Part shown: positions 1 to 64,000 of the stretch, in pieces | Position numbering within the stretch: the stretch's first letter is position 1 | Layout of the letters: the number at the start of each line of letters is the position of its first letter | Assembly (NCBI GenBank): GCA_902787665.1 | Contig: CADAHF010000001.1 | Span: 2,757 to 66,756, forward strand | DNA from: an uncultured Pseudomonadota bacterium | GTDB taxonomy: Bacteria > Pseudomonadota > Alphaproteobacteria > Rs-D84 | Direction of reading: 5' to 3' | DNA length: 64,000 bases | Position numbers and translations under genes: made by a program | The notes under the pieces: model-generated | Told to the model about the DNA's origin: nothing | Databases searched by the model: none | Seen by the model: only the letters and a program-made list of their open reading frames with translations

Positions 1-408
1 GAAGAGGGCATTTTTCCAAATGAAAAATCAATAGATGATGGCAGTATCGAAGAAGAAAGAAGATTAGCATATGTTGCGATTACGCGTGCACGCAGACGCG
101 CGGTAATTTCCAATGCTATGACACGTATGGTATTTGGTTCGCGACAATATAATTCGCCATCACGATTTATTACCGAAATGGATAATCTTTTCCTGGATTT
201 TCAAGGGGGCGCCCCGCGCGCCTATTCAACATCGTATAATGTAAAAATAAAAACACATGATGTTCCAAAAACAATGGTTGGTAAACTGGTTTCACATAAT
301 GAGATGGGGCACGGAACAGTTATTGCTGAAAATGGCGATGTATTAACAGTTGCGTTTGGAAAATGTGGAATAAAAAATGTTATGAAATCTTATTTAACGA
401 TTTTATAA
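1..408 (+). CDS. UvrD/Rep/PcrA-family DNA helicase, C-terminal fragment (5' end lies outside the window)
   Basis: The frame is open from nt 1. The translation (...LAYVAITRARRRAVISNAMTRMVFGSRQYNSPSRF...) carries helicase motif VI (VAxTRA) and the usual UvrD C-terminal tail. Confidence 0.6.
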   Translation, partial: EEGIFPNEKSIDDGSIEEERRLAYVAITRARRRAVISNAMTRMVFGSRQYNSPSRFITEMDNLFLDFQGGAPRAYSTSYNVKIKTHDVPKTMVGKLVSHNEMGHGTVIAENGDVLTVAFGKCGIKNVMKSYLTIL

Positions 409-410
409 AA

Positions 411-1709
411 CTATTTCTTGCTCTCACCATATGCCTTGGCCCAGGACTTTGCGGTTTTATATGTGTCTTGGATGACGGTTTTGATGTCTTCGGCAAATTT
501 TTTGCCAGTACCATCGTCCAATCCATCAAGTTTTTTATCGGTAACAATCTTACGTGCAGTATCGTCTGCCTTGTTTGCAAGCCATGCTGTTAATGCGCCA
601 GTAAGCAATAATGGTATAAATCCATCGTTTTGTAATGTTGGTATTTGGGTTGATGTATTTGTATCAATTACCCCAGACAACAATGCGGCACAAATCGCAA
701 TAACAATAGACAATGTTATAAAATAAATCGTTGCATTGATAAATCTGTTTATTTGTTTATCAAGTTTTACTTCGCCCCCATTAAACAGACCAATAAACGA
801 ATTAAATATATTACCAATTGGTCCCTTATATGATGTCTGCGGAACTGTTTCTGCAAATGCGGTAAATGGTAATAACAACACCCCCAAGAATAAGTTCATA
901 ATAACCGATAATGCCATTAATGCAAATTTCCATGTGTTCCATGCAAATATCACAACAAATATCGCGCCCATGACAAATGTAAATATACTGTGTCCGACAC
1001 CCGCTATCATCCATTTCCAACCTGTTGCAATTGCGGTTACAAAAAATCCAGAAAGGCGTGTTGGTAAACATAAAACATCTGCAGCGGCGGTTGCATCTAC
1101 TATCATACCAGATGGCACTGTCGTCGCGGCATATTGATGAATCGCACCACATGTGTCTGGAATTGTTATGCCAGCTGTTGCGGTTATTGCGTTTAATATA
1201 AAGTCCGCAATAAATGTCCCCAGCGCTATGACAGGTCCAACAACATACAGAAATAATTTGGCGGGACCAATTTGCAATACGGATATCCAAATAATAAGAA
1301 TGATTGATTTTTTGACTATTTCTTTGACCAGTTTGTTTGCATTACTGTCGCCAGTCATCATATTATATGCTTCCAGTGTTATCCAAAAAGCATACATAAT
1401 AATTATAAATATAATCATAAATCTAATAAATGATGTATCCAGTATTTTTGCAATTTGGTTAAGGCCGTTCATCATCGCGATGCCAACGCGTGCCTCAACC
1501 GGAACATAGTCACGTGTAATTTGATTTTGAAACGCAGATTGAAATTCTACCAAATCACCGTGTTCACCAACAAGATTATCAACAAAGATTTGTCTGTTGT
1601 GTTCCGTTGCAAAAATATCACCAGTTTCGGCAAAAGATGATGTGACACACATCACAAGTAATGTTGCGATAATTATTTTCGATAAAAATTTAACTATGTG
1701 TTTTATCAA
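411..1709 (-). CDS. VirB6/TrbL-like polytopic inner-membrane protein, paralog 1 (T4SS)
   Basis: 432 aa. N-terminal signal/anchor helix, a periplasmic loop of about 60 aa, then at least 5 TM helices rich in W/F/G, and a Lys-rich C-terminal tail. Its ATG overlaps the stop of the upstream paralog (ATGA). It is one of five paralogs with the same architecture. Confidence 0.5.
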   Translation of the reverse strand: MIKHIVKFLSKIIIATLLVMCVTSSFAETGDIFATEHNRQIFVDNLVGEHGDLVEFQSAFQNQITRDYVPVEARVGIAMMNGLNQIAKILDTSFIRFMIIFIIIMYAFWITLEAYNMMTGDSNANKLVKEIVKKSIILIIWISVLQIGPAKLFLYVVGPVIALGTFIADFILNAITATAGITIPDTCGAIHQYAATTVPSGMIVDATAAADVLCLPTRLSGFFVTAIATGWKWMIAGVGHSIFTFVMGAIFVVIFAWNTWKFALMALSVIMNLFLGVLLLPFTAFAETVPQTSYKGPIGNIFNSFIGLFNGGEVKLDKQINRFINATIYFITLSIVIAICAALLSGVIDTNTSTQIPTLQNDGFIPLLLTGALTAWLANKADDTARKIVTDKKLDGLDDGTGKKFAEDIKTVIQDTYKTAKSWAKAYGESKK

Positions 1710-3145
1710 CTTTTCTTACCCATTCCTGCGGTTATCTTTTCTGTGATTTGTACTGGCAGATTCCAAATGTTTTTACCCAATTGTTTTATGTTGCCGCCAA
1801 AGTCAAAATCAGATTCGTCCTTAACCGGTGCAAAGATTTTATCAATTTCTGGTGATACAACCCAATAGTATAATGCAAATATGCCAATCATCATCATTAA
1901 AAATCCCCATCCGTCACTCAGGAAATCAAATGCACCCGGATAACGACGTTCAACAGTTGCGCGATGTGCAGTAAAACAGTTTTTAAATTTACCAGCATCC
2001 ATTTTGCCGTCCACCAATGCGACATGTTCGCATTCGGTAAAAGTGTTCATTACTGATAATGTTTTTGCGTCTGGGTTTTGTATTGTTTGCGACAACATTG
2101 GTGGTAATACCGTACTGAACCCATCGACTGGTCCTGGAAAATGTGCATCAGCAGCAAAAGATACCGTTGCATAAATCACAATGATTTTAAGTGATATTGC
2201 AACAATCTTGACCGCAGCAGTTGCCAACATTCCAATCGCTTTTGTGAACAAACCAGATGCTGTTTTCCAAACATTTTCAAAAGCTGCGGCGGCGATAAAT
2301 ATCGGCATAAATATAATTATGAATATCAATTTAAATACAACAGATAAGACCTGGAAAAATAAATCAAAACCGATTACCAAAAACATTATAACCAACATAA
2401 GCCCTGCAAGCCATGTTATTGCGCCACCACCCATACCCATCCATGCATAATTCATCATTGAAAAGCCCCCGGCAGCGCCCGCTAGCATTGTTGCATTAAG
2501 GTTGCCAATGGAACACATGAACGGTTGTAATACGGGGTTTAATATGTCGTCGTTTTTTTCAACCGTGTCTAATGCACCGCATTTTGTTGAATCAGAAACG
2601 CCTGTTGCTGCCATGCCAAGTTCTGCACCAACAAACATTACCGGTGTTACTGTTACGCGTGTTACATATCGCAACGCTGTTGTTCCACCCATACCAAGTG
2701 TTCCAAGTAATACACCACAAATTAAAATGCGACTGCCGGTACGCCATACTTTGTCGAACCATGGCTTTAATTCAATTTTCTTTTCAGATGTATCAATTTT
2801 AGCAGTCTTTTTTGCTGCGTCATATATATATTGTCCAGTATGGATAAATAAAAATACACCAAAACCAATCGCCATAATTATCCACAACAGATTTACAATT
2901 TTTGACCAAAACATTTCTGTTGCGTCACCCAATACACCAAACAGGTCTGCAACATACTTACATAAAAAACATCCATTTGTATTTGCGATGTCACCTTCTG
3001 CACCAATTGCATTAAGGAAATTATCCATACTGGTGTATGTAATGGAATCGCCACTGATTGAAGACGATAAATACCAAATGCCCAATCCCAACGCGATTGC
3101 GCCGATTACAAATTTAACGATAAGCAAAATTATTTTTGCCTTCAT
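1706..3145 (-). CDS. VirB6/TrbL-like polytopic membrane protein, paralog 2
   Basis: 479 aa. Same topology as paralog 1. The N-terminal periplasmic loop carries a CxxC motif (NGCFLCKY). ATGA overlaps occur at both ends. Confidence 0.5.
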   Translation of the reverse strand: MKAKIILLIVKFVIGAIALGLGIWYLSSSISGDSITYTSMDNFLNAIGAEGDIANTNGCFLCKYVADLFGVLGDATEMFWSKIVNLLWIIMAIGFGVFLFIHTGQYIYDAAKKTAKIDTSEKKIELKPWFDKVWRTGSRILICGVLLGTLGMGGTTALRYVTRVTVTPVMFVGAELGMAATGVSDSTKCGALDTVEKNDDILNPVLQPFMCSIGNLNATMLAGAAGGFSMMNYAWMGMGGGAITWLAGLMLVIMFLVIGFDLFFQVLSVVFKLIFIIIFMPIFIAAAAFENVWKTASGLFTKAIGMLATAAVKIVAISLKIIVIYATVSFAADAHFPGPVDGFSTVLPPMLSQTIQNPDAKTLSVMNTFTECEHVALVDGKMDAGKFKNCFTAHRATVERRYPGAFDFLSDGWGFLMMMIGIFALYYWVVSPEIDKIFAPVKDESDFDFGGNIKQLGKNIWNLPVQITEKITAGMGKKS

Positions 3146-4347
3146 TTTTTATCGTCTTTCTTTTCTTCTTTCTTGTCTCCACCAGAAATGATGGTTGTGC
3201 CAACTTTCTTGACCGTATCAAATGTTGCCATGGTTAATGTTTCAACATCGTTTGCCAGTTGTTCGCTTAATGGTTTTTCCGGATTCAAGTTAAATGCAGA
3301 CATAACCATATTTGATACATTTGGTATTTGGTCTTGTATAAAGTTTATCACATATATCAATGCGACCATCCCCATTAATGTTATGGATAATATGTTTTCG
3401 CCAGACAAATCCATATCAAATATATTTCCTGTTGTAATTGCGTTCATAATGTCTACCGTTCCAGTATCTGGGGATGAAAAGAACTTCGTAACAATTACCA
3501 TAATAACCGTATATGTTATAACTGCTGATGCCAGTGCTACAATTGCGTTAATAAGTTTTTTGATTTGTGTGCCACCAATGTTTTTGCCAAGTGCAGATAT
3601 CCACGCTGGTATGTCTTCTCCACTGCGAAAAGCGGTTAATACAAGTGATATTGGAAAGAAAAAAGCAAACATTGCCATTGCGACAATTATATCTGCGAAA
3701 TAACAACAAAATCTGAAAAACAACTTAAAGAAGCCATAGAAAATATATAATCCAATTGCAAATAAAATAACATGTTTAATTAATGCGCCAATTCCCAACA
3801 GCGCTTTCCAAGAAAAAGCCGTGTCCATTACAGCGACACCCATTTTCATATAGGATTGAAATTGTGTGATAGTTGTTTTCATCAGTACAATAATTTTGTC
3901 GCGCAGTTGTGGACGGAAAAAACCATCGTCTGATATTGGTAATGGTTGATAAGTTACCTTTTCATTAACAACACTTGAATCAATGTTTAGCATGCTTTGT
4001 GTATATATTGTCGCAATTTCTGCTGTTGGTTCAAAAGTGATTTGCGATATAAATCGTGGCAGAGTGACCCCAGTAAAAAGTAATGTCAATGCAATAAGCG
4101 AATTGATAATAACTGGGCGGACAGATTTTTGATACATGGGATCTGGGGCACCTTTTTTGATGTTTTGCCAAACCGCGTTAAGAACAAAAAATGCAAACAG
4201 TGTGCAAAACAAAATAGACATTAATAATGCCATACGGTCGTAAACACTTGCCGCCGCAGATGACACGATTTGAAACAGCCGATCAAATATCGGACATCCA
4301 TAACATTGGACAGTGTTATCAACAAAAGTGCCAATTACATTGTTCAT
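3142..4347 (-). CDS. VirB6/TrbL-like polytopic membrane protein, paralog 3
   Basis: 401 aa. CxxC in the N-terminal loop (QCYGCPIF), multiple TM helices, and a C-terminal tail KKEEKKDDKK. Translationally coupled to its neighbours. Confidence 0.5.
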   Translation of the reverse strand: MNNVIGTFVDNTVQCYGCPIFDRLFQIVSSAAASVYDRMALLMSILFCTLFAFFVLNAVWQNIKKGAPDPMYQKSVRPVIINSLIALTLLFTGVTLPRFISQITFEPTAEIATIYTQSMLNIDSSVVNEKVTYQPLPISDDGFFRPQLRDKIIVLMKTTITQFQSYMKMGVAVMDTAFSWKALLGIGALIKHVILFAIGLYIFYGFFKLFFRFCCYFADIIVAMAMFAFFFPISLVLTAFRSGEDIPAWISALGKNIGGTQIKKLINAIVALASAVITYTVIMVIVTKFFSSPDTGTVDIMNAITTGNIFDMDLSGENILSITLMGMVALIYVINFIQDQIPNVSNMVMSAFNLNPEKPLSEQLANDVETLTMATFDTVKKVGTTIISGGDKKEEKKDDKK

Positions 4348-5585
4348 TTGCTTTTAATCCATCCCACTGCTTTACCAATCGTTTTTCCTGTGCTTTTGAT
4401 ATTTCCCCACATTGTCTTTGTATCGCCTGTTACTTGGTTGTACAATGCCCCCATGTCTTTGCCTGCGTACGAATTTAATTGTTCGCGTGTTAAATTAAAT
4501 AATTTGAACATAAGATAGAAAGTCAATATTGATGACAACCATAATATAGAATGTTCGCCAAATGCGCCGTTGCTAATTACATCTGTGTCGCTGATAAAAA
4601 TTGAAGAATTCCATGTGAAAAGAGATTTTATTATCGCAACATTTATACCCAACATAAATGCACACATAATCATTGTGATAACAAGTTTTTTTAATGCGCT
4701 TGTTACCCCAGAAAACGCCGGCCAAATATCCAGCCATTTATCATTTGGTTTTGCAACATAAGACAAAACCTGGAACGGATAAAGTGTAAGCGCCATACCG
4801 AATTCAAAAATACCCTGTATAATAAGCAATGCCATAAACAAATTGCTGGCAAAGAAAGTTGATATTAAAATAAGACCAGTAATTATATTTAGAAACACAC
4901 CACCGCCATTTGGTACAAACATTCCGATCCCGGTTAAGCCACGCGTCAACGATTCAAACCCGCGTTTTATCATTGTGTTGTTTGCGGCTGACAAATCATA
5001 TACTGGCCTTATTAAAAAATCACAAGAAGATTTTGATATCCATGCTTTTTGAACGATAGATTCGGGACACTGCGCAACCCCAGTTGTTACACCAGTGTTT
5101 TGAATTGTTTCAGTTATGCTGTGCGTATAAAGTGAACCAAATTGCAGAAAAGGATTTACCAGAACTTCGGTTAAAACAACCGGGCGAATTTGTAATAATA
5201 AACCAGCGGCTATTATTGCACGAAAGCAGGGCTTCAAAACATTAAAAACAATTGTTTGTGGGTCGGCCTTGCCGTCAATCATTTCACCGCCACCAGAAAA
5301 ACCAAATGTTCCCAACCAATTTTTTGGCAGATACATTTTTACCAAATACATTGCAATAGTGATGGCCAAGAATCCCCAAACCAACAAATAAATTATGCCA
5401 TTGCCGTTTCCAACAAAAAATTCATATCCCCCAGATGCAATCGTCATCATCGCATCCAGTACCAATGGGACAAAAGGCGCCAGGTTGAACTTGTCAACAA
5501 AGCCACCGTCTGCCAATGCTGGCAACGGGACAACAAACATCGCCACTAATAAAAAACAAGGCAAAACTTTGCGAAAAAAATTCAT
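4344..5585 (-). CDS. VirB6/TrbL-like polytopic membrane protein, paralog 4 (first gene of the four-gene minus-strand operon)
   Basis: 413 aa. Cleavable-looking signal peptide (…PLPALADGG), multiple TM helices, Lys-rich C-terminus. Confidence 0.5.
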   Translation of the reverse strand: MNFFRKVLPCFLLVAMFVVPLPALADGGFVDKFNLAPFVPLVLDAMMTIASGGYEFFVGNGNGIIYLLVWGFLAITIAMYLVKMYLPKNWLGTFGFSGGGEMIDGKADPQTIVFNVLKPCFRAIIAAGLLLQIRPVVLTEVLVNPFLQFGSLYTHSITETIQNTGVTTGVAQCPESIVQKAWISKSSCDFLIRPVYDLSAANNTMIKRGFESLTRGLTGIGMFVPNGGGVFLNIITGLILISTFFASNLFMALLIIQGIFEFGMALTLYPFQVLSYVAKPNDKWLDIWPAFSGVTSALKKLVITMIMCAFMLGINVAIIKSLFTWNSSIFISDTDVISNGAFGEHSILWLSSILTFYLMFKLFNLTREQLNSYAGKDMGALYNQVTGDTKTMWGNIKSTGKTIGKAVGWIKSK

Positions 5586-5656
5586 TCTCTCTCTTATCTA
5601 TATTTTTATCTTTTCAATTATATCACATTTGGGACAAAATATGATATACTTAAAAC

Positions 5657-6943
5657 ATGCGTTGGTTAAAAAATTTTTGGTTGGTGTTTTTATCGTTCTT
5701 GCCGTTTTCGGCAGGCGCGGTTGCGCCATTGGTCGTTGGGGCGATTGCTGGCGGGGTTGTTTTGGCCGGTTTTTCAATATATCGCACATCAGTACCGGTG
5801 AATATGAGTGACGCTTTTCATTTCTTTTCATCGTGTTGGACATGCCAAATGTTTTCGGATGTTATCGGGACGGTTTCAAACGCTTTGCCCGGTATATATA
5901 GCACCATTGGTATGTTTATAATTCCGTTTACCGCGGCATTACTGGCAATATGGTTGGCGTGGCAGTTGATTGATAGTTATATGAACGGAAAAAATATAGA
6001 ACCATGGTCAATTACTGGTGATTTTGGTGTTCGTATATTAAAACTGGGGGTGGTGTGTGCAATGTTGGTTGCGCCACTGCCGCGTATGATAAACGATATT
6101 GCAATTGAACCGATTTTTAGCATTGGTATGTCGCTTAATCATGCGGTGACGGGGGACGAACGGTTTAATACTTGTGTTGTTGCAACCGCAATTGCGGACC
6201 CAGTATCAATATCAGATACAGCGGCATCTAAAGGCGCTTTTTCACCAAAATTGCGGCATAATTTGGCTTGTGAATTGGGTGTTGTTCATGAAATGACTGG
6301 AATTGGTATGACTGCGGGTTGGACATTGATGAATATGGCATTTAATGAACAATATATGCATAAAATTATGAACACCATACCGATATTCCCCAATGTTTTA
6401 GCTTTCTTTGCGGGTTTGTTGATAATTGTGCTGTTCTTTGCGGCGTTATTGCCAATACCATTGTTCTTTCTTGAGATTTTTGTGAAACTTGCGCTGGATT
6501 TGGTGATGTTGCCATTGTCTCTTATGGCGTGGATTTTCCCAGGTTGGTCGATTTTGCCAGATGGGCGGAAAAATATTAAATCAATTATAAATGATGTTGT
6601 TGCGGCAACAGTTGGAATTGCAATGACTGGAATATTCGTCACTTTTGCGGTTATGTTTATAAATGTGGCATTTGGTGCATGGGGTGGTGTGTCGGCGTTG
6701 TCGGCTGCATTTGCGCAAAACGATTCGCAAATTTTAATGGATGGTATAATGATGCGTAATGACAGTATCGTAACAATAATACTTATGGGTGTATTTATTG
6801 CCATGTTTATGGTATCTATTCCTGCGCTGGTTAAGAGTTTGTTCAACGTAACAATATCTGACGATTTTTATAAAACGACAAAAAACAATATCGAAACGGT
6901 GTGGGCAAACCTGCAGAAAATCTATAAAGAAATAAAAAAATAA
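5657..6943 (+). CDS. VirB6/TrbL-like polytopic membrane protein, paralog 5 (divergently transcribed)
   Basis: 428 aa. N-terminal TM helix, CxxC loop (SCWTCQMF), at least 6 TM helices, C-terminus ...KIYKEIKK. A 71-bp AT-rich divergent intergenic region (5586-5656) separates it from paralog 4. Confidence 0.45.
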   Translation: MRWLKNFWLVFLSFLPFSAGAVAPLVVGAIAGGVVLAGFSIYRTSVPVNMSDAFHFFSSCWTCQMFSDVIGTVSNALPGIYSTIGMFIIPFTAALLAIWLAWQLIDSYMNGKNIEPWSITGDFGVRILKLGVVCAMLVAPLPRMINDIAIEPIFSIGMSLNHAVTGDERFNTCVVATAIADPVSISDTAASKGAFSPKLRHNLACELGVVHEMTGIGMTAGWTLMNMAFNEQYMHKIMNTIPIFPNVLAFFAGLLIIVLFFAALLPIPLFFLEIFVKLALDLVMLPLSLMAWIFPGWSILPDGRKNIKSIINDVVAATVGIAMTGIFVTFAVMFINVAFGAWGGVSALSAAFAQNDSQILMDGIMMRNDSIVTIILMGVFIAMFMVSIPALVKSLFNVTISDDFYKTTKNNIETVWANLQKIYKEIKK

Positions 6944-7011
6944 AAAATCAAGCACTTTATTTTACATCACCCCCTTTTTTATTACGCCCGAATCTGATAT
7001 AATTCACATCA

Positions 7012-7521
7012 ATGAAGCAGTTTCCGATTCTTTATTGGCCGCGTAAGACAACTGGGGATACGATATACCAGTTGGCGCGTAAGGTTATAAATTCGGCAAC
7101 TGGTGAAATGCCTGATGTTGTTACATCTGATTTGGACTTTCCAAAGATATTCGAATCGAATCCAAATGCGGTCGTTTATTACCCAGTGTTTTGCGAATCG
7201 ACGGGCTGGTGGGGTGAATTGTTGGGGGGTGGCGCGGTTGTCACTGATAAGATAATAATTTCCCCGGAATGTCAGTTGATGGTTATAAAGGCGGAAAATA
7301 ATGCTACGGCACATGGTTCACATCAATTGTTTGCAGCAGAAATTTACCCAGCAAGTGGATTCTTTAAGAAAATGAATTCATCAATTGCAACGGTCGCAGA
7401 TATGTTGGCCACAGACGCCGGAACAATTCTGGCGCTTTTTTCAGGAAAAAATCAGAATCAGTTTGTAAATGTGTTGGAAATGACCGGAAATTCTTACCTT
7501 GGGTGTATTGGTCATTATTAA
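7012..7521 (+). CDS. hypothetical protein (169 aa, no signal peptide or TM)
   Basis: Clean ORF directly downstream of VirB6 paralog 5. No family recognised by eye. Confidence 0.35.
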   Translation: MKQFPILYWPRKTTGDTIYQLARKVINSATGEMPDVVTSDLDFPKIFESNPNAVVYYPVFCESTGWWGELLGGGAVVTDKIIISPECQLMVIKAENNATAHGSHQLFAAEIYPASGFFKKMNSSIATVADMLATDAGTILALFSGKNQNQFVNVLEMTGNSYLGCIGHY

Positions 7522-7536
7522 ATTCGCGAATATCGC

Positions 7537-7564
7537 TTGATTTATCGAAAATTGTTTGTATAAT
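7537..7564 (+). promoter_or_regulatory. sigma70-type promoter for rpmE (TTGATT-16 nt-TATAAT)
   Basis: Near-consensus -35 TTGATT (7537-7542), a 16-nt spacer, and -10 TATAAT (7559-7564). It lies about 30 nt upstream of the rpmE start. Confidence 0.5.
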
Positions 7565-7594
7565 CACGGGGCTAAAAATCAAAAGGGTTATGCT

Positions 7595-7807
7595 ATGAAA
7601 AAAGGAATTCATCCAGAATACCATGAAATCAATGTCACAATGACTGATGGCAAAACGGTAAAAATGTATTCTTCGGTCAAGAAAGATTTGGTTTTGTCTA
7701 CGGATAATTTGAATCATTCTGCTTGGACTGGTCAACGCGCAAATACTGGTGATCGTGGTCAACGCGCGGCTGAATTTAAGAATAAGTTTGCTGGTTTCAA
7801 TTTTTAA
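7595..7807 (+). CDS. rpmE: 50S ribosomal protein L31, Cys-less (non-zinc-binding) form
   Basis: MKKGIHPEYHEINVTMTDGKTV... is the canonical L31 N-terminus. RBS AAAAGGG upstream. The ORF-track start at 7556 lies inside the promoter, so 7595 is preferred. No CxxC motifs. Confidence 0.8.
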   Translation: MKKGIHPEYHEINVTMTDGKTVKMYSSVKKDLVLSTDNLNHSAWTGQRANTGDRGQRAAEFKNKFAGFNF

Positions 7808-7825
7808 TAATTTTGGGGTCGCAAA

Positions 7826-8530
7826 ATGGAATTGCTGATTAAGGGTTCAACGGAATTAAACAAAATGTTTATGGCGTTGCAACGCACGGCAACCAGTTTG
7901 CGCCACGATTTCGGAGAGGTCGAAAATCTGCAACAATCATTGCGTGGGGCGCGCGACTTTGTACAAAAGGCCGAATCCCGAATCGAAGAAAGTATTTTAT
8001 CTGATTTAATGTTGGTGCGCCCAAGCGCGGGTCTGCTTACCCCAAATGTATCAAAGGTGGGTGACGGGCGCGATGAATTTGTGTTGGCATTGTCTGGGGC
8101 GGCAAATTTTGTGCGTGCAAATCCACATTTTGCAATATCGTTAGCGTTGCGTTCAAATGATGAAACACAAATCGCATTGGTTTATTCGCCAATTGATGAA
8201 CGTTTGTATTACGCAGAACGGGGTGCGGGTGCATATGCTTTTTCGGCATTTCATTCTGCACGGATTAAGGTTTCTAATATCAAAGAAGAATCTAATTTAA
8301 CGATTGCTTATAACACGACTGATAACCGCAAAACAATTGGTGATGTTCGTCGGACTGGGTGTCCTGCATTGGATATGGCATGGGTTGCATCTGGTAAATT
8401 TGATGGATTTGTGTCAGAACCGCTTGATTTTGCAGAAATCGCCGCTGGGGAATTACTGGTGCGTGAAGCTGGTGGAAAAATCGATATGGGTGCGGACTTG
8501 GTTGTAACAAACGGTCAGATTGAATTATAA
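7826..8530 (+). CDS. inositol monophosphatase (SuhB/IMPase) family protein with degenerate active site (probable pseudoenzyme)
   Basis: The fold-level motifs of SuhB are kept (…NFVRANPHFAISLAL…, …RRTGCPALDMAWVASGKFDGF…, …AAGELLVREAGG…). The metal-binding residues are replaced: EE→PN and DPLDGT→ALSGAA. Confidence 0.6.
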   Translation: MELLIKGSTELNKMFMALQRTATSLRHDFGEVENLQQSLRGARDFVQKAESRIEESILSDLMLVRPSAGLLTPNVSKVGDGRDEFVLALSGAANFVRANPHFAISLALRSNDETQIALVYSPIDERLYYAERGAGAYAFSAFHSARIKVSNIKEESNLTIAYNTTDNRKTIGDVRRTGCPALDMAWVASGKFDGFVSEPLDFAEIAAGELLVREAGGKIDMGADLVVTNGQIEL

Positions 8531-8532
8531 GA

Positions 8533-8560
8533 AAGCGCATCGGAAGATGCGTTTTTTGTT
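8533..8560 (+). terminator. rho-independent terminator after the IMPase-like gene
   Basis: GCGCATCGGAAGATGCGT hairpin followed by TTTTTTGTTTTT. Confidence 0.6.
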
Positions 8561-8604
8561 TTTATTTGCAAAGAATAAATATTTATCTTAAACTAAAAAA
8601 CATT

Positions 8605-10644
8605 ATGAAATTCAGACGGTTTTTGCGTATTTTGCTGCATGTTATATTCTGGACATTTACTGCCGGAATTGCGGCTTTGGCGGCACTTATATTCATTTAT
8701 GGAAATGATTTGCCCGATTATCGCAAATTGGCAACATATGCACCACCGGTGGCAACGCGTCTTTATGCCGCGGATGGTTCGTTGCTTATTGAATATGCCG
8801 AAGAACGCCGTGTGTTTATTGATTACGACGATATTCCGTCACAATTAATTAATGCTTTTGTTGCCGCCGAAGACCAGAATTTCTGGACTCATCCCGGTAT
8901 TGATGCCCAGGGTATTCTGCGTGCCATGGTTAACAATGGTGCGCGTATGTTGGGCTTCAATACGAATTTTTCAGGCGCATCGACCATTACACAACAGGTT
9001 GCCAAGAATTTCTTTTTGACATCTGAACGCAGCATTTCGCGTAAAATAAAAGAAGCAATACTTGCACTGCGTTTGGAACGGACTTTTTCTAAAAAGCATA
9101 TAATGACGCTATATTTGAACCAAATCTTTCTTGGAGCGCGTGCATATGGTGTTGGTTCGGCAGCATTGATGTATTTTAATAAACCTGTATCAGAATTATC
9201 ATTGGCGCAGTGCGCATTTTTGGCGTCGTTGCCCAAGGCGCCAAATGACAGAAAGCGCGCTGTTGAACGCCGTAATTATGTTTTGCGTCGTATGATGGAA
9301 GAAGGTTATATTACCAAAGAACAGGCAGACGAGGCATCCACCGAAGAATTAAACATTAACAGTGGTTTTACCGAACAGATGGATGCTGCTTTTCAATATT
9401 TTGCCGAAGATGTTCGTCGTCAGTTGCTAGATGTATTGGGACGTGAAACACTTTATAATCAGGGATTGTACATCAAGACGACCATTGACCCCAAATTGCA
9501 ACGCGCTGCATCAGCTGCATTGAACAAGGAATTAGATAAGTATAACGAAGGCAAAAGTGAAAAATTACAGGGGGCAATTATTGCGATGAATCCGCACACT
9601 GGTCGTGTGTTGGCTATGTCGGGTGGTCGCAGTTTTTCCGAAAGTCCCTTTAATCGCGCAACACAGGCATATCGTCAAATTGGCAGTACGATTAAACCGT
9701 TTGTGTATCTTGTCGCGTTGGAACGCGGATATTCCCCAGAACATTTATTGCTGGATGCGCCCATTGTTGGATTTCGTGAAAATGGTATTGAATGGAAACC
9801 AGAAAACTATGACAAGAAATTTTTGGGCGATGTGCCGTTACGGTTGTCGCTGGAAACATCGCGTAATGTAACAACTGTGCGTTTAGCCCAAGAAATCGGT
9901 CCAGAAAACGCAATTGAAATGGCACAAAGGTTTGGTGTATATCCGCAAAATATGAAAAATGTAAATTTATCAATGGCATTAGGGGCTGGTGAAACTACAC
10001 TGCAAAAATTAGTGTCTGGATATTCTGCTTTTATAAACGGCGGACGCATCATAGAACCGATATTGGTTGATTATATTCAAGACCGCTATGGTCGTGCAAT
10101 CGAAGGTGTTGCCCCAGAATTTGTCGAATGGTCTGATGATTTGGTGCCTCCAGAAAAAATTGGAATATCGCAACCATTGGTTGATGCGCAAAGTTTATAT
10201 CAAATTGTATCGATTCTGCAGGGCGCAGTTGAACGCGGCACAGGTCGCCAGGCACGTGTTGATGGACATACTATTGCTGGAAAAACGGGAACCACAAATG
10301 ATGTCAAAGATGTTTGGTTTATTGGTTTTTCAAAAAATCTTATTGCAGGTGTGTATTTGGGGTATGATACACCAACCCCATTGGGCAAAGGTGCGGGCAG
10401 TCATATGGCTGCACGCGTATTTGCGGACTTTATGAAAACCGCATTAGAAGACGAAAAAAATCAACCTTTCCCAATTCCAGATGGTTTATCATTTGTTCGG
10501 GTTAATCGGCGCACAGGGGTGGCTGCTTCTGCAGACCCGGATGGCACAATTATTACCGAAGCCTTTAAATCGGGACAAAAACCAAACCCTGTATCTGTTA
10601 AAAAAACATCGTCATCGGGTCCGGTGGTTGGCGGCGTATTTTAA
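8605..10644 (+). CDS. mrcA: penicillin-binding protein 1A (bifunctional transglycosylase/transpeptidase)
   Basis: N-terminal TM anchor. Transglycosylase motifs EDQNFWTHPGID and TITQQ. Transpeptidase motifs STIKPF, SRN and KTGTT. The ATG at 8605 is preferred over the TTG at 8566 used by the ORF track. Confidence 0.85.
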   Translation: MKFRRFLRILLHVIFWTFTAGIAALAALIFIYGNDLPDYRKLATYAPPVATRLYAADGSLLIEYAEERRVFIDYDDIPSQLINAFVAAEDQNFWTHPGIDAQGILRAMVNNGARMLGFNTNFSGASTITQQVAKNFFLTSERSISRKIKEAILALRLERTFSKKHIMTLYLNQIFLGARAYGVGSAALMYFNKPVSELSLAQCAFLASLPKAPNDRKRAVERRNYVLRRMMEEGYITKEQADEASTEELNINSGFTEQMDAAFQYFAEDVRRQLLDVLGRETLYNQGLYIKTTIDPKLQRAASAALNKELDKYNEGKSEKLQGAIIAMNPHTGRVLAMSGGRSFSESPFNRATQAYRQIGSTIKPFVYLVALERGYSPEHLLLDAPIVGFRENGIEWKPENYDKKFLGDVPLRLSLETSRNVTTVRLAQEIGPENAIEMAQRFGVYPQNMKNVNLSMALGAGETTLQKLVSGYSAFINGGRIIEPILVDYIQDRYGRAIEGVAPEFVEWSDDLVPPEKIGISQPLVDAQSLYQIVSILQGAVERGTGRQARVDGHTIAGKTGTTNDVKDVWFIGFSKNLIAGVYLGYDTPTPLGKGAGSHMAARVFADFMKTALEDEKNQPFPIPDGLSFVRVNRRTGVAASADPDGTIITEAFKSGQKPNPVSVKKTSSSGPVVGGVF

Positions 10645-10684
10645 TTTGTTAAAATTTGTGTTTTGAAAGAAAGTGAGGGACAAA

Positions 10685-10984
10685 ATGAAAAAATTTATGC
10701 TTTGTTTATTGTGTGCAATGGCATTGTTTGCATGTAAAAAGAACGATGCTGATTCAGTATTGCATTGTGGCGCATACGATGTGCAAATAGTCGTCACAGA
10801 GGACGGAAACAAAATGCAGGCAAATATAAATGGTGATGTTGCAGATTTATTGCTTGTACCGTCTGCATCTGGCGCAAAATATAGTGGTGTTTTAAACGAT
10901 ATTGTCGTTGTTTTGTGGCAAAAAGGCGAAATTTGGACAATGTTATTGGATGACGAAGAAATAATTGATTGTCGGACTAAATAA
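10685..10984 (+). CDS. MliC-family lipoprotein (membrane-bound lysozyme inhibitor of C-type lysozyme)-like
   Basis: Lipobox LFAC. The MliC signature includes the conserved Cys pair (HCGAY…DCRTK) and the SASGAKY motif. RBS GTGAGGGA lies 5 nt upstream of the ATG at 10685. Confidence 0.6.
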   Translation: MKKFMLCLLCAMALFACKKNDADSVLHCGAYDVQIVVTEDGNKMQANINGDVADLLLVPSASGAKYSGVLNDIVVVLWQKGEIWTMLLDDEEIIDCRTK

Positions 10985-11038
10985 AATTTATTTTCAGCCA
11001 ATTTTGTGATAAAATGTCAGCATAATAAGGAGAACATT

Positions 11039-12127
11039 ATGCTGACTGATTTTTTCTTGTCTAAAGGGATATCTTTTTTTAATAGTGGATGGACACAATT
11101 TGCATGTGGTTTTGGATTGTCTTTCTTGATTTTGTTAATGTTTGGAAGGCCGTTCATACGCGCTATGCACAACTGGCAGAAAAAGGGTCAGCCAATCAGT
11201 GAAAATGTTCCCGAATCGCATCGTGCAAAGGCAGGAACACCGACAATGGGCGGAATATTGTTAGTTTTGGCGATTGTGGTATCAAGTGTTTTATTTATGC
11301 CGTTGACTAATATGACGGGTTGGATTGCATTGATGGCATTGGTAATGTTTGGGATTCTTGGGTTTGCAGATGATTATAAAAAAGTGTCTTCGCAATCGGT
11401 CAAGGCGTCAAATGGTTTAAGTCCAAAAATGCGTTTGGGAATTGAAGCGATTTTTGTAGTAATTTTAGCATATCTTATTAACAAAACAATGCCGGCATAT
11501 ATGCCAGAATTGTCGTTGTCGTTCGGTTCTTGGATAGTGTTGCCATTGGGTTTGCTGTATTATGTGTTTGCATATTTTGTGATTTGTGGTTCTGCAAACG
11601 CAACCAATATCACAGATGGTTTGGATGGTATGTTGGCAAAGCTGTATATGCCCGTGTTAATAGTTTTGGTCGTTGCGTTGTATGGTGCAACACGAATTGG
11701 GTTTATGGATACTGTGGCGTTTTTACCAGAAACAAGTGGTTTGTATGCGGTGTTGGGGGCGACATTTGGCGCAGTTCTTGGGTTTTTGTGGTATAATGCG
11801 AAACCAGCATCAATATTTATGGGCGACGTGGGTTCTCTTGCGCTTGGTGGATTGATGGGGACAGTTGCAATGTTATTAAAATCGGAAATTGTTATGGGTG
11901 TTGCCGCAGGCATGATGGTATTGATATTATTATCTTCTTTTGTTCAAACAATGTGTTTCAAAATAACACGTAAATTGACTGGGACTGGTCGTCGTGTGTT
12001 CTTGCGTGCACCGTTGCATCATCATTTTGAAGAATTAGGTTGGGCAGAAACAAAAATAGTTGATAGATTTTTTATTCTATCTGTGATGTTTTCGGGTCTT
12101 GCATTGGTAATATTGAAATTCGCGTAA
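11039..12127 (+). CDS. mraY: phospho-N-acetylmuramoyl-pentapeptide transferase
   Basis: Motifs DDYKKV, NATNITDGLDG and MGDVGS. Strong RBS AAGGAG before the ATG at 11039. Confidence 0.9.
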   Translation: MLTDFFLSKGISFFNSGWTQFACGFGLSFLILLMFGRPFIRAMHNWQKKGQPISENVPESHRAKAGTPTMGGILLVLAIVVSSVLFMPLTNMTGWIALMALVMFGILGFADDYKKVSSQSVKASNGLSPKMRLGIEAIFVVILAYLINKTMPAYMPELSLSFGSWIVLPLGLLYYVFAYFVICGSANATNITDGLDGMLAKLYMPVLIVLVVALYGATRIGFMDTVAFLPETSGLYAVLGATFGAVLGFLWYNAKPASIFMGDVGSLALGGLMGTVAMLLKSEIVMGVAAGMMVLILLSSFVQTMCFKITRKLTGTGRRVFLRAPLHHHFEELGWAETKIVDRFFILSVMFSGLALVILKFA

Positions 12128-12142
12128 TGTGTGGGGGCGGAC

Positions 12143-13294
12143 ATGTTCAGACGAACCGAAGAAAGCAAGTTTACTAGTTGGTATTTTGAAATAGACAAAG
12201 TATTGCTGTGGTTGGTGCTGGGCATGATGTTTGCTGCGATTATAATCGCAATATCAAGTGGTTCTGCAAATTTTGTTCGCACATCTGGCAAGACCGAATG
12301 GTATGAATTTTTTGTTCGCATGTTTTTATTTTCTGGTATTGGTATCGCGACAATGATTGGGGTCAGTATGACAAGTCGTAACACGATACTTAAAATATCA
12401 TGGATTGATTTGATTGTGTGTTTCTTGTTGCTTTTGGGAACGGTTGTCAATCCGCACTTTTTAAATAAATCGTATCGTTGGTTTGTTATACCGGGTTTGC
12501 CACGCATTATGCCATCTGATTTGATGAAGCCTGGATTTGTAATGATAACGGCATGGTTTATTTGTAAAATGAAATCTGTATATGGCAAAGATGTATTTGA
12601 TTTTAAGCGCACATTGTTTCAGTTAAAAACATGGTCTTGGGGTTGGTATTTGATACCCCTGGCAATTGTGTGTGGTATTCAGGCATGGCACCCAGACCTT
12701 GGGACGATGGGGTTATATTTGGCAACCTTTGGGGCTATGCTTTTATTGGCAGGGTTGCCGATGCGTTGGGTTGTGTCTCTTGGATGTGCAGGAGCTGGTT
12801 TTGGAACTTTGTTAGTGTTAATAAAGTCCCATGCGCTTGCCAGATTGTTGTCTTTCTTTGGCCCAATGGATCCAACAAGCCAAGTTGGTATTGGTTTGCG
12901 TGCAATTCGTAACGGTGGTTTGTTTGGTGCTGGGGATAAAGCGTCTGTGGTGGAACATTTGCCAATGGCAGAAAGTGATTTTGTTTTATCTGTGATATCC
13001 GAAAATTTTGGGGCGATAGCATCTTGTGGATTAATAATTTTATTAGCCTGGGTTGTGATTCATCTTATAAAACAATCAAGATGTATGCGTGACGAATTTT
13101 CTTCAATGGCGATTGCTGGTACGGCAGCAATGTTTGGTTTTCAATGTTTTATCAATTTGGCATCAACATTGCGTTTAATGCCTGCAAAGGGCATGACATT
13201 GCCGTTTATATCGCATGGGGGCAGTTCATTAGTTGCGTATTGTTTGTTGTTTGGAATGGTTTTGGCATTAATGCGCGAAGATAAATGGAAATAA
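12143..13294 (+). CDS. ftsW: SEDS-family peptidoglycan polymerase FtsW (cell-division lipid II flippase/glycosyltransferase)
   Basis: Ten-TM SEDS architecture. Lies at the position between mraY and murG. The ATG at 12143 is preferred (the GTG at 12131 is inside the RBS). Confidence 0.8.
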   Translation: MFRRTEESKFTSWYFEIDKVLLWLVLGMMFAAIIIAISSGSANFVRTSGKTEWYEFFVRMFLFSGIGIATMIGVSMTSRNTILKISWIDLIVCFLLLLGTVVNPHFLNKSYRWFVIPGLPRIMPSDLMKPGFVMITAWFICKMKSVYGKDVFDFKRTLFQLKTWSWGWYLIPLAIVCGIQAWHPDLGTMGLYLATFGAMLLLAGLPMRWVVSLGCAGAGFGTLLVLIKSHALARLLSFFGPMDPTSQVGIGLRAIRNGGLFGAGDKASVVEHLPMAESDFVLSVISENFGAIASCGLIILLAWVVIHLIKQSRCMRDEFSSMAIAGTAAMFGFQCFINLASTLRLMPAKGMTLPFISHGGSSLVAYCLLFGMVLALMREDKWK

Positions 13295-13306
13295 AAGGTG
13301 AAAGAA

Positions 13307-14353
13307 ATGAGAATTTTTATCGCAACAGGTGGAACGGGTGGACATGTATATCCAGCATTGGCAGTGGCAACAGAATTGGCATCGCGCGGTCATAAAATTA
13401 CGATATCGTGTGATGGTCGTGTTGATAAAATGGTGCGTGATGGAAAACCGGAAAAATCAAAAGTAGTTCATGTCTGGGCGTCTGGTGTTGGTGCAAAAAG
13501 CAGATTAAGTCAAATTTACGCGCTGTTTAAAATCGGTGTGTCGGCGTTTGCATTAATATTGCGGTTTGCGATTTTTAGACCAGCACGTGTTGTTGCGTTT
13601 GGCGGATATGCATCTGTACCGGCGGTGTTTGCGGCACACATTTGGCACATACCAACATTTTTACATGAACAAAATGCGGCAATTGGACGCGCAAATAAAT
13701 TTGCTATGCGCTGGGTTAAAACATTAATGACAAGTTTTCCAACAGTTGATGGTATGCCGAAAAAATCCACAGCCAACGTGGTTTATACTGGTTTGCCGGT
13801 GCGTCGTGATTTTATTCAATATGCTGGATCAAAATTGCCGGGTGGGTCACATTTATTGGTGACTGGTGGTTCGCTGGGCGCACAGATTTTGGATGATGTT
13901 GTGCCAGATGCAATTACAAAAATGAAAAATAAAAAGATTTTTGTAACACATCAAACACGTCCGGAAAATGTTGAAAAATTACAACATTTCTATGCAGAAC
14001 ATAAAATCCACGCAAATGTATTGTCTTTTGTTCATGATATGGCTGGTGCGATTGCAGATTCTGATTTGGTTATATCGCGTGGTGGTGCAAGCACAGTGAT
14101 TGAATTGGAAACTATTGGCAGGCCAGCAATAATCGTGCCGTTGGGAATTAATCCAGACCAAGCAGCCAATGCAGCAAGTTTTGCGCGCCTGGGCGGTGGG
14201 TTTGCTGTTGAACAATCAAAGTTCACATCAAAATGGTTGTCATCGACATTGGATGAATTATTTGATAACCCGTCACGATTAAAAAAGATGGCGGAAAAAT
14301 CGCGTGTCGAAAATCATGCTGTAAAACTTATTTCTGATACTGTTACGAAATAA
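13307..14353 (+). CDS. murG: UDP-N-acetylglucosamine--N-acetylmuramyl-(pentapeptide) pyrophosphoryl-undecaprenol GlcNAc transferase
   Basis: MRIFIATGGTGGHVYPALAV... is the canonical MurG N-terminal G-loop. RBS AAAAGGTGAAAG. Confidence 0.9.
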   Translation: MRIFIATGGTGGHVYPALAVATELASRGHKITISCDGRVDKMVRDGKPEKSKVVHVWASGVGAKSRLSQIYALFKIGVSAFALILRFAIFRPARVVAFGGYASVPAVFAAHIWHIPTFLHEQNAAIGRANKFAMRWVKTLMTSFPTVDGMPKKSTANVVYTGLPVRRDFIQYAGSKLPGGSHLLVTGGSLGAQILDDVVPDAITKMKNKKIFVTHQTRPENVEKLQHFYAEHKIHANVLSFVHDMAGAIADSDLVISRGGASTVIELETIGRPAIIVPLGINPDQAANAASFARLGGGFAVEQSKFTSKWLSSTLDELFDNPSRLKKMAEKSRVENHAVKLISDTVTK

Positions 14354-14426
14354 ATTTTTGTTTGTGCATTTTCTGCTTGCCCCCGATTCGTCATTTGTTC
14401 TATGATTGAATTGGAAGGAAAGGAAT

Positions 14427-15674
14427 ATGCATAAATTTTCAGCGTCATTGTTGGCGATTTTTGTGATATCAAATGCCTGGGGGGATGTTCGTTTGCCGGT
14501 TGTAAATGTTGCGTCTGCTGGGGTTTCGGCACGTGCCGCATTTGGTGAAGAAATTGTTAATCAAAAAACTGTGTCGGTTGCACCGGTGGTTAAAACGCGT
14601 TCTGTGGTTGCGCGTCCGGCGGTAAAACAAACAAAAGTTTCGCATGGTGAAAAGTTAGCAACCGCTGATATTTTAATTCCAAATCGCCCAAGTTCTGATT
14701 TGTGGGCAACAAATGATGCGCCACTGCGTATGCCACGTCCGTCTGAATTTGCGGTGTTAAATTCTGATTTTGATTTGCCCGAAGAAGATTTAGATTATGT
14801 TCAACAAAAACCGACGGTTGTTGCGCGTAATGCGGAACCAATCACAAAGCATGAGGCAATGGCAGAAATTGATAACCAAATTGCAAAATTAATGGAATTA
14901 CAACGCCGTGCCGATGCGAGCGTGGGTGTGCAAACCACACAGGTGACTACAGAACCAAAAATAATTGAAACAGTTGTTGCGAATAATACAAAAACAGTTG
15001 AAACAAAAAATGGTGATTCGTCGGTAAAATTATCACGCGTGGTTGTGCCAATGGACAATGATACTGTTGCACGCACGGTTGAAAAAAATACTTCGCCACG
15101 TATTACGGCGGCACGCAATGATATGTCTTCGATGTCACCGGCTGAATTACGCCGTGCGTTTCACAAAACGTTTTTGTCTGAAAATAAACATCTTTCTACT
15201 TTCCAGATAGATGACCGTTTTGATACAACAAGTGATATGTCTTCTTCGGTTGAAGGATTCACCGCGGCGCGTGATTTATCTGAATCTGGTGGTATTCGTC
15301 CTTTGGAAATTAAAATAAGATTCCGCAATGATGATTCTGCGTTGTCGCGCGATAATTACACACTGTTGACCGAATATGCATCAATTGTGGTAAGTAATCC
15401 AAAGCGCGCAATTCAAGTCACAATTCCACAGGATGTTATGAACAATGCCGATAGCCGTAAATTAGCGGCACGCAGATTGGCGATTGTGGAACAGGTTTTG
15501 CGTGATACTGGTGTTGCCGAACAACGTATTGTGCCAGTGTTGGCGGCGCGTGGTGATGATGGTTTCTTGCTTCGTATAATTTCAAATGACCAATTTGAAA
15601 CATTGACCCAACAACAGCGCAATTTATTCGGTGACACTGTTGGCAAAAAGACATATAAAAGTATGTCTTGGTAA
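14427..15674 (+). CDS. secreted protein with degenerate OmpA/MotB-like C-terminal peptidoglycan-binding domain
   Basis: Signal peptide MHKFSASLLAIFVISNAWG. The C-terminal ~100 aa fit the OmpA_C pattern (…IRFRNDDSALS…NPKRAIQV…SRKLAARRLAIVEQVLRDTGV…QRIVPV) but lack the GHTD motif. Strong RBS GGAAGGAAAGGA. Confidence 0.45.
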   Translation: MHKFSASLLAIFVISNAWGDVRLPVVNVASAGVSARAAFGEEIVNQKTVSVAPVVKTRSVVARPAVKQTKVSHGEKLATADILIPNRPSSDLWATNDAPLRMPRPSEFAVLNSDFDLPEEDLDYVQQKPTVVARNAEPITKHEAMAEIDNQIAKLMELQRRADASVGVQTTQVTTEPKIIETVVANNTKTVETKNGDSSVKLSRVVVPMDNDTVARTVEKNTSPRITAARNDMSSMSPAELRRAFHKTFLSENKHLSTFQIDDRFDTTSDMSSSVEGFTAARDLSESGGIRPLEIKIRFRNDDSALSRDNYTLLTEYASIVVSNPKRAIQVTIPQDVMNNADSRKLAARRLAIVEQVLRDTGVAEQRIVPVLAARGDDGFLLRIISNDQFETLTQQQRNLFGDTVGKKTYKSMSW

Positions 15675-15680
15675 TAGTCA

Positions 15681-16415
15681 ATGAATTATGTGCGTAAAAT
15701 TTTAGAATCATTTATTGAATTTGTTTTTCCTGCAACTTGCCCATTATGTAACGCACGTGTTTCGACGCATGGTGAATTATGTGACGATTGTTGGACCTCG
15801 TTTAATTGGATTGATGGTGCAAAATGTGTTAAATGTGGTTTTCCCTTTGCATCAAGTTTTGATTTGTCACCAAATATGTTATGCCCGACATGTGCCGCGG
15901 GTAAAGCTGAGCTTGATTTAATTCGTTCGGCATGTGTTTATGATGATGCATCAAAACTTGCGATGTTGCCGTACAAGCATGCTGGACATACACAATATGC
16001 GCGATTTATGTCACGTGCAATGATTTGGGCTTTGCGTGATACAGATATTCAACCCGACATTGTTATGCCAGTGCCATTGGCAAACAAACGTTTGTTTCAT
16101 CGTGGCTATAACCAGGCAACGTTACTTGCGCGACCAATTGCAAATGCGTTTGGTGTGCCGATGGATTTAGATTCTGTCACGCGTAAATATCGTGAGAATA
16201 TGGGGCATAAATCAAGTAAACAACGCGCTGAAAACGTTCATAATGTTTTTACTGTTCGGCATTCAGATAAAATAAAGGGCAAGAAAATATTACTGGTTGA
16301 TGATGTTATGACCACTGGTGCGACATTTAATGAATTAAAACGCGTTTTAACCAAAGCCGGTGCAATCGCTGTATATGGTGTGACTTTTTGCCGTGTTGCA
16401 CATTTGGCGAATTAA
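15681..16415 (+). CDS. comF: ComF-family protein (amidophosphoribosyltransferase-like, competence)
   Basis: N-terminal 4-Cys zinc finger (CPLC…CDDC…CVKC…CPTC). PRTase motif ILLVDDVMTTGAT. Confidence 0.8.
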   Translation: MNYVRKILESFIEFVFPATCPLCNARVSTHGELCDDCWTSFNWIDGAKCVKCGFPFASSFDLSPNMLCPTCAAGKAELDLIRSACVYDDASKLAMLPYKHAGHTQYARFMSRAMIWALRDTDIQPDIVMPVPLANKRLFHRGYNQATLLARPIANAFGVPMDLDSVTRKYRENMGHKSSKQRAENVHNVFTVRHSDKIKGKKILLVDDVMTTGATFNELKRVLTKAGAIAVYGVTFCRVAHLAN

Positions 16416-16924
16416 TTATACAGATTGTCATGTAGTGTTGAATGGGCAACCGCCGCCATCGCGATTTTGTTTTTCTTCATTTCCTGTTGAATGACGCGTC
16501 TAGAACACGCATTGATTAGTGCGATAATCTTGCGCTGATATGTGTTTTGTTTTTTGGGGTTCAATGGAATCGAAATGCTTTCAAGTTCTGCAACAACATC
16601 GCCATCGTCCCTTTCAATTGTAATCTCGCACTGCATATATGGAAACCCAAAAAGCATTTTATAAGAACAATTAACACAACATGTTGACATTTCGAATGTG
16701 GTTGAATCTGGCTGTAAATCGTCTGTGAACAGCATAGAATAAACAGGAAAAGTATAACATTTATCACCACCAGTATGATGATGTTCCACAGAAACATTGT
16801 TTGCGGTGGCGCTAGATTTCAATAAATTTAATGTCGCTAATTCCATTAGATTCAAATTTTTATACATAATAATCAAATTGTCAATGTTTTGTTGCAGGGG
16901 TGTTTTGTGTGCTTGAAATTTCAA
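16412..16924 (-). CDS. hypothetical protein
   Basis: 170-aa ORF convergent with comF. The start is uncertain (TTG in the track, with an internal ATG). No recognisable family. Confidence 0.3.
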   Translation of the reverse strand: MKFQAHKTPLQQNIDNLIIMYKNLNLMELATLNLLKSSATANNVSVEHHHTGGDKCYTFPVYSMLFTDDLQPDSTTFEMSTCCVNCSYKMLFGFPYMQCEITIERDDGDVVAELESISIPLNPKKQNTYQRKIIALINACSRRVIQQEMKKNKIAMAAVAHSTLHDNLYN

Positions 16925-16976
16925 TTTAATATGCTAAGATTTGACGGTTAAACATACAGTTTATTGGGGTAAAAAT

Positions 16977-19385
16977 ATGAAAATAGAATTGGGTAAAAAC
17001 ATCAGTCCGCGCGAAATTGAAACCAAAATTCAAGAATTTTGGGATAACAACAGTTTTTGGGATAACGATGTAAATTCATCGAAAAAGTCGTTCTGTGTTA
17101 TGATGCCACCACCAAATGTGACGGGAAATCTGCACATGGGACATGCGTTGGATAATGTTTTGACCGATATCATTTGCCGGTATAAACGTATGGCGGGTTT
17201 TGACGTGTTATGGCAACCCGGAACCGATCATGCATCTATTGCGACCCAATTACTTGTTGAACGGGATTTGTCAAAACGCGGTATAAACCCACGTTCGAAA
17301 ACCAAGGAAGAATTATTGGAAATCGCATGGGCATGGAAGGCGGACAAGGGTGGTCAAATTATGCACCAGTTGCACACATTGGGTGTTACACCGGTCTGGC
17401 ATCGCGAAAGATTTACAATGGACGATGGTTTATCTGCAGCGGTTACGAAATTGTTTGTAAAAATGTATAACGAGGGTTTAATTTATCGTGCAAAGCGTAT
17501 GGTGAATTGGTGCCCGAAACAGCAAACAACTGTGTCTGATTTGGAAATTGAAACACGTGAAGAAACCGGTAAGTTTTATTATTTCAATTATCCGTTGGTA
17601 GATGGTGGTTTTATCGAAATTGCAACAACACGTCCGGAAACACTGTTCGGTGACCAGGCGATTGCAGTTCATCCAGAAAATGAAAAATTGAAACATTTGA
17701 TTGGTAAGAAAGCGATAATTCCATTAACAGATATTGAAATTCCAATTATCGGTGACGAACACGCTGACCCAGAAAAAGGAACGGGTGCGGTGAAAATTAC
17801 ACCGGCGCACGACTTTGATGACTATGAGGTTGGCTTGCGTCACAATTTGACACCGGTTTGTATTTTAACGCCAACTGCGCGTATGATTTCGGCAGCACCA
17901 GTACCAGAAAAATATTGGGATATGGATCGATATGAAGCGCGTGCTGCGGTTATGGCAGATATTGAAGCAGCGGGTTTGTTGGTCAAAGTTGAAGACAAGG
18001 TTATTCCAACACCATATTCTGAACGTGGTGGCGTGGTTGTTGAACCATGGTTGTCAGATCAATGGTTTGTTGATGCTGAAAAATTGGCTGTGCCTGCGAT
18101 TAAGGCAGTGGAAGAGGGCAAAATTAAGTTTATGCCAGACCATCGTTATAACTTATTTATGGCGTGGATGAAGGATATTCGTCCATGGGCGATTTCGCGT
18201 CAGTTGTGGTGGGGACATCGCATACCGGCATGGTATGATGCGGACGGCAATGTTTATGTTGCTGCAACCGAAGAGGAAGCAATTAAACAATCGGGTGGTA
18301 AAGAATTAACACGCGACAACGATGTGTTGGATACGTGGTTTTCGTCTGCACTATGGCCATTTTCAACATTGGGTTGGCCCGAAGATACATTGGAATTGAA
18401 AAAATATTACCCAACAGATTTGTTATACACTGGCGCCGACATTATATTTTTCTGGGTCGCGCGTATGGTTATGATGGGTATTTACGTTATGGGCGATGTT
18501 CCGTTCAGAACGGTGAATTTCCACGGTCTTGTTCGTGATTCTAAGGGTCAAAAGATGTCCAAGACCAAGGGTAATGGAACAGACCCATTAACAGCGATTG
18601 ATAAATTTGGCACCGATGCATTGCGTTATTGGGTTGCAACCGCGCCAATCGGAACAGATTTGCGTTACAGTGATGATGAGGTTAAACGCGGTTCTAAATT
18701 GCTGACCAAATTGTGGAACGCGTCACGTTATGTTTTGATGAATTTGGAAGATTTTGATTCAAAGCAAACACAAAAAATCGAAATTGCAAATCGTTTTGTC
18801 GAAGACCGTTGGGTGTTGTCTGAATTGAACAAGACGATTGCAGAGGTTCGCAAGAATTTGGATAAATACGACAACTATAATTCGCGTTCGGCGATTGATG
18901 CGTTTTTCTGGGATGTGTTCTGTGATCAATATTTGGAATTTATCAAAGACAGATTCTGGAGTCCTGAAAAATACAGCGCGGAATCAAAACTGGCGGCACA
19001 ATGGACACTGTGGGAAGTGTTGCGTAATATAATCGGTTTGTATGCGCCATTTATACCGTTCATTACCGAAGAATTATGGCAAAAGATTTATCAAGATAGC
19101 GAGGGTGGCGAAACATTGCACCTGACCCCGTATCCAGATGTTGATGTGGCGCGCGATACTGATGTTTCGCAAATGCAAATTGCGTTGGATATATTGAAAA
19201 CGGTTCGTGGTTTGCGCACAGAACGCCAAATCGGTAATGGTGCGAAATTAGAAACATTAACAATTCCATCGGATACGCCAGATGCGTTGCATGGTGTGAT
19301 TAAATCTGCGGCGCGTGCAAATGAGATCGTATTGGGTGATACGGTTGATTTTGTCGTTGCGGAAAACAATAACGGTGAAAAATAA
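16977..19385 (+). CDS. valS: valine--tRNA ligase (short form lacking the C-terminal coiled-coil)
   Basis: HIGH-like motif HMGHAL and KMSKTKGN (KMSKS). About 803 aa. Confidence 0.9.
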   Translation: MKIELGKNISPREIETKIQEFWDNNSFWDNDVNSSKKSFCVMMPPPNVTGNLHMGHALDNVLTDIICRYKRMAGFDVLWQPGTDHASIATQLLVERDLSKRGINPRSKTKEELLEIAWAWKADKGGQIMHQLHTLGVTPVWHRERFTMDDGLSAAVTKLFVKMYNEGLIYRAKRMVNWCPKQQTTVSDLEIETREETGKFYYFNYPLVDGGFIEIATTRPETLFGDQAIAVHPENEKLKHLIGKKAIIPLTDIEIPIIGDEHADPEKGTGAVKITPAHDFDDYEVGLRHNLTPVCILTPTARMISAAPVPEKYWDMDRYEARAAVMADIEAAGLLVKVEDKVIPTPYSERGGVVVEPWLSDQWFVDAEKLAVPAIKAVEEGKIKFMPDHRYNLFMAWMKDIRPWAISRQLWWGHRIPAWYDADGNVYVAATEEEAIKQSGGKELTRDNDVLDTWFSSALWPFSTLGWPEDTLELKKYYPTDLLYTGADIIFFWVARMVMMGIYVMGDVPFRTVNFHGLVRDSKGQKMSKTKGNGTDPLTAIDKFGTDALRYWVATAPIGTDLRYSDDEVKRGSKLLTKLWNASRYVLMNLEDFDSKQTQKIEIANRFVEDRWVLSELNKTIAEVRKNLDKYDNYNSRSAIDAFFWDVFCDQYLEFIKDRFWSPEKYSAESKLAAQWTLWEVLRNIIGLYAPFIPFITEELWQKIYQDSEGGETLHLTPYPDVDVARDTDVSQMQIALDILKTVRGLRTERQIGNGAKLETLTIPSDTPDALHGVIKSAARANEIVLGDTVDFVVAENNNGEK

Positions 19386-20116
19386 TGGCGGACAAATACA
19401 CCGAAATTCGAAAATTGCAAGCATATCAATGCGACCGCTATGGTAATGTTCGTCCGTTAATTTTAATGAACGAATTGCAATCGGTCGCAGATACACATGC
19501 AGAAAAATTGGGTGTTGGGCGCACTTTCCTTTTACAAAATAATTTGGCATGGGTCGTGACGCATTATTTGGTTGATATTATCGAATTGCCACACGAAAAC
19601 GAAGAATTGCATTTTATCACATGGCCATCTGTTGCAGATAGCCTGCGCACTGTGCGTGATTTTGAAATTCGCGGGGCGGATAATCGTTTGATGGTACGCG
19701 CAACATCACAATGGATTCTGATTGATATGGAGCGCCGTCGTCCAGTTGTGTTAACCGATAAATTGCCGGAACGTATTTTGGTTGGTGAACGTGCGCTGGA
19801 CCGTAAGTTTGATAAATTCCCGGACTTTGATGCGGACAAAACGCACATAATGAAATGCCGCTTTGACGATATTGATGTGAACCAGCATATAAACAACGCG
19901 GTCTATGCCGTGTGGGCAACGGAAAGCGTTGGATACGCATATCGTAACGAACATAAATTGTGCGGAATTGAATTGAACTATAAAAAAGAAATCAACCCCG
20001 ATGTTCCCGAAGTATTTGTTGATGTGAAAATTGACGGCAATACCTCGTATCATAAAATCCGTACTGATGCCGCCGACCATGCTATTGTGGTTTGCCATTG
20101 GGCAAATCGTGAATAA
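19385..20116 (+). CDS. acyl-ACP thioesterase (FatA/B-like double hot-dog)
   Basis: Conserved DxxxHVNN-type motif (RFDDIDVNQHINNAVY) and two hot-dog halves. The start overlaps the valS stop (TAATG). Confidence 0.65.
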   Translation: MADKYTEIRKLQAYQCDRYGNVRPLILMNELQSVADTHAEKLGVGRTFLLQNNLAWVVTHYLVDIIELPHENEELHFITWPSVADSLRTVRDFEIRGADNRLMVRATSQWILIDMERRRPVVLTDKLPERILVGERALDRKFDKFPDFDADKTHIMKCRFDDIDVNQHINNAVYAVWATESVGYAYRNEHKLCGIELNYKKEINPDVPEVFVDVKIDGNTSYHKIRTDAADHAIVVCHWANRE

Positions 20117-20141
20117 AAAACGGGGCGATGCCCCGTTTTTG
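20117..20141 (+). terminator. rho-independent terminator
   Basis: AAAACGGGGCGATGCCCCGTTTTTG. Confidence 0.75.
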
Positions 20142-20174
20142 TTAATCACCTATAACCAACAGGTTATAACAAAT

Positions 20175-20205
20175 AAAAAACCGGCAACAGCCGGATTTTT
20201 TAGTT
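20175..20205. terminator. bidirectional terminator hairpin (also terminates rpmH on the minus strand)
   Basis: CCGGCAACAGCCGG stem flanked by A-run and T-run. Confidence 0.6.
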
Positions 20206-20352
20206 AACCGCAGAAACAGCCAAACGTGCGCGACCCTTAGCTCTACGGCGATTCAATACATCGCGTCCGCTCTTTGTTGCCATTTTTTCACGGAACCCAT
20301 GTGTTTTCACACGGCGTGTTTTTGACGGTTGATATGTTCTTTTTGTTGCCAT
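20200..20352 (-). CDS. rpmH: 50S ribosomal protein L34
   Basis: The minus-strand translation [50 protein letters not shown] (50 aa) matches the L34 consensus. It is not in the ORF track because it is under 60 aa. Confidence 0.85.
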
Positions 20353-20610
20353 AACTAAATCCTTTTGCGCACCTATTTAATCACAGGTTTTTATAAAACG
20401 CAACATTTTTATTTCGATTTTCCAGAATTTATTAATCCGAGTTTTTTTAACCCTTCGAGCATTAAATAATACACGAAAACAGCGGCAAAAAATTGCCACA
20501 GTGGTAAAAATAAATGTTTTGTTGTGTTCATTTTTAAAAAATCCCTAATTTCTGCGATTTATTGTATTACAAAAACCGTGTTTGTCAATATGTTTTTTGG
20601 GCTTTATTCC

Positions 20611-20640
20611 TTGACCCATATGCTAAAATTTTGCTATGCT
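20611..20640 (+). promoter_or_regulatory. candidate gyrA promoter (TTGACC-18 nt-TATGCT) carrying three ATGCTAAAA-like repeats
   Basis: -35 TTGACC (20611-20616) and -10 TATGCT (20635-20640). The TGCTA(A/T) repeats occur three times across the spacer and the +1 region. Confidence 0.35.
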
Positions 20641-20670
20641 TTGTATGCTAAAAACTAAGGGATTTTTGGG

Positions 20671-23430
20671 ATGTCAGAAATTATTGAAACAAACGAAATA
20701 AATGAAATCAAAGTTCCACAATCATCGCTGGAACACGAAATGCGAACAAGCTTTTTGGACTATGCTATGTCGGTTATTGTTGACCGTGCGTTGCCTGATG
20801 TTCGTGATGGTTGTAAACCGGTGCATCGTCGTATTTTGTATGTTATGAATGATGTCGCACCGGCAACAAAATCAACGGTTAAATCGGCACGTATTGTTGG
20901 TGATGTTATGGGTAAATATCACCCACATGGCGATAGTTCTATTTATGAGGCAATGGTTCGTATGGGCCAGGACTTTTCTATGGGCGAAATGCTGGTTCAG
21001 GGTCAGGGTAACTTTGGTTCGCGCGACGGTGATAAAGCTGCTGCTATGCGTTATACCGAGGCGCGCTTGTCAAAACTGGGTGCATCAATGATGGATGATT
21101 TGGACAAAGATACTGTTGATTGGCAACCGAACTTTGATGGCACGTTGCAAGAACCAGTCGTTTTGCCAACCAAGTTTCCAAATTTCCTGGTGAATGGTGG
21201 TTCTGGTATTGCGGTTGGTATGGCGACGAATGTTCCAACATATAATTTGGGCGAACTGTGCAATGGTATTTTAGCTATTTTGGATAATGATAAAATTTCT
21301 GACGATGAATTATTCGATATTATACCGGGGCCTGATTTTCCAACGGGTGGCGTTATTATGGGACGTTCTGGTGCGTACAAAGCACACACAACCGGACGTG
21401 GTTCAATAATTGTTCGTGCAAAAACACATATGGAAACTTTCCATGATCATCCAGCGATTGTTGTTGATGAAATTCCGTACCAGGTTAACAAATCGCAAAT
21501 GATTATCAAAATTGCAGAATTGGCTAAGGATAAACGAATCGAAGGTATCGCCGAGATTCGTGATGAATCGTCCAAGGAAGGATTGCGTGTTGTTATTGAA
21601 TTAAAGCGCGATGCGATTCCAGATGTTGTTTTAAATCAGTTGTTCCAATACACTGAAATGCAGACGAATTTCCCGGTGAATTTAATGGCGCTGAATCGTG
21701 GAAAACCCATGCTGTTCAATATTCGCGGTGTTTTGGATGCGTTTATTGATTTTCGTATAGAGGTTATTCGTCGCAGAACTATTTTCGATTTGAACAAGGC
21801 GCGTAATCGTGCACATACTTTGTTGGGTTTAACGGTTGCTGTTGGTAATTTGGATGAAGTAATTGAGTTGATTAAATCAAGTCCAAACCCAGATGTCGCA
21901 CGCGAACAGCTTGTTTCGCGTACCTGGCACGCGGCTGATATTGAAAGCTATATCAAATTAATTGATGACCCGAACACCGAATATGAAAACGGAATGTTCC
22001 GTATGTCTGATGACCAGGCGCGCGCAATTTTGGAATTGCAATTGCATCGTTTGACTGGTCTTGAACGTGACAAGATTCACAGCGACTTGGTCGATTTGGG
22101 TGCCCAGATTAAAGATTTGCTTGATATATTGGGCAGCCATGCACGTATCGTGCAAATCATTCGCAGCGAGACGATTGATGAACGCGATAATTGGTCGTCT
22201 AAACGTCGTACAGAAATTTCTGATGCAGAAATTGATATTGATATGGAAGATTTGATTGCGCGTGAAGATATGGTTGTGACGGTTTCTAATACTGGATACA
22301 TCAAACGTGTTGCGCTGGATACATATCGTGCACAAAAACGTGGGGGCAAGGGACGTAATGCTATGACAACAAAAGACGATGATTATGTTGTCCAGGTGTT
22401 TGTTGCAAATACGCATACACCATTGTTGTTCTTCTCGTCCAAAGGTTTGTGCTATAAATTAAAAACATATAAATTGCCAGAGGCGGCGGCTGCAGCGAAA
22501 GGGCGTCCGTTGGTGAATTTGTTGCCGTTGGAAGCTGGCGAAACAATAACTGCGATTTTGCCAGTTGACGAAGAAGAAGTGCAAAAGGTTCAAGAAAGTG
22601 GTAAGGAACATTTCTTGATGTTCGCAACAAGTACTGGAACAGTGCGTCGCAATCGTATGTCAGACTTTGATTCAATTCGCGCAAACGGAAAGATTGCGAT
22701 GAAGTTGGACGACGGCGAAAGTTTGATTTCCGTGTTGCCATGCACCGAAGACCAAGATGTGTTTTTGGCCACATATCGCGGGCGTTGCATACGATTCCCT
22801 GTGAATGAAATTCGTGTCTTTGCGGGACGTAATTCAACGGGTGTGCGCGGATTAACATTGGGCAAAGATGATAAAATTATCGGTATGGCAATGCTGAATC
22901 ATGGGGAAACAGATTCTGCTGTGCGTGCTGCATACATCAAACAAAGTCGCGCCGCACGTCGTGCCGCAACTGGTATTGAAGAAGAGGCCGATGCCGAAGA
23001 AGAAACAACAGATTTGGTATTGGACGATGCCAAGATGGCAGAAATGGCAAAGAACGAACAATTCATTTTGACGATTTCTGAAAATGGTTTTGGTAAGCGG
23101 ACTTCGTCATATGAATATCGTATAACACATCGTGGTGGTTCTGGATTTGCAAATATTAAACTGGGTGGTAAAAATACTGCGGTTGCGGGTTCGTTCCCGG
23201 TTGATGACAATCACGATATTATCATGGTGACCGATGGCGGTAAGATTATAAGAACACCAGTTGCAGATGTTCGTATTGCAGGACGTGCAACAGCTGGTGT
23301 GACACTGTTCAGAACAGCCGAAAACGAAAAGGTTATGTCGGCGATTTCTATCGAACACGAAGATGAATCGAACGATGAAACGGTTGCTGAGATAACTGTT
23401 GAAATACCAAATGAACCAGTTGCAGAATAA
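20671..23430 (+). CDS. gyrA: DNA gyrase subunit A
   Basis: Canonical N-terminus with the active-site region (…HRRILY…[10 protein letters not shown]…). 919 aa, with an acidic tail and C-terminal beta-pinwheel repeats. Confidence 0.95.
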
Positions 23431-23439
23431 TATACAGGA

Positions 23440-23835
23440 ATGAATATGGACGGCGAATATTTTGTTTCAATAAACGATGTTGCAAAACGGCTGTCTGTGC
23501 CGGCACACACACTGCGTTATTGGGAAAAGCAATTTCCAACCGCAATTCGCCCGACAACTGGGGCTGGGGGTCGGCGGTATTATCGTCCAGAAACAGTTGA
23601 TAGGTTGGTCGTTATCAAAGATTTGCTGTATAACCGTGGTATGACGATTGCCGGGGTGAAAAAATTAATACACGAAGGTAATCTGCCAAAGGATGTGGAT
23701 AGTTTTGTTGTTAAATCAAATGTGTCACAATCTCGTGATTTAACAGCAAATTCTGTTACATTAAATTCATCAGACGATATCGATGCTGTGATATCATTGT
23801 TAAACACTGCACGTGAAATTTTAGGGACGGTATAG
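23440..23835 (+). CDS. MerR-family transcriptional regulator
   Basis: N-terminal HTH (…ISINDVAKRLSVPAHTLRYWEKQ…RRYY…) typical of MerR. Confidence 0.7.
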   Translation: MNMDGEYFVSINDVAKRLSVPAHTLRYWEKQFPTAIRPTTGAGGRRYYRPETVDRLVVIKDLLYNRGMTIAGVKKLIHEGNLPKDVDSFVVKSNVSQSRDLTANSVTLNSSDDIDAVISLLNTAREILGTV

Positions 23836-23837
23836 CG

Positions 23838-24575
23838 ATGTCTGCTGTTCGTCATTTCCTTGTAAATATTTTTTGTGCTTGTATTCCGAATAAGCCATTG
23901 CGCAAAAAAATGCGTGTGATGTTAAATTCTGATGTTATTGGATGTGTTCGTTTTATAAAAAATGATTTAAATAAAAAGAAAATCGGTCATATAAAATTTT
24001 TTGTTGGATATCAAGCACGCAGTTTGATTGTTTCTGTAAATAACGAATACGTTTATAAATTCCCTTTGCGCCGAAGCGATGCAGATAAATTGGCGGTGCG
24101 CGAAAAACGTATTGTTGATGCATTATCAAAAATATCACCGATATATGTCCCCGGGGTTAAATTGTTAAAGTGGAACGAAAAAATTGTGCGAAAATATGAA
24201 CACATTTCTGGGGTCACATTATCACAAATGGAAATGGATGATGTTATAAACCACATAAGTATTCTTGCGCCAAAAATTGCAAAATTTATTTATGATATTG
24301 CGTGTGCAGATCCAAAAGAGATTCGTGATTTAAAGCCATCAGCAAGTGCAAAACCTGGTTATTGTTTTGGTTGGTGTCATGGGGATATTGCGGATAATTT
24401 CATAGTAAATCCAGAAACTTTTGATGTTGTTGCATTTATAGATTGGGAAGATGCCGGGTTCTGTGATTTTTCATATGTTTTTACCGCAGATAAACGTTCT
24501 CCACGGCGGGAATTAATGGCGGCTGTTGGAAAAGAATATGACAAATTATATAACAAGAATAATTGTAAAAAATAG
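23838..24575 (+). CDS. aminoglycoside/choline-kinase-like phosphotransferase (APH fold)
   Basis: Brenner motif CHGDIADNF and metal-binding IDWEDAG. The true start may be the internal ATG (MRVML…). Confidence 0.55.
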   Translation: MSAVRHFLVNIFCACIPNKPLRKKMRVMLNSDVIGCVRFIKNDLNKKKIGHIKFFVGYQARSLIVSVNNEYVYKFPLRRSDADKLAVREKRIVDALSKISPIYVPGVKLLKWNEKIVRKYEHISGVTLSQMEMDDVINHISILAPKIAKFIYDIACADPKEIRDLKPSASAKPGYCFGWCHGDIADNFIVNPETFDVVAFIDWEDAGFCDFSYVFTADKRSPRRELMAAVGKEYDKLYNKNNCKK

Positions 24576-24591
24576 GTTGTGATAAAACCAT

Positions 24592-24621
24592 AAAAAATAC
24601 CGGCAAATACCGGTGTTTTTT
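24592..24621 (+). terminator. terminator hairpin, member of the ACCGGCA…CCGGTGTTTTTT repeat family
   Basis: ATACCGGCAAATACCGGTG followed by TTTTTT. Confidence 0.55.
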
Positions 24622-24629
24622 AATCAAAA

Positions 24630-24650
24630 TTTGGCAGTCCCAACGGGAAT
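24630..24650. repeat. 21-bp direct repeat of the tRNA-Glu 3' end (att-like scar)
   Basis: TTTGGCAGTCCCAACGGGAAT is identical to 24804-24824 (the tRNA-Glu 3' acceptor/T-arm half plus 2 nt). The two copies are 174 bp apart. Confidence 0.7.
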
Positions 24651-24769
24651 ACTTCGTCACCTTGGCACATTCCCCATCGTTAACACTTTGTGGAACTGGC
24701 GTCCGTCCGTCCGCCTTGTGCCGGCGGTTCGAACCCTTGCGCACGGGTTTGATTCCTGGGGAAAGCAGA

Positions 24770-24803
24770 AAAAACAAATCGCACCAAGTGGTGCGCTTTA
24801 TTT
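24770..24803 (-). terminator. terminator hairpin downstream of tRNA-Glu
   Basis: GCGCACCACTTGGTGCG stem followed by a T-run on the minus strand. Confidence 0.5.
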
Positions 24804-24805
24804 TT

Positions 24806-24880
24806 TGGCAGTCCCAACGGGAATCGAACCCGTGTTACCGGAATGAGAATCCGATGTCCTGACCGCTAGACGATGGGACC
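24806..24880 (-). tRNA. tRNA-Glu (anticodon CUC)
   Basis: Minus-strand cloverleaf: a 7-bp acceptor stem with G1-U72, an anticodon loop TTCTCAT, T-loop GGTTCGATTCC, and an encoded CCA. Confidence 0.8.
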
Positions 24881-24998
24881 GTATGTGACGGTATTTTATA
24901 CTCAAATGTTGCTGTTTTCAATTTTTTTCTTTTATGTTGCAATTATGCCAAGATATGCTAGGGTTTGTGATGCTCTTGCTCAAAAAAAGGAACACAAT

Positions 24999-25745
24999 AT
25001 GAATTTGCGATATATAACAATGTCTGATCCAGGTGAAGATTTGGATATTGAAGAAACACTTGATTTGCTTAGTGTGTCGCCGTTGGCAGAATTGGGGGTC
25101 CAGGCTTACCCGTCTGCAATGATGTATGGTTTGCCACGTTATGTTTGGTTTAACAAATTGCTAGATGCGGTTGAAAATCTTAAAGAACAGCCGAACATTG
25201 CTTTACATGTAAATTTTCATTGGTGTGATGATATGTGCAACAATGTGGTTCCTAATCAAATACGGGGTTGGCTGGATAGAAAAAATAAAAAAACAGAAAA
25301 ACCACTAATAAAGCGAATCCAGTTAAACATTGGCGATTCTGCATACGTTTTTCGAGCGCATAAAGTGCATGATTTAATTGCAAGATTTCCAGATCGTGAA
25401 TTTATTTTGCCTTATAATAAACGGGTTGCGTCAAAGATAGATTCTTTACATGCAACAAATGCAAAATTTAATCTGTTGTTTGATGAGTCATATGGGGCTG
25501 GTATTGCAGCGAAGAGTTATGATGTACCACCATACAATGATGTGAATAGTGGTTATGCTGGCGGATTGTCCCCAGAAAATGTAATTGATCGTCTTGGTAA
25601 AATAAATCAGATTTTGCCAGCTGATTATAGCACATGGATTGATGCCGAGGGTCAGTTACGTGGTTGTTTTGGTAGCATGGCTTTGAATAGAGCGCGTGCA
25701 TATTTGGATAATGCACTTAGATGGTGTAAACAACACACAAAATAA
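24999..25745 (+). CDS. TIM-barrel protein with weak similarity to phosphoribosylanthranilate isomerase (TrpF-like); function unknown
   Basis: The C-terminal half resembles TrpF (…FDESYGAGI…VNSGYAGGLSPENVIDRL…WIDAEGQLR…). The start is set at 24999 (RBS AAAGGAA) because the ORF-track start overlaps the tRNA. Confidence 0.35.
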   Translation: MNLRYITMSDPGEDLDIEETLDLLSVSPLAELGVQAYPSAMMYGLPRYVWFNKLLDAVENLKEQPNIALHVNFHWCDDMCNNVVPNQIRGWLDRKNKKTEKPLIKRIQLNIGDSAYVFRAHKVHDLIARFPDREFILPYNKRVASKIDSLHATNAKFNLLFDESYGAGIAAKSYDVPPYNDVNSGYAGGLSPENVIDRLGKINQILPADYSTWIDAEGQLRGCFGSMALNRARAYLDNALRWCKQHTK

Positions 25746-25862
25746 AATTTTCATAACTAATAACAATGCCGTCCGATTGGGCGGCGTTTTTTATATGATT
25801 TTACCTTGAATAAAATCCTAAGTTTGTGCTAGCCTTTGCGTGTAGGAAACAAAACAAAGGTT

Positions 25863-27191
25863 ATGCTTATGAAAAAAATTCTTGCCACATTATCAATATT
25901 AGCGTTGGGAACAACATCTTTTGATGCCTGTGCAGCACAACAAAACAAATCGTTTAGGGAAAAAATGTCTGGTTGGGAATTTGGTGTCGGTGTGCCATTG
26001 GTAACACCATTAACAGGATACAATATGTTTGTTGGATATGTTAACAAAAATGCAACATCTTTTTGGGGTAAACGTTTTGGCCTGCGTTTTGATTTCACAA
26101 TACCATCGCCGCTGCGGTTAAACGCAACACTTAATGATAATAATATTGATGGTTATGATATTGATTTGAATATGAAGGCGTTGTGGATGAATATAAAACG
26201 CCCTGGGTTTGAAACTGCTGAATATATCAAAGATGACCAGGATAACCCAATTCATCTTGATCCAAATTCTGTAAAAGCAGCGTTTGAATTAAAGAACAAA
26301 AGTATGGGATTGTTGGTTGATTTCTATCCGTTCGGCAATACATGGTTTCTTGGTGGAATTCGCCTGACTGGTGGTTATTATATTGGTGATTTGGACATTT
26401 CTGCTAATGTTAAAACGTCCAAGAATATCGATTATATGTATTCTGTTGGTAATGTGGGTGATAATTTGCGCGCGCAAATCGCCGCAGGCAGTCGTATCGG
26501 TGTAAAATATCACTGGAACTATTCTGGACCATACGCTGGTCTTGGGTTTGATTTGGGAATATGGCGCGGCTTTAAATTCTATATGGATGCCGGTGTTGTA
26601 TTTTCACAGGCACCAAAGTTCAAGGAAAGCAACATTGATGACAAACATTTTGTGTTAAAGGGTCGTTATGAAATCAACGGCATTGATTACAGCAATAATA
26701 CAAACATGGTTACCATTATGAATGGTGCCGCTGAAAAACCACAGGCAGATAAAATCGTAAGTGACACCATTGGTCAAACAGCTAAGGATTTCTTAACTAG
26801 TTCTTATGGTCAAGATCCAATGTATAACAGTGTAGTCACCCGAATTCAATCAGATTATGGCGTCAGTATCGCTGATGTCAATATTGCCGATTTGGCAAAT
26901 GACGTTAAGGGGTATTTGAACGGAACATCTAATCCGCAATGGATTGAAAATCTTGTAGCCGTAACTAATCCAGATCCAAACGATCCTAAATTGGAAGAAA
27001 CAATCAAAGATATTAAAGATAACTGGGATACTATCGCAGTCGCAACAAATACTAATGTTCAAGAAGATATTGATAAAGTATGGGACGATTACCAGGATGC
27101 AAAAAAGGACACAATTGATGATATCAATAAAGTCCTGAAAGATATTGGAATCGTGCCAATGGTCAAGATTGGATTTATGTATCGTTTCTAA
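25863..27191 (+). CDS. outer-membrane beta-barrel protein (surface-antigen-like) with acidic C-terminal loop repeats
   Basis: Signal peptide (…ILALGTTSFDACAAQ), alternating amphipathic beta-strands, and a terminal aromatic residue (…IGFMYRF). Confidence 0.5.
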   Translation: MLMKKILATLSILALGTTSFDACAAQQNKSFREKMSGWEFGVGVPLVTPLTGYNMFVGYVNKNATSFWGKRFGLRFDFTIPSPLRLNATLNDNNIDGYDIDLNMKALWMNIKRPGFETAEYIKDDQDNPIHLDPNSVKAAFELKNKSMGLLVDFYPFGNTWFLGGIRLTGGYYIGDLDISANVKTSKNIDYMYSVGNVGDNLRAQIAAGSRIGVKYHWNYSGPYAGLGFDLGIWRGFKFYMDAGVVFSQAPKFKESNIDDKHFVLKGRYEINGIDYSNNTNMVTIMNGAAEKPQADKIVSDTIGQTAKDFLTSSYGQDPMYNSVVTRIQSDYGVSIADVNIADLANDVKGYLNGTSNPQWIENLVAVTNPDPNDPKLEETIKDIKDNWDTIAVATNTNVQEDIDKVWDDYQDAKKDTIDDINKVLKDIGIVPMVKIGFMYRF

Positions 27192-27194
27192 ACA

Positions 27195-27222
27195 AAACCG
27201 CCCAAACGGGCGGTTAAATTTT
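27195..27222. terminator. bidirectional terminator hairpin
   Basis: AAAACCGCCCAAACGGGCGGTT followed by AAATTTTT. Confidence 0.55.
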
Positions 27223-27296
27223 TGGTTGGGGCGCACGGATTCGAACCATGATAAAGAGAACCAAAATCTCTTGTCCTACCATTAGACGACACCCCA
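27223..27296 (-). tRNA. tRNA-Gln (anticodon UUG)
   Basis: Minus-strand cloverleaf: acceptor TGGGGTG/CGCCCCA, anticodon stem AGAGA/TCTCT with loop TTTTGGT, T-loop GGTTCGAATCC, and an encoded CCA. Confidence 0.75.
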
Positions 27297-27467
27297 AGGA
27301 CAACGCAGATTATAATATTCTTTGCTTGTTTTGCAATAATATTTTTAGTTTTTATCAAAAAATATAAATTTTTTCTAAAAATACCACTTGCAATAAAATT
27401 GTTAAAATATATAATAATTGGCGGTTTTAATCAATTGCCGGTGTTTTTTGATGAAAAGGGGGACAAA

Positions 27468-27911
27468 ATGGCACATAAAGAGTTTATTCGTCTTATCGAA
27501 GACAATATGCGTATTATGGATCGTTTAATGGACCATACAAAGTCTAAAATGATACGAAATGTGTCTTATACGCGTTCGCAGATTAGTGTTTTGGTGCGTT
27601 TGTACCTGGGCGGGCGTGCTTTGTTGAAAGATATTGCATATCGTGAATTTACAACAACACCAAATCTGTGCGCGACTTTCAAGGTTTTGGAATCACAAGG
27701 TTTGGTTTTACGAGAGGTTGATGCGCACGACCGTCGCAATACGTGGTACAGCGTGACCAAAAAGGGCGCTGATGTTGCAAGGGCTATGATTACAGAATTT
27801 GAAAATATTATCGGCTCGGTTTTTGCAAAATTATCACATGAAGACGAAGAAAAATTAACCAGTGCAATGTCAACGATTAATAAAATTTTAGAAAATATGG
27901 AGGTTGCATAA
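27468..27911 (+). CDS. MarR-family transcriptional regulator (first gene of efflux operon)
   Basis: Winged-helix MarR pattern (…QISVLVRLYLGGRALLKDIAYREF…LESQGLVLREVDAHDRRNTWYSVTKKG…). RBS AAGGGGGAC. Confidence 0.75.
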   Translation: MAHKEFIRLIEDNMRIMDRLMDHTKSKMIRNVSYTRSQISVLVRLYLGGRALLKDIAYREFTTTPNLCATFKVLESQGLVLREVDAHDRRNTWYSVTKKGADVARAMITEFENIIGSVFAKLSHEDEEKLTSAMSTINKILENMEVA

Positions 27912-27912
27912 T

Positions 27913-29247
27913 ATGCGAAAAATAATCAGTTTTTTTGTCGCGATGTTTGTTGCTGTGCCACTGTTCCCGTTGTATGCAATGGATTTGTCGCTTGATGCGG
28001 CGGTTGAAAAAATATTAAACGAATCTCAAGATATGAAAAAGGCGGATGCAAATATTAAAAAGGCACAAGCATCATTAGATGCTGCTAATGCAAATCGCTG
28101 GTTCAGGTTGGAAGGTTCGGCGACATATATGAATATGGTCGATGTTGCACATCCGTTCAGTGGCTCAATGAATATGTCATTGCCACCACAACTTGGTGGC
28201 CTGATTGGTCAAATGATTAACAATGGCAATCCAGTAACAGAAATTGAAATGCCGGATAATATTTTTATGGCGGGTTTAACATTTACGCAACCAATTTATA
28301 CTTTTGGGAAAATTGGTAATGCGGTTGATGCCATGCGCAGCGCGATAAAAATGTCCGAAGCCAGCAAAGAAATGGTTCGGCGTGAGGTTAAATATAGTGC
28401 GGTTGACCTGTACTGGACGGCAAAAATGACAGATGAGATAGTAAAACTTACCGAACAGGATCTGAAATCAGCGCAAAATGCGCGTCGCAATTTAACATCG
28501 GCGGGCCGCGCAAATCGTGGAAACTTGGTCAAGATTGAATCTGATATCGCAGCAAAGGAAATAAATCTGTCGGATGCAAAATTTAATCGTGATACAGCGC
28601 ATCGTATGTTGAAAATTTTGGCTGGTGTTGATGTTGATGAAGAATTAAATTTAACAACCGAATTTCCAAAAACTTTTGCAGAATTAGACGCGGGCGAATT
28701 GACAAATACACCGGAATGGGACATATTGAATCAACAAATCCGTATGTATGAAAAATCTGCGCGTTCCAAACGTGATGGCGCATTACCAACATTGGCGGCA
28801 ACTGCATCATATAATTATTCTGCGATTGGTAATGCGGCGGACGAATTGTTTGATAAAAAGGGAAATCAATCTGCGTATTGGGGGCTGGCGTTTCAAATGC
28901 CTATCTTTTCCGGTGGCATAGATCGTGCGAATGCAACGGTTGATGCGATGAATGCCGAAGCCGCGCGTCAAGATTTGGATAAATCTAAAAAAATCACAAC
29001 AGAAAAATATGATAATGCAATAAAGCAATATAACCACTTGCGTGGAAATTTAACAACATTACAAAATGCACGCGATTTGGCATCAAAAGCATATGGCTTT
29101 TCGCGCCAACGTTTTATTGCTGGGCAAACATCGGCAATTGAATTAGCCGAAGCATCAAGCGGTCTGTATCAATTGGATATGGCATTGCTGAATTCTAAAT
29201 ACAAAATTTTAATGGCGGCAGAATCTGTGAAAAAGTTGGGTGAATAA
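27913..29247 (+). CDS. TolC-family outer-membrane efflux protein
   Basis: Signal peptide, then two TolC-like repeats with characteristic coiled-coil/beta segments. RBS GGAGG lies 9 nt upstream of the ATG at 27913. The stop overlaps the next gene. Confidence 0.75.
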   Translation: MRKIISFFVAMFVAVPLFPLYAMDLSLDAAVEKILNESQDMKKADANIKKAQASLDAANANRWFRLEGSATYMNMVDVAHPFSGSMNMSLPPQLGGLIGQMINNGNPVTEIEMPDNIFMAGLTFTQPIYTFGKIGNAVDAMRSAIKMSEASKEMVRREVKYSAVDLYWTAKMTDEIVKLTEQDLKSAQNARRNLTSAGRANRGNLVKIESDIAAKEINLSDAKFNRDTAHRMLKILAGVDVDEELNLTTEFPKTFAELDAGELTNTPEWDILNQQIRMYEKSARSKRDGALPTLAATASYNYSAIGNAADELFDKKGNQSAYWGLAFQMPIFSGGIDRANATVDAMNAEAARQDLDKSKKITTEKYDNAIKQYNHLRGNLTTLQNARDLASKAYGFSRQRFIAGQTSAIELAEASSGLYQLDMALLNSKYKILMAAESVKKLGE

Positions 29248-29248
29248 A

Positions 29249-29857
29249 ATGAGAAAGATAATTGAAAAAATTAAAAATTTGAACACACAACGTACGCGGC
29301 ATATCGTGTTGCGTATAATAATGGCGGTGTTCGCATTATTTGTTATATATCGTTTTGTGTCGTTCGGTATGGAACAGAATATGTCTGTATTTAATATGAC
29401 GCGCGATGCCGAAAAAAACGGTGTCCCGGTAAGTGTTCTTGAAATGAAAAAAACAGATGGTGTGATTTATGAGCCGTTGTTTATCAAAAATAATCGCGCC
29501 TATGTATCAAGTATGCGTGTTTCTAAATTCAAGAGTGGTCAGAAAATATCAAGTGGTGGCGAAGTTGTATCGGTATCATCATCAATTGATTTAGATTCTG
29601 GCATGCATATTATTCGCACGCGTGGTGTAACGGACGGTGCACATACTGTTGAAATACGCGAAAACGGATTTTATGTGCCAACATATGCCGTGCATAACGG
29701 AAATGTTTTTGTTGTGCGCGATGGTATTGCGCACAGTATCCCAGTGGCTGTTGTTCGTGGTGATGCGGATAACACGATGATAACTGGTGTGGAAAACGGT
29801 GATGTTGTTATTACATCGCATGTTTCAGAAGGTAATAAGGTCAAAGTTGTAAAGTAG
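29249..29857 (+). CDS. unusually short (~200 aa) RND periplasmic adaptor (membrane-fusion) protein
   Basis: N-terminal TM anchor, then beta-barrel/membrane-proximal-like segments (…VSVLEMKKTDGVIYEPLF…VRGDADNTMITGVENGDVVIT…). It appears to lack the alpha-hairpin region. Confidence 0.55.
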   Translation: MRKIIEKIKNLNTQRTRHIVLRIIMAVFALFVIYRFVSFGMEQNMSVFNMTRDAEKNGVPVSVLEMKKTDGVIYEPLFIKNNRAYVSSMRVSKFKSGQKISSGGEVVSVSSSIDLDSGMHIIRTRGVTDGAHTVEIRENGFYVPTYAVHNGNVFVVRDGIAHSIPVAVVRGDADNTMITGVENGDVVITSHVSEGNKVKVVK

Positions 29858-29867
29858 GGGTTATAAA

Positions 29868-32800
29868 ATGTTGAAATTTTTTGTTCGTCGTCCAGTTACT
29901 ACATTAATGTTTGTTTTGGTTTGGGTGCTGCTGGGGCTTGTTGCATATCCGCGCATAAACATTGAACGAACACCGTCATTGGACTTTCCAATGGTGACGG
30001 CAACATTTGTGTATCCAGGCGCGTCAAGCGATGAAATAGAATCGCAAGTTATTAAAAAGGCCGAAGATGCAATTTCCGAAGTGCCTGGGGTAAAACATAT
30101 TACATCGCGTATTTATGAAAACGGTGGCTTTATCATGACCGAATTTAATTTGGGCATAAATGCAAATGATAAAGCGGCAGAAATTAAAACCAAGATTGAC
30201 GGACTGGCGTCACAATTTCCAGATGATCTAAAGCAACCCGTGGTTGAAAAAATGAACCCGTTACAGCAAGCGGTTATGGATATCGTTTTAACCGGACCAT
30301 CTGGCGAAGAAATTAAGCAATATGTCAAAGATATATTGGCTAACAAGATAACTGAAATTGATGGTGTGGCAAAGGTTTCAACATTTGGTGGGCGCGATCG
30401 TGCAATTCGTGTCGCGATGGATCCAGATTTGATGGCGGCACGTGGCGTTACGATTATGGATGTTATAACGGCATTGGGAAATAAAAACATCAATGTGCCG
30501 GGCGGTAAAATTGAATATGGTGCGACATCAAACAATGTGCGTTTTATTGGTGAATTTGCAGATGTTGATGAAATTGCAAATCTGCCGATTTCAACCAGCG
30601 AAGGTATCCGATTCAAGTTATCAGATGTTGCATCTGTGCGTGACGCGGCGCGCGATATTGAAAACGGTGCGCGTTATAATGGGACGGATGTTGTAATTGC
30701 ATCCGTTGAAAAGGCGAACGATGGTAACGCAATTAAAATATCAAAAGGGTTGCGCAAAAAATTGCCGGAATTAAACGCAGACTTTGCAGCACATTTCCCG
30801 AATGTTGATACAAGTATTGAAATTATATCTGATTCTTCAACTGCGATTTCAAACGATACAGACGACACAATTAACGGAATTATTTTGGGTGTTATATTTA
30901 CGGTTTTGGTTTTGCTTGCGTTCACACGCAACTGGCGTTCAACAGTTATTGCTGGTGTCGTGATTCCGGCATCGTTAATCGCTGGGTTTGAATTTGTATC
31001 TGCAAGTGGGTTTACAATTAACGCGGTCACATTGCTTGCGTATTCATCGGCATTGGGAACACTGGTGTCAAACGCAATTATTTTGATTGAGGCTGCACTG
31101 CAAGAAATGCGCGCGGGCAAAGATTCTGAAAGCGCGGCAATTGACGGAACCAAGAAAGTTGCTGTTTCGGTATTGGCGGGCGTTGGAACAAATGTCGTGG
31201 TGTTTTTACCGTTGGCATTTATGGGCGGTATTATTGGTAAATTTATGATTCAGTTCGGTTTGACGGTTGTGTATTTAACACTGTTATCACTGATGTTCAG
31301 TTTTACGTTAACACCAATGATGATTGCGCGTTTCTTGAAACTGTCCGCAGACAATAAACGCGAAATGGCAAAGAAAGTAAACGAAAACAAAAAGGCCGAA
31401 AAGTCATCTTGGCTGCGCAAATGGTTTAATTATCAAATGATACATTCGGGCCGCGTTGTTGGTTTGGCTTTCTTGGTATTGTTTGCATCAACATTTTTAA
31501 TGCGATTTGTTGGAAATGAATTCCAACCAAAAACAGATGTTAATGAAATTACAATTACTGCGCGCGCACCAATGGGCGCAACTTATGAAAAATCAGCCGA
31601 GATTGTAAAACAGATTGAATCGCGCCTGGGCAATATCAAGGAAATTAAATCAACGACCGTAAAAATTGGTGACCAAGGTTTACAGAATATTCAGATAAAG
31701 GTGGAATTGATTGATAAATCAAATCGGCGTAAATCTGATGCAACATTGTCGCGCGAAATTTTGCCGATGTTAAACGATATTCCAGATTTGGAAATCCAAA
31801 TTCGTCCGGGAATGGCAATGTCGGGTGTATCAAGCGATATCGTATTGAATATATATGGCGAAGACGATGCAATACGTGAATCTTATGCGCGGAAAATTAT
31901 TGATGAAATAAATAAAATAGAAGAAATTCAATCGGCAGTGTTGGCACAACAAACCCCAACTAACGAAGTGCGGTTTATCCCCGATGCAGATAAGATGGAT
32001 TTCTGGGGCGTAAAAAATTCGTATGCGGGAACGGTGCTGCGTTATGCGCTTTATGGAAACGACAGTTATAAGTATAAAGAAAACGGTAACGAATACCCGA
32101 TTGTTGTTGAATTTGCAAAACCGTTCAAGACCCAGAATTTGTTTGATGTGGTTTATGCCAATTCGTCCAAGGGGATGGTTGCTTTGTCTGAATTGGGTGA
32201 ACAAAAGGTTGTTATGGCTGCGCCAGATATTCGCCGTTTGGATAAAAACAGAATCACCGAAATTGATATTAATTTGGGTAAATCAACCCTGGGGCCGGTT
32301 CAGAAAAAGATAGAATCGGTTGTAAAGAATATGGATTGGCAACCCGGTTACAGATATAAATTTGGCGGTATGTCGGAAATTCAAGGCGACGCAACCGGTG
32401 AAATTGGTCAGGCATTCTTACTTGCGTCCATATTAACATTTATGTTATTGGCGGCAATATTGAATTCATTGACCCATCCATTAACAATGGCAACCGCAAT
32501 TATAACAAGTTTTGCGGGTGTGTTTGTCATGCTGTTCTTGTCTGGTGCTTCTATGAACGTTGGTGCCATGTTGGCATTTGTTATGTTGGTTGGTTTGGTG
32601 GTTAATAACAGTATTTTGGTTCTGGAACCGACAATCAATCGCGTGCGCAGTGGTGAAAAAATTGCCGACGCGTTGTGGACAGAATTAACCCAGCGAAAGA
32701 ATATGGTGTTAATGACATCAATCGCAGTTGCCGCGGGTATGTTACCACAAATGTTCGGTGGTGACGGCATGAAGACAGCAATGGCGGCAGTTTTAATCGG

Positions 32801-32909
32801 TGGTATGTTGGCATCAATGGTTTGGACATTTACGCTGACGCCGGCATTGTTCGTGGTAATGGAAAACCTGCGCAACCGCGTGCGTGGTTTGATGAACATG
32901 AAAAAGTAA
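29868..32909 (+). CDS. RND-family efflux transporter permease (AcrB/HAE1-like)
   Basis: 1013 aa with the 12-TM duplicated RND architecture and AcrB-like N-terminus (…FFVRRPVTTLMFVLVWVLLGL…). Confidence 0.85.
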   Translation: MLKFFVRRPVTTLMFVLVWVLLGLVAYPRINIERTPSLDFPMVTATFVYPGASSDEIESQVIKKAEDAISEVPGVKHITSRIYENGGFIMTEFNLGINANDKAAEIKTKIDGLASQFPDDLKQPVVEKMNPLQQAVMDIVLTGPSGEEIKQYVKDILANKITEIDGVAKVSTFGGRDRAIRVAMDPDLMAARGVTIMDVITALGNKNINVPGGKIEYGATSNNVRFIGEFADVDEIANLPISTSEGIRFKLSDVASVRDAARDIENGARYNGTDVVIASVEKANDGNAIKISKGLRKKLPELNADFAAHFPNVDTSIEIISDSSTAISNDTDDTINGIILGVIFTVLVLLAFTRNWRSTVIAGVVIPASLIAGFEFVSASGFTINAVTLLAYSSALGTLVSNAIILIEAALQEMRAGKDSESAAIDGTKKVAVSVLAGVGTNVVVFLPLAFMGGIIGKFMIQFGLTVVYLTLLSLMFSFTLTPMMIARFLKLSADNKREMAKKVNENKKAEKSSWLRKWFNYQMIHSGRVVGLAFLVLFASTFLMRFVGNEFQPKTDVNEITITARAPMGATYEKSAEIVKQIESRLGNIKEIKSTTVKIGDQGLQNIQIKVELIDKSNRRKSDATLSREILPMLNDIPDLEIQIRPGMAMSGVSSDIVLNIYGEDDAIRESYARKIIDEINKIEEIQSAVLAQQTPTNEVRFIPDADKMDFWGVKNSYAGTVLRYALYGNDSYKYKENGNEYPIVVEFAKPFKTQNLFDVVYANSSKGMVALSELGEQKVVMAAPDIRRLDKNRITEIDINLGKSTLGPVQKKIESVVKNMDWQPGYRYKFGGMSEIQGDATGEIGQAFLLASILTFMLLAAILNSLTHPLTMATAIITSFAGVFVMLFLSGASMNVGAMLAFVMLVGLVVNNSILVLEPTINRVRSGEKIADALWTELTQRKNMVLMTSIAVAAGMLPQMFGGDGMKTAMAAVLIGGMLASMVWTFTLTPALFVVMENLRNRVRGLMNMKK

Positions 32910-32920
32910 AAGGTGAACAA

Positions 32921-33379
32921 ATGGCACAAGAAATAAGATTTTGCACACCGACGGGGCCGTATTGGTTCTTAAGCCCATTGGCAATCTTTCCAATACGCAT
33001 GACGGTTGACGACAAAGAATTTGTCTTTCCAAGTGCGGAACATTATTACCAGGCAATGAAATTTTATGCATCAGATTCGCGTTTTAATGTAATTATCAAT
33101 ATGAAAAATGCTGACGATGCGCGATTGATAACAAAAACGCCAGAATATAAAATAAATCGTCGTGCTGATTTTGATAAACATAAATATGAAATAATGGAAA
33201 ACGCATTGCGGGAAAAGTTCAAACAGAATAAAGATGCAGCAGAAATGTTGAAAAATACAGGTGATGCGATTTTAATAAAGGCGTGCCCGGTGTGTTATAA
33301 ATGTGGTTTTGGAATAGGCAGTGGTGAAAACAGAATCGGCAAAACATTGATGGCAATTCGTAAAGAATTGCAGAAATAA
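32921..33379 (+). CDS. NADAR-domain (YbiA-like, DUF1768) protein
   Basis: …FVFPSAEHYYQAMKF… and C-terminal …GFGIGSGENRIGKTLMAIRKEL… match the NADAR family. Confidence 0.65.
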   Translation: MAQEIRFCTPTGPYWFLSPLAIFPIRMTVDDKEFVFPSAEHYYQAMKFYASDSRFNVIINMKNADDARLITKTPEYKINRRADFDKHKYEIMENALREKFKQNKDAAEMLKNTGDAILIKACPVCYKCGFGIGSGENRIGKTLMAIRKELQK

Positions 33380-33408
33380 AAAACACCGGCATTTGCCGGT
33401 GTTTTTTG
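33378..33408 (+). terminator. terminator hairpin of the ACCGGCA…CCGGTGTTTTTT family
   Basis: AACACCGGCATTTGCCGGTGTTTTTT. Confidence 0.7.
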
Positions 33409-33463
33409 GTTTGCAGAGTTTTATAAAATATTGTTATAATAACGGCAAGTGAAAGGAATAAAA

Positions 33464-34069
33464 ATGCAAAATAAAGCAAAGAAAGTAAATGTTGTTGTGT
33501 TTGATTTTGATGGGACTTTGTCGGCGTATGATGCAAATGTTGAATTTGGAAAATACTGTTTGCGTCATTCGTTGCGGACTTGGGCTTTTTTGCCGGTAAT
33601 TTTAGTTGCGTATATTGGGCGGCTGATAAATCATCCGGGAATTTGGTGGCGGCAAACTATGCGTCGGTTTTTAACGGCGGGCATGCGTGACAAATTCGCA
33701 CGCGATTTTATAAGACAGCATAAATTAAATCGATTTGGTTGGGCATCAGAACGCGTCGCGGCGGAACGCGCAGCGGGCAACATTGTTGTTTTGATTTCTG
33801 CATCCCCAGATTATTTGTTGCGGCCATTGGTGCGCGATATAAAATTTGATGCGGTTATGTGTTCGGAAATGGATAAAGATTATCCATGGAAATATAAATT
33901 TTTATGTTGGGGCAAAAACAAGGTTGCCGCATTAAATGCCTGGGCGGAAAAAAAGAAAATTACACCACACATTGTGCGTTCTTATTCCGACAGCAAATCA
34001 GATATGCCAATAATGAAATTGGCAGATGAGGCGGTTTGGATAAATCGTAAAACAGGTTGCAGAAAATAA
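33464..34069 (+). CDS. HAD-superfamily subfamily IB hydrolase
   Basis: Motif I VVFDFDGTL. RBS AAGGAA. Alpha/beta HAD core with cap insertion. Confidence 0.65.
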   Translation: MQNKAKKVNVVVFDFDGTLSAYDANVEFGKYCLRHSLRTWAFLPVILVAYIGRLINHPGIWWRQTMRRFLTAGMRDKFARDFIRQHKLNRFGWASERVAAERAAGNIVVLISASPDYLLRPLVRDIKFDAVMCSEMDKDYPWKYKFLCWGKNKVAALNAWAEKKKITPHIVRSYSDSKSDMPIMKLADEAVWINRKTGCRK

Positions 34070-34074
34070 AACAC

Positions 34075-34158
34075 TGGATTGCTTCGCAGGCTCGCAATGA
34101 CAAAACAACAGGCAAGCTCCATTGTCATTGCGAAGCCGTCAGGCGACGTGGCAATCCA
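34075..34158. repeat. nested imperfect palindrome (outer 8-bp stem TGGATTGC/GCAATCCA, inner 11-bp stem CGCAATGACAA/TTGTCATTGCG)
   Basis: Read directly from the sequence. It sits between the convergent HAD and rmuC genes. Confidence 0.6.
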
Positions 34159-34172
34159 AAAATTGTATCAAT

Positions 34173-34232
34173 AAAAACACCGGCATCCGTCTTCGCTTCG
34201 CTACGTCGAGACAGGTTTGCTGGTGTTTTTTT
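34173..34232. repeat. ~60-nt palindromic repeat (CACCGGCA-[45 nt]-TGCTGGTG + T-run); second copy, inverted, at 41667-41726
   Basis: Its core is ~90% identical to the reverse complement of the element after pyk. Flanked by A-run and T-run, so it can act as a bidirectional terminator. Confidence 0.6.
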
Positions 34233-34238
34233 GCCTTT

Positions 34239-35108
34239 TTATTCCCCAAAATCAAGTTCGCGGATTTTTTCGGCACGTGGGGTAATTTTATCAATAGATG
34301 TTTGTAATTCGCCGATATCTTTCTGGGCCAATGCAAAATGTTGATCAATTGCACCCGCACGTTTAGACAGACGATCCAAATCGGCCAGCAATAATTCCAA
34401 TTCTTTTTTGATTTTACCCGCAACGCGTTTAATCTTGATGTCCGACAATATTGCACGAATTGTGTTTAATGTCGCCCACAGTGTTGATGGTGACACAATG
34501 AACACTTTGCGCCGTGCGGCATAGTCAATCGCACCTGGAAAATCGCGATGCAGCGATTCAAATATAGATTCTGATGCAATAAACATCATTGCAGATTCAG
34601 CGGTAGTCCCTGGGATAATATATTTTTCGGCAATCGCGTCAATGTGTTTGCGGACGTCCAGCTCAAACTGCTTTTTTGCGCCTTCTTCGCCATTCGCCAA
34701 CCGATTATACGATTCCAGTGGAAATTTGCTGTCAATTACCATGTCGCCCGGGGGATATGGCAGGCGAATAATACAATCTGGACGCACACCGGTTGGTAAA
34801 ACATGCTGAAAATCATAGGTTTCTGGTGGCATTATGTCGGTCACGATGTCGGTTAATTGCCGTTCGCCAAATGTTCCGCGTGCCTGTTTGTTGCCCATAA
34901 GGATATTCTTGAAATTCGCGATGTCTGCACTGATATTCTTTAATTCAATCGCGTTTTGCGACAGCGCGCCCAGGCGTTCCGCCAGGCGTTCACGAAGTCT
35001 TGCGTTATCTTCTTTTAAAGCCGAAATATCAACGGTTGGACGGCGAAAAAACTGCACAATTGTCATAACCGCGATGAAAATTAATAAAATTAAAATATAA
35101 GTTGTCAT
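34239..35108 (-). CDS. rmuC: DNA recombination protein RmuC
   Basis: N-terminal TM, a long coiled-coil, then the RmuC C-terminal nuclease-like region. RBS AAGGAATA before the ATG at 35108. Confidence 0.75.
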   Translation of the reverse strand: MTTYILILLIFIAVMTIVQFFRRPTVDISALKEDNARLRERLAERLGALSQNAIELKNISADIANFKNILMGNKQARGTFGERQLTDIVTDIMPPETYDFQHVLPTGVRPDCIIRLPYPPGDMVIDSKFPLESYNRLANGEEGAKKQFELDVRKHIDAIAEKYIIPGTTAESAMMFIASESIFESLHRDFPGAIDYAARRKVFIVSPSTLWATLNTIRAILSDIKIKRVAGKIKKELELLLADLDRLSKRAGAIDQHFALAQKDIGELQTSIDKITPRAEKIRELDFGE

Positions 35109-35150
35109 TTGGTATTCCTTTGCTATCATTCATTATAAGAGGTTTTGTAA

Positions 35151-35657
35151 ATGTTGCAAATGAAACTTTGTGGCGATTTGGTCTTGCGCGAAAAGTGCGA
35201 CGCGGTGGGTGAAATTACCCCCGATATTTTGCATGCAATGGATGAAATGGTGCAAATGATGCATGAACAAAATGGCGTTGGCCTGGCTGCGCCCCAGGTG
35301 AACATTACAAAACGATTCTTGGTTATGATGAATCCGGATACGAACGAAGTGTTCAAAATGATTAACCCAAAAATCGTTCGTAAAAGTGTCGAGACGGTTA
35401 AAATGGAAGAAGGGTGCCTGTCGGTTTTGGGATCGGACGGGTTGCCGGTCTTTTCAGATGTGGTGCGTCCAGAAAATGTTGATGTGGAATGGACGGACGA
35501 AAACGGAAAAAGTTTGGCTGCACACATGTCGGGCCTGCCGGCGCGTATCGTGCAACATGAAACAGACCATTTGGACGGAGTTCTGTTTATTGATTATCTG
35601 TCGCCGGTGCATCGCGAAATGGTTATGCGCAAGGTGCGTAAATACAAAAAAGCATAA
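35151..35657 (+). CDS. def: peptide deformylase
   Basis: Motifs GVGLAAPQ, EGCLS and HETDHLDG. Confidence 0.9.
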   Translation: MLQMKLCGDLVLREKCDAVGEITPDILHAMDEMVQMMHEQNGVGLAAPQVNITKRFLVMMNPDTNEVFKMINPKIVRKSVETVKMEEGCLSVLGSDGLPVFSDVVRPENVDVEWTDENGKSLAAHMSGLPARIVQHETDHLDGVLFIDYLSPVHREMVMRKVRKYKKA

Positions 35658-35658
35658 A

Positions 35659-36465
35659 ATGAAATTAGTTTTAATGGGAACAAATGATTTTGTTGTCCCA
35701 ATCTTTAACGCGATTAAAAAAGCCGGACATGAAATTGTCGCGGTTTTTACGCGCGCACCAAAGCCGGTTGGTCGTAAACATATTTTAACAAAATCGCCGG
35801 TGCATACATGGGCGGAAACAAATGGGCTGACCGTTCATACAAACATCAAAGAATATAAATACACACCTGATATGGTTGTGGTTGTGTCATACGGTGTGAT
35901 TTTGGGAGATGATGTATTAAATTCTGCACCTGTTATCAATATTCACCCAAGTGATTTACCACGTTATCGCGGGCCGTCACCAATCAGAACAGCAATTTTT
36001 AATGGCGACAAACAAAGTGCCGTTTGTTTGATGAAAATTGTTCCGGAATTAGACACGGGCGATATCCTTATGCGTGTGCCGTTCGATATATGTGAAAATG
36101 ATACCAATGATACGATTGAAAAACGTGTGTCAGAAGTTGGTTCTGATATGATTGTTGAATACCTGAATGCGCCAGAAAAATATGTGCCAGTTGCACAAAG
36201 TGGTAATGCAACATATACAAAGAAATTCATTGGTGACGATGAAATTATTGATTGGAATAAATCTAGACAATCAATTCATAACCAAATTCGTGCGCTGGGC
36301 TGTGGCCGGACAAAGATAAATGGCATAGATGTGAAAATTTTGGAAACACGTATTGAAAACGGCGAATTAAAAATAATCACAATTCAACCAGCAGGTAAAA
36401 AACCGATGAATTGGAAAAGCTTTATAAATGGCTTGCGCGGAGCAGAGATTGTATTTGGAAAATAA
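35659..36465 (+). CDS. fmt: methionyl-tRNA formyltransferase
   Basis: N-terminal Rossmann-like formyltransferase (MKLVLMGTNDF…IHPSDLPRYRGPSPI…). The ATG at 35659 directly follows the def stop. Confidence 0.85.
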   Translation: MKLVLMGTNDFVVPIFNAIKKAGHEIVAVFTRAPKPVGRKHILTKSPVHTWAETNGLTVHTNIKEYKYTPDMVVVVSYGVILGDDVLNSAPVINIHPSDLPRYRGPSPIRTAIFNGDKQSAVCLMKIVPELDTGDILMRVPFDICENDTNDTIEKRVSEVGSDMIVEYLNAPEKYVPVAQSGNATYTKKFIGDDEIIDWNKSRQSIHNQIRALGCGRTKINGIDVKILETRIENGELKIITIQPAGKKPMNWKSFINGLRGAEIVFGK

Positions 36466-36480
36466 AGTTAAGGAAAACAA

Positions 36481-36690
36481 ATGGCCGAAGATAACAGTAA
36501 AAAATATTGTGGTTTGTTTGATTGCCATGTTGTGCAATCTGAACATAATAAAAACGGAACGTGTAAATGCTTAACGTGTATGGGGTTGCGTTGTGAAAAC
36601 TGTCAGCAATATAAAGATTTGCGGGACGAAGCAGACAAAAACGATTGGGTAAAACTAGAACGTTGTATAAGCTGCAAAAAACAAAGATGA
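36481..36690 (+). CDS. small cysteine-rich protein (8-9 Cys), paralog A
   Basis: 69 aa. RBS AAGGAAA. Shares with paralog B the pattern C-x4-C-x12-CKCLxC-…-C-x2-C-…-RCIxCxKQ and the SEHNxNG motif. Confidence 0.5.
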   Translation: MAEDNSKKYCGLFDCHVVQSEHNKNGTCKCLTCMGLRCENCQQYKDLRDEADKNDWVKLERCISCKKQR

Positions 36691-36715
36691 CACGGAAAAT
36701 GATAAAGGAATAACA

Positions 36716-36964
36716 ATGGCAGAAAACAAAGCACCAACATGGCTTGATACACATCCTTTTTGTGCATTTATGAGCTGTAATGTACTTGTTTCTGAACATA
36801 ATAACAATGGTGAATGTAAGTGTTTGTCATGTCATCCAGGAACCGGGTACTGTAATAATGGTTGTTCATGGTATGAAAGTTTGATGCAAGAACGTTGGAA
36901 CGAAGAAACAAGTTTTGATAATCGGTGTATAAGGTGTATGAAACAACAAGAAAAACAAAAATGA
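36716..36964 (+). CDS. small cysteine-rich protein, paralog B
   Basis: 82 aa. RBS AAAGGAA. Same Cys framework as paralog A. Its stop overlaps the truA start (ATGA). Confidence 0.5.
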   Translation: MAENKAPTWLDTHPFCAFMSCNVLVSEHNNNGECKCLSCHPGTGYCNNGCSWYESLMQERWNEETSFDNRCIRCMKQQEKQK

Positions 36965-37719
36965 CCCGTTATAAAGTAAATCTTGAATATGATGGAACCG
37001 ATTTAATCGGGTGGCAAGAAAATGCCCAGGGGCCATCTGTACAATCAATTTTGTCGGATGCGATTTTTTCTTTCTGTGGTACGCGTCCCGATGTCGTTGG
37101 CGCGGGTCGCACAGATGCTGGTGTGCATGCGTTAAATATGGTCGCACATTTTGATTTGGATAAAGACGTGGATTCCGAAACAGTTATGCGGGCATTGAAT
37201 TTTTATTTGGTTAATAAACCTGTTGCAGTATTAAATTGCGAAATTGTTGCGGACGATTTTAATGCGCGTTTTGATTGTGTAAGACGCAATTATAAATATG
37301 TCGTATTAAATCGTGGACCGCAACCAGTGTTAAATAAAAATCGTGTTTGGTGGGTGCCGCGCAAATTAAATATAACTGCGATGAAACGCGCAGCTTCAAG
37401 GTTGGTTGGCAAGCATGATTTTACAAGTTTTCGTGCCGCCGAATGTCAGGCAAAGTCACCGATTAAAACGCTTGATTCGGCAACCGTTATAAAACAAGGC
37501 GATGAAATTATTTTCGAATTTTCAGCGCGGTCTTTTTTGCATCACCAGGTTCGTAATATGGTTGGAACATTGGTTGAAATTGGCGCTGGTAAACCATACG
37601 ATATTGATGAGATTTTTGCGGCAAAAAATCGCAGCGCTGCGGGTCCAAATGCACCGGCGTCAGGCCTGTATTTCGTTAGTGCTGAATATTCCAACGGCGG
37701 TTGTAATTCTGATAAATAA
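36961..37719 (+). CDS. truA: tRNA pseudouridine(38-40) synthase
   Basis: …LEYDGTDLIGWQ…GAGRTDAGVHA… includes the catalytic Asp motif. Confidence 0.9.
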   Translation: MTRYKVNLEYDGTDLIGWQENAQGPSVQSILSDAIFSFCGTRPDVVGAGRTDAGVHALNMVAHFDLDKDVDSETVMRALNFYLVNKPVAVLNCEIVADDFNARFDCVRRNYKYVVLNRGPQPVLNKNRVWWVPRKLNITAMKRAASRLVGKHDFTSFRAAECQAKSPIKTLDSATVIKQGDEIIFEFSARSFLHHQVRNMVGTLVEIGAGKPYDIDEIFAAKNRSAAGPNAPASGLYFVSAEYSNGGCNSDK

Positions 37720-39601
37720 TTTTGCCGTTTTCATAAATTATAAATCCATCGCGTAAAATTTTAGATTCACAATTCGGCGCAGTGATATCAAAATACGAAA
37801 CAATATAATCAACCGTTTCATCATTACACAGTTTCGTTATGTTGTTTTGCAGTGCAGAAAATTTCTGCATATATGCGATTTTGATTTTTGGTGATTGAAA
37901 TATATACAATCCTTTTTTATGCTTCGCACGTGTGTTTGGTGTATCTGTTTTTATATGTGCAAAATGTTTCCATGTGTCAAAAGTGAAATAATGATTTGAT
38001 GCGCGCGATTTATTAAATGTAATTTCATTATCATTTACAAACGCGACAAGTTCATGATCGCTTGTTGCCATAAACAACGGTTTTGGTGTGGCTACAATTG
38101 TGATAATGCCAAATAGTATAAATATTGCCCCAAGTATGTAATTCATTTTTATCTTTAACGGGCGAATTAAAACAACGCACATCATGCCAAGAATAATCAA
38201 ACATAGTGCCATATTAGATATATATGGTGTTTGTATTGTGGCATGTGGTAATTCAGCAATAAATTTTGCAACAGACAAAGTAAAGTTATATGCAACATCT
38301 GCAATATGTAATGGAAACGCAAAACCACAAATGGCTGCAAATATGCCAATAATAACAAGTGGCATAATTATAACTGAAAACAGGGGCAGTAAAATTAAGT
38401 TTCCGATAATGCTGTAGATTGGCACCGAATAAAAATGCACGGCGATGAATGGCGCAGTAAAGATTGACGCAACAATCGCAGTTAAAACAGCAGTTGTTAG
38501 ATAACGCGGAATTTTGTTTTCTGGCAGTTTTGGATTAACACAATTCCAAAACCAGACAAGACCAAATATAGCCGAAAAAGATAACTGAAAACCCGCTGTC
38601 ATAATATAATATGGGTTAATCAAAAACAGAATGCAAAATGCCAGACATACATTACGTAATGAAAACGCCCCGCGCCCCAATAATGCTGCCAAACAAATAA
38701 GTGTTGCCATTAAAAATGCGCGCAGTGTTGCAACCGATGCACCAGATATCAGTACATAAGAAATAAGGACGCCCCACGCGCAACACATGGCGATGTGTTT
38801 TGCAGGTATGCGTTTAACAATCGGTGGTATTAAACGAAACAGAAAATAAAATATCGCGAACAACCAACCCATAATAAGCGTCATGTGGAAACCACTGATT
38901 GACCAAACATGCCCAACACCCGTCGATGTCCAGATTTCGCGTTCAGCTGCGGGCAGGGTGTGTTTATATCCCAATATCAAACTGTCCACCAGAGGTGCAT
39001 TTGTGTGGTTGTGTATCCATGAACGTAAGTTATTCGGTGCGCGTTCCGTTATTGTAATATCATCGGCATATCCAGTTGATGTCAGCTTGTTGAAATACGA
39101 CCAACGTGCAAAATCAAAGCCACCGGGTGCGTCCGCCGGGCTGGGGGTGAACAATGTCGCGGTTGTTTCAACTTCATCGTTTATATTTATTTGATTTGCT
39201 GTATCCACAGATATACGCACCACTGCATGACGACTTGAATCAATGTTTAATTCATTTGCGGGAACACTAATATAAATACGTGTCTTGTCGGCGGTATAAT
39301 CAATATCACTAACGCGTCCAGCAATTTCAACATCGCGCAAGTTTTTCTTTAATATTGGTGTATCTATCGTATTGGTGTACGCACACGCGTAAACAAAACC
39401 AAAAAGAAAAATTAAAATTGCGCGAATAATAATTGGTGCGCGCCAAAGACACATTGTCCCAAACAAAATTGCTGATATTAAAAACGCAAATGGAATATGT
39501 GGCTCAAACCCAATTGAAAAATATAGTGCACCACCCGCCGCCATTATAAACGGGACCCATAAAAACAGATTATCTTTTTGCACTTTCCAGATTTCTTGCA
39601 T
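37676..39601 (-). CDS. comEC: ComEC/Rec2-family DNA internalisation channel protein (short form)
   Basis: DUF4131-like N-terminus and a polytopic competence domain. 641 aa. Its 3' end overlaps the truA 3' end by 44 nt (convergent). Confidence 0.7.
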   Translation of the reverse strand: MQEIWKVQKDNLFLWVPFIMAAGGALYFSIGFEPHIPFAFLISAILFGTMCLWRAPIIIRAILIFLFGFVYACAYTNTIDTPILKKNLRDVEIAGRVSDIDYTADKTRIYISVPANELNIDSSRHAVVRISVDTANQININDEVETTATLFTPSPADAPGGFDFARWSYFNKLTSTGYADDITITERAPNNLRSWIHNHTNAPLVDSLILGYKHTLPAAEREIWTSTGVGHVWSISGFHMTLIMGWLFAIFYFLFRLIPPIVKRIPAKHIAMCCAWGVLISYVLISGASVATLRAFLMATLICLAALLGRGAFSLRNVCLAFCILFLINPYYIMTAGFQLSFSAIFGLVWFWNCVNPKLPENKIPRYLTTAVLTAIVASIFTAPFIAVHFYSVPIYSIIGNLILLPLFSVIIMPLVIIGIFAAICGFAFPLHIADVAYNFTLSVAKFIAELPHATIQTPYISNMALCLIILGMMCVVLIRPLKIKMNYILGAIFILFGIITIVATPKPLFMATSDHELVAFVNDNEITFNKSRASNHYFTFDTWKHFAHIKTDTPNTRAKHKKGLYIFQSPKIKIAYMQKFSALQNNITKLCNDETVDYIVSYFDITAPNCESKILRDGFIIYENGKIIYQNYNRRWNIQH

Positions 39602-39645
39602 ATATAAAGTATAGGAATTTATACGGAATTACTGCAACGATATTT

Positions 39646-39960
39646 TTATTTGCCGAATATAAAAGAATTATCGGCAGAAAGAGAAATAATTGCGTCAATA
39701 TCGTCTTCTGGGGCGGCATGTTGACGAATGGTTTTACCACATTTTTCACATTTATGGGTGATTATGAACCCTTCGCCAGATTTTTCAGCGGCAATCGGTG
39801 CCATCATTCCGCCACAAGTCGCGGCGCGGTCGCCCGGGGTATTATCCACATGGCGTGAATACAAACATTTCGGGCAATGGTTTGTATATCCATTGCCCGA
39901 AACAGTCGCGCCACAATGTGCGCATGTAAAATCTTCAACAGTTTTTGTGAATCGTTTCAT
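39646..39960 (-). CDS. RNHCP-domain zinc-ribbon protein
   Basis: …TNHCPKCLYSRHVD… signature plus extra CxxC pairs. Confidence 0.55.
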   Translation of the reverse strand: MKRFTKTVEDFTCAHCGATVSGNGYTNHCPKCLYSRHVDNTPGDRAATCGGMMAPIAAEKSGEGFIITHKCEKCGKTIRQHAAPEDDIDAIISLSADNSFIFGK

Positions 39961-40208
39961 TACAGACCCAACGCATTACGATACATTTGGGTTAATTCGT
40001 CTGTTTCCATCAATTCGTCTGGATCCAGTTTACGCAAACGTATCATCTGGCGAATATATTTTGGGTCAAAACCAGCCGATTTTGCTTCACTATACACTTC
40101 TTTGATATCAGCGGCGATTGCAGCGGTTTCTTCATTTAATTTTTCAATTCTTTCAATAATGCTTGTTAATTGTTGGTTATCAATTGCACCGTGGTTTGCG
40201 TTTTTCAT
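39960..40208 (-). CDS. GapR-like DUF2312/UPF0335 nucleoid-associated protein
   Basis: 82 aa. …LTSIIERIEKLNEETAAIAADIKEVYSEAKSAGFDPKYIRQMIRLRKLD… matches the conserved alphaproteobacterial DUF2312. RBS AAGGGGA. Confidence 0.65.
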   Translation of the reverse strand: MKNANHGAIDNQQLTSIIERIEKLNEETAAIAADIKEVYSEAKSAGFDPKYIRQMIRLRKLDPDELMETDELTQMYRNALGL

Positions 40209-40297
40209 ATATTTTTCCCCTTGTTATGTGTTTTGATATGATATATCATAAATTGAAAAAATCAAGACAAACAAAATTGTAATGTGTGGGGAGGGGT

Positions 40298-41668
40298 ATG
40301 TACAATTTTACCAAAATTACCGCATCAATCGGCCCGAAAAGCAGTGACCGCAAAACCATATATGATATGGTTGTGGCGGGCGCTGATGTGTTTCGCATAA
40401 ATTTCAGTCATGATACGGGGCGTGTGCAGGGGGCTAAGATTGATTTAATTCGTGATGTTGCCACAGAATTGGGCAAGCCGATTGGTATAATTGTTGATCT
40501 GCAGGGGCCCAAACACCGTATTGGTGATTTTGAAACAGATGAAAAATATCCATTAAAAGTCGGACAAAAATTTACATTTGATGATGTTGATAAACCTGGA
40601 AATTCCAAACGCGTTTATTTGCCAGATAACGATGTCCTGAAATCATTGCATGTGGGTGATCGTATTTTACTGAATGATGGAAAAATTGAAATGACGGTGG
40701 AATCGGTGGCGGCGCACAAAGTGGTTGCGACGGTTGTTCGTGGTGATCAAATTTGGTCGCGGCGTGGGTTTAACCTGCCGGATACAGATGTTGCAACGCC
40801 AATACTGACCCCAAAAGATCGCGATGATTTGGAATATGCAATTACGAAAAAGCCAGATTATGTCGCAATATCTTTTGTGCAACGTGCGTCTGATATTGCG
40901 GTTGTGCGTGAATTTATTGCAAGTCGCACAACACACCCAATCAAAATAATTGCAAAAATTGAACGGCCAAATGCGGTGGAAAGAATTGATGAAATTGTGT
41001 CTGCGGCGGACGGTATTATGATTGCGCGTGGCGATTTAGCGGTTGAGGTTCCGTTTGAGGAAGTGCCGGCAATTTCGCGCAAGATTATTCGTGTTTGTCG
41101 CACTATGAATAAACCAGTAATTATGGCAACGCAAATGATGGCAACGATGGTGGATGCGGAATTTCCAACCCGTGCCGAGATTTCTGATGTGGCAAATGCG
41201 GCATATCTGCGTGCCGATTCCACAATGACAAGCGAAGAAACAACCATTGGTGTGAATCCAGTCAATGTTATTGATAAAATGGCGCGCATTTTGTCGTATT
41301 CTGATTCTGATACAATCGCGAACCCATACGATTGGTCGCGCGTTGATAACACACCACAAAATGATTGGTCGCGTTCGGTATCAAGCATGGCATACCTGAA
41401 CCACGCGGTTGCGATAATTGTGTTTGCACGTGATGCCGAAAGTGCAATTCAGATTTCGTGTCGCAAACCAGATATTCCAATTATCGCCGTATGTAATGAT
41501 GTCGTGGTCGCAAATCAGTTGTGTTTGTGCCGTGGTATATCAAGTATATATGATGAACAGTTGTATGGTATGCGTGATGGCTTTAATTCTGCCCGCCGTT
41601 TTGGCATTCACACCGGCAAATTAGTAATCGTAGACGAAGATAAAATAAGTTTAAGAACACTTGATTAA
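40298..41668 (+). CDS. pyk: pyruvate kinase
   Basis: …KITASIGP…FRINFSHD…VDLQGPKHRIG…MIARGDLAVE…MATQMM… are canonical PK motifs. Confidence 0.9.
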   Translation: MYNFTKITASIGPKSSDRKTIYDMVVAGADVFRINFSHDTGRVQGAKIDLIRDVATELGKPIGIIVDLQGPKHRIGDFETDEKYPLKVGQKFTFDDVDKPGNSKRVYLPDNDVLKSLHVGDRILLNDGKIEMTVESVAAHKVVATVVRGDQIWSRRGFNLPDTDVATPILTPKDRDDLEYAITKKPDYVAISFVQRASDIAVVREFIASRTTHPIKIIAKIERPNAVERIDEIVSAADGIMIARGDLAVEVPFEEVPAISRKIIRVCRTMNKPVIMATQMMATMVDAEFPTRAEISDVANAAYLRADSTMTSEETTIGVNPVNVIDKMARILSYSDSDTIANPYDWSRVDNTPQNDWSRSVSSMAYLNHAVAIIVFARDAESAIQISCRKPDIPIIAVCNDVVVANQLCLCRGISSIYDEQLYGMRDGFNSARRFGIHTGKLVIVDEDKISLRTLD

Positions 41669-41726
41669 AAACACCGGCAAACCTGTCACGACGCAACGAA
41701 GTGAAGACGGATGCCGGTGTTTTTTA
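41667..41726. repeat. ~60-nt palindromic terminator-associated repeat (inverted copy of the element at 34173-34232)
   Basis: AAAAACACCGGCAAACCTGTCACGACGCAACGAAGTGAAGACGGATGCCGGTGTTTTTT. Confidence 0.6.
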
Positions 41727-41779
41727 TTATTTTTTCTCTATTGACCCGGGGGGCAAAATTTTACTAAACTTTAATTACT

Positions 41780-42946
41780 ATGAAGGGAAGATTTCTTATT
41801 TTGCCGATGCTGTTTTTTGCATCAATTGCCAACGCGGCGAATTACCGTGCAGCAATGGTCGCCGATATGGATTCGGGGCGCGTTTTGTATTCTGAAAACG
41901 CAACCGATTTGAACTATCCGGCAAGTTTAACAAAAATTATGACGCTGTACCTGACGTTTGATGCGCTGGAACATGGGCGGTTACACCTGGACGACTATTT
42001 AATCGTTTCAAATGCTGCGGCAAATGCAGAGCCGGTAAAACTTGGTTTGCCCGCTGGCAGCAAGATTACGGTCGAAGACGCGATAAAGGCGGTTGCTGTG
42101 CACAGTGCAAATGATGTTGCACGCGTCTTGGCAGAAAACCTGAAAGGTGGGAAAGAGGGTAATTTTGCATCGTTAATGACACGTGTGGCACGGGAAATAG
42201 GATTGTCGAAAACTAATTTTGAAAACTCTTCGGGGCTGCCGGACGATGACCATTTGTCCACTGCGCGTGATATCGCGCTGGTTGCGATGGCGGTGTATAA
42301 GCATTTCCCACAATACTGGAAATACTTTGGTATTGGGTCGTGGACATACGGCGGCAAAACATATACAAACGGAAATCGTTTGTTGGCGACATATCCGGGT
42401 TGTGATGGTATGAAGACGGGTTATACGAATAAATCGAAATATTCACTTGTTGCGACGGCAAAACGTGGTGATAAACATTTAATGGCGGTTGTTTTGGGTG
42501 CAGAAAATAAAGATGTGCGTGCCGCGGTTTCGGCAAAGCTGCTGGATAAAGGGTTTGATATGTTGGCACGCGACCCAGCACCAGCAATGATTGTGCGTGA
42601 ATCGCCAACTGTGGCGCCGATTGATACAACACCAAAGTCTGCACCAGTTTATGATAATACACAATCAGTAAATACATTTGCAGGCGCATATCATGCGGCA
42701 ACAAATCATGCGCCGGTTACAGTATCGCAAAGCGGTCCTGGTGTTCAATTTGGTGCGTTTTCAACGCGTGATGCAGCGTCACGTATGATTGCAACCGTAA
42801 AAAATGCAACTGGTACAACGCCGATTATTGAAACAGCACCAAATGGATTGTTCCGCGTGCGTGCATATGGTTTGACGGAAAGCGCAGCACAATCGTTAAA
42901 AACAAAAGCATCGGCATCTGGTATTGATTGCTATGTGTTTCATTGA
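41780..42946 (+). CDS. D-alanyl-D-alanine carboxypeptidase (PBP5/6-like) with C-terminal SPOR domain
   Basis: Signal peptide. Active-site motifs SLTKIMT (SxxK), SAND (SxN) and KTGYT. The C-terminal ~70 aa are SPOR-like (…VQFGAFSTRDAASRMIATV…FRVRAYGLTESAAQSL…). Confidence 0.8.
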   Translation: MKGRFLILPMLFFASIANAANYRAAMVADMDSGRVLYSENATDLNYPASLTKIMTLYLTFDALEHGRLHLDDYLIVSNAAANAEPVKLGLPAGSKITVEDAIKAVAVHSANDVARVLAENLKGGKEGNFASLMTRVAREIGLSKTNFENSSGLPDDDHLSTARDIALVAMAVYKHFPQYWKYFGIGSWTYGGKTYTNGNRLLATYPGCDGMKTGYTNKSKYSLVATAKRGDKHLMAVVLGAENKDVRAAVSAKLLDKGFDMLARDPAPAMIVRESPTVAPIDTTPKSAPVYDNTQSVNTFAGAYHAATNHAPVTVSQSGPGVQFGAFSTRDAASRMIATVKNATGTTPIIETAPNGLFRVRAYGLTESAAQSLKTKASASGIDCYVFH

Positions 42947-42957
42947 TGGGGTTTTAA

Positions 42958-44079
42958 ATGTTCAAGATTCGCAGTATATCAGATATGGAAAACGAATTGC
43001 TGGCATTGTCCAAGACAGAGGATGTTGTAGGGGTAACCGTTGTCGGTGTTGACGAAAGACGTAGTTTACAGAATGCAGAACAACTGTTGACCAAAGAGGA
43101 GATAAAACGCGATGTTTCGACATATGCACGTATTCTGATAAATGTGTACTGCGGTTGGCCTTTTCACAAAGATATTATTAAAAGAAAAGTTCTGAAAAAA
43201 TTATTAGATATTTATCACAGTGATCAAGATATGACCGCTTTGGAATTATTTAATAGATTGAAAGACGTTGTTGCGGTGATTCCTGATAATCATATTTGGT
43301 TGGGTTTTAATGATACTCAGGCAAGATGTTCTTTTAAACGAGATTATAAAAATGTCGGGAAAAATTTGGCAAAACCAAATACGCTTGTAACAGAGTTGCG
43401 CCCAGACAATATAGCGGTTATCGCATTTCGCAGAATGTATCCAGATACATGGGTTGGTGAACAACTGTTGACATTCAAAGATTCATTAGATAATTCATCT
43501 GCTTTGATTGTCGATTTGCGTCGTAATGGTGGCGGAAGTAGTGAGTATTCTGACGAATTGGCAAAATATCTGTATGGCGATAATGTGCGCAGTACGAAAC
43601 GCACATTTGTAAGAAACAACCCAGATGCTGCAAGATTTTTACCTATGGTTCGTCCAAATGGTTGTTGGTGGGATAATGTCAAAGGTGATTCTGATCCAAT
43701 GGCATGTAATGAAAAACCGATGACAAAGTTTAACGCAGATAAGGGTTATGCAAAACCAGTATATATTTTGACGGATGGACATACGGGGTCTTCTTCTGAA
43801 ATGTTTTTGTTGCGTATGATACATCATCCATATGTTAGGGTCGTTGGGGACAACTCGGCTGGTATGGAAAGGTTTGGTAATATGGGAACTGGATTTTTAC
43901 CGGTCAGCAACATAATATTTAGTGTTGGTCTTAACTATCGTGAATTGGAAATTGACAATTTTGAATTGCATGGTTATAAACCAGATATTATGTGTAAAGA
44001 TGGTCAAGATGCGTTTGAAGTTGCAATGGCCGATTTAAGTAAACAAATTATGTTGTCGCGGAATGGAATTGAAAAATGA
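42958..44079 (+). CDS. S41-family (C-terminal processing/tail-specific protease-like) peptidase, no signal peptide
   Basis: Motifs IVDLRRNGGG and TDGHTGSSSEMF (catalytic Ser region). Confidence 0.55.
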   Translation: MFKIRSISDMENELLALSKTEDVVGVTVVGVDERRSLQNAEQLLTKEEIKRDVSTYARILINVYCGWPFHKDIIKRKVLKKLLDIYHSDQDMTALELFNRLKDVVAVIPDNHIWLGFNDTQARCSFKRDYKNVGKNLAKPNTLVTELRPDNIAVIAFRRMYPDTWVGEQLLTFKDSLDNSSALIVDLRRNGGGSSEYSDELAKYLYGDNVRSTKRTFVRNNPDAARFLPMVRPNGCWWDNVKGDSDPMACNEKPMTKFNADKGYAKPVYILTDGHTGSSSEMFLLRMIHHPYVRVVGDNSAGMERFGNMGTGFLPVSNIIFSVGLNYRELEIDNFELHGYKPDIMCKDGQDAFEVAMADLSKQIMLSRNGIEK

Positions 44080-44672
44080 ATTCGAAAATTGAAAAGTTAA
44101 TAAAACAATTTGCAAAGCTGCCGCGGGTTGGAAATCGGGCGGCGGTGCGAATTGTGCTATCGATTTTGCAAACTCGTGATGGGCGGGCGGAAAATTTGGC
44201 GGCGGCAATTTTGGATGCAACTGAAAATGTTGTGCCGTGTCCAGTGTGTGGAACACTGACCGATAAAAATGTGGGGACTTGTGAATTCTGTCGCGACACG
44301 AGTCGTAGCAATGGGCAAATTTGTGTCGTGCGTGATATGGGCGATGTGTGGACATTGGAAAAATCGTCTGTATTTCATGGTCGGTATCATATTATCGGCA
44401 ATTTATTGTCGGGTGCGAACGGTGTTATACCCGAAGATTTGAATTTGAAAACTTTGCCGGACCGCATAAAAAACGAAAATATAACGGAAATTATTTTTGC
44501 ATTGCCCAATACGGTTGAGGGGAAAACAACTCAGCATTATATTATGTCTGTAATCGGTAATGGTAATGTGAAATTCAGTGAATTGGCATCTGGTGTGCCA
44601 CTGGGTGGTGATTTAGACTATATTGATGATGGAACATTATCGTTGGCATTTGGGGGACGGCGCGAATTATGA
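44076..44672 (+). CDS. recR: recombination protein RecR
   Basis: N-terminal HhH, a C4 zinc finger (CPVCGTL…CEFC) and a Toprim domain. The start overlaps the upstream stop (ATGA). Confidence 0.9.
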   Translation: MNSKIEKLIKQFAKLPRVGNRAAVRIVLSILQTRDGRAENLAAAILDATENVVPCPVCGTLTDKNVGTCEFCRDTSRSNGQICVVRDMGDVWTLEKSSVFHGRYHIIGNLLSGANGVIPEDLNLKTLPDRIKNENITEIIFALPNTVEGKTTQHYIMSVIGNGNVKFSELASGVPLGGDLDYIDDGTLSLAFGGRREL

Positions 44673-45490
44673 CAAATGAAATTGAATCTTTGCCACCTGT
44701 CGCCGAAATGATGCGTGATTGCGGATTGGAACCCAAAAAGCAATTCGGGCAAAATTTTTTGTTTGATTTAAATTTAACTGGTCGTATCGCGCGCAGTGTC
44801 CCCAATATTGATAAAATAACAGTTGTTGAAGTTGGACCGGGCCCGGCGGGTTTAACCCGTGCATTATTATTGGCGGGCGCAAAGCGCGTAATTGCAATTG
44901 AAAAAGATAAAACGACTGAACCGATTTTATCACGTGTGGCGGATGCGTCCAATGGACGACTGGAAATAATATATGGTGATGCGTTGCGGGTTGATTTTTC
45001 CAAATTAGGTATCAAAGAATACGCGATTTGTGCAAATCTGCCATACAATGTGGGAACGGAATTGTTGATTGGCTGGCTGCATCAAATGGCGACGGGCACA
45101 TCAATAAAATCAATGACATTAATGTTTCAGCGCGAGGTTGCCCAACGTATCGTTGCGCATGTTGGCGATGAACAATATGGACGCCTGTCAGTGCTAACAT
45201 CATTGATTGCAGATGCCAAGATTTTGTTTGGTGTGCCATCAAGTGCTTTTGTTCCACGACCCAAGGTGGAAAGTGCAGTTGTGCAAATTATTCCAAACAA
45301 AACAAAAATAAAACAAATTGGCAATTTGGAAAAAATAGAAAAAGTGACCGCAAAACTTTTCGGTCAGCGACGCAAAATGGTTCGCGGAATTGTGCCAGGG
45401 GTTGATTGGTCGGCATTTGGTTTAACTGGGACCGAACGCGCCGAAGAAATATCGCCAGAAACATTTGTAAAACTAGCAAGCGTTTTGTGA
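44669..45490 (+). CDS. rsmA: 16S rRNA (adenine1518/1519-N6)-dimethyltransferase
   Basis: …FGQNFL… and a SAM-binding VVEVGPGPAGLT motif. Confidence 0.9.
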   Translation: MTNEIESLPPVAEMMRDCGLEPKKQFGQNFLFDLNLTGRIARSVPNIDKITVVEVGPGPAGLTRALLLAGAKRVIAIEKDKTTEPILSRVADASNGRLEIIYGDALRVDFSKLGIKEYAICANLPYNVGTELLIGWLHQMATGTSIKSMTLMFQREVAQRIVAHVGDEQYGRLSVLTSLIADAKILFGVPSSAFVPRPKVESAVVQIIPNKTKIKQIGNLEKIEKVTAKLFGQRRKMVRGIVPGVDWSAFGLTGTERAEEISPETFVKLASVL

Positions 45491-45519
45491 TATAATAAAA
45501 ATTAACAGCGGAGAGAGAG

Positions 45520-47226
45520 ATGCCTTTATCATTTTTAATTTTCTTTGGGATTTTATTCGTACTGGTATGTATGTTGCGTGCGGCACGAATTGGTGCGCTG
45601 GTTGCGTTTTTGGCGGCTGGTGTTTTATCTGGACCATTTGGATTAAATTTGTTTGAAATGAACCAGACATGGCAATTACTGGGTGATATGGGTATTTTGT
45701 TTTTATGGTTCAACATCGGTTTGGAAATTAATATGAGCCGTCTGTGGAACATGCGCAAGACGATATTCGGTCTTGGTGCGTCCCAGGTTTTAACTGTTGC
45801 TGTTATGTTGTTTCCAGTGTTATTTGGCGTAACGCGTTGGTCGGTATTGGGATGTTTGATGGTTGCATTGATTTTGGCTATGTCCAGTACATCCGAAGAT
45901 TTGCAATTATTATCAGATCGAAACGAATTGAATACTAATGTTGGAAACCAAAGTTTTTCAATTCTGTTGTTCCAAGATTTATTGTCGATTCCTATTTTGG
46001 CTATGTTGCCAGTGTTTGCAGGAAAATCGTTTAATTTTGGGGCAACGGCGATAGATGTTGTTGTTTTGTCGTTGTTGCTTGTTGTATCGGTGGTAATTGT
46101 TGGTCGTTTTATTTTGAACCCATTATTAAAACGGGTAATAAAATTAAAAAGCAAAGAAGCATTATTATTAACTGTTATGTTAAACATTGTTGTATGGGCA
46201 ACGGTGTTGGATATGATGGGATTACCGGTTGGTTTGGGCGCGTTCTTGGCCGGTATGTTGATGTCTGAAACGATTTATCGTCATCAAATAAGCGCGGAAA
46301 TAAGCCCGTATTCAATGCTGTTCCTTGCGTTTTTCTTTATCGCGTTGGGAATGGGACTTAATGTTCCGTTGTTGATTGAAAAATGGAATTATATTTTGAT
46401 TGGTTTGTGCGGTTTGGTGTTTGTAAAGTTTATGGCTTTGTTTATGGTATCGCGTGTGCGCGGAATGTTGGTTCCAGATGCAGTATTTATGGCACTGATT
46501 TTATCCCAGGGTGGTGAATTTGGTTTATTGATGTTGCAAACAATGAAGACCGCAGGGATAAATGCAATTCCATTAACCAGTTCCGAAGTTTTAACAGCAA
46601 TTATCATTTTATCTATTATGACAACACCGGTGTTGTTGGCTGTGTATGATTTTATGCGTCGGCATGGTTGGATTTTTGCTTCATATCGCCCACGCAGTTT
46701 GGATCGTAGTGGTTTGGAAATAACACCCGCTGTCGTTATTTTGGGTTTTGGACGCGTTGGGCAAATTGTTGCCAAATTAATGCAAGAACACGGAATTTCA
46801 TATGTTGCTGTTGATATGGATGTGAACGCAGTTGTTCGTGGCCGTGAACAAGATTATAATGTTGTGTTTGGAAACTGCAAAAACGGTGAAGTGTTGCGTA
46901 ATTTTGGCCTGCATCCGCGTAAAACATCGGCGGTTATAGTTGCGCTTGATAATGCAGAAACGGCAAAAGATGCAGTATTAACGGTTAAAACAATCGCGCC
47001 ACGGGTTAAAATTTTTGCACGTGCACGTAATTTAGCAGATTGTAAAGTGCTGCGCAAACATGGTGTAGATGATGCTTTGCCGGAAACTATTGAAACCGCG
47101 TTTTCGCTTGGTACGGATGTTTTGCAACACATGAAGTTTTCCGATGTAAAAATACACAGTGTGCTTGAACAATTACGCAGTGATAATTATGCGGCGCTTG
47201 ATCCGAATGCGCGGACATCAGAATAG
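45520..47226 (+). CDS. CPA2-family monovalent cation:proton antiporter with C-terminal RCK/TrkA-N domain (KefB/KefC-like)
   Basis: About 12 TM helices, followed by a Rossmann motif VVILGFGRVGQIVA. Confidence 0.8.
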   Translation: MPLSFLIFFGILFVLVCMLRAARIGALVAFLAAGVLSGPFGLNLFEMNQTWQLLGDMGILFLWFNIGLEINMSRLWNMRKTIFGLGASQVLTVAVMLFPVLFGVTRWSVLGCLMVALILAMSSTSEDLQLLSDRNELNTNVGNQSFSILLFQDLLSIPILAMLPVFAGKSFNFGATAIDVVVLSLLLVVSVVIVGRFILNPLLKRVIKLKSKEALLLTVMLNIVVWATVLDMMGLPVGLGAFLAGMLMSETIYRHQISAEISPYSMLFLAFFFIALGMGLNVPLLIEKWNYILIGLCGLVFVKFMALFMVSRVRGMLVPDAVFMALILSQGGEFGLLMLQTMKTAGINAIPLTSSEVLTAIIILSIMTTPVLLAVYDFMRRHGWIFASYRPRSLDRSGLEITPAVVILGFGRVGQIVAKLMQEHGISYVAVDMDVNAVVRGREQDYNVVFGNCKNGEVLRNFGLHPRKTSAVIVALDNAETAKDAVLTVKTIAPRVKIFARARNLADCKVLRKHGVDDALPETIETAFSLGTDVLQHMKFSDVKIHSVLEQLRSDNYAALDPNARTSE

Positions 47227-47300
47227 TTTGTGGAACATTTTATTTGATTTTGTGACCCTGGATTGCTATATTCTGTGTTGATGTTAGCGAAAGGGGACGC

Positions 47301-47825
47301 ATGAAAAAAGTAATCAAATTATTGTTGGTTGTTTTAGCAATAATATTGCTTGACCAAATATCAAAGGGTTTTCTTATAAATCTTATAACGGGGGGTGTTC
47401 CGCTTGCTGCGCCAGCGTGGGAATTAATACCAGTGCCATATTTGATGGCGCATGTGACAGATTTCTTTAATGTTGTGTTTACTTGGAATCCTGGAACATC
47501 ATTTTCGTTATTTAGGGCGTTGGGTGAATCTGCACCAATTGTTATTATTGTTATAACGGCATTTGTAATTGGTTTTATATCGTATTATATGATTAAGCGG
47601 GCAAAGGATTATGAACAATTACCATTGGCATTCATTGTTGGTGGGGCTTTTGGAAATTTAATTGATCGTATGCGTTTCGGTGCGGTGGTTGATTTCTTGG
47701 ATTTTCATATTGGTGGGGCGCATTGGCCGGCATTTAATGTCGCAGATATATTTATTTGCGTTGGTGTCGGGCTTTATATATTAAATTGGTTAATTGCCCG
47801 TCGTAAATGTATATTTAAAAAATAG
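47301..47825 (+). CDS. lspA: lipoprotein signal peptidase II
   Basis: Four TM helices and the conserved FNVADIFICVG region. Confidence 0.85.
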   Translation: MKKVIKLLLVVLAIILLDQISKGFLINLITGGVPLAAPAWELIPVPYLMAHVTDFFNVVFTWNPGTSFSLFRALGESAPIVIIVITAFVIGFISYYMIKRAKDYEQLPLAFIVGGAFGNLIDRMRFGAVVDFLDFHIGGAHWPAFNVADIFICVGVGLYILNWLIARRKCIFKK

Positions 47826-47840
47826 TTGGGGAAAAGAAAA

Positions 47841-49409
47841 ATGGTAAAGTATTTAGACAATAACAATTCTGGGTTTGCAGCATGGAACGCAAATAGAAAT
47901 GCAACAGCAAAAAAACAGGGTGGTGGGTTTCTGCGCTGGTTTTTGATATTCATCGCGGTATGGTGGGCCATTGGAATTATATTTGGTAAAAATACAAATG
48001 TTGTTCCGGTTGATGATTCTGCTGTGGTTGCGGTCGATATTTCTGGTGTTCCGGTGGAAAAGATTAAAGCGGATAAAATTACCGCTGATGTCCAGGGATT
48101 GCGTATATCAAATGTTGATTTATTAGATTTTCCGACAAGTGCGAAGGATAGCGCACCAGTAAAATTATTGTCTGGCGAAGATTCTTATGCGGAAATCGGC
48201 GTTGTCGGTGTCGGTGTGGCCGCGCCAACGGCAAATACCGTGTGGAAAAAATCTGGCGATACTTATACCTGGCGTAACAGTGATGGCATTGTGTTTAATC
48301 GAACAATTTCTGTTGATGGATATGTTATATCAGTCAATGACGAAATAAAAAACAATACTAAAAAAGATTTTTCTTTTGCACCATACGCAAAAATTAGACG
48401 CGAAAATGACCGTCCGTCATCTGCTGGGGTTTATACTGGTTTGGTTGTTTTTGCCAATGGTGATGTTGAACATGATGATTGGCGGGTGCTGGCCAGAAAA
48501 CCACAGGCATATACAACGACAAATGGGTTTGCCGGGTTTGTTGATCAGTATTGGGAAACGGTGACGGATGTTGATGTGCCAGACCAAACAATACGCGCGC
48601 AAAAGTATGGTGAAATATATCAATCAGATATAACTGCGCGTGCGGTAAATGTTGCGTCAAAATCAAATGTGAATATTGTTACATACCTTTATGTTGGTCC
48701 GCGTGATAGTGATACATTAAAAATTGCATCACAGAAAATCACAGGTATTGAAAAAACAGTGGATTATGGTTGGTTCTGGTTTTTGGCAATGCCGATGTTG
48801 TGGCTGATAAATGTAATAAACGCAATTGTTATGAATTATGGTGTCGCGATTATCATCATGACGATTTTGTTGCGATTGCTGATGTGGCCATTAACACGTA
48901 AATCTTTCACATCAATGGCGGCAATGCAGAAAATGCAGCCAGAAATGCAACGTATACAGAAACTTTACGCAAATGACAAACAACGCTTGCAAATTGAAAT
49001 GATGAAATTGTATCAAACACACAAGACTTCACCGATGTCTGGGTGTTTGCCGATGTTAATTCAAATTCCAATTTTCTTTGCGTTGTATAAAGCATTAATA
49101 ATATCTGTTCAAATGCGTAATGCACACTTTTTATGGATATCTGATTTGGCGGTAATGGATCCATACTTTATCTTGCCGATATTGATGGGGGCATCGATGT
49201 GGTTACAACAACGTTTGCAATCAGGTGCATCTAAATCGGCAGATAAAAATGATATTGCTGCACAAACACAACGCGCAATGCGTTGGATGCCAATAATATT
49301 TACGGTAATGTTTGCGTGGATGCCAGCGGGGCTGGTGCTGTATTGGACAGTGTCAAACCTGTTTGGTATTTTGCAGATGTACATAATCAAACGCAATATG
49401 GATAAATAA
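47841..49409 (+). CDS. yidC: membrane protein insertase YidC
   Basis: N-terminal TM helix, a large periplasmic domain, and a C-terminal 5-TM insertase core (…GCLPMLIQIPIFFALY…). ATG at 47841 (the track uses the TTG at 47826). Confidence 0.9.
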   Translation: MVKYLDNNNSGFAAWNANRNATAKKQGGGFLRWFLIFIAVWWAIGIIFGKNTNVVPVDDSAVVAVDISGVPVEKIKADKITADVQGLRISNVDLLDFPTSAKDSAPVKLLSGEDSYAEIGVVGVGVAAPTANTVWKKSGDTYTWRNSDGIVFNRTISVDGYVISVNDEIKNNTKKDFSFAPYAKIRRENDRPSSAGVYTGLVVFANGDVEHDDWRVLARKPQAYTTTNGFAGFVDQYWETVTDVDVPDQTIRAQKYGEIYQSDITARAVNVASKSNVNIVTYLYVGPRDSDTLKIASQKITGIEKTVDYGWFWFLAMPMLWLINVINAIVMNYGVAIIIMTILLRLLMWPLTRKSFTSMAAMQKMQPEMQRIQKLYANDKQRLQIEMMKLYQTHKTSPMSGCLPMLIQIPIFFALYKALIISVQMRNAHFLWISDLAVMDPYFILPILMGASMWLQQRLQSGASKSADKNDIAAQTQRAMRWMPIIFTVMFAWMPAGLVLYWTVSNLFGILQMYIIKRNMDK

Positions 49410-49436
49410 AAATGCCCGTTTGGGCATTTTTATTTA
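49408..49436 (+). terminator. rho-independent terminator after yidC
   Basis: AAAATGCCCGTTTGGGCATTTTTATTT. Confidence 0.75.
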
Positions 49437-49787
49437 TGAATTAAATATTTATACAGTGCATATGGTGTTTGTATAAATATGGATTTTATTTTTAATGTGT
49501 GTTTGCATAAATCAACACAAGAATATGCAGATACACAATCAAGATTTATTGGTGTGGGTGGCGAGATATAAACAAATTTCCAACCATATAGACGCAGAAT
49601 CGTGATGTCACGTGGGCAAAGATGAATTTTTGTAATATGATTTCGTCGTATAAATTGATACATAATTAAATCTTTGCCTGAACATATTATTGGTGCGCAA
49701 TGACGATAATGGCGACACAATATGCGTGGCAAAATTTTGGAAGTGTTTTCTGCAAAAGCAATAATAATCATTGTCGTATCCTTTTTT

Positions 49788-50132
49788 TTATTTTTCTAAC
49801 CAACCGCATTCTAAAGCCGCCGTTTCAATTGTGTTCATTGCATCCCGCCATAATGCCGCTGCACGATTTTCAGACCATATATATTGGTGTGGTGCACGTC
49901 GCCGGTCACCAAATTTTTTCATAACAGCCAATTGTTCATCACTTAATTTCCCACACAGATAAAGTTTGGTTATTAATGTTTCGACATCTAATAATTCACA
50001 CGGTCTGCGTGTTGGTGTGCCGTGGTAATGCGTATATCCATTTTGAACAGATTTAGAATATAAAAACCAAAACCATAATTGTTCTGCATTGTGAAACTTT
50101 TCCTGATTGTATGCCATTTGGGTTTGTGTCAT
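49788..50132 (-). CDS. hypothetical small protein (114 aa), possible HTH-like segment
   Basis: Strong RBS AAGGAG 9 nt upstream of the ATG. It lies immediately downstream of the virB8-10 operon terminators. No family recognised. Confidence 0.4.
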   Translation of the reverse strand: MTQTQMAYNQEKFHNAEQLWFWFLYSKSVQNGYTHYHGTPTRRPCELLDVETLITKLYLCGKLSDEQLAVMKKFGDRRRAPHQYIWSENRAAALWRDAMNTIETAALECGWLEK

Positions 50133-50298
50133 TTTTTGTACTCCTTGTTATAAGTCGTTGTAATTTGTTTATAGAAACACAAGAGAATTATATAAATTGT
50201 TACAACTTTGGGTTGATTGACGAATCGGTTTTTCGATTCGTATATGTTGTTTTGTTTTTGTGCGTGCGAATCGAAAAAAACGAGTTTTATTTTATAAA

Positions 50299-50326
50299 CA
50301 AAAAAAAACGCGCAAAGATGCGCGTT
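50299..50326 (-). terminator. second rho-independent terminator downstream of virB10 (minus strand)
   Basis: CGCGCATCTTTGCGCG followed by TTTTTTTTT on the minus strand. Confidence 0.65.
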
Positions 50327-50377
50327 TAATTTATTGTATTGTTTTTATTGTTATGATGTATCCATATAATTACCCTT

Positions 50378-50410
50378 TAAATAAAAAGCCCCACTTTAGT
50401 GGGGCTTTTG
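50378..50410 (-). terminator. rho-independent terminator immediately after virB10 stop (minus strand)
   Basis: AAAGCCCCACTAAAGTGGGGCTTTTTATTT on the minus strand, about 20 nt after the stop. Confidence 0.7.
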
Positions 50411-50429
50411 TATAATGTTTTTTTGCTAT

Positions 50430-52775
50430 CTACAATATCGGCGGGAAACAATCGCCACCAACTTCGGGACAGCAATTAAATCCCTGGTCGCCCATATCTG
50501 TATAAATTTCACCAGCACAACAACCATTTGCATCTGGATTAGAACCGTCTGTACATTTTATTACTGCTTCTGATGCATTGTTTCCAGAAGAAGAGTTCTT
50601 GAACGGATTTTCAATTGTGCCGTTATCGTTGTATTTTAACCCAAGAACTTGTTCATTATATTTCTGTGTTCCTTTGCCACCTGTGCTGGCAATACTGTTA
50701 GTATTAGATGGATCTTGTTGATTTTGATAAACCGCTTGTTGTTTTGCATTATTAATTGCCTCATAATTACTGGCCTGACAATATGCGACAAGCGTGCTGT
50801 ATGAATAACCCAATTTCTGTAATTCTTCGCGCACTGTATCATATGATTTTGCAGTTATAATACCATTTTTAGGTTCACACAGATTACCCAAATTAAATGA
50901 ACGTGCCTGACCAACCCAAGTACCATCGTTATAATCTGCATATGCACCCCATTTTGGTGTGCTGCGTACATTATTTGCCATGGCGGTACGAACCATACAT
51001 TTTTCGTTTGTTGTGCACGCAACCATTAAATCATTTGGAGAATATACTGTAATACGTGTTCCAGCCGGAATCGTAAATGGCGGAACGGTATTATCCATCA
51101 TATCAACCAATAATTTTTGTGCAACCTGATTCCAAGCAGTTATGATTTCGTTTTTTGCAAGTTCAGAAGAACGCATGGTCCCACTTTGCACAACGGTGTT
51201 ATTATCCAAATCAATTTGGTTTACGAATTTATCAGCAACCGGTGCAATCATATTAACAGCCGCTGGAACAATAGATGTTAACATTGGCATAACGAATTGT
51301 TCTAAGTAATCGGTACTGCCCCGTCCAGGAACACCAATACGACCCTGGGCGTCGGCAGAAACAGGTTCGTCATTTGCAAAATTAAATTCAACACCATTTG
51401 GTAAAACAAATTGATACCATTTTATGTTCATACGACCGATTGCCTTATAAGGACCAGGTACTTGACCGGTGACATAACCCAACAACAATGTTCCTGTTGG
51501 AATTATTATTGTTCGACCATTGTCTGAATACACATTACGGTCAACCGTTGCGCGAACAGGAAAATGTAAGTTATCTGCATCCAATGCCGTATCAGCACGA
51601 ACATCCGATACAATTGTTGCAGGAATTGGTTTATATTGACGAAGGATAAATGTTCTGTCATATGGTTGTGTTGACACGACAACAGTTTGGTCTGTGGTAT
51701 CAAATATTGCATCTTTGATTGGTGCTGGATTTAATGTAATGCGACCCATTTCACCGATTGGTTCGCTTGCCACAGATGTTGGACGATTTGCAACACGTGC
51801 ACGTGGTGCGTCCATAAGTGTCGGCATTAAACCGGTTGTCAAAGCAGAATTTATATGTTCTGCATCAGTACCGATTTTTTTGCCAGCATCATTAATATCT
51901 GTAATCAAACCCGTTCCAGGATTATATATCCCAGTTGCGTTTTTACAATTGCGATCAGAAAACAGATAGAAATAATAACCACCGTGTTCTGGTTTTATCC
52001 AACCATTTTGAGTGCCATATACATCATACCCAGGAAACGCAAAGTCAGAACAACTTTCGCTTGGGTGGACAACCGGTGCAACAGATGGTTCCGTTGCTGT
52101 CGGCAATTTTGTTTTGGTTGTTTTAACAGGTTCTGTTGCAAATGGATCTGATGGCGCAATAGATTTAACCTCTTGTTCAATTTTTGTAGCTGTTGTTGGC
52201 GCAACATATTCAGGTTCATCAAAATCATTGATTTGTTTTTTTGGTGTTACAACTGATTTTGGTTTTTCAATTTGCTCTGGTGCGGATGCGCCCAAAACCA
52301 CCATAACTTTTTCCGCAGATTTCATTTCTTCGGGTTCGTTTTCGCCACGCCAATATATAGATAATGTTAATGTTTCTGGTTTTGCGGCAACAGTCGGCGC
52401 ATATTCCAAAAATACATTACATGAAATTTTGGCATTTATAACGGCGGCATCTGTGCATGTGGTTTTTGCACTAAAACCAGCAACAGTTTTATTTTGACCC
52501 ATTGATACCTTAGCAGGGGCGGTTGTTTTCACAGATATGGTTTGTGTCTTTTTTTCGCCAACGGTTACATTTGCCCAATCGACAGTATCGGCCGACAAAG
52601 TTATTTTCACAGGGACATCTTCTTTGACTGGTGCGGCAGATTTATTTTTTGTTCCAGTCAGTAATAATGTTAACAAAATCAATACCACAATGAATGTTGC
52701 ACCCAAAAGCAACCATTGAACTTGCTTTGGGGTCGAGTCACGCATATTTAAAAATTGTTGTTTTAATTTGTTCAT
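50430..52775 (-). CDS. virB10: T4SS VirB10/TrbI-family protein, enlarged (~780 aa) with extra N-terminal periplasmic domains and a Cys-rich ~200-aa C-terminal extension
   Basis: Cytoplasmic N-terminus and one TM helix (WLLLGATFIVVLILLTLLL). The conserved VirB10 C-terminal barrel region is present (…DRNVYSDNGRTIIIPTGTLLLGYV…RIGVPGRG…GTRITVYSPNDL…). The ATG at 52775 is preferred over the GTG at 52793. Confidence 0.75.
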   Translation of the reverse strand: MNKLKQQFLNMRDSTPKQVQWLLLGATFIVVLILLTLLLTGTKNKSAAPVKEDVPVKITLSADTVDWANVTVGEKKTQTISVKTTAPAKVSMGQNKTVAGFSAKTTCTDAAVINAKISCNVFLEYAPTVAAKPETLTLSIYWRGENEPEEMKSAEKVMVVLGASAPEQIEKPKSVVTPKKQINDFDEPEYVAPTTATKIEQEVKSIAPSDPFATEPVKTTKTKLPTATEPSVAPVVHPSESCSDFAFPGYDVYGTQNGWIKPEHGGYYFYLFSDRNCKNATGIYNPGTGLITDINDAGKKIGTDAEHINSALTTGLMPTLMDAPRARVANRPTSVASEPIGEMGRITLNPAPIKDAIFDTTDQTVVVSTQPYDRTFILRQYKPIPATIVSDVRADTALDADNLHFPVRATVDRNVYSDNGRTIIIPTGTLLLGYVTGQVPGPYKAIGRMNIKWYQFVLPNGVEFNFANDEPVSADAQGRIGVPGRGSTDYLEQFVMPMLTSIVPAAVNMIAPVADKFVNQIDLDNNTVVQSGTMRSSELAKNEIITAWNQVAQKLLVDMMDNTVPPFTIPAGTRITVYSPNDLMVACTTNEKCMVRTAMANNVRSTPKWGAYADYNDGTWVGQARSFNLGNLCEPKNGIITAKSYDTVREELQKLGYSYSTLVAYCQASNYEAINNAKQQAVYQNQQDPSNTNSIASTGGKGTQKYNEQVLGLKYNDNGTIENPFKNSSSGNNASEAVIKCTDGSNPDANGCCAGEIYTDMGDQGFNCCPEVGGDCFPPIL

Positions 52776-52807
52776 ATTACAACATATCCGCACTTGTTAT
52801 TACAATC

Positions 52808-54349
52808 TTATTGAATACGAACGACACTGCAACTTGCACCACTGAACTTTAACAATTGGTCACACAGTTTTTGTGCCGCATCAATATCACTCATTGGACC
52901 AATGCGCAAACGATACAAGCGTGCCGCAGATGCGCCCGACCCAAGATCGCCAACACCCTGTTCGTCAACAGCAAAGAACACCTTGTCTTTATATGGGGTC
53001 AATATTCCTTGTCCATTGTCGCCACTGAATTTAGCAAGCAAATCAACCCAGTAATCATTTAACGCCTTGACCGAAGAATCTGATTTCAATTCAACGGCAA
53101 CACCAGCCTGATTGCTTGTAATAAGTGGAATGTTTGATTGTGGCAAATATGAACCAGCCGTAACGCGTTCTGTTGGCATCATTGTTACACCACCTGCAGA
53201 TTGTGTCATTGGTGTTATTGTTGCAGGTTGTGGATATGCCTGGCCAGCAACGAAGCCGGTTGGCATATAATAGCCAGCCGCGGCATTGTTGGACATATCG
53301 CCAATCATAACAGGTGTCCCGGTATTATTCACACCAGCACTATTTATGGCGGCCATATCATAACCATAAGCCATATTGTTCAACGATTGTCCCGACATCA
53401 TAGATTGTGCAACATTTGCCTCAGCCAAAGCCATAACAGATGCGGTATCAGTAATCAAGAATGGTTTTTCACGTTTTTTGATACATACGATACGTTGACC
53501 ACTGCGCAAGACCATGTCGCCAACCGCTTCGACAATAATCAAACGGCCGTCTTCACCATCGGTACGGAAACCAACAGGGGATTCGCCACCTTCGACCAAC
53601 AATGAAACCACCGGACGTTGAGTCATGGATATAACCTTGTCACCGAAATCAATATATGTGAATATACGGTCACGCCATACACGTTCAGGCGCAATTACAT
53701 AATCGTCTGGATTTGGAACAAAGATATCCAAATCAAAGCGAAATTCAGAAGGGTCGATTTTCATTGATTTTATCCAGCCATAATCTTCGCCATCAACACC
53801 GACCGTGTTTGATTTTTGGGCACTCTTTTTAAATACAGATGACATCGTGCCATTTGGCATTGTTGTGCCGGTTGCATTTGGCAAAGTTGCGCCACCGTCC
53901 ATTACAACTTCGACCTGAGAATAGGTAACCTCAGACGAATTGGATGGTTCTGCACGCAGATAGAATATGTATTTGTTGCCAGATTTACCAGTAACAATCA
54001 AATTAGTATCACCACCTTGGACCCCAGAATTTGGTGTTAAATACATAACGTTTGTGCCAGCGGTACCTTCAAATTTAAACAAACCATCGTCGCCAAACAT
54101 ACCATCTTCGATTTGTTCGCCGTTTGGCAATGTAACCATCGTAACCATGCCACTGCGCAATTTGATTGGTAAAACCGTTCCTTTGGACCAGGACAATTGT
54201 GCATAACCAGGTTTGGTGCTGCCCGATGTCATATTTGCACTTGGGTTATTCCACGCATTCTGTGCAGAAAATGCCGACATTGGCATGGCGCAAACACAAG
54301 CCAAGCACAATAAAGAAATGTTCAACTTAATCGTTCTTGAAAATATCAT
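52808..54349 (-). CDS. virB9: T4SS VirB9/TrbG-family protein fused to a C-terminal FtsN-like SPOR domain
   Basis: Signal peptide (…LLCLACVCAMPMSAFSA). VirB9 N-domain (…PIKLRSGMVTMVTLPNGEQIEDGMFGDD…NLIVTGKSGNKYIFYLRAE…) and C-domain (…IFTYIDFGDKV…RLIIVEAVGDMVLRSGQRIVCIKK…). The terminal ~95 aa are SPOR-like and carry a Cys pair (…LYRLRIGPMSDIDAAQKLCDQLLKFSGASCSVVRIQ). RBS AAAGGAAAGG before the ATG at 54349. Confidence 0.7.
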   Translation of the reverse strand: MIFSRTIKLNISLLCLACVCAMPMSAFSAQNAWNNPSANMTSGSTKPGYAQLSWSKGTVLPIKLRSGMVTMVTLPNGEQIEDGMFGDDGLFKFEGTAGTNVMYLTPNSGVQGGDTNLIVTGKSGNKYIFYLRAEPSNSSEVTYSQVEVVMDGGATLPNATGTTMPNGTMSSVFKKSAQKSNTVGVDGEDYGWIKSMKIDPSEFRFDLDIFVPNPDDYVIAPERVWRDRIFTYIDFGDKVISMTQRPVVSLLVEGGESPVGFRTDGEDGRLIIVEAVGDMVLRSGQRIVCIKKREKPFLITDTASVMALAEANVAQSMMSGQSLNNMAYGYDMAAINSAGVNNTGTPVMIGDMSNNAAAGYYMPTGFVAGQAYPQPATITPMTQSAGGVTMMPTERVTAGSYLPQSNIPLITSNQAGVAVELKSDSSVKALNDYWVDLLAKFSGDNGQGILTPYKDKVFFAVDEQGVGDLGSGASAARLYRLRIGPMSDIDAAQKLCDQLLKFSGASCSVVRIQ

Positions 54350-54371
54350 GTCCTTTCCTTTCTCTGCTTTA

Positions 54372-55049
54372 CTATTCCCTGCCAATGACGAACGCATCAA
54401 GCGGATCACCATCGCCAGATTCAACCGTGTATTCTGCAACACGCAAGCCCAATGGATTTTCCATATGGTCGGTCCAACGCATCGCATTTGCATCATCGGT
54501 TACCAGTGTTATCTTTATTCTATAATCTTTTCGGTCGGTCTGTCCATAACTATTTGTACAAAACCATTTGAAATCAACAGTATATACCGAACCGTCAGAT
54601 GTGTATTTATTTACACTGCCCGGGGAAAATTCCACCGAACAAGAAAAATCAAAACTGCCGTTATTCAGCAAGAATTCTTGATACATCGCAGTGCCCGCAA
54701 ATCCAGCAAAAATATCGTCCGAAGACATTGTTTTTATGGTGCCGTTCTGCATACCCCAATTTTTCTCCATAGTGCGAACACTGGGGCTAACCTCATTACG
54801 TGTTTTGATATATTCGGCAATAAAAGCGCGTTTATAGCGTTCTAAATCATCACCATCTGGCATAACCTGGGTAAGTGTAACCTGGGCATTGTTCGGGTTG
54901 ACGGAACGTAGAAAGAACACCTCTGGTCTATCAAGAGGAAACATTTTATACAGTGTTATCAGCAGCGCAGCCAGCACAACCAACGTTGCCGCAAAGACAA
55001 GCGTCAAAACCCGAGACAGTAAAATTGGCGGTTCTATGCGGTTTTGCAC
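54372..55049 (-). CDS. virB8: T4SS VirB8/TrbF-family protein
   Basis: 225 aa, bitopic, with N-terminal TM helix LLSRVLTLVFAATLVVLAALLITL. NTF2-like periplasmic domain ending with the VirB8-like NPLGLRVAEYTV motif. The GTG start is preceded by the strong RBS GGGGGAGA. Confidence 0.55.
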   Translation of the reverse strand: MQNRIEPPILLSRVLTLVFAATLVVLAALLITLYKMFPLDRPEVFFLRSVNPNNAQVTLTQVMPDGDDLERYKRAFIAEYIKTRNEVSPSVRTMEKNWGMQNGTIKTMSSDDIFAGFAGTAMYQEFLLNNGSFDFSCSVEFSPGSVNKYTSDGSVYTVDFKWFCTNSYGQTDRKDYRIKITLVTDDANAMRWTDHMENPLGLRVAEYTVESGDGDPLDAFVIGRE

Positions 55050-55075
55050 GAATTTCTCCCCCTTGGTATATCGCG

Positions 55076-55105
55076 ATTGTAGAAAAATTTGATATGGTGG
55101 TGCAA
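55076..55105 (-). promoter_or_regulatory. candidate sigma70 promoter of the virB8-virB9-virB10 operon (TTGCAC-18 nt-TACAAT)
   Basis: On the minus strand, TTGCAC (55100-55105) and TACAAT (55076-55081), about 25 nt upstream of the RBS. Confidence 0.35.
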
Positions 55106-55273
55106 GTGAAAATTACACAAATTTAAGATTTTATAAAATACGGGGTAATTTTTTCTTGCGCTGATTTTTTTTAATCTTTATAATATTTCCACTTGATTTT
55201 TTATATGGCTGTGGTATCTTAGCGCAGATCATTGGGGGTATTGCAGCAGAAATCGGGCGATATTTTATAGTTA

Positions 55274-55347
55274 CAGGGGCATAGTTCAACGGTAGAATAT
55301 CGGTCTCCAAAACCGCGGATGAGGGTTCGATTCCTTCTGCCCCTGCC
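55274..55347 (+). tRNA. tRNA-Trp (anticodon CCA)
   Basis: Cloverleaf AGGGGCA…TGCCCCT, anticodon loop CTCCAAA, T-loop GGTTCGATTCC. Upstream of secE, as in the conserved tRNA-Trp-secE-nusG arrangement. Confidence 0.85.
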
Positions 55348-55399
55348 AGAATACTGGGCAAACAATGGTCGTAACGTGAGAAAAAATTGGGTAAGTTTT

Positions 55400-55579
55400 A
55401 TGAAAAAAATGCTGGAATTTATCAAATCTGTACGTGGTGAATGGTTCAAGATTGTGTGGCCAACACGTGATGAAGTTACACGTGCAACAATTATGATTCT
55501 GGTGTTTTCTGCGTTGGCGACATTGTTTCTTTTTTTAATCGACAGTGCGCTTAATGCTATTGTTGGGTGGATTTTCTAA
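55400..55579 (+). CDS. secE: preprotein translocase subunit SecE
   Basis: 59 aa. …WFKIVWPTRDEVTRATIMILVFSALATLFLFLIDS… includes the single C-terminal TM helix. The ORF-track start at 55319 overlaps the tRNA. Confidence 0.85.
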   Translation: MKKMLEFIKSVRGEWFKIVWPTRDEVTRATIMILVFSALATLFLFLIDSALNAIVGWIF

Positions 55580-55603
55580 AGAATACTAGCGAAGGAAGTA
55601 TAG

Positions 55604-56137
55604 ATGGAAGACAAAATGCAATGGTTTGTTGTGAATGTTCATACGGGCTGTGAAGACAAGGTCGCACGTGGTTTGCGTGAACAAATTGACAAGCGTCGCC
55701 TTAATGCGTTTTTTGGTGAAATTTTGGTCCCAACACGCGAAGTTGTTGAGATTAAGGCCGGTAAACGTGTTAAATCTGAAAAGAAGTTTTTTCCAGGTTA
55801 TATCGTTGTTCAAATGGTTATGAATAATGAAACCTTTTCGCTGGTTAAATTGATGCCCCAGGTGGTTATGTTCCTTGGTGCGAAACAGAAACCAATCGCG
55901 GTTAGCGAAGAAGAAGCGCGCCGTTTGATGAAACAAGTCGAAGAAGGTGCGGTTGCTGTTGATGAAATCACATACGAAGTGGGCCAGGAAGTACATGTTA
56001 TCGATGGTCCATTTGCTGGGTTTAATGGTGTTATTTCTGAAGTTGATAATTTGAAACAAAAAATGACCGTTACAATTTTGGTGTTCGGTCGTGAAACCAG
56101 CGTTGAATTGGACTTTACCCAGGTTGAAAAGGTGTAA
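55604..56137 (+). CDS. nusG: transcription termination/antitermination factor NusG
   Basis: NGN domain (WFVVNVHTGCEDKV…) and a C-terminal KOW (…VIDGPFAGFNGVISEVD…). RBS AAGGAAG. Confidence 0.9.
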   Translation: MEDKMQWFVVNVHTGCEDKVARGLREQIDKRRLNAFFGEILVPTREVVEIKAGKRVKSEKKFFPGYIVVQMVMNNETFSLVKLMPQVVMFLGAKQKPIAVSEEEARRLMKQVEEGAVAVDEITYEVGQEVHVIDGPFAGFNGVISEVDNLKQKMTVTILVFGRETSVELDFTQVEKV

Positions 56138-56231
56138 AACCAAAAGAGTTTTCGCGATTTAGTAAAATCGCAACAACTGTGGAAGATGCGCCACATCGTA
56201 CCACAACACAACAAGAAAAATGGAGTGAAAA

Positions 56232-56663
56232 ATGGCAAAAAAAGAAGTTAAGGGATTGGTCAAATTGGTCGTCCCTGCAAAACAGGCAAATCCAGCGCCA
56301 CCGATTGGGCCGGCTTTGGGTGCCGCAGGCGTTAATATCGCCGAATTCTGTAAACAGTTTAACGACAAAACCGCAGATAAAGAACCGGGTATGCCGATTC
56401 CATGTATCATTACGGTTTATACCGACCGCAGTTTCGAATTTATTATGAAATTGCCACCTGTGTCTTATTATATTAAAAAGGCACTTAAATTGAAAATCGG
56501 TTCACACAAACCAGGTCGCGATTTTGTTGGAACAATCACAAAAGATCAAATCAAGCAAATTGCTGAAGCAAAAATGCCTGACTTAAATTGCTCTACCGTT
56601 GAATCTGCAATGAATATTGTTGCTGGTCAATGTCGTTCTATGGGCGTAAAGGTGGAGGAATAA
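56232..56663 (+). CDS. rplK: 50S ribosomal protein L11
   Basis: [30 protein letters not shown]… is the canonical L11. Confidence 0.95.
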
Positions 56664-56666
56664 GAC

Positions 56667-57341
56667 ATGAAAGCTACAAAAAGACAGCAAACTTGGACAA
56701 GTTTGGATAAAGCGAAGGTTTATGCTATTGCGGATGCTATTGAAGCATTGCGTCCATTTGCATCCAAGAAGTTTGATGAAAGTTTAGAAATTGCTATCCG
56801 TTTGGGTATCGATATTACCAAGGCAGATCAAAACATTCGTGGAATGTTGTCGTTGCCAAATGGTACAGGTAAATCTGTGCGTGTCGCAGTTTTCACAATC
56901 AATTCACAAGACGAAGCCAAAAAGGCGGGTGCTGATGTCGTTGGTGGTGAAGAACTGATAGATGCTGTTGCAAATGGTCAAATTAATTTCGACCGTGTTA
57001 TCGCAACGCCAGATATGATGCCAAAGATGTCCAAAGTCGCACGTGTTTTGGGACCAAAGGGTTTGATGCCGAATCCAAAATTAGGTACGGTTACAAACAA
57101 TGTTGCCGAAGCTGTTAAGACTGCTAAGGCTGGTCAGATTGAATATCGTGCCGAAAAGAACGGTATCATTCATGCCGGTATTGGTAAAATGTCGTTCGCA
57201 ACGGATAAATTGGTTGAAAATGCAAATGCATTGATTGATCAGTTGAAAAAAGTTAAACCAGCATCGGCTAAGGGTCAATATATCTTGGGGGCATCTGTTG
57301 CCACAACCCAGGGTCCGGGCCTGAAAATCGATGTAAAGTAA
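56667..57341 (+). CDS. rplA: 50S ribosomal protein L1
   Basis: Canonical L1 (…VRVAVFT…GPKGLMPNPKLGTVT…). Confidence 0.95.
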   Translation: MKATKRQQTWTSLDKAKVYAIADAIEALRPFASKKFDESLEIAIRLGIDITKADQNIRGMLSLPNGTGKSVRVAVFTINSQDEAKKAGADVVGGEELIDAVANGQINFDRVIATPDMMPKMSKVARVLGPKGLMPNPKLGTVTNNVAEAVKTAKAGQIEYRAEKNGIIHAGIGKMSFATDKLVENANALIDQLKKVKPASAKGQYILGASVATTQGPGLKIDVK

Positions 57342-57520
57342 TTTGATTTGGGTCAACCCAAATCAAAAAGAGATTTCTGTCCAAGACTGATGGTGTCACG
57401 ACAAATCGTGGCTTAATTGCCATCATAGACAAAGAACAATTCTTTGGGGCAGGAACCAAGCCCCATCTGGATGAAAGTCCGGTGGAAAGTTAAACAAAAC
57501 GAAGAAGTAAGGGTATATAG
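57342..57520 (+). promoter_or_regulatory. rplJ leader region with an 11-bp perfect hairpin (TTTGATTTGGG-TCAA-CCCAAATCAAA) at 57344-57369; probable L10(L12) autoregulatory leader/attenuator
   Basis: The hairpin is read from the sequence. A 180-nt untranslated leader precedes rplJ, as in the L10 leaders of other bacteria. Confidence 0.45.
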
Positions 57521-58000
57521 ATGAGACGCGAAGAAAAATCAGATTTGATTTCAGCGTTGCAGTCATCTCTTCAGGAAGCAAACGGTGTTTTCGTTGTTGA
57601 AAACAATGGTTTGACAGTAAAAGAATTTGAAGCCTTGCGTAATGAATTACGTCCATTGGTTTCGGTCTTTAAAGTTGTTAAAAACCGTTTGATGAAATTG
57701 GCATTGAAAGATACCAATTTTGAAGCTGTATCCGATATGATGAAACGTCCAACCGCAGTTGCTGTGGCGACGGATGCGTTGGCAGTGACCAAAGTTTTGG
57801 CCAAGTTTGCCGAAGATCACGCAAATTTGAACATCATTGGTGGAAAAATGGATGCAGATGTCCTGGACAAAGATGGCATTGTGCAATTATCCAAGCTTCC
57901 TTCCCTGTTGGAAATTCGTGGAACTATCGCGCGTATTTTGGTCGAACCAGCATCGCGTTTGGCACGTGTTTCAGCAGAGTATGGAAAAAAGAATCAATAA
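57521..58000 (+). CDS. rplJ: 50S ribosomal protein L10
   Basis: Position and L10-like sequence (…VVENNGLTVKEFEALR…). Confidence 0.9.
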   Translation: MRREEKSDLISALQSSLQEANGVFVVENNGLTVKEFEALRNELRPLVSVFKVVKNRLMKLALKDTNFEAVSDMMKRPTAVAVATDALAVTKVLAKFAEDHANLNIIGGKMDADVLDKDGIVQLSKLPSLLEIRGTIARILVEPASRLARVSAEYGKKNQ

Positions 58001-58039
58001 AAACCGGAATGGTGACATTCTGATTAAAAGGAGTACAAA

Positions 58040-58408
58040 ATGGCAGACATTCAGAAATTGGTTGAAGAATTGTCAAAATTAAGCGTTATGGAAGCAGTTG
58101 AACTGTCCAAAGCGTTGGAAGAAACATGGGGCGTTAGCGCAGCGGCTGCTGTTGCTGTTGCCGCTGGCCCAGCTGCTGGTGCAGCCGCCGAAGAAAAGAG
58201 CGAATTTGATGTTGTGTTGGCAGAAGCTGGTGCAAACAAATTGGCTGTGATTAAGGCAGTTAAAGACATCACTGGTTTAGGTTTGGGTGAAGCCAAAGCT
58301 TTGGTTGAATCTGCACCAAAGGCAGTGAAAGAAGCAGTTGCAAAAGATGAAGCTGAAAAAATGAAAGCTACATTAGAAGCAGCTGGTGCAAAAGTCGAAT
58401 TGAAATAA
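58040..58408 (+). CDS. rplL: 50S ribosomal protein L7/L12
   Basis: Ala-rich hinge and conserved C-terminal domain (…[40 protein letters not shown]…KVELK). Confidence 0.95.
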
Positions 58409-58575
58409 TTCAATCGCGCGTGAACACCGCTTGTGTTCAAACAAATCCCATATGAAAATATGGGTCACCGATAAGCCCACCTTAAGATACATTTCTTATG
58501 GTGGGCGGATGGGTGTAAAAGACAAAACAAAAAATTTTGTTTGCAAAACGCAAAAATAAGAAAGGATTGATACCC
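58409..58575 (+). promoter_or_regulatory. rplL-rpoB intergenic attenuator region with several hairpins
   Basis: Hairpins CCCATATGAAAATATGGG, GCCCACC…GGTGGGC, and CAAAACAAAAAATTTTGTTTG. RBS AAGAAAGGA before rpoB. Confidence 0.4.
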
Positions 58576-61500
58576 ATGGCAGTTATCCAAAAATTTAGAA
58601 AATCTTTTGGTAAAAGTTTTTTGCAAACTCCGCTTCCTGATTTGGTTGAAATACAATATGATTCCTATAAAGATTTCTTACAGGCGGATGTAGAACCCCA
58701 AAATCGTAAAAATATCGGTTTGCAAAATGTTTTTGCATCCATGTTCCCGATTAAAGATTATGCGGGTATTGCAGATTTGGAATTTGTCGAATATACATTG
58801 GATAAACCGGTGTATAACGTCAAAGAATGTATGCTGCGTAATATGACATATTCCAGCAAATTAAGATTAAAATTAAGATTGATTCTGTGGGATGTCGCCG
58901 AAGACGGTAAAAAAACTTTGCGCGATATCAAAGAACAAGAGATATTTATGGGCGAAGTGCCGTTGATGACAGAACGCGGCAGCTTTATCGCATCGGGTGT
59001 TGAACGTGTTATCGTTTCACAGATGCATCGTGCCCAAGGTGTTGTCTTTGCAACCACCAAAGAAGCCAAGGTTGCAGGCAACCCAATCACATATACTGCA
59101 CGTATCATTCCAGAACATGGTTCATGGATTGACTTTGAAGAAGCCAAGGGTGTTATCTATGTTCGTATCGACCGTCGTCGTAAAATACCAGCAACTGTCT
59201 TGTTGCGTTGCTTGCCAGCTGCCGAAGACGAAAAGAAATGGGCGGCCGATCCACGCAAACAAAACATTCGTGGTATGTCTGATACAGAAATTTTGTCGGC
59301 GTTCTATAAACGTATTGCGTTAAAGTTTGATGGTAAAATGTGGGTTGGCGATGTCAATGCATTCGATGGTTTGGATAAATATCGTTTGAATTATGATATT
59401 ATCAATCCAAAAGATAAAAAGCCATTAGCAGCCAAGGGTGACCGCTTAACAGCAAAACGTTTGGCAAAGATTGCCACGACATCAAAAACATTTGGTGTTG
59501 CGTCTGAATCGTTGATTGGTGAATATCTGTTTGACCCGATTATGAATGGTGACGAAGTTTTGTATCAAGCAGGTACAGAGATTACCGAAGAAATTTTGTC
59601 TGATTTGGCAAAATTGGGTGTCAAAGAAATATCGCTGATTTCGATTGATAATGCAACGATTACCGCACATATGCGTAATACATTGATGGCGGATAAAACA
59701 ACAAATCGTGAAGAAGCGTTGATTGAAATTTATAACATCATCCGTCCGGGTGAACGTCCAACATTGGAAGCGGCAATCAACTTGTTCCAACGTCAAGGTT
59801 TTGATCCGGCGTATTATGATTTGTCAGCGGTTGGTCGTTTCAAAATGAACAAACGTTTGAAAATTGATTCTGGTAAACGTCCAGAAGATGACCGTTTGTT
59901 GTCTAAATCTGATTTCTTGGCTGTGTTAAAGACATTGACAAACATTATTGACCACAAAGACACAATTGATGATATTGATAACTTGTCAAATCGTCGTGTT
60001 CGTGCGGTTGGTGAATTGCTGGAACAAAATTTCCGCGCAGGTATGTTGCGTATTGAAAGATTGGTTCGTGAAGCATTAAGCAGTCCAAACATTGCAAATA
60101 TGCAACCACAGGATGTTATCAATGTTAAACCATTGATGAGTTTGGTTTCAGAATTCCTTGGGACATCACAATTATCACAGTTTATGGATGCGTATAACCC
60201 ACTGTCTGAATTGGAACACAAACGTTTGATTTCTGCATTGGGACCTGGTGGTTTGAATCGTGAACGTGCCGGCATTGATGTGCGTGACGTTCATCCAACA
60301 CACTATGGCCGTTTATGCCCAATTCACACACCCGAAGGTGCAAATATTGGACTTATTTCACACATGGCATCATATGCACGTGTTAATCCATATGGGTTTA
60401 TTGAAACACCATACTATGTTGTCGAAAACAGCCGCGTCACAGACAAAATCGTATATTTAACTGCGGACGAAGAATTGGGGCACAAAATTGCCCAGGGTAA
60501 TACCCCAACAACAGACAAGGGTGTTTTGGCAGATGATGTTGTAACGGCGCGTGTTGATGGCGAATTTACAATGGTGCCAAAAGAAGAAATCGATTTAATT
60601 GACGTTGCACCACGTCAGGTGGTGTCAATCGCAACAGGATTGATTCCGTTCGTTGAAAACGACGACGCTAACCGTGCGTTGATGGGTTCAAACATGCAAC
60701 GCCAGGGTGTTCCATTAATGCGTGTTCAAGCACCGTTGGTTGGAACCGGTATTGAACGTGAAGTTGCGCGTGATTCAAGGACAGGTAAGGTTGCAAAACA
60801 CAGTGGTGTTGTTGAATCTGTGGATGCAAATCGTATCGTTGTTAAATGTATGAACAGCCGTAATGTTGTGACGGGTGTTGATATTTACAATTTGGAAAAA
60901 TTTGAACGCAGCAACAGTGAAACGCTTATCCACCAAAAACCATTGGTCAAGGTTGGTGACCGTATTTCTGCGGGCGATATCATCGCAGACGGTTCGTCAA
61001 TGAACTATGGTGAATTGGCGTTGGGTCGCAATGTGTTGGTTGCATTCTTGCCATGGCGCGGATACAACTATGAAGACGCTATTGTGATTTCAGAACGTAT
61101 TTCACGTGATGATGCATTCACATCTATCAAGATTGATGAAAAAGAATTCAAGGTTCGTGATACCCAACTTGGACCAGAAAGTTTCACTCGCGATATTCCA
61201 AATGTCAGTGAAGAAGCGTTAAAAAATCTGGACGAATCTGGTATTATCTATGTTGGTGCACGCGTAAAACAAGGCGATATTTTGGTCGGTCGTGTTTCAC
61301 CAAAATCTGAAACATTATTAACCCCAGAAGAAGCTTTGTTGCGTAATATCTTTGGTGAAAAAGCTTTGAACGTCAAAGATACATCATTGCGCGTTGGTCC
61401 AAACGAAGAAGGAACAGTTATCGGTGTGAACGTTTTGACCCGTCATGGTGTGAAGAAAGACGAACGTACTCAGATGATTGAACTGCAAAAGATTGAAAAG

Positions 61501-62712
61501 ATTAACAAAGACCGCGAAGAAGAAACTTCGATTATCGAAAAAGGCTTTGCGGATCAAATCTTCCAAATTGCAGAAAACGACATTATTGATTCTGGCACGG
61601 GTTCTTTGAAACCGTTTGTTGGCAAAAAATTAACAGCGGAAGTGTTCGAAGGTATTAAACCAGTTGATGTTAAAAAACTGGTTGTGAAAAACAAAGAACA
61701 CCAAGCAAAGATAGATGAACTGCGCGAACAACACATTATCAAGTTAAAAGAATTGAATGAACGTGCTGATGCAGAAATTGCAAAGGCAACAGAAAGCAAT
61801 TCGCTTAATGCTGGTGTGTTAAAAGAAGTCAAGGTTTACATCGCACACAAGATGAAGTTACAGCCGGGTGATAAAATGGCTGGACGTCACGGAAACAAGG
61901 GTATCGTTTCAACGGTTGTTCCAATCGAAAATATGCCATATATGGAAGATGGAACCCCGGTTGATATCGTCCTTAATCCTTTGGGTGTGCCAAGCCGTAT
62001 GAACATCGGTCAGATTTTGGAAACTCACCTTGGTATGGCGGCGCGGACACTTGGTAAACAGATTGGTGAAGTTTTGGATGAAGTTAAGGCAAAACGCGCT
62101 GTTACCGATGATTTGCGCAATATGATGGGCAAAATCTATGGCAAAGACATCAAGGAAAAGTTAGATAAGATGACCGACACTGATGTTCGTGCCGAAGCAG
62201 AATTGTTACGTGATGGTGTTCCAATGGCGACACCAACATTCGACGGTGCAACATCTGATGACATTCACAATATGTTAAAGTTGGCTGGATTACCAGAAAC
62301 AGGTCAGTTCACATTGTACGATGGTATGACGGGTGAAAAGTTTGCACGTCCAGTTACTGTTGGTGTTATGTACATGATGAAATTGCATCACTTTGTTGAT
62401 GAAAAGATTCACGCACGTTCAACAGGTAACTATTCATTGGTTACACAACAGCCATTGTCTGGTAAGGCGCACATGGGTGGTCAGCGTTTGGGCGAAATGG
62501 AAGTGTGGGCATTGGAAGCACATGGTGCCGCACACCTGTTACGCGAAATGTTGACGGTTAAATCTGACGATATTGTTGGACGTAACAAGATGTACGAATC
62601 CATCATTTCGGGTTCAACCGATATCCAAACCGGAACCCCAGAAGCATTTAACGTATTCGTTCGCGAATTGCGTGGATTGGGTCTGGCAATGACACCAAAG
62701 AAAATTGATTAG
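58576..62712 (+). CDS. rpoB: DNA-directed RNA polymerase subunit beta
   Basis: 1378 aa, canonical (…MAVIQKFRKSFGK…), including the rifampicin-cluster region. The ATG at 58576 with RBS is preferred over the track start at 58537. Confidence 0.95.
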   Translation: MAVIQKFRKSFGKSFLQTPLPDLVEIQYDSYKDFLQADVEPQNRKNIGLQNVFASMFPIKDYAGIADLEFVEYTLDKPVYNVKECMLRNMTYSSKLRLKLRLILWDVAEDGKKTLRDIKEQEIFMGEVPLMTERGSFIASGVERVIVSQMHRAQGVVFATTKEAKVAGNPITYTARIIPEHGSWIDFEEAKGVIYVRIDRRRKIPATVLLRCLPAAEDEKKWAADPRKQNIRGMSDTEILSAFYKRIALKFDGKMWVGDVNAFDGLDKYRLNYDIINPKDKKPLAAKGDRLTAKRLAKIATTSKTFGVASESLIGEYLFDPIMNGDEVLYQAGTEITEEILSDLAKLGVKEISLISIDNATITAHMRNTLMADKTTNREEALIEIYNIIRPGERPTLEAAINLFQRQGFDPAYYDLSAVGRFKMNKRLKIDSGKRPEDDRLLSKSDFLAVLKTLTNIIDHKDTIDDIDNLSNRRVRAVGELLEQNFRAGMLRIERLVREALSSPNIANMQPQDVINVKPLMSLVSEFLGTSQLSQFMDAYNPLSELEHKRLISALGPGGLNRERAGIDVRDVHPTHYGRLCPIHTPEGANIGLISHMASYARVNPYGFIETPYYVVENSRVTDKIVYLTADEELGHKIAQGNTPTTDKGVLADDVVTARVDGEFTMVPKEEIDLIDVAPRQVVSIATGLIPFVENDDANRALMGSNMQRQGVPLMRVQAPLVGTGIEREVARDSRTGKVAKHSGVVESVDANRIVVKCMNSRNVVTGVDIYNLEKFERSNSETLIHQKPLVKVGDRISAGDIIADGSSMNYGELALGRNVLVAFLPWRGYNYEDAIVISERISRDDAFTSIKIDEKEFKVRDTQLGPESFTRDIPNVSEEALKNLDESGIIYVGARVKQGDILVGRVSPKSETLLTPEEALLRNIFGEKALNVKDTSLRVGPNEEGTVIGVNVLTRHGVKKDERTQMIELQKIEKINKDREEETSIIEKGFADQIFQIAENDIIDSGTGSLKPFVGKKLTAEVFEGIKPVDVKKLVVKNKEHQAKIDELREQHIIKLKELNERADAEIAKATESNSLNAGVLKEVKVYIAHKMKLQPGDKMAGRHGNKGIVSTVVPIENMPYMEDGTPVDIVLNPLGVPSRMNIGQILETHLGMAARTLGKQIGEVLDEVKAKRAVTDDLRNMMGKIYGKDIKEKLDKMTDTDVRAEAELLRDGVPMATPTFDGATSDDIHNMLKLAGLPETGQFTLYDGMTGEKFARPVTVGVMYMMKLHHFVDEKIHARSTGNYSLVTQQPLSGKAHMGGQRLGEMEVWALEAHGAAHLLREMLTVKSDDIVGRNKMYESIISGSTDIQTGTPEAFNVFVRELRGLGLAMTPKKID

Positions 62713-62715
62713 TTA

Positions 62716-62740
62716 TAGTTGTTAGCAAATCTAACAACTA
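62716..62740 (+). promoter_or_regulatory. rpoB-rpoC intergenic hairpin (AGTTGTTAG-CAAAT-CTAACAACT) followed by AACAACTA(A/G)C repeats
   Basis: 9-bp perfect stem. Possible RNase III or processing site. Confidence 0.35.
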
Positions 62741-62776
62741 ACAACTAGCAACTAATTACTTAAGGAGCAGAAAAAT

Positions 62777-64000
62777 ATGACAAATATGTTGCAAAAGATA
62801 TTTGGACAAATTGAAACCAAGGAACAATTTGATGCTTTGCGCATTACAATTGCGTCCCCGGAAGAAATCTTGTCGTGGTCACACGGTGAAGTTAAAAAGC
62901 CGGAAACAATCAACTATCATTCGTTGAAACCAGAGCCAGAGGGGCTGTTCTGTCAGCAGATCTTTGGTCCAGTCAAAGATTACGAATGTGCGTGCGGAAA
63001 GTATAAAAGAATCAAATTCCGCGGTGTTGTTTGTGAACGTTGCGGGGTCGAAGTTGGTTCGTCATCTGTACGTCGTGAACGTATGGGACATATCAAATTG
63101 GCGATGCCTGTGGCACACACTTGGTTTTTGCGTGAAGGTAAAATCGCAACATTGTTGAATAACTTGCCACAGAAAAAATTGGAACAGGTTATTTCATACG
63201 ATGCTTATATTGTTATTGAACCAGGTTTAACAAACCTTAAACAATATGATGTTATCAGCGAAGATGAATATCAAGCAGCTGTTGAAGAATTTGGTGCAGA
63301 CGCATTTCATGTTGGTATTGGTGCCGAAGGTGTTCGTTCAATTATTGCAAATTTGGATATGGGTGATGAACGTACACGCTTGCGCGCAGAATTGGCAGAA
63401 ACCAAATCTGAAGCAAAACGCAAATCTATTATTAAACAATTAAAGTTGGTCGAAGCATTCTTGGAATCTAAAACAGATCCAGCATGGATGTTGCCAGATA
63501 TATTGCCAGTTATTCCACCAGATATGCGCCCATTGGTTACATTGGATGCGGGACATGTTGCGGCATCTGACTTGAATGATTTGTATCGTCGTGTGATTAT
63601 TCGTAACAATCGTTTGAAAAGATTTATGGAAATGCACGCGCCTGAAATCATCGTTCGTAACGAAAAACGTATGTTACAGGAAGCAGTGGATTCATTGTTC
63701 GATAATGGACATAAAGCACGTCCGATGGTTTCACAAAACCGCAGACCACTTAAATCATTGTCTGATTCATTGCGTGGTAAATCGGGTCGTTTCCGTATGA
63801 ACATGTTGGGTAAACGTGTGGACTATTCTGGTCGTAGCGTTATTGTGTCTGGTCCAACATTGAAATTACACCAGGTTGGTTTGCCAAAAGCGATGGCTTT
63901 GGAATTGTTTAAGCCATTTGTCTTTGCACGCTTGCTTGCTGGTGATTATGCAAATACATTAAAAACCGCACGCAAGATGGTTGAGAACGGCGAAGACATT
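62777..64000 (+). CDS. rpoC: DNA-directed RNA polymerase subunit beta' (5' part; continues beyond the window)
   Basis: [11 protein letters not shown]…, zinc-binding CxC…CxxC (…[23 protein letters not shown]…) and NADFDGD-proximal motifs. RBS AAGGAG. The frame is open to nt 64000. Confidence 0.95.

What the first reader, a model, noticed from the sequence alone, without database searches (positions are those of the whole stretch)
411..6943. Island of five paralogous VirB6/TrbL-like membrane proteins, detached from virB3/virB4
Four ORFs of about 400-480 aa sit head-to-tail on the minus strand with ATGA start/stop overlaps, which implies tight translational coupling. A fifth is divergent across a 71-bp AT-rich region. 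All five share one architecture: an N-terminal signal/anchor helix, a periplasmic loop of about 55-80 aa, at least 5 Trp/Phe/Gly-rich TM helices, and Lys-rich C-terminal tails. That is the VirB6/TrbL topology. A run of VirB6 paralogs is the hallmark of the Rickettsiales vir homolog (rvh) T4SS. There, however, the virB6 genes directly follow virB3-virB4, and the proteins are usually much larger. Here the block is bounded by a uvrD-like gene on one side and rpmE on the other, with no virB3 or virB4 in 64 kb. This may be an undescribed VirB6 arrangement or a new family of VirB6-like channels.
Basis: partly seen in the sequence, partly recalled or inferred. Interest (0 to 1): 0.75.

Follow-up and report, generated by a model that had tools for sequence, protein, structure and literature searches.

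The report
Five hidden VirB6 secretion-channel paralogs
A tiny-genome gut bacterium (Candidatus Enterousia lineage) keeps five very divergent copies of VirB6, the central channel/stalk protein of type IV secretion machines, as part of a scattered secretion system that standard annotation misses.

Summary
The five ORFs are real: four overlapping genes on the minus strand and a fifth across a 71-bp AT-rich spacer. None hits Pfam PF04610 or any NCBIfam model, and direct profile comparison with canonical VirB6 is not significant.

Other evidence shows they are VirB6-fold proteins.
- The E profile reaches distant relatives, and 21 of 63 match PF04610, three above Pfam's cutoff.
- Profile comparisons connect all five families.

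A solitary virD4 lies near the block in two related genomes.

The block is vertically inherited, not mobile. It is syntenic in about 80 species-level genomes of Ca. Enterousia (order Rs-D84, genomes under 1 Mb), with exactly five copies in 78 of 83 loci and dN/dS of 0.06-0.16.

Best reading: stalk/channel subunits of an rvh-like, scattered chromosomal T4SS in a lineage where none is described. VirB4 could not be searched genome-wide. The VirB6-like reading is supported. Novelty: new variant of a known kind.

The parts
411..1709 (-). Paralog A (432 aa, TTG start). VirB6-like, last gene of the four-gene operon, belongs to the subgroup without the N-terminal CxxC motif.
   Evidence: ORF. hhalign: A-D 93.8%, A-E 82%. 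The A-family HMM hits P0220 at 8e-7 and P0191 at 8e-6; P0191 is a C-family representative. Signal-peptide-like N-terminus and 5 hydrophobic segments. dN/dS 0.12-0.16.
1706..3145 (-). Paralog B (479 aa). VirB6-like, CxxC at residues 59-62.
   Evidence: ORF. BLASTP: B-E 3.5e-6, B-C 1.6e-4. The B-family HMM hits P0239 at 4.5e-17 and P0220 at 4e-12; both are also hit by the C and E families. It also hits the PF04610-positive protein P0198 at 8.6e-6. dN/dS 0.06-0.09.
3142..4347 (-). Paralog C (401 aa). VirB6-like, CxxC at residues 15-18, no N-terminal hydrophobic helix.
   Evidence: ORF. C-E: BLASTP 5e-14 over 382 aa and hhalign 97%. Shares 48 distant relatives with E at E<=1e-3. Hydropathy.
4344..5585 (-). 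Paralog D (413 aa). VirB6-like, first gene of the four-gene operon, signal-peptide-like N-terminus (ALA|D).
5586..5656 (.). 71-bp, 77% A+T divergent control region with two back-to-back extended -10-like boxes. GTGATATAAT on the minus strand points at D-C-B-A. TGATATACT on the plus strand ends 6 nt before E's ATG.
   Evidence: Sequence. The core TTTTCAATTATATCAC-ATTTGGG.CAAAAT.TGATATACTTAAA is nearly invariant across 65 loci whose proteins are only about 60% identical. Promoter-like matches on both strands at 5622-5650(+) and 5669-5641(-); promoter-like matches are not enriched over the region as a whole.
5657..6943 (+). Paralog E (428 aa). VirB6-like, CxxC at residues 60-63, divergently transcribed.
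7012..7521 (+). ORF F (169 aa, soluble). Always sits directly downstream of E. Function unknown, and its membership in the system is unproven.
   Evidence: Syntenic in 82 loci with median 76% identity. dN/dS 0.04-0.07. No Pfam, NCBIfam, PHROG or PDB hit. Unrelated to A-E.
54372..55049 (-). virB8 homolog (225 aa), first gene of the second T4SS islet.
   Evidence: PF04335 VirB8, E=7.7e-11, 42.7 bits against a cutoff of 23.2.
52808..54496 (-). virB9 homolog (562 aa) with a C-terminal SPOR domain.
   Evidence: PF03524 CagX 1.8e-20 and PF05036 SPOR 1.1e-4. TIGR02781 VirB9 at 48 bits, far below its cutoff of 218.
50430..52793 (-). virB10 homolog (787 aa), unusually long, with a Cys-rich C-terminal tail.
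   Evidence: PF03743 TrbI 2.4e-19. NF038091 VirB10 at 65 bits and NF038092 ComB10 at 56 bits, both below cutoff.

Best explanation
The five genes encode highly diverged members of the VirB6 (TrbL/TrwI/DotA) superfamily. VirB6 is the polytopic subunit that anchors in the inner membrane and forms the central pentameric stalk or proto-channel of a type IV secretion system. It sits between the inner-membrane ATPase complex and the VirB9/VirB10 outer-membrane core.

These genes belong to a chromosomal, vertically inherited T4SS. Its genes are scattered in small islets among housekeeping genes, as in the Rickettsiales vir homolog (rvh) system:
- five virB6 copies at 0.4-6.9 kb;
- virB8-virB9-virB10 at 50.4-55.0 kb;
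- a solitary virD4 elsewhere.

The host belongs to the reduced-genome gut lineage Candidatus Enterousia (order Rs-D84).

**Shown:** the fold, the paralogy, the transitive link to PF04610, the presence of virB8/9/10 in the window and of virD4 in relatives, conservation and purifying selection.

**Inferred:**
- A, B, D and E are exported or anchored through N-terminal signal helices, and C inserts N-out.
- Conserved Cys residues (the CxxC motif plus a loop pair) form periplasmic disulfides.
- D-C-B-A are made in matched amounts by translational coupling, and E is co-regulated from the mirrored promoter.
- The products assemble into the stalk through which VirD4-recruited substrates, either effectors or DNA, are delivered to a partner cell on which this metabolically dependent bacterium relies.
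For: **Fold.**
- Foldseek's top 4 hits are all TrwI chains.

**Sequence.**
- The E profile finds 185 representatives among 1.84 billion proteins.
- 21 of 63 distant hits match PF04610.
- P0198, P0246 and P0256 exceed the Pfam gathering score, at 34.5, 32.7 and 26.3 bits.
- For P0174, P0179, P0246 and P0256 the TrbL match overlaps the region matched by the E profile.

**Paralogy.**

**T4SS context.**
- VirB8, VirB9 and VirB10 are in the window.
- VirD4 (PF02534, 178 bits) stands alone between rpsO/truB and rsmE in L077, and next to suhB in L045.

**Inheritance.**
- Same synteny in about 80 species-level genomes.
- Exactly five copies in 78 of 83 loci and never more.
- dN/dS 0.06-0.16.
- Near-invariant bidirectional promoter region.

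**Lifestyle.** Rs-D84 genomes are under 1 Mb and lack the TCA cycle, respiration and standard transporters. They are predicted to be obligate symbionts or parasites (PMC12306168).

**VirB6 role.** Pentameric stalk in R388 and Dot/Icm (PMC12857230).
Against: - No direct hit of any of the five proteins to PF04610 or to NCBIfam VirB6 models.
- No PDB sequence hit even with a profile.
- hhalign against Agrobacterium VirB6, and against a 4-sequence canonical VirB6 profile, is not significant at below 1%.
- Both AF2 models are only of moderate confidence (pLDDT 64 and 59).
- VirB4, the universal T4SS ATPase, was not found in the window or in any fetched flank, and whole genomes could not be searched. 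VirB11, VirB2, VirB3 and VirB5 were not found either.
- The genes are not adjacent to any other T4SS gene.
Confidence: 0.8

Rival explanations
1. The five proteins have a VirB6-derived fold but no longer work in a T4SS. They were co-opted as autonomous envelope channels or transporters, for example for nutrient or nucleotide uptake, in a bacterium that lacks standard transporters.
For: - The block is not adjacent to any T4SS gene.
- VirB4 and VirB11 were not found in the available sequence.
- PMC12306168 notes that Rs-D84 genomes lack standard transporters and encode many hypothetical membrane proteins that may fill that role.
Against: - virB8/9/10 are retained intact in the same window, and virD4 in relatives, in genomes under 1 Mb. 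That argues for a working machine that needs a VirB6.
- No other VirB6 candidate exists in the window.
- In R388, VirB6 does not itself form a membrane channel (PMC12857230).
Confidence: 0.1
2. The block is the remnant of an integrated conjugative element or plasmid transfer region, that is, a mobile island in decay.
For: - VirB6/TrbL proteins are typical of conjugative elements.
- The block has slightly lower GC (0.375-0.39) than the window average of about 0.40-0.42.
Against: - Same position between uvrD and rpmE in about 80 species-level genomes, with protein divergence down to 40-60% identity.
- All five genes are intact and under purifying selection.
- No integrase, relaxase or repeats were noted in the flanks.
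- The neighbours are housekeeping genes.
Confidence: 0.03
3. These are unrelated polytopic membrane proteins, and the VirB6 resemblance is an artefact of generic helical bundles in low-confidence models.
For: - pLDDT is only 59-64.
- There is no direct Pfam hit.
Against: - Two independent models built from different alignments pick the same top two targets, TrwI then DotA, out of 48,164 chains, covering 94% of TrwI.
- Foldseek agrees.
- An independent sequence route reaches PF04610 above its gathering score.
- T4SS partner genes are present.
Confidence: 0.03

Closest known systems
RvhB6a-e, the tandem VirB6 paralogs of the Rickettsiales vir homolog (rvh) T4SS (Gillespie et al. 2009, PMC2653234)
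   Same: - Several tandem, mutually very divergent VirB6 paralogs: five in Rickettsia, four in Wolbachia.
- Kept in a reduced genome.
- T4SS genes scattered in islets among housekeeping genes and inherited vertically.
- The VirB6/TrbL domains of RvhB6 average 413 aa, about the full length of A-E.
   Different: - Not downstream of virB3-virB4.
- Arranged as a 4+1 divergent pair of transcription units.
- The proteins are domain-only (401-479 aa) and lack the long flanking extensions of RvhB6 (674-1154 aa).
- Not recognised by PF04610.
- virB8-9-10 is not followed by virB11-virD4.
- The host is Rs-D84/Enterousia, an extracellular-looking gut lineage not classified in Rickettsiales by GTDB.
- Whether the duplications are shared with rvh or arose independently was not tested.
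TrwI (VirB6) of plasmid R388, PDB 7o3v/8rt9, and Agrobacterium VirB6
   Same: - Best structural match for both modelled paralogs.
- Same general hydrophobic multi-helix architecture with a central loop.
   Different: - 11-14% identity, with no detectable direct sequence or profile similarity.
- A-E are 100-200 aa longer.
- TrwI and VirB6 are single-copy and encoded inside a contiguous virB operon next to virB5 and virB7/8.
DotA of the Legionella Dot/Icm T4SS (PDB 9ngy)
   Same: - Second-best structural match for both models.
- Forms a pentameric proto-channel with a VirB5-like partner (PMC12857230).
   Different: - DotA is far larger (857 residues modelled).
- It belongs to the type IVB system.
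- It is single-copy.
Extended VirB6-like arrays in other uncultured Alphaproteobacteria, found here (L084, L085, L089, L090)
   Same: - Same superfamily by the E-family HMM.
- Tandem runs of 3-5 paralogs that are also not next to virB4.
- The CWxC motif is shared.
   Different: - The proteins are 400-1500 aa, some fused to M23 peptidase and VgrG3-like domains.
- The arrays in L084 and L089 are preceded by a small two-TM protein that is absent in Enterousia.

Membership tests
VirB6/TrbL superfamily (PF04610; T4SS stalk / inner-membrane subunit) | Direct significant match to the PF04610 profile or to NCBIfam VirB6 models | tested here: not met
   No PF04610 hit for A-E even at E<=1. No NCBIfam hit.
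VirB6/TrbL superfamily (PF04610; T4SS stalk / inner-membrane subunit) | Profile-level similarity to canonical single-copy VirB6 proteins | tested here: not met
   hhalign of each family against Agrobacterium VirB6, and against a 4-sequence profile of plasmid VirB6 proteins, gives probability below 1%. The reference profile is shallow, so this is a weak negative.
VirB6/TrbL superfamily (PF04610; T4SS stalk / inner-membrane subunit) | Transitive sequence homology through intermediates that are themselves PF04610 members | tested here: met
   The E profile matches P0198, P0246 and P0256 at E between 1.5e-8 and 2.5e-5 against 1.84 billion proteins. These score 34.5, 32.7 and 26.3 bits on PF04610, above the gathering score of 25.9, and for P0246 and P0256 the TrbL match overlaps the E-profile match. 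21 of 63 distant relatives match at E<=0.01.
VirB6/TrbL superfamily (PF04610; T4SS stalk / inner-membrane subunit) | VirB6 fold | tested here: met
VirB6/TrbL superfamily (PF04610; T4SS stalk / inner-membrane subunit) | Five or more hydrophobic helices with a large central hydrophilic loop | tested here: met
   Kyte-Doolittle scan finds 5-6 hydrophobic segments and a central loop of 54-87 aa in all five.
VirB6/TrbL superfamily (PF04610; T4SS stalk / inner-membrane subunit) | Essential invariant Trp just after the conserved TM/cytoplasmic region (Gillespie 2009) | tested here: inconclusive
   B, C, D and E have a conserved Trp 13-26 residues after a conserved intramembrane Pro. In Agrobacterium VirB6 the matching spacing (Pro in IGPL to W197) is about 21 residues. 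A has no such Trp. No reliable alignment to VirB6 could be made to confirm that these positions are equivalent.
VirB6/TrbL superfamily (PF04610; T4SS stalk / inner-membrane subunit) | Encoded together with other T4SS components | tested here: met
   Same replicon but not adjacent. virB8/9/10 lie 45 kb away in the window. virD4 lies within 10 kb of the block in L045 and L077.
VirB6/TrbL superfamily (PF04610; T4SS stalk / inner-membrane subunit) | Pentameric assembly at the centre of the machine | not testable with these tools
   No multimer prediction was available. See next steps.
rvh-type (Rickettsiales vir homolog) T4SS | Several tandem, highly divergent virB6 paralogs | tested here: met
   Five paralogs that are at most 24% identical to each other.
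rvh-type (Rickettsiales vir homolog) T4SS | virB6 array directly downstream of virB3-virB4 (islet A) | tested here: not met
   The block is bounded by uvrD and by F/rpmE here and in about 80 genomes. No VirB4-like ORF is in the window or the flanks.
rvh-type (Rickettsiales vir homolog) T4SS | Genes scattered in islets among housekeeping genes and inherited vertically | tested here: met
   Three separate islets were seen: the virB6 block, virB8-10, and a solitary virD4. All are flanked by housekeeping genes, and synteny is conserved.
rvh-type (Rickettsiales vir homolog) T4SS | virB8-9-10-11-virD4 islet with duplicated virB8/virB9 | tested here: not met
   Only single virB8, virB9 and virB10 genes are present, followed by a 114-aa ORF and yidC. 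virD4 is elsewhere. virB11 was not found.
rvh-type (Rickettsiales vir homolog) T4SS | Extended VirB6 proteins (about 670-1150 aa) | tested here: not met
   A-E are 401-479 aa. Extended forms do occur in more distant relatives.
rvh-type (Rickettsiales vir homolog) T4SS | Host in order Rickettsiales (rvh is called 'a bona fide rickettsial signature', PMC11077975) | tested here: inconclusive
   GTDB places the hosts in order Rs-D84 according to PMC12306168. NCBI lists the genus as Alphaproteobacteria incertae sedis. Several record titles say 'uncultured Rickettsiales'. No phylogeny was built.
rvh-type (Rickettsiales vir homolog) T4SS | VirB4 present (duplicated) and VirB5 absent | not testable with these tools
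Conjugative plasmid / ICE transfer region | Contiguous mating-pair-formation operon with relaxase or integrase, and variable genomic location | tested here: not met
   Fixed chromosomal position, housekeeping flanks and no mobility genes.

The most novel reading that the evidence does not exclude
The five paralogs are not redundant. They assemble one-of-each into a hetero-pentameric VirB6 stalk or proto-channel, possibly also taking over the missing VirB5 role.

- The count is exactly five in every complete locus of about 80 species.
- Four of the genes are translationally coupled, and the fifth is driven from a mirrored, near-invariant promoter.
- All five are under purifying selection in genomes under 1 Mb.
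- VirB6 and DotA are pentamers in the two solved machines.

If this is right, it would explain the long-standing puzzle of VirB6 multiplication in rvh-type systems. It would also mark a T4SS-dependent partner-associated lifestyle for a widespread gut lineage outside the classical Rickettsiales.
Probability: 0.2. Interest if true: 0.85.

Novelty: new variant of a known kind. Interest (0 to 1): 0.62.

Why it matters
**1. A secretion system that annotation does not see.**
- All hits for A-E are labelled 'hypothetical' and carry no Pfam domain.
- VirB8, VirB9, VirB10 and VirD4 all score far below NCBIfam cutoffs.
- The genome paper on these bacteria never uses the word 'secretion'.
- A T4SS gives a concrete mechanism for the proposed partner-dependent lifestyle of Ca. 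Enterousia/Rs-D84. These bacteria are common in rumen, livestock and human gut metagenomes.

**2. rvh-like features beyond the recognised Rickettsiales.**
- The rvh hallmarks seen here are multiplied VirB6 genes and scattered islets.
- Either rvh is older or wider than thought, or VirB6 multiplication evolved convergently in reduced-genome Alphaproteobacteria.
- Related detached arrays occur in other uncultured Alphaproteobacteria.

**3. A minimal test case for VirB6 duplication.**
- A recent preprint calls the function of rvh component duplications 'a mystery'.
- These domain-only proteins of 400-480 aa, with a strict count of five, are a tractable system for testing hetero-pentamer against alternative homo-pentamers, by multimer prediction or by reconstitution.

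Tried and rejected
**Searches on A-E and F that found nothing**
- Pfam and NCBIfam on A-E: nothing.
- PHROGs on B, E and F: nothing.
- PDB sequence search with E alone and with its profile: nothing.
- hhalign of each family against Agrobacterium VirB6, and against a 4-member canonical VirB6 profile: not significant.

**Searches for other T4SS components**
- phmmer with Agrobacterium VirB1-11 and VirD4 against all ORFs of the window and 86 loci found only VirD4. It missed even the window's own VirB8/9/10, so it is insensitive.
- Clustering large ORFs in all flanks to find VirB4 found none. The Walker-A-like matches appear to be PBP1A, IF-2, PNPase and MutS, judged from their sequences; only MutS was confirmed by Pfam.
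- The 807-aa gene with no Pfam hit upstream of uvrD in L001 is not VirB4. It is a Cys-rich secreted-type protein.
- The 770-aa (L084) and 922-aa (L089) genes that follow small two-TM ORFs are not VirB4. They are further VirB6-like proteins without a Walker A motif.
- Scan of small ORFs for VirB2, VirB3 or VirB7 in window gaps: no candidates.

**Hypotheses ruled out**
- The long E-family representatives (640-714 aa) are not E-F fusions. They carry unrelated C-terminal extensions.
- A mobile-island reading is rejected by the conserved synteny.

**Identifying F**
- PDB profile search: nothing.

**Tools or sources unavailable**
- The afdb50 library was unavailable.
- Exact look-up of the window's VirB10 returned nothing.
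- The 2023 Enterousia paper is not held.
- PMC12306168 has no supplements held as text.

Full report
**Observation**

The window contains the five ORFs as described:
- A, 411-1709(-), 432 aa, TTG start
- B, 1706-3145(-), 479 aa
- C, 3142-4347(-), 401 aa
- D, 4344-5585(-), 413 aa
- E, 5657-6943(+), 428 aa

The three minus-strand junctions each overlap by 4 bp. Two read ATGA and the A/B junction reads TTGA. The D/E spacer is 71 bp and 77% A+T.

A hydropathy scan finds 5-6 hydrophobic segments in every protein, a central hydrophilic loop of 54-87 aa, and a Lys-rich C-terminus. A and D start with what look like cleavable signal peptides.

B, C and E share an N-proximal CxxC motif. A and D lack it but keep a Cys pair in the central loop.

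**Paralogy**

The five proteins are related only distantly.
- BLASTP gives C-E 5e-14 over 382 residues, B-E 3.5e-6, D-E 7e-6 and B-C 1.6e-4. A is marginal.
- With roughly 80-sequence alignments of each orthologous family, taken from related loci, hhalign gives collinear near-full-length matches: C-E 97%, A-D 94%, A-E 82%, A-B 75% and D-E 69%.
- Family HMMs also converge on shared distant proteins. P0220 is hit by A, B, C and E. P0239 is hit by B, C and E.

**What the proteins are**

Direct family searches fail.
- No Pfam hit, including PF04610, and no NCBIfam hit.
- No PDB sequence hit, even with a profile.
- hhalign against Agrobacterium VirB6, or against a small profile of annotated plasmid VirB6 proteins, is not significant.

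Two other lines of evidence agree that they are VirB6-like.

1. Structure.
   - Foldseek's four best hits are all TrwI chains.
2. Sequence.
   - An exhaustive HMM search with the E profile finds 185 cluster representatives.
   - Of 63 distant full-length representatives, 21 match PF04610.
   - Three exceed Pfam's gathering score.
   - For the four bridging proteins whose coordinates could be compared, the TrbL match overlaps the E-profile match.

The five are therefore members of the VirB6 superfamily, too diverged for direct recognition. A, B and C were not modelled. They are assigned through paralogy.

**Context**

The window is not free of T4SS genes, however. On the minus strand at 50.4-55.0 kb lie three of them:
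- virB8 (PF04335, 42.7 bits against a cutoff of 23.2)
- virB9 (PF03524, with a C-terminal SPOR domain)
- virB10 (PF03743)

This islet is flanked by yidC on one side and by tRNA-Trp/secE/nusG on the other. The rest of the window is housekeeping.

In two related genomes a virD4 coupling-protein gene (PF02534, 178 bits) stands alone among rpsO, truB and rsmE, within 10 kb of the VirB6 block.

All these components score far below NCBIfam's naming cutoffs. That would explain why the system goes unannotated.

**Distribution and evolution**

Homologs of E occur in 280 stretches of species-representative genomes. The 80 loci fetched are all gut or rumen MAGs labelled Candidatus Enterousia, Alphaproteobacteria or 'uncultured Rickettsiales'. 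One is a circular 958-kb chromosome.

The arrangement uvrD / A-B-C-D / E-F / rpmE is conserved throughout.
- 78 of 83 loci have exactly five VirB6-like genes. The other five loci sit on contigs that end near the cluster, and none has more than five.
- dN/dS is 0.06-0.16 for all five, although dS is saturated.
- The D/E spacer has a near-invariant core that reads as two back-to-back extended -10 boxes. The box facing E ends 6 nt before its ATG.

This is a vertically inherited core locus, not a mobile island.

According to PMC12306168, Enterousia belongs to GTDB order Rs-D84. Its genomes are under 1 Mb and lack the TCA cycle, respiration and standard transporters, and the predicted lifestyle is obligate symbiont or parasite. 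That paper does not mention any secretion system. A search for Rs-D84 together with 'secretion system' found only one paper, which was not opened; by its title it concerns camel rumen microbiota on lignocellulosic substrates, with the secretion term occurring once.

**Relatives**

More distant members of the family occur in other uncultured Alphaproteobacteria. They form tandem runs of 3-5 genes that are also not next to virB4.
- L084 has five consecutive genes of 474-857 aa, preceded by an 86-aa two-TM protein.
- L089, from a human gut metagenome, has 922-, 771- and 1331-aa members preceded by a 71-aa two-TM protein.
- Some relatives are fusions of M23 peptidase, a VgrG3-like domain and VirB6.
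- Some E orthologs carry C-terminal hydrophilic extensions, as extended VirB6 proteins do.

**Mechanism**

In the R388 and Dot/Icm structures, VirB6 and DotA form a central pentamer that links the inner-membrane complex to the outer-membrane core. This pentamer is proposed to open into the translocation channel (PMC12857230).

The most likely role of A-E is that stalk or proto-channel, in a T4SS whose core is the VirB8/9/10 encoded 45 kb away and whose substrates are recruited by VirD4. The following steps are inference, not shown:
- translational coupling of D-C-B-A to give matched amounts
- co-regulation of E from the mirrored promoter
- periplasmic disulfides at the conserved Cys residues
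- delivery of effectors or DNA to a partner cell

**Comparison with known systems**

The closest known system is the Rickettsiales rvh T4SS.

Shared features:
- five (Rickettsia) or four (Wolbachia) tandem VirB6 paralogs
- about 80% divergence between duplicates
- genes scattered in islets (PMC2653234)

Differences:
- no virB3-virB4 upstream
- a 4+1 divergent layout
- domain-only proteins of 401-479 aa
- virB8-9-10 without virB11 or virD4
- a host that is not classified in Rickettsiales

PMC11077975 calls rvh 'a bona fide rickettsial signature'. I do not file this locus as an rvh member. I file it as an rvh-like variant.

**Limits**

- VirB4, VirB11, VirB2, VirB3 and VirB5 are absent from the window and from all fetched flanks.
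- The structural models are of moderate confidence.
- ORF F is a 169-aa soluble protein and the most conserved gene of the locus. It remains unidentified.

**Verdict**

The VirB6-like interpretation is supported. It is a new variant of a known kind, of moderate-to-high interest.

Noticed in passing
window 50430-55049 (-): A virB8-virB9-virB10 operon lies in the same window. VirB9 carries a C-terminal SPOR (peptidoglycan-binding) domain. VirB10 is 787 aa, with a choice-of-anchor-D-like region (residues 63-136) and a Cys-rich C-terminal tail. All three score far below NCBIfam cutoffs.
   Followed up: partly
window 7012-7521 (+): ORF F is a 169-aa soluble protein that always sits directly downstream of E. 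It is the most conserved gene of the locus (median 76% identity, dN/dS 0.04-0.07), has its own TGATATAAT box, and has no hit in Pfam, NCBIfam, PHROGs or PDB sequences.
   Followed up: partly
window 5586-5656: The D/E spacer has a near-invariant core (TTTTCAATTATATCAC-ATTTGGG.CAAAAT.TGATATACTTAAA) across 65 loci. It reads as two mirrored extended -10 boxes. The plus-strand box ends 6 nt before E's ATG, which suggests a leaderless or near-leaderless mRNA. Similar TGnTATAAT boxes precede F and rpmE.
   Followed up: partly
L045 3999-6260 (-); L077 17352-19595 (-): A solitary virD4 coupling-protein gene (PF02534, 172-178 bits) sits among housekeeping genes: rsmE and suhB in L045, and rpsO, truB and rsmE in L077. 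It lies within 10 kb of the VirB6 block in two Enterousia genomes and is absent from this window.
   Followed up: partly
L001 1-1856 (+), and 41 related loci: A large (about 600-800 aa) Cys-rich protein with a signal-peptide-like N-terminus is encoded upstream of RNase T and uvrD. It has no Pfam hit and is not VirB4. It could be a surface or secreted protein.
   Followed up: no
L089 8782-12777 (P0412/P0246); also P0232, P0236, P0256: Distant relatives of 1279-1497 aa, in human-gut and other metagenomes, fuse an M23 peptidase domain to a TrbL/VirB6 domain. P0246 and P0232 also carry a VgrG3-like C-terminal domain. This puts a cell-wall hydrolase and VirB6 in one polypeptide.
   Followed up: partly
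L084 4967-5227; L089 2119-2334: Small two-TM proteins (86 and 71 aa) immediately precede the VirB6-like arrays in two distant relatives. They may be VirB3-like. The Enterousia block has no counterpart.
   Followed up: no
window 49788-50132 (-): A 114-aa soluble ORF lies directly downstream of virB10. It has no hit in Pfam, NCBIfam or PHROGs.
   Followed up: partly
window 36481-36690 and 36716-36964 (+): Two small adjacent paralogous Cys-rich ORFs (69 and 82 aa, several CxxC motifs) lie in the gap upstream of truA.
   Followed up: no
P0121, P0123, P0127 (E-family representatives): Some E orthologs in related lineages are 640-714 aa. They carry a Gly-rich linker and an extra C-terminal globular domain, as extended VirB6 proteins do. 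These are not E-F fusions.
   Followed up: partly

What the first reader, a model, noticed from the sequence alone, without database searches (positions are those of the whole stretch)
36481..36964. Tandem pair of small cysteine-rich paralogous proteins inserted between fmt and truA
Two adjacent ORFs of 69 and 82 aa each have a strong RBS (AAGGAAA and AAAGGAA). The second is translationally coupled to truA by an ATGA overlap. They share the N-terminus MAE(D/N)N and a conserved framework: C-x4-C-x5-VSEHNxNG(T/E)CKCL(T/S)C-…-C-x2-C-…-W-…-RCI(S/R)C(K/M)KQ. About 8 Cys are conserved. There is no signal peptide. The pattern suggests a small metal-binding domain that I do not recognise, perhaps zinc-ribbon or treble-clef-like. 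Small 8-Cys proteins duplicated in tandem inside the conserved def-fmt-truA block are unusual. They may be a lineage-specific factor linked to translation or tRNA.
Basis: seen in the sequence. Interest (0 to 1): 0.6.

Follow-up and report, generated by a model that had tools for sequence, protein, structure and literature searches.

The report
Orphan eight-cysteine mini-proteins coupled to truA
Two real, selected genes for small eight-cysteine (probably two-zinc) proteins sit between fmt and truA; they belong to an undescribed family found only in reduced-genome gut Alphaproteobacteria, where one copy always lies directly upstream of the tRNA pseudouridine synthase gene truA, hinting at a small partner subunit of unknown function.

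Summary
ORFs of 69 aa (36481-36690) and 82 aa (36716-36964) are paralogs (37% identity, E 1e-12). Each has an RBS, and the second overlaps truA by ATGA. Both are under purifying selection (dN/dS 0.09-0.27, like def, fmt and truA).

They belong to an undescribed family. Pfam, NCBIfam, PHROGs, PADLOC and PDB give no hit. A profile search of 1.84 billion representative proteins found only 29 clusters. All members with known hosts come from gut alphaproteobacterial MAGs (Ca. Enterousia and relatives; Enterousia is order Rs-D84, genomes mostly under 1 Mb).

Eight Cys plus one Ser and one Asn are invariant. The ninth Cys is not.

In all 50 related loci that include downstream DNA, a family member sits directly upstream of truA, usually with stop/start overlap. 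The tandem pair is a local duplication, and a vestigial truA start follows the first copy. Relatives carry one to three copies, and often two other optional Cys-rich families, one of which is sometimes fused to this one.

AlphaFold confidence was modest (pLDDT 65) and no known fold matched.

Best reading: a cytoplasmic Cys8 two-zinc mini-domain co-expressed with TruA, possibly a small accessory subunit in the manner of Nop10 or Trm112. Metal binding and the partner are inferred, not shown.

The parts
35102..35129 (+). Candidate sigma-70-like promoter upstream of def (TTGTCA-16-TATCAT with a TG extension). It could start a def-fmt-A69-B82-truA transcript.
   Evidence: Consensus scan. The number of sites is not above shuffled expectation, so this is weak. 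No terminator-like site lies on the + strand between fmt and the end of truA; the one + strand site (35207-35220) is a weak 5-pair stem inside def.
35151..35657 (+). def (peptide deformylase), first gene of the block.
   Evidence: ORF. Orthologs carry PF01327 in related loci.
35659..36465 (+). fmt (methionyl-tRNA formyltransferase, 268 aa). Its C-terminal domain is shorter than in solved Fmt structures.
   Evidence: The N-domain aligns as 2-214 to 6-232 of 4iqf. The C-domain is only partly matched.
36470..36476 (+). RBS-like AAGGAAA for A69.
   Evidence: Read.
36481..36690 (+). A69: a 69-aa Cys-rich protein of the Fam1 family, the family-typical short form. Invariant Cys are at 10, 28, 30, 33, 38, 41, 62 and 65.
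   Evidence: dN/dS is 0.09-0.15. Orthologs are 93-96% identical in P0008, L007 and L046.
36687..36713 (+). Vestigial copy of the ATGA junction and the first codons of truA (ATG ACA CGG = MTR..., 8-codon ORF MTRKMIKE*). This is a scar of the tandem duplication.
   Evidence: Direct repeat D2, 36677-36694 vs 36951-36968, 89% identity. Sequence read.
36704..36710 (+). RBS-like AAAGGAA for B82.
   Evidence: Read.
36716..36964 (+). B82: an 82-aa Fam1 paralog. It has a longer N-terminus and wider spacing in the central Cys cluster (C-x6-C-x3-C). Invariant Cys are at 16, 34, 36, 39, 46, 50, 71 and 74. It is translationally coupled to truA.
   Evidence: dN/dS is 0.20-0.27.
36961..37719 (+). truA (tRNA pseudouridine synthase A, 252 aa). 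It is full length with the catalytic GRTDAGVHA motif. Its start overlaps the B82 stop (ATGA).
   Evidence: E 8e-45 to E. coli TruA 1dj0, residues 5-244 aligned to 7-247.

Best explanation
A69 and B82 are two paralogs of an undescribed family, called Fam1 here. Members are cytoplasmic mini-proteins of about 65-85 aa. All members with known hosts come from gut alphaproteobacterial MAGs with small genomes (Ca. Enterousia and relatives; Enterousia is order Rs-D84).

The invariant signature is C-x(11-17)-S-x2-N-x2-G-x-C-x-C-x2-C-x(3-6)-C-x(2,3)-C-x(9-30)-C-x2-C. Its eight Cys include three CxxC-type knuckles. It most likely folds around two tetrahedral Cys4 metal sites, probably Zn2+, in a compact and possibly cross-braced arrangement. 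The helical linker between the last two knuckles varies in length.

The gene is embedded in the def-fmt-truA operon. One copy is always the gene immediately upstream of truA, usually with overlapping stop and start codons. The protein is therefore made from the same mRNA as TruA and is likely coupled to it translationally.

The mechanism I consider most likely is a small structural zinc-binding partner or accessory subunit of TruA, or less likely of Fmt. Nop10 plays this role for the pseudouridine synthase Cbf5, and Trm112 plays it for tRNA/rRNA methyltransferases.

The pair in this window arose by a tandem duplication that included the truA start.

Shown: gene reality, selection, family limits, invariant residues, strict synteny and coupling, and the duplication scar.
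Inferred: metal binding, fold topology, and the TruA/tRNA connection.
For: Reality and selection:
- The paralogs match at E 1e-12.
- dN/dS is 0.09-0.27, similar to def, fmt and truA.
- Rfam finds no RNA family in the region.

Narrow orphan family:
- No hit passes threshold in Pfam, NCBIfam, PHROGs or PADLOC.
- A PDB sequence-profile search gave a best E of 5.
- Word-index searches found only 10 close homologs.
- The exhaustive profile search of 1.84e9 representatives found 29 clusters.
- A motif scan of viral contigs found none.

Host:
- The hits are gut alphaproteobacterial MAGs, including Ca. Enterousia.
- Enterousia belongs to order Rs-D84, whose genomes are reduced, mostly under 1 Mb, and lack the TCA cycle and respiration (PMC12306168).

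Invariant residues:
- Eight Cys plus S and N are invariant, and V and G are conserved in at least 90% of 43 sequences down to 24% identity.

Synteny:
- Fam1 is the last gene before truA in all 28 loci. The stop/start overlap is -4 or -1 nt in 20 of 28, and the gap is at most 19 nt in all but one.
- The same context holds for P0018, P0023, P0033, P0035 and P0040.
- It also holds for 21 independent metagenome loci wherever flank exists.
- Single-copy loci show fmt-Fam1-truA with overlaps on both sides (L027 and L028).

Duplication scar: direct repeat D2.

Structure and weak similarities:
- The AF2 model of A69 shows a beta-hairpin plus short helices that start at or just after the CxxC knuckles.
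- Recurrent sub-threshold similarities are all to two-zinc cross-brace modules: ANCHR-like B-box in 4 of 43 members, FYVE in 2 of 43, and the PDB FYVE domain 6w9n.

TruA is full length with its catalytic motif, so it is an intact candidate partner.
Against: - There is no direct evidence for metal binding or for any interaction.
- AF2 confidence is low to moderate (pLDDT 49 and 65). Foldseek found no fold match in PDB or BFVD, so the topology is unverified.
- Operon adjacency in a small, syntenic, vertically inherited genome can persist without a functional link.
- Rs-D84 TruA shows no obvious missing element that a partner would need to supply.
- Bacterial TruA is known to work alone as a homodimer (established knowledge).
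- Both proteins are near-neutral or acidic, which argues against direct RNA binding.
- The same gap holds two other optional Cys-rich families, and Fam2 is fused to Fam1 in some genomes. Fam1 may therefore act in a Cys-rich protein module rather than with TruA.
- Fe(Cys)4 or Fe-S chemistry cannot be excluded in an anaerobe.
Confidence: 0.4

Rival explanations
1. Redox or iron protein. The eight Cys hold Fe(Cys)4 (rubredoxin-like) centres or an Fe-S cluster, or act as a zinc-thiolate oxidation switch. Together with the optional Cys-rich Fam2 and Fam3 proteins they would form a small electron-transfer or redox-sensing module. That module would merely reside in, or would tune, the def-fmt-truA operon of an anaerobe.
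For: - The hosts are fermentative gut bacteria without respiration.
- Three different Cys-rich families cluster in the same gap, and Fam2 is fused to Fam1 in P0023, P0033 and L021.
- Fam3 gave a very weak HiPIP-like hit, E 4.4.
- CxxC knuckles bind Fe as well as Zn (established knowledge).
Against: - There is no ferredoxin or HiPIP signature and no CP motif.
- No Pfam Fe-S family hit is anywhere near threshold.
- Fam2 and Fam3 are absent from this window and from many relatives, whereas Fam1 is universal.
- No redox enzymes are nearby.
Confidence: 0.2
2. A structural Cys8 zinc mini-protein whose function is unrelated to TruA or Fmt, for example a regulator, a chaperone-like factor or a metal buffer. 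It would sit in the fmt-truA gap only because that is a permissive, well-expressed slot where small genes are gained, duplicated and lost.
For: - The gap is highly plastic. It holds one to three Fam1 copies plus optional Fam2 and Fam3, fusions, and degenerate fragments such as the 41-aa ORF in L022.
- The tandem duplication scar lies here.
- Gene order around the gap is frozen across the clade (rmuC-def-fmt...truA-comEC). Adjacency alone is therefore weak evidence of a functional link.
Against: - Fam1 specifically is never found elsewhere. It is always the gene touching truA, while the other families always lie upstream of it.
- Stop/start overlaps are maintained across lineages whose Fam1 identity is only 24-40%.
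- A metallothionein-like buffer would not need an invariant Ser, Asn and Gly, and would be richer in Cys. Here Cys is 11-13% of residues.
Confidence: 0.3
3. Ribosomally synthesised peptide precursors (RiPP or bacteriocin-like Cys-rich peptides), or secreted effectors aimed at a host or a neighbouring cell.
For: - The products are small and Cys-rich, duplicated in tandem and variable in copy number.
- The host lineage has a reduced genome and is probably dependent on partners.
- The weak similarities are to eukaryote-type zinc fingers, FYVE and B-box.
Against: - No radical-SAM enzyme, cyclase, protease or ABC exporter lies in the neighbourhood.
- There is no signal peptide.
- Conservation spans the whole length, with invariant non-Cys residues, rather than following a leader/core pattern.
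- The gene is embedded in a housekeeping operon and translationally coupled to it.
- PADLOC and PHROGs give no hits, and viral contigs contain no copies.
Confidence: 0.05
4. Not functional proteins. They would be chance ORFs, or Cys-codon-rich leader ORFs that only regulate truA translation.
For: They are short, are annotated at most as 'hypothetical protein' in public sources, and are tightly coupled to truA.
Against: - dN/dS is 0.09-0.27.
- Ten residues are invariant across 43 sequences with mean column identity of only 29%.
- Each ORF has its own RBS.
- The family is retained in every examined genome of a lineage with genomes mostly under 1 Mb.
Confidence: 0.03

Closest known systems
Nop10, the small zinc-ribbon subunit of the archaeal/eukaryotic H/ACA pseudouridine synthase Cbf5/dyskerin
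   Same: It is a Cys-containing mini-protein of about 55-65 aa. In archaea it binds Zn and serves as an obligatory small partner of a pseudouridine synthase (established knowledge). Fam1 is of similar size, is Cys-based, and is always co-encoded and translationally coupled with a pseudouridine synthase, TruA.
   Different: There is no sequence similarity, since no Pfam hit was found. Nop10 has one Cys4 site and Fam1 has eight invariant Cys. TruA belongs to a different pseudouridine synthase family from Cbf5/TruB and has no known partner. The interaction is untested here.
Trm112, a small zinc-knuckle activator of tRNA/rRNA/release-factor methyltransferases, and its bacterial YcaR/DUF343 relatives
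   Same: It is a small zinc-binding protein with one Cys4 site. Its role is to bind and stabilise RNA-modification enzymes (established knowledge). This is the functional logic proposed here.
   Different: There is no detectable homology. Its Cys pattern and partner enzymes are different.
Cross-braced two-zinc modules: FYVE, ANCHR-like B-box, RING/PHD
   Same: They use eight ligands for two Zn. The central spacing C-x2-C-x4-C-x2-C...C-x2-C of Fam1 aligns with the FYVE core (PDB 6w9n alignment). The recurrent weak Pfam hits are to the ANCHR-like B-box and FYVE.
   Different: All scores are far below the gathering thresholds, at most about 16 bits against 27. The FYVE signature motifs WxxD, R(R/K)HHCR and RVC are absent. 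Foldseek found no structural match. Fam1 has its own invariant S-x2-N-x2-G-x-C-x-C motif. These modules are eukaryotic, whereas Fam1 is confined to one bacterial clade.
DnaJ cysteine-rich domain (four CxxCxGxG repeats binding two Zn)
   Same: It has two Cys4 zinc centres built from CxxC knuckles. The Fam1 knuckle C-L-x-C-x-G resembles CxxCxG (read; DnaJ motif from established knowledge).
   Different: Only one of the three Fam1 knuckles has the Gly. Fam1 has no repeat structure and no Pfam DnaJ_CXXCXGXG hit.

Membership tests
FYVE zinc finger (PF01363) | Pfam score above the gathering threshold. | tested here: not met
   Only 2 of 43 members gave a hit, best E 0.077. Neither window protein gave one.
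FYVE zinc finger (PF01363) | Signature motifs WxxD, R(R/K)HHCR and RVC around eight Zn-binding Cys. | tested here: not met
   Eight Cys are present, but none of the three motifs appears in alignment A2. The PDB FYVE match has E 5.3.
B-box / ANCHR-like B-box (PF22586) | Pfam score above the gathering threshold (27 bits). | tested here: not met
   A69 scores 7.7 bits, E 5.2. The best family member reaches E 0.013, in 4 of 43 members.
Nop10 / zinc-ribbon partner of a pseudouridine synthase | Sequence homology to the Nop10 family. | tested here: not met
   No Pfam or NCBIfam hit up to E 10.
Nop10 / zinc-ribbon partner of a pseudouridine synthase | Physical complex with the synthase. | not testable with these tools
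   The only evidence is co-encoding and stop/start overlap with truA in all 50 loci that include downstream DNA.
Trm112 (PF03966) | Sequence homology to Trm112, with a single Cys4 zinc knuckle. | tested here: not met
   No Pfam hit. Fam1 has eight invariant Cys.
HNH / beta-beta-alpha-Me nuclease with flanking zinc knuckles | An invariant catalytic His and a metal-binding His or Asn on the helix. | tested here: not met
   No His is invariant. The H of SEHN is Y, L, D or others in some members, and H16 of A69 is N, R, T or others. The BFVD HNH matches have E above 5.
RiPP precursor (for example SCIFF/ranthipeptide, sactipeptide) | An adjacent maturation enzyme (radical SAM or similar) and/or exporter, plus a leader/core architecture. 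| tested here: not met
   The neighbours are rmuC, def, fmt, truA, comEC, RNHCP, gapR and pyk. Conservation spans the whole protein. NCBIfam gives no hit.
Ferredoxin / HiPIP / rubredoxin | Family Cys motif (CxxCxxCxxxCP, the HiPIP pattern, or a rubredoxin CxxCG pair) with a Pfam hit. | tested here: not met
   No such hits for Fam1. A HiPIP hit of E 4.4 concerns Fam3 only.
Metallothionein | Very high Cys content (about 30%), few conserved non-Cys residues, and no regular secondary structure. | tested here: not met
   Cys is 9 of 69 and 9 of 82 residues (11-13%). S, N, G and V are invariant or nearly so. The model predicts helices and a hairpin.
Two-metal Cys8 binding (general property, not a family) | Eight conserved ligands with knuckle spacing, and stoichiometric metal in the protein. 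| tested here: inconclusive
   Eight invariant Cys, including three CxxC-type knuckles, are shown. Metal content cannot be tested with these tools.

The most novel reading that the evidence does not exclude
Fam1 is a new two-zinc fold that acts as an obligatory small subunit of bacterial TruA. It would be the first accessory protein known for a stand-alone bacterial pseudouridine synthase, a convergent analogue of Nop10-Cbf5. It would have evolved in one reduced-genome gut alphaproteobacterial lineage. The optional Fam2 and Fam3 Cys-rich proteins, sometimes fused to Fam1, might link tRNA modification or initiator-tRNA formylation to metal or redox status.
Probability: 0.15. Interest if true: 0.7.

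Novelty: new variant of a known kind. Interest (0 to 1): 0.45.

Why it matters
Lineages with genomes mostly under 1 Mb shed non-essential genes. This clade has nonetheless kept, duplicated and fused a private eight-cysteine mini-protein. It has also kept that protein welded to the start of truA across lineages whose copies share only about 25% identity. That argues for a real, selected function, and one that no database describes.

If the protein partners TruA or Fmt, bacterial tRNA-modification or initiation enzymes could acquire small zinc-binding subunits as archaeal and eukaryotic ones did. If it does not, it is still a probable new metal-binding mini-fold.

The neighbouring slot is also a clear example of a 'nursery' where small Cys-rich genes are born, duplicated and fused.

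The practical value is modest. The organisms are uncultured and the claim is testable only by heterologous expression.

Tried and rejected
- Family libraries. Pfam, NCBIfam, PHROGs and PADLOC gave nothing above threshold for either protein. Pfam gave nothing for all 43 family members or for Fam2 and Fam3.
- PDB sequence-profile search. Only noise was returned, best E 5.3.
- AF2 on B82 with 12 sequences. pLDDT was 49, which is unusable.
- HNH-like reading of 'SEHN'. Rejected because no His is invariant.
- Homology among Fam1, Fam2 and Fam3. hhalign probabilities were at most 1.1%, so they were treated as separate families.
- Extra copies of Fam1, Fam2 or Fam3 elsewhere in the 64-kb window. None were found; the best other hit had E 0.028.
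- RNA element in the region. Rfam found nothing with E up to 1.
- Phage origin. A motif scan of viral contigs found nothing.
- The search for related loci with the broad alignment A2. It failed because the alignment was too diverse. It was replaced by a degenerate DNA motif scan.
- Literature. Papers on Enterousia and Rs-D84 describe genome reduction only and say nothing about these proteins.

Full report
**1. The observation**

The two ORFs exist exactly as described. A69 spans 36481-36690 and B82 spans 36716-36964, both on the + strand.

- fmt ends at 36465.
- AAGGAAA (36470-36476) precedes the first ATG at a Shine-Dalgarno distance. AAAGGAA (36704-36710) does the same for the second.
- The B82 stop codon overlaps the truA start as ATGA (36961-36964). 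TruA homology starts at that ATG.
- BLASTP of one protein against the other gives 37% identity over 68 residues, E 1e-12.
- Each protein has nine Cys.
- The N-termini are charged and have no hydrophobic core, so no signal peptide is present (read from the sequence).

**2. The genes are real**

I compared them with orthologs in related contigs by the Nei-Gojobori method.

| Gene | dN/dS |
|---|---|
| A69 | 0.09-0.15 |
| B82 | 0.20-0.27 |
| def, fmt, truA (same pairs) | 0.07-0.18 |

Rfam finds no RNA family in 34000-40500. The consensus scan finds no terminator-like site on the + strand between fmt and the end of truA. The single + strand site (35207-35220) is a weak 5-pair stem inside def. A promoter-like site lies upstream of def (weak evidence). 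The simplest reading is one def-fmt-A69-B82-truA transcript.

**3. The family**

No library recognises either protein.

- Pfam: best hit is the ANCHR-like B-box at 7.7 bits, against a cut-off of 27.
- NCBIfam, PHROGs and PADLOC: nothing.
- PDB sequence-profile search: only noise.

The family is very small.

- The word-index search of 5.8 billion proteins returned 7 and 3 close homologs.
- A profile search that reads every one of 1.84 billion representatives returned 29 clusters with E up to 1e-3.

A 43-sequence alignment, with pairwise identities to B82 as low as 24%, has ten invariant columns. In B82 numbering they are C16, S26, N29, C34, C36, C39, C46, C50, C71 and C74. V23 and G32 are conserved in at least 90% of sequences.

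So eight Cys are invariant.

The signature is C-x(11-17)-S-x2-N-x2-G-x-C-x-C-x2-C-x(3-6)-C-x(2,3)-C-x(9-30)-C-x2-C. The linker before the last knuckle varies from 9 residues (the L021 fusion) to about 30 (P0011).

**4. The host**

Genome hits are gut MAGs labelled Candidatus Enterousia, Alphaproteobacteria UBA2947, or 'uncultured Rickettsiales/Alphaproteobacteria'.

Enterousia belongs to the uncultured order Rs-D84. Its members have reduced genomes, mostly under 1 Mb, and lack the TCA cycle and respiratory chains (PMC12306168). The literature says nothing about these proteins.

**5. Context is the strongest result**

I collected 53 related loci from four sources:

- exact-protein look-ups;
- a GTDB genome scan;
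- a degenerate motif scan of JGI metagenomes;
- the same scan on viral contigs, which found nothing.

In every locus that includes downstream DNA (50 of 53), a Fam1 gene is the gene immediately upstream of truA. The other three contigs end at or near Fam1.

In the 28 loci measured, the Fam1 stop and the truA ATG overlap by 4 nt or 1 nt in 20. They lie at most 19 nt apart in all others but one. In single-copy genomes the gene overlaps fmt on one side and truA on the other (L027 and L028).

The flanking order rmuC / def-fmt-...-truA / comEC is conserved throughout.

**6. The gap is a variable slot**

Between fmt and the truA-proximal Fam1 gene, relatives carry zero to three further small Cys-rich genes:

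- extra Fam1 copies, up to three in total (L011, L038, L052);
- 'Fam2', 65-79 aa, with C-x2-C...C...(D/G)TC-x2-F;
- 'Fam3', 91-133 aa, with (C)C-x2-C...CC...C-x(1,2)-C.

hhalign finds no relationship among the three families.

Fam2 is fused in frame to Fam1 in P0023, P0033 and L021. P0035 is a Fam1-Fam1 fusion. The fusions argue that Fam2 and Fam1 act together where both exist.

This window has no Fam2 or Fam3 anywhere in its 64 kb.

**7. Origin of the pair**

An 18-nt direct repeat (36677-36694 vs 36951-36968, 89% identity) shows that the end of A69 carries a second copy of the ATGA junction. It is followed by ATG ACA CGG (MTR), compared with the real truA start ATG ACC CGT (MTR). This leaves an 8-codon vestige at 36687-36713.

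The pair therefore arose by a tandem duplication of the Fam1 gene together with the first codons of truA.

A69 is the family-typical form, 62% identical to the single-type copy of UBA2947. B82-type proteins occur only in close relatives and evolve faster.

**8. Structure**

- AF2 on B82 with 12 sequences failed (pLDDT 49).
- AF2 on A69 with 23 diverse sequences gave pLDDT 65 and pTM 0.47. It predicts a beta-hairpin (7-10, 15-18) and helices at 21-26, 35-38, 42-53 and 60-67. Helices start at or just after the knuckles, as in zinc-knuckle or treble-clef elements.
- Foldseek against PDB and BFVD gave nothing with E below 1.
- The only recurrent, sub-threshold sequence similarities are to two-zinc cross-brace modules: ANCHR-like B-box in 4 of 43 members, FYVE in 2 of 43, and PDB 6w9n.

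Eight invariant Cys including three CxxC-type knuckles fit two Cys4 sites. This is inference. Fe cannot be excluded.

**9. Mechanism**

I commit to the following reading. Fam1 is a cytoplasmic two-metal (probably Zn) mini-domain, made in step with TruA from the same mRNA, that acts as a small protein-binding accessory factor. TruA is the most likely partner.

- Fam1, and not Fam2 or Fam3, always abuts truA.
- The proteins are neutral to acidic, which argues against direct RNA binding.
- The functional analogues are Nop10 with Cbf5 and Trm112 with methyltransferases (established knowledge). There is no homology to either.

Against this reading, TruA here is full length with an intact catalytic motif and no visible deficit. 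Frozen synteny in a small genome can also keep unrelated genes together.

The Fmt of this clade does have a shortened C-terminal (tRNA-binding) domain. That keeps Fmt alive as an alternative partner.

My confidence by level:

| Claim | Confidence |
|---|---|
| Real, selected, clade-restricted family | about 0.95 |
| Two-metal Cys8 domain | about 0.65 |
| Partner of TruA or a tRNA enzyme | about 0.3 |

**10. Rivals**

The rivals are an Fe/redox module with Fam2 and Fam3, an unrelated zinc protein in a permissive slot, a RiPP or effector, and a non-functional or leader ORF. They are weighed in the rival section. The last two are poorly supported.

**11. Novelty and verdict**

This is an undescribed, clade-restricted family of small Cys8 proteins with an unusually strict genomic coupling to truA. 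The kind of object, a small Cys-rich metal-binding protein in a housekeeping operon, is familiar. The family, its signature and its context are new, and the fold may be new too.

Interest is moderate. It would surprise a tRNA-modification specialist only if the TruA partnership were confirmed.

Noticed in passing
L002 1704-2647; L010 5454-5975; L018 5781-5984; L053 2837-3379 (no counterpart in the window): Two further families of small Cys-rich proteins occupy the fmt-truA gap in relatives. They are Fam2 (65-79 aa, C-x2-C...C...(D/G)TC-x2-F) and Fam3 (91-133 aa, (C)C-x2-C...CC...C-x(1,2)-C). Both are unknown to Pfam. Fam2 is fused to Fam1 in P0023, P0033 and L021 5631-5984.
   Followed up: partly
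window 36687-36713: An 8-codon vestigial ORF (MTRKMIKE*) begins with a copy of the ATGA junction and the first three codons of truA. It is a scar of the tandem duplication that produced the A69/B82 pair.
   Followed up: yes
window 35659-36465 (fmt): Fmt is only 268 aa. Residues 215-268 stand in for roughly 85 residues of the C-terminal tRNA-binding domain of solved Fmt proteins (314-322 aa). All relatives share this length, and Pfam Formyl_trans_C is only 'faint' in them.
   Followed up: partly
window 36716-36964 vs L007 2514-2765: The synonymous divergence of B82 from its closest ortholog (dS 0.68) is about three times that of its neighbours (def 0.16, A69 0.20, truA 0.24, fmt 0.27). This could reflect recombination or gene conversion among paralogs. 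P0010 also looks like a B82-type N-terminus joined to an A69-type C-terminus.
   Followed up: no
window 37676-37719: The 3' ends of truA (+) and the comEC-like gene (-, 37676-39601) overlap convergently by 44 nt. The same overlap is seen in relatives, for example L001 6084-6127.
   Followed up: no
window 39646-39960 (-) and 39960-40208 (-): A 104-aa RNHCP-domain protein, another Cys-rich protein of unknown function, overlaps by 1 nt the upstream GapR/DUF2312-type gene. This pair is conserved in most related loci.
   Followed up: no
window 36250-37000: GC content dips to 35-36% over the two small genes, compared with 40-44% in def, fmt and truA.
   Followed up: no
L022 5518-5643 and L023 502-627: A 41-aa truncated Fam1-like ORF lies upstream of the intact copy. 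It looks like a decaying duplicate, which suggests ongoing birth and death of copies in this slot.
   Followed up: no

What the first reader, a model, noticed from the sequence alone, without database searches (positions are those of the whole stretch)
50430..52775. Oversized VirB10 with additional N-terminal periplasmic domains and a Cys-rich C-terminal extension
The ORF encodes about 780 aa, against roughly 380-480 for typical VirB10/TrbI. Between the TM helix and the conserved barrel domain lie about 300 extra residues. These include a beta-rich segment (…VDWANVTVGEKKTQTISVKTT…LTLSIYWRG…) and a Cys-containing segment (…CSDFAFPGYDVYGTQNGWIKPEHGGYYFYLFSDRNC…). After the conserved C-terminal barrel, the last ~200 residues carry 11 Cys, including two CC pairs (…NGCCAGEIYTDMGDQGFNCCPEVGGDCFPPIL). 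This looks like a disulfide-rich module of unknown function. Extensions on the energy-sensing gate protein would change the geometry of the outer-membrane core complex.
Basis: partly seen in the sequence, partly recalled or inferred. Interest (0 to 1): 0.65.

Follow-up and report, generated by a model that had tools for sequence, protein, structure and literature searches.

The report
Oversized VirB10 with shared cysteine-knot tail
This is a real, conserved, double-length version of the VirB10 secretion-channel protein from tiny-genome gut bacteria, and its last 43 residues are an undescribed six-cysteine module that also ends more than a hundred other envelope protein families in these bacteria.

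Summary
The ORF (window 50430-52775, minus strand, 781 aa) is real and is a VirB10/TrbI-family protein (Pfam TrbI at aa 380-582). It closes a chromosomal virB8-virB9-virB10 operon between tRNA-Trp/secE/nusG and yidC.

It is not an assembly artefact. Full-length relatives (46-94% identity) occur in 120+ protein clusters, 197 species genomes and 277 metagenome stretches. Those that are named are gut and rumen Alphaproteobacteria of the Candidatus Enterousia / Rs-D84 kind, which have genomes under 1 Mb. All 14 Cys are conserved: 13 invariant, one in 94% of 120 homologues.

The layout is:
- cytoplasmic tail and TM helix
- ASH/PapD-like Ig domain (aa 52-168)
- Pro/Thr/Lys linker
- small disulfide-clamped beta domain of unknown fold (aa 240-312)
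- barrel (aa 375-583)
- 155-aa VirB10-specific extension
- 43-aa six-Cys terminal module

New result: the terminal module is autonomous and almost always C-terminal. It also ends 114 of the 150 best non-VirB10 cluster representatives, which are small Sec-exported proteins with 1-3 copies and roughly 700-aa bitopic proteins. It matches no Pfam, NCBIfam or PDB entry.

I propose an outer-membrane-proximal stabilising and docking role, which is inferred and not shown. No T4SS ATPase gene lies near any of about 150 loci, so what the system transports is open.

The parts
50430..52775 (-). virB10-like CDS, 781 aa plus stop codon
   Evidence: ORF list and translation. Pfam TrbI hit. Full-length homologues.
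52656..52775 (-). Cytoplasmic tail (aa 1-20) and single TM helix (aa 21-40)
   Evidence: Sequence WLLLGATFIVVLILLTLLLT, 45% Leu. 80% identical across homologues.
52272..52622 (-). ASH/PapD-like Ig-type beta-sandwich domain (aa 52-168) with conserved Cys107-Cys119 pair
   Evidence: AF2 pLDDT above 90. Foldseek hits: CEP192 PapD-like domain 6fvi at E 3.8e-6 (TM 0.64 by target) and HYDIN 2e6j at E 5.6e-5 (TM 0.71). Sub-threshold sequence hits: choice-of-anchor D E 7.5e-5, Cep192_D4 E 0.002.
52059..52271 (-). Pro/Thr/Lys/Glu-rich disordered linker (aa 169-239), the counterpart of the VirB10 proline-rich region
   Evidence: 15% Pro, 14% Thr, 13% Lys. pLDDT around 50. 20-41% identity across homologues.
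51840..52058 (-). Small beta-rich domain with C-terminal helix (aa 240-312), clamped by invariant Cys242-Cys277; fold family unknown
   Evidence: pLDDT 91-93. 62-76% identity. No Pfam hit below E 0.06, and the best PDB sequence hit has E 0.029.
51654..51839 (-). Second disordered linker (aa 313-374), including the lever-arm-equivalent stretch leading into the barrel
   Evidence: pLDDT 36-65. The BLASTP alignment to canonical VirB10 starts at aa 352.
51027..51653 (-). VirB10/TrbI beta-barrel domain (aa 375-583)
   Evidence: Pfam PF03743. Alignment to Agrobacterium VirB10. PDB sequence hits to CagY, ComB10, TrwE and Xanthomonas VirB10.
51096..51317 (-). Putative two-helix antenna (outer-membrane pore) region inside the barrel (aa 487-560); the most conserved part of the protein
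   Evidence: 89-96% identity across 120 homologues. Aligns with the corresponding insert of Agrobacterium VirB10. Helical nature is inferred from the family and was not modelled here.
50562..51026 (-). VirB10-specific C-terminal extension (aa 584-738) with two invariant Cys pairs (587/593 and 633/666), a hairpin-plus-long-helix core and a YNEQVLGLKY...NPF motif
   Evidence: AF2 pLDDT 82-89 for aa 632-682. Among the best 150 representatives this region is found only together with VirB10 parts or in truncated fragments of such proteins. No PDB fold match below E 2.
50433..50561 (-). Terminal six-Cys module (aa 739-781): C-x-DG-x2-PD-x2-GCC-x-GE-x-YTDMG-x2-GFNCCP-x2-GGDCFPPIL
   Evidence: 81-90% identity. 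It is an autonomous module in 114 of the 150 best non-VirB10 representatives, and it ends within 7 residues of the C-terminus in 145 of 148 proteins. No Pfam, NCBIfam or PDB match.
50306..50327 (-). Terminator-like GC-rich hairpin followed by a T-run, about 100 nt after the virB10 stop
   Evidence: 9-bp stem with 5 GC pairs, then TTTTTTGTTT. This is a consensus match only.
52808..54349 (-). virB9-like gene (CagX domain), with a long Met/Gly/Ala-rich region and a C-terminal SPOR domain. The start is probably Met50 of the 562-aa ORF that runs to 54496.
   Evidence: Pfam CagX E 1.8e-20. SPOR 22.8 bits against a cut-off of 21. Signal peptide seen after Met50. 72-91% identical in 80 loci.
54372..55049 (-). 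virB8-like gene (225 aa)
   Evidence: Pfam VirB8 E 7.7e-11, 42.7 bits against a cut-off of 23.2. Conserved in 76 of 80 loci.

Best explanation
**Identity (shown)**
This is the genuine VirB10 (TrbI-family) scaffold subunit of a vertically inherited chromosomal virB8-virB9-virB10 operon. The host is a gut alphaproteobacterium of the Candidatus Enterousia / Rs-D84 kind, a lineage with genomes under 1 Mb. The protein keeps the canonical parts: a short cytoplasmic tail, one inner-membrane helix, a Pro-rich spacer, and a C-terminal barrel whose antenna region is the most conserved stretch.

**Four lineage-specific additions (shown)**
1. An ASH/PapD-like Ig domain.
2. A small disulfide-clamped beta domain.
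3. A 155-residue extension after the barrel, found only in VirB10 of this lineage.
4. A 43-residue six-cysteine module at the very C-terminus.

The terminal module is an autonomous domain. It also terminates many Sec-exported small proteins (one to three copies each) and roughly 700-aa bitopic proteins with long acidic, Pro-rich periplasmic linkers. At least one such protein is encoded in the same genome assembly as a VirB10 locus.

**Mechanism (inferred)**
- The barrel forms the outer-membrane pore as in other T4SSs.
- The two N-terminal folded domains thicken the periplasmic stalk and inner layer.
- The C-terminal extension starts at the periplasmic base of the outer layer. It may act as an in-cis stabiliser, because no VirB7-type lipoprotein gene is present in the cluster.
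- It presents an oxidised, disulfide-knotted knob near the outer membrane.
- The same knob sits at the tip of other envelope-spanning or periplasmic proteins. It is therefore most likely a common docking or anchoring module, binding either one shared outer-membrane-proximal partner or itself.

**What the system transports**
This is not settled. DNA uptake in the manner of ComB and contact-dependent transfer are about equally likely.
For: **Identity**
- Pfam TrbI is above threshold.
- The protein aligns to Agrobacterium VirB10 across the whole barrel.
- PDB sequence hits include CagY, ComB10, TrwE and Xanthomonas VirB10.
- virB8 and virB9 are adjacent.
- The order nusG / virB8-9-10 / orf114-orf113 / yidC is kept in 80 species.

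**Real and under selection**
- 120 full-length clusters, 197 species genomes and 277 metagenome stretches.
- All Cys are conserved, and identity differs strongly by region.

**Domains**
- AF2 models and Foldseek matches to ASH/PapD-like domains.

**Module autonomy**
- The profile search gave 249 hits at E <= 0.001.
- Of the best 150, 114 contain only module copies. Of those, 72 have an N-terminal signal or anchor and 23 are long bitopic proteins.
- The last module ends 0-7 residues from the C-terminus in 145 of 148 proteins.
- The Cys count is even in 69 of 72 small proteins.

**Same genome**
- P0147 is on JAIDWS010000004.1 and VirB10 locus L010 is on JAIDWS010000035.1, both about 51% GC.

**No VirB7**
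- No VirB7-like lipoprotein ORF lies in 49.3-55.7 kb.

**Canonical roles**
- The canonical roles and topology of VirB10 are taken from PMC3297438.
Against: - The docking or stabilising role is inference only. No interaction, localisation or multimer model was obtained.
- The AF2 model of the C-terminal extension is only moderate (mean pLDDT 70, pTM 0.32), and its position relative to the barrel was not modelled.
- No VirB4, VirB11, VirD4, VirB2, VirB3 or VirB6 homologue was detected by tblastn in the 64-kb window. None was found within 10 kb of about 150 related VirB10 loci (80 genome loci, 71 metagenome loci). Membership of a complete T4SS is therefore unproven.
- The protein scores far below NCBI's equivalog cut-offs for VirB10 (65 against 220) and ComB10 (56 against 300).
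- The lipoprotein check was a simple lipobox regular-expression scan of this window only.
Confidence: 0.55

Rival explanations
1. The virB8-9-10 genes belong to a ComB-like DNA-uptake T4SS. The machine would bring DNA across the outer membrane for ComEC, supplying nucleotides to a bacterium that cannot make them. The VirB10 extensions would adapt the outer-membrane complex for import.
For: - The operon ends after virB10 with a terminator-like hairpin. No virB11 or virD4 follows in about 150 loci. In H. pylori comB6-comB10 the layout is the same and VirD4 is absent (PMC7366825).
- ComEC (window 37676-39601) and a ComFC-type protein (DZR plus Pribosyltran, 15681-16415) are kept in this window, in a lineage whose genomes are reported to be under 1 Mb.
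- Rs-D84 genomes are reported to lack nucleotide synthesis, and type IV pili were reported only for another lineage (PMC12306168).
- The best solved-structure sequence hits are the Helicobacter proteins CagY and ComB10, ahead of TrwE and Xanthomonas VirB10.
Against: - The ComB10 equivalog score is far below its cut-off (56 against 300).
- There is no comB6 or comB7 upstream.
- ComB4, ComB2 and ComB3 were not found, although only a small part of the genome could be searched.
- ComB is reported to be a recent acquisition within Helicobacteraceae (PMC13395361), so this would be an independent co-option.
- The weak DNase NucA/NucB hit in the tail (E 0.028) was not reproduced by a profile search of PDB sequences.
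Confidence: 0.3
2. The genes are one islet of a scattered effector-translocating or contact-dependent T4SS, as in the Rickettsiales rvh system. It would be used to exploit a host or partner cell. The extra domains and the shared Cys module would mediate surface or partner contacts.
For: - The lineage is alphaproteobacterial with a reduced genome and is proposed to depend on a partner. Some of these MAGs are labelled 'uncultured Rickettsiales'.
- T4SS genes scattered in islets are typical of Rickettsiales (PMC2653234 was listed but not read; the arrangement is from my own knowledge).
- A tandem array of five paralogous polytopic membrane proteins at window 411-6943 recalls the rvh virB6 array.
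Against: - In Rickettsiales virB8-9-10 is followed directly by virB11-virD4. That is not so in any of about 150 loci here.
- The paralogue array shows no detectable similarity to VirB6: hhalign probability 0.2, and no PDB or Pfam hit.
- The VirB10 C-terminus is periplasmic in known systems, so surface exposure of the module is not expected.
Confidence: 0.3
3. VirB8/9/10 here form a stand-alone envelope-spanning scaffold that no longer belongs to a T4SS. It would serve as a hub or tether that organises the many module-bearing envelope proteins.
For: - No ATPase or pilin gene was found near any locus.
- The operon sits among housekeeping genes with fixed synteny.
- VirB9 has gained a peptidoglycan-binding SPOR domain.
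- The module links VirB10 to a large set of envelope proteins.
Against: - The antenna or pore region is the most conserved part, at 89-96% identity, which argues for a working channel.
- T4SS genes are often scattered in reduced genomes.
- Only about 64 kb of a genome of roughly 0.9 Mb was seen.
Confidence: 0.12
4. The long ORF is an assembly or sequencing artefact, either a frameshift fusion of virB10 with a downstream gene or a chimera.
For: None was found. Some short database entries carry only the tail.
Against: - The same uninterrupted architecture occurs in 120+ clusters, 197 species genomes and dozens of metagenome contigs from different pipelines.
- The short tail-only entries start inside the barrel or the extension at internal Met codons, so they appear to be contig-truncated fragments.
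Confidence: 0.01

Closest known systems
Canonical VirB10 / TrbI (A. tumefaciens VirB10, pKM101 TraF, R388 TrwE)
   Same: A bitopic inner-membrane protein with a Pro-rich spacer and a C-terminal barrel with an antenna region. It is encoded after virB8 and virB9. The Pfam TrbI domain is above threshold.
   Different: - It is twice as long.
- Two folded domains are inserted before the barrel.
- 198 residues follow the barrel, against 24 in the Agrobacterium protein compared here.
- The operon has no adjacent virB11 or virD4 and no VirB7-like lipoprotein gene.
CagY (H. pylori Cag T4SS VirB10 homologue) and DotG (Legionella Dot/Icm)
   Same: Both are precedents for greatly enlarged VirB10 homologues that decorate an elaborated outer-membrane core complex. 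CagY's C-terminal domain is the best solved-structure sequence hit. From my own knowledge, CagY repeats also carry regularly spaced Cys.
   Different: Their additions lie N-terminal to the barrel and are repeats. Here the most unusual addition is C-terminal to the barrel and non-repetitive. There is no sequence similarity outside the barrel.
ComB10 of the H. pylori ComB DNA-uptake T4SS
   Same: A chromosomal B8-B9-B10 operon with no following virB11 or virD4, and ComEC present in the genome. ComB10 is the third-best PDB hit.
   Different: ComB10 is a protein of normal size (from my own knowledge; the solved chain 2bhv_A is 246 aa). The NCBIfam ComB10 score is 56 against a cut-off of 300. There is no comB6 or comB7 upstream, and the ComB4/2/3 partners were not found in the sequence available.
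TonB-type periplasm-spanning proteins (analogy for the module-bearing bitopic proteins)
   Same: An inner-membrane anchor, a long Pro/Glu-rich linker and a small C-terminal domain positioned to reach the outer membrane (sequences).
   Different: There is no sequence or fold relation. The terminal domain here is a six-Cys knot, and no TonB-box partners are known.
Granulin and other small disulfide-ladder beta-hairpin modules
   Same: A C / CC / CC / C spacing with a 'CCP' motif and a predicted beta-hairpin.
   Different: There is no Pfam Granulin hit, and Foldseek to human granulin A gives E 8.8, which is not significant. This is a resemblance only.

Membership tests
VirB10 / TrbI family (Pfam PF03743) | TrbI domain scoring above Pfam's gathering threshold | tested here: met
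   70.4 bits against a cut-off of 35, E 2.4e-19, aa 380-582 covering profile positions 4-185 of 188.
VirB10 / TrbI family (Pfam PF03743) | Bitopic topology: short cytoplasmic N-terminus, one TM helix, Pro-rich periplasmic spacer | tested here: met
   TM helix at aa 21-40. The aa 169-239 linker is 15% Pro. Topology is inferred from sequence only.
VirB10 / TrbI family (Pfam PF03743) | Barrel alignable end to end, including the antenna insert, with a canonical VirB10 | tested here: met
   BLASTP aligns aa 352-583 with Agrobacterium VirB10 residues 159-379, E 4e-17. The barrel was not modelled in 3D here.
VirB10 / TrbI family (Pfam PF03743) | Encoded together with virB8 and virB9 | tested here: met
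   VirB8 (PF04335) and CagX/VirB9 (PF03524) lie directly upstream. The arrangement is conserved in 76-80 of 80 loci.
Complete type IV secretion system | VirB4 ATPase, plus VirB3/VirB6 and a pilin, in the same genome | tested here: inconclusive
   tblastn found none in the 64-kb window or within 10 kb of about 150 related VirB10 loci. Whole genomes could not be scanned, and short divergent proteins such as VirB2, VirB3 and VirB6 could be missed.
NCBIfam T4SS_VirB10 equivalog (NF038091) | Score at or above the curated cut-off | tested here: not met
   65.3 bits against 220. This is a divergent family member, not an equivalog.
ComB10 / ComB competence T4SS (NF038092) | Equivalog score; comB6-comB10 operon; partner comB2-4; ComEC | tested here: not met
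   56.4 bits against 300, and no comB6 or comB7 upstream. ComEC is present. The operon ends after B10, as in comB. ComB4 was not found in the sequence available.
Rickettsiales rvh T4SS | Contiguous virB8-virB9-virB10-virB11-virD4 islet | tested here: not met
   No VirB11 or VirD4 lies within 10 kb downstream in any locus. A terminator-like hairpin follows virB10.
ASH / PapD-like (MSP-fold) Ig domains; NCBIfam choice-of-anchor D | Fold match and family-level sequence score | tested here: inconclusive
   The fold matches: Foldseek E 1.3e-6 to 1e-4, TM 0.64-0.71 normalised by target. Sequence scores are below the cut-offs: 23.2 against 45, and 18.6 against 35.5. The fold class is met and family membership is not.
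DNase NucA/NucB (PF14040) | Domain score above threshold | tested here: not met
   15.4 bits against 23.8, E 0.028. A profile of 30 tails found no nuclease among PDB sequences.
Known C-terminal sorting or anchoring domains and Cys-rich families (NCBIfam, Pfam) | Any match of the terminal 43-aa module | tested here: not met
   No Pfam hit for 29 diverse modules at E <= 1. No NCBIfam hit in VirB10, P0147 or P0157. No PDB sequence hit at E <= 10.
SPOR domain (in the neighbouring VirB9) | Pfam SPOR above threshold | tested here: met
   22.8 bits against 21, covering only the C-terminal half of the profile. The match is marginal.

The most novel reading that the evidence does not exclude
The 43-residue six-Cys tail is a new class of C-terminal docking or sorting domain. 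It would gather a whole set of envelope proteins, namely VirB10, small exported proteins and periplasm-spanning bitopic proteins, at one outer-membrane site. This would occur in ultra-small, partner-dependent gut Alphaproteobacteria. The enlarged VirB8/9/10 complex would be the hub of a contact or uptake machine for DNA or metabolites, which would help explain how these bacteria live without biosynthetic pathways.
Probability: 0.2. Interest if true: 0.8.

Novelty: new variant of a known kind. Interest (0 to 1): 0.58.

Why it matters
VirB10 is the only T4SS subunit that spans both membranes, and it gates the outer-membrane pore. The enlarged homologues I know of (CagY, DotG) add material before the barrel. 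Here a large conserved addition follows the barrel.

The tail ends in a module shared with more than a hundred other envelope protein families of the same uncultured lineage. That gives a concrete handle for mapping the envelope interaction network of Rs-D84 / Enterousia bacteria.

These bacteria have genomes under 1 Mb, lack most biosynthesis and lack standard importers (PMC12306168). How they obtain building blocks is unknown. A retained, elaborated VirB8/9/10 complex next to core genes is a prime candidate for that interface. The module is also a candidate new domain family for Pfam or NCBIfam.

Tried and rejected
1. **DNase reading of the tail.** Pfam NucA/NucB gave E 0.028. A 30-sequence profile found no nuclease among PDB sequences. 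Rejected.
2. **Granulin or defensin-like knot.** Only non-significant Foldseek hits, E 4-9, and no Pfam hit. Kept as a loose resemblance only.
4. **Fold of domain 2 (aa 240-312).** The best profile hit in PDB was 'Flagellin hook IN motif family' at E 0.029. Pfam gave nothing below E 0.06. Unresolved. Foldseek results for the N-terminal model were dominated by the Ig domain.
5. **Homologue search with domain 2 alone.** The word index found almost no candidates for the 95-aa query, so that search was wasted.
6. **T4SS partners.** tblastn used Agrobacterium VirB2, B3, B4, B5, B6, B8, B11 and D4 as queries. It found none in the window, in 80 genome loci, in 80 metagenome loci or in 6 loci carrying other module proteins. 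Whole-genome scans were not possible, because only 10 kb on each side of a match can be fetched.
7. **Five tandem membrane-protein paralogues (411-6943) as a VirB6 array.** No support: hhalign probability 0.2, and no PDB, Pfam or NCBIfam hit.
8. **Small module protein next to an ABC transporter as a clue to export.** The transporter is housekeeping LolCDE, so nothing can be inferred from it.
9. **Stand-alone copies of the whole C-terminal extension.** The short hits appear to be truncated VirB10 fragments.
10. **Literature.** No paper links Rs-D84 or Enterousia with type IV secretion. The mSphere paper has no supplement held as text.


Full report
**Observation**

The minus-strand ORF at window 50430-52775 encodes 781 aa from an ATG. 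An in-frame GTG 18 nt upstream would give 787 aa, but homologues start at the ATG. Pfam TrbI (PF03743) matches aa 380-582 at E 2.4e-19, 70.4 bits against a cut-off of 35.

BLASTP against the VirB10 of an Agrobacterium plasmid aligns aa 352-583 with residues 159-379 of that 403-aa protein. The conserved domain therefore ends 198 residues before this protein's C-terminus, against 24 in the canonical one.

Among solved structures the barrel hits CagY, ComB10, TrwE and Xanthomonas VirB10. The TM helix is aa 21-40.

The protein has 14 Cys, at 107, 119, 242, 277, 587, 593, 633, 666, 741, 752, 753, 768, 769 and 776. The last 200 residues hold 10 of them, not 11. The two CC pairs are as described. There are 335 residues between the TM helix and the barrel, about 200 more than in the Agrobacterium protein rather than 300.

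**Not an artefact, and under selection**

- A search of 5.8 billion proteins returned 120 listed clusters that cover 99-100% of the query at 52-94% identity. All carry the TrbI domain, and the named ones are 'Alphaproteobacteria bacterium' MAGs.
- The exact protein lies on two independent ENA contigs.
- In a one-genome-per-species collection, 197 stretches encode a relative. The 80 kept are full length at 46-80% identity. They come from rumen, colon and faecal MAGs labelled Alphaproteobacteria, 'Candidatus Enterousia' or 'uncultured Rickettsiales'.
- A later metagenome scan added 277 stretches, and 71 of the 80 loci kept carry VirB10 parts.
- In the 121-sequence alignment, 13 Cys are invariant and one is 94% conserved.
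- Identity by region: 80-96% in the barrel (89-96% in the antenna region), 81-90% in the last 40 residues, 62-76% in aa 241-320, about 50% in aa 61-160, and 19-41% in the linkers.

**Organism and locus**

Candidatus Enterousia belongs to the uncultured order Rs-D84. This is a gut alphaproteobacterial lineage with genomes mostly under 1 Mb. It has no amino-acid, nucleotide or lipid biosynthesis, no respiration and no standard importers, and it is proposed to depend on a partner (PMC12306168; taxonomy).

The gene order, read in the direction of the virB genes, is:
- tRNA-Trp, secE, nusG, rplKAJL and rpoB on the opposite strand, diverging from virB8
- virB8 (54372-55049), virB9 (52808-54349) and virB10
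- a terminator-like hairpin at 50306-50327
- two conserved small ORFs of 114 and 113 aa
- yidC on the opposite strand, converging

. This order is kept in all 80 species loci. VirB9 is 72-91% identical there and VirB10 is 47-80% identical. The rest of the 64-kb window is housekeeping. It includes ComEC at 37676-39601 and a ComFC-type gene at 15681-16415.

**Anatomy of the protein**

AlphaFold2 with a 111-row alignment gave two confident folded domains in aa 41-375.

- **Domain 1 (aa 52-168, pLDDT above 90)** is a beta-sandwich. Foldseek matches ASH/PapD-like domains: CEP192 6fvi at E 3.8e-6 (TM 0.64 normalised by target) and HYDIN 2e6j at TM 0.71, plus pilus chaperones. This agrees with sub-threshold sequence hits to choice-of-anchor D, Cep192_D4 and ASH.
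- **Domain 2 (aa 240-312, pLDDT about 92)** is a small beta domain with a C-terminal helix, bracketed by the invariant Cys242 and Cys277. Profile searches found nothing convincing.
- **The linkers** (aa 169-239 and 313-374) are predicted to be disordered. The first is rich in Pro, Thr and Lys.
- **The C-terminal 199 residues** gave a moderate model (mean pLDDT 70, pTM 0.32). There is a better-defined hairpin plus long helix at aa 632-690 and a beta-hairpin in the terminal Cys region. Foldseek against the PDB found nothing below E 2. Sequence and profile searches of PDB sequences found nothing either.

**The terminal module is autonomous**

A profile of 30 diverse tails was scored against 1.84 billion cluster representatives. 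It gave 249 hits at E <= 0.001.

The full 200-residue tail occurs only in VirB10-like proteins and in what appear to be contig-truncated fragments of them. These include clusters below 50% identity that keep the whole architecture, such as P0141 and P0198.

The last 43 residues also occur alone. The consensus is C-x-DG-x2-P[DN]-x2-GCC-x-GE-x-[YF][TK]D[ML]G-x2-[GV]F[NA]CCP-x2-GGDC[FY]PP[ILM]. Of the 150 best representatives, 114 contain only this module: 99 with one copy, 14 with two and 1 with three. They fall into these classes:
- 72 proteins of 44-346 aa with an N-terminal signal or anchor. Many share an N-terminal Cys-pair helical segment.
- 23 bitopic proteins of 635-852 aa. These have a cytoplasmic coiled-coil region, a mid-protein TM helix, a long acidic Pro-rich linker and the module at the tip.
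- 16 unclassified proteins and 3 fragments.

The last module ends within 7 residues of the C-terminus in 145 of 148 proteins. The mature parts of 69 of the 72 small proteins have an even number of Cys.

One such protein (P0147, two modules) is on contig JAIDWS010000004.1. VirB10 locus L010 is on JAIDWS010000035.1 of the same assembly, and both loci are about 51% GC. Named members are all 'hypothetical protein' from Alphaproteobacteria or Proteobacteria MAGs.

No Pfam, NCBIfam or PDB sequence matches the module. Within the window and the 80 genome loci, only VirB10 carries it.

**How it most likely works**

*Shown.* This is a VirB10-family protein with intact canonical parts, four conserved additions and a tail module shared with other exported or periplasm-facing proteins of the same bacteria.

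*Established knowledge.* VirB10 is anchored in the inner membrane. It forms the outer layer and the outer-membrane pore with VirB9 and VirB7, and it relays ATPase-driven conformational changes (PMC3297438).

*Inferred.*
- The two N-terminal folded domains lie in the periplasmic stalk or inner-layer region.
- The C-terminal extension leaves the base of the barrel on the periplasmic side of the outer membrane. It may stabilise the complex in cis, since a lipobox scan found no VirB7-type lipoprotein gene in 49.3-55.7 kb.
- VirB9 has gained its own additions, a Met/Gly-rich region and a SPOR domain.
- The invariant, even-numbered Cys and the Sec-exported context indicate disulfides.
- The same knob sits at the extreme C-terminus of proteins whose linkers could span the periplasm. 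It is therefore best read as a common docking or anchoring domain near the outer membrane, either homotypic or directed at one shared partner.

I put about 0.95 on the identity and architecture. I put about 0.3 on the docking or stabilising role specifically.

**What the system does**

No VirB4, VirB11, VirD4, VirB2, VirB3 or VirB6 homologue was detectable in the window. None was found within 10 kb of about 150 related VirB10 loci (80 genome loci and 71 metagenome loci), or near the module-protein loci fetched.

The B8-B9-B10 operon with nothing after it resembles H. pylori comB6-comB10 (PMC7366825). It does not resemble the Rickettsiales B8-B9-B10-B11-D4 islet. ComEC and ComFC are retained, and the lineage cannot make nucleotides. 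These points favour a DNA-uptake role.

The family scores do not support ComB membership. ComB is also reported to be a recent Helicobacteraceae innovation (PMC13395361). I rate a ComB-like uptake system and an rvh-like contact or effector system about equal at 0.3 each. I rate a repurposed scaffold at about 0.12.

**Comparison with known systems and novelty**

The protein is a member of the VirB10/TrbI family. It is not an equivalog of canonical VirB10 or of ComB10. Enlarged VirB10 homologues are known (CagY, DotG), but from my own knowledge their additions precede the barrel. A conserved 198-residue post-barrel extension and the two N-terminal domains are, as far as these searches show, undescribed. 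The terminal module matches no curated family.

I class the finding as a new variant of a known kind that carries a candidate new domain family.

**Limits**

- Whole genomes could not be scanned.
- The barrel and any complex were not modelled.
- The C-terminal model is of moderate confidence.

Noticed in passing
window 52808-54349 (-): The neighbouring VirB9 is also oversized, at about 513 aa from the Met that precedes a signal peptide. After the CagX domain comes a region of about 180 aa rich in Met, Gly and Ala, then a C-terminal SPOR (peptidoglycan-binding) domain at 22.8 bits against a cut-off of 21. It is more conserved than VirB10, at 72-91% identity in 80 loci.
   Followed up: partly
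window 411-6943 (four genes on -, one on +), plus 7012-7521 (+): Five tandem paralogous polytopic membrane proteins of 400-480 aa. Each has 6-7 predicted TM segments and a Lys-rich C-terminal tail, and pairwise identity is 20-24%. They have no Pfam or NCBIfam hit, and 866 'hypothetical' homologues occur in the same kind of MAGs. They recall the virB6 arrays of Rickettsiales, but hhalign to Agrobacterium VirB6 gave probability 0.2 and a profile search of PDB sequences gave nothing.
   Followed up: partly
window 49788-50132 (-) and 49430-49771 (-): Two small ORFs of 114 and 113 aa lie downstream of virB10, after a terminator-like hairpin. They are conserved in 75 and 73 of 80 loci, at 61-85% and 45-71% identity among the loci listed. 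Neither has a Pfam or NCBIfam hit. The second is basic and rich in Cys and His. Any link to the virB genes is unknown.
   Followed up: partly
window 37676-39601 (-) and 15681-16415 (+): ComEC (DUF4131 plus Competence domains, 641 aa, no hit to the metallo-beta-lactamase domain) and a ComFC-type protein (double zinc ribbon plus phosphoribosyltransferase). Both are retained in a lineage reported to have genomes under 1 Mb and no nucleotide biosynthesis. This bears on a possible DNA-uptake role for the virB genes.
   Followed up: partly
L089 5650-10555 and L087 1318-6336: A small secreted protein carrying two copies of the Cys module sits at the end of a conserved gene row: about 106 aa, about 450 aa, LolC/E, LolD, about 190 aa, then the module protein. 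The arrangement is the same in two unrelated contigs. The ABC transporter is the housekeeping lipoprotein-release system, and the three flanking proteins have no family hit.
   Followed up: partly
L088 5165-12241: The 746-aa bitopic module protein (P0278) lies next to a prepilin-peptidase (Peptidase_A24) gene and four proteins without Pfam hits (105, 570, 536 and 120 aa). A phage integrase and a run of small ORFs lie just beyond. This may be a Tad-like pilus locus beside a prophage remnant.
   Followed up: no
window 55275-55348 (+): tRNA-Trp lies immediately upstream of secE-nusG-rplK, divergent from virB8. This is an ordinary arrangement, but it fixes the upstream boundary of the virB operon's promoter region (55050-55274).
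   Followed up: yes
P0182 (852 aa) and P0138 (270 aa), among the proteins returned: The module has two sequence subtypes: 'PDxNGCC.GE.YTDMG..GFNCCP' and 'KPNK[FY]GCC.GE.FKDLGN..FACCP'. The two often occur together in one small protein. Internal copies are followed by short Pro- and Ala-rich spacers.
   Followed up: partly
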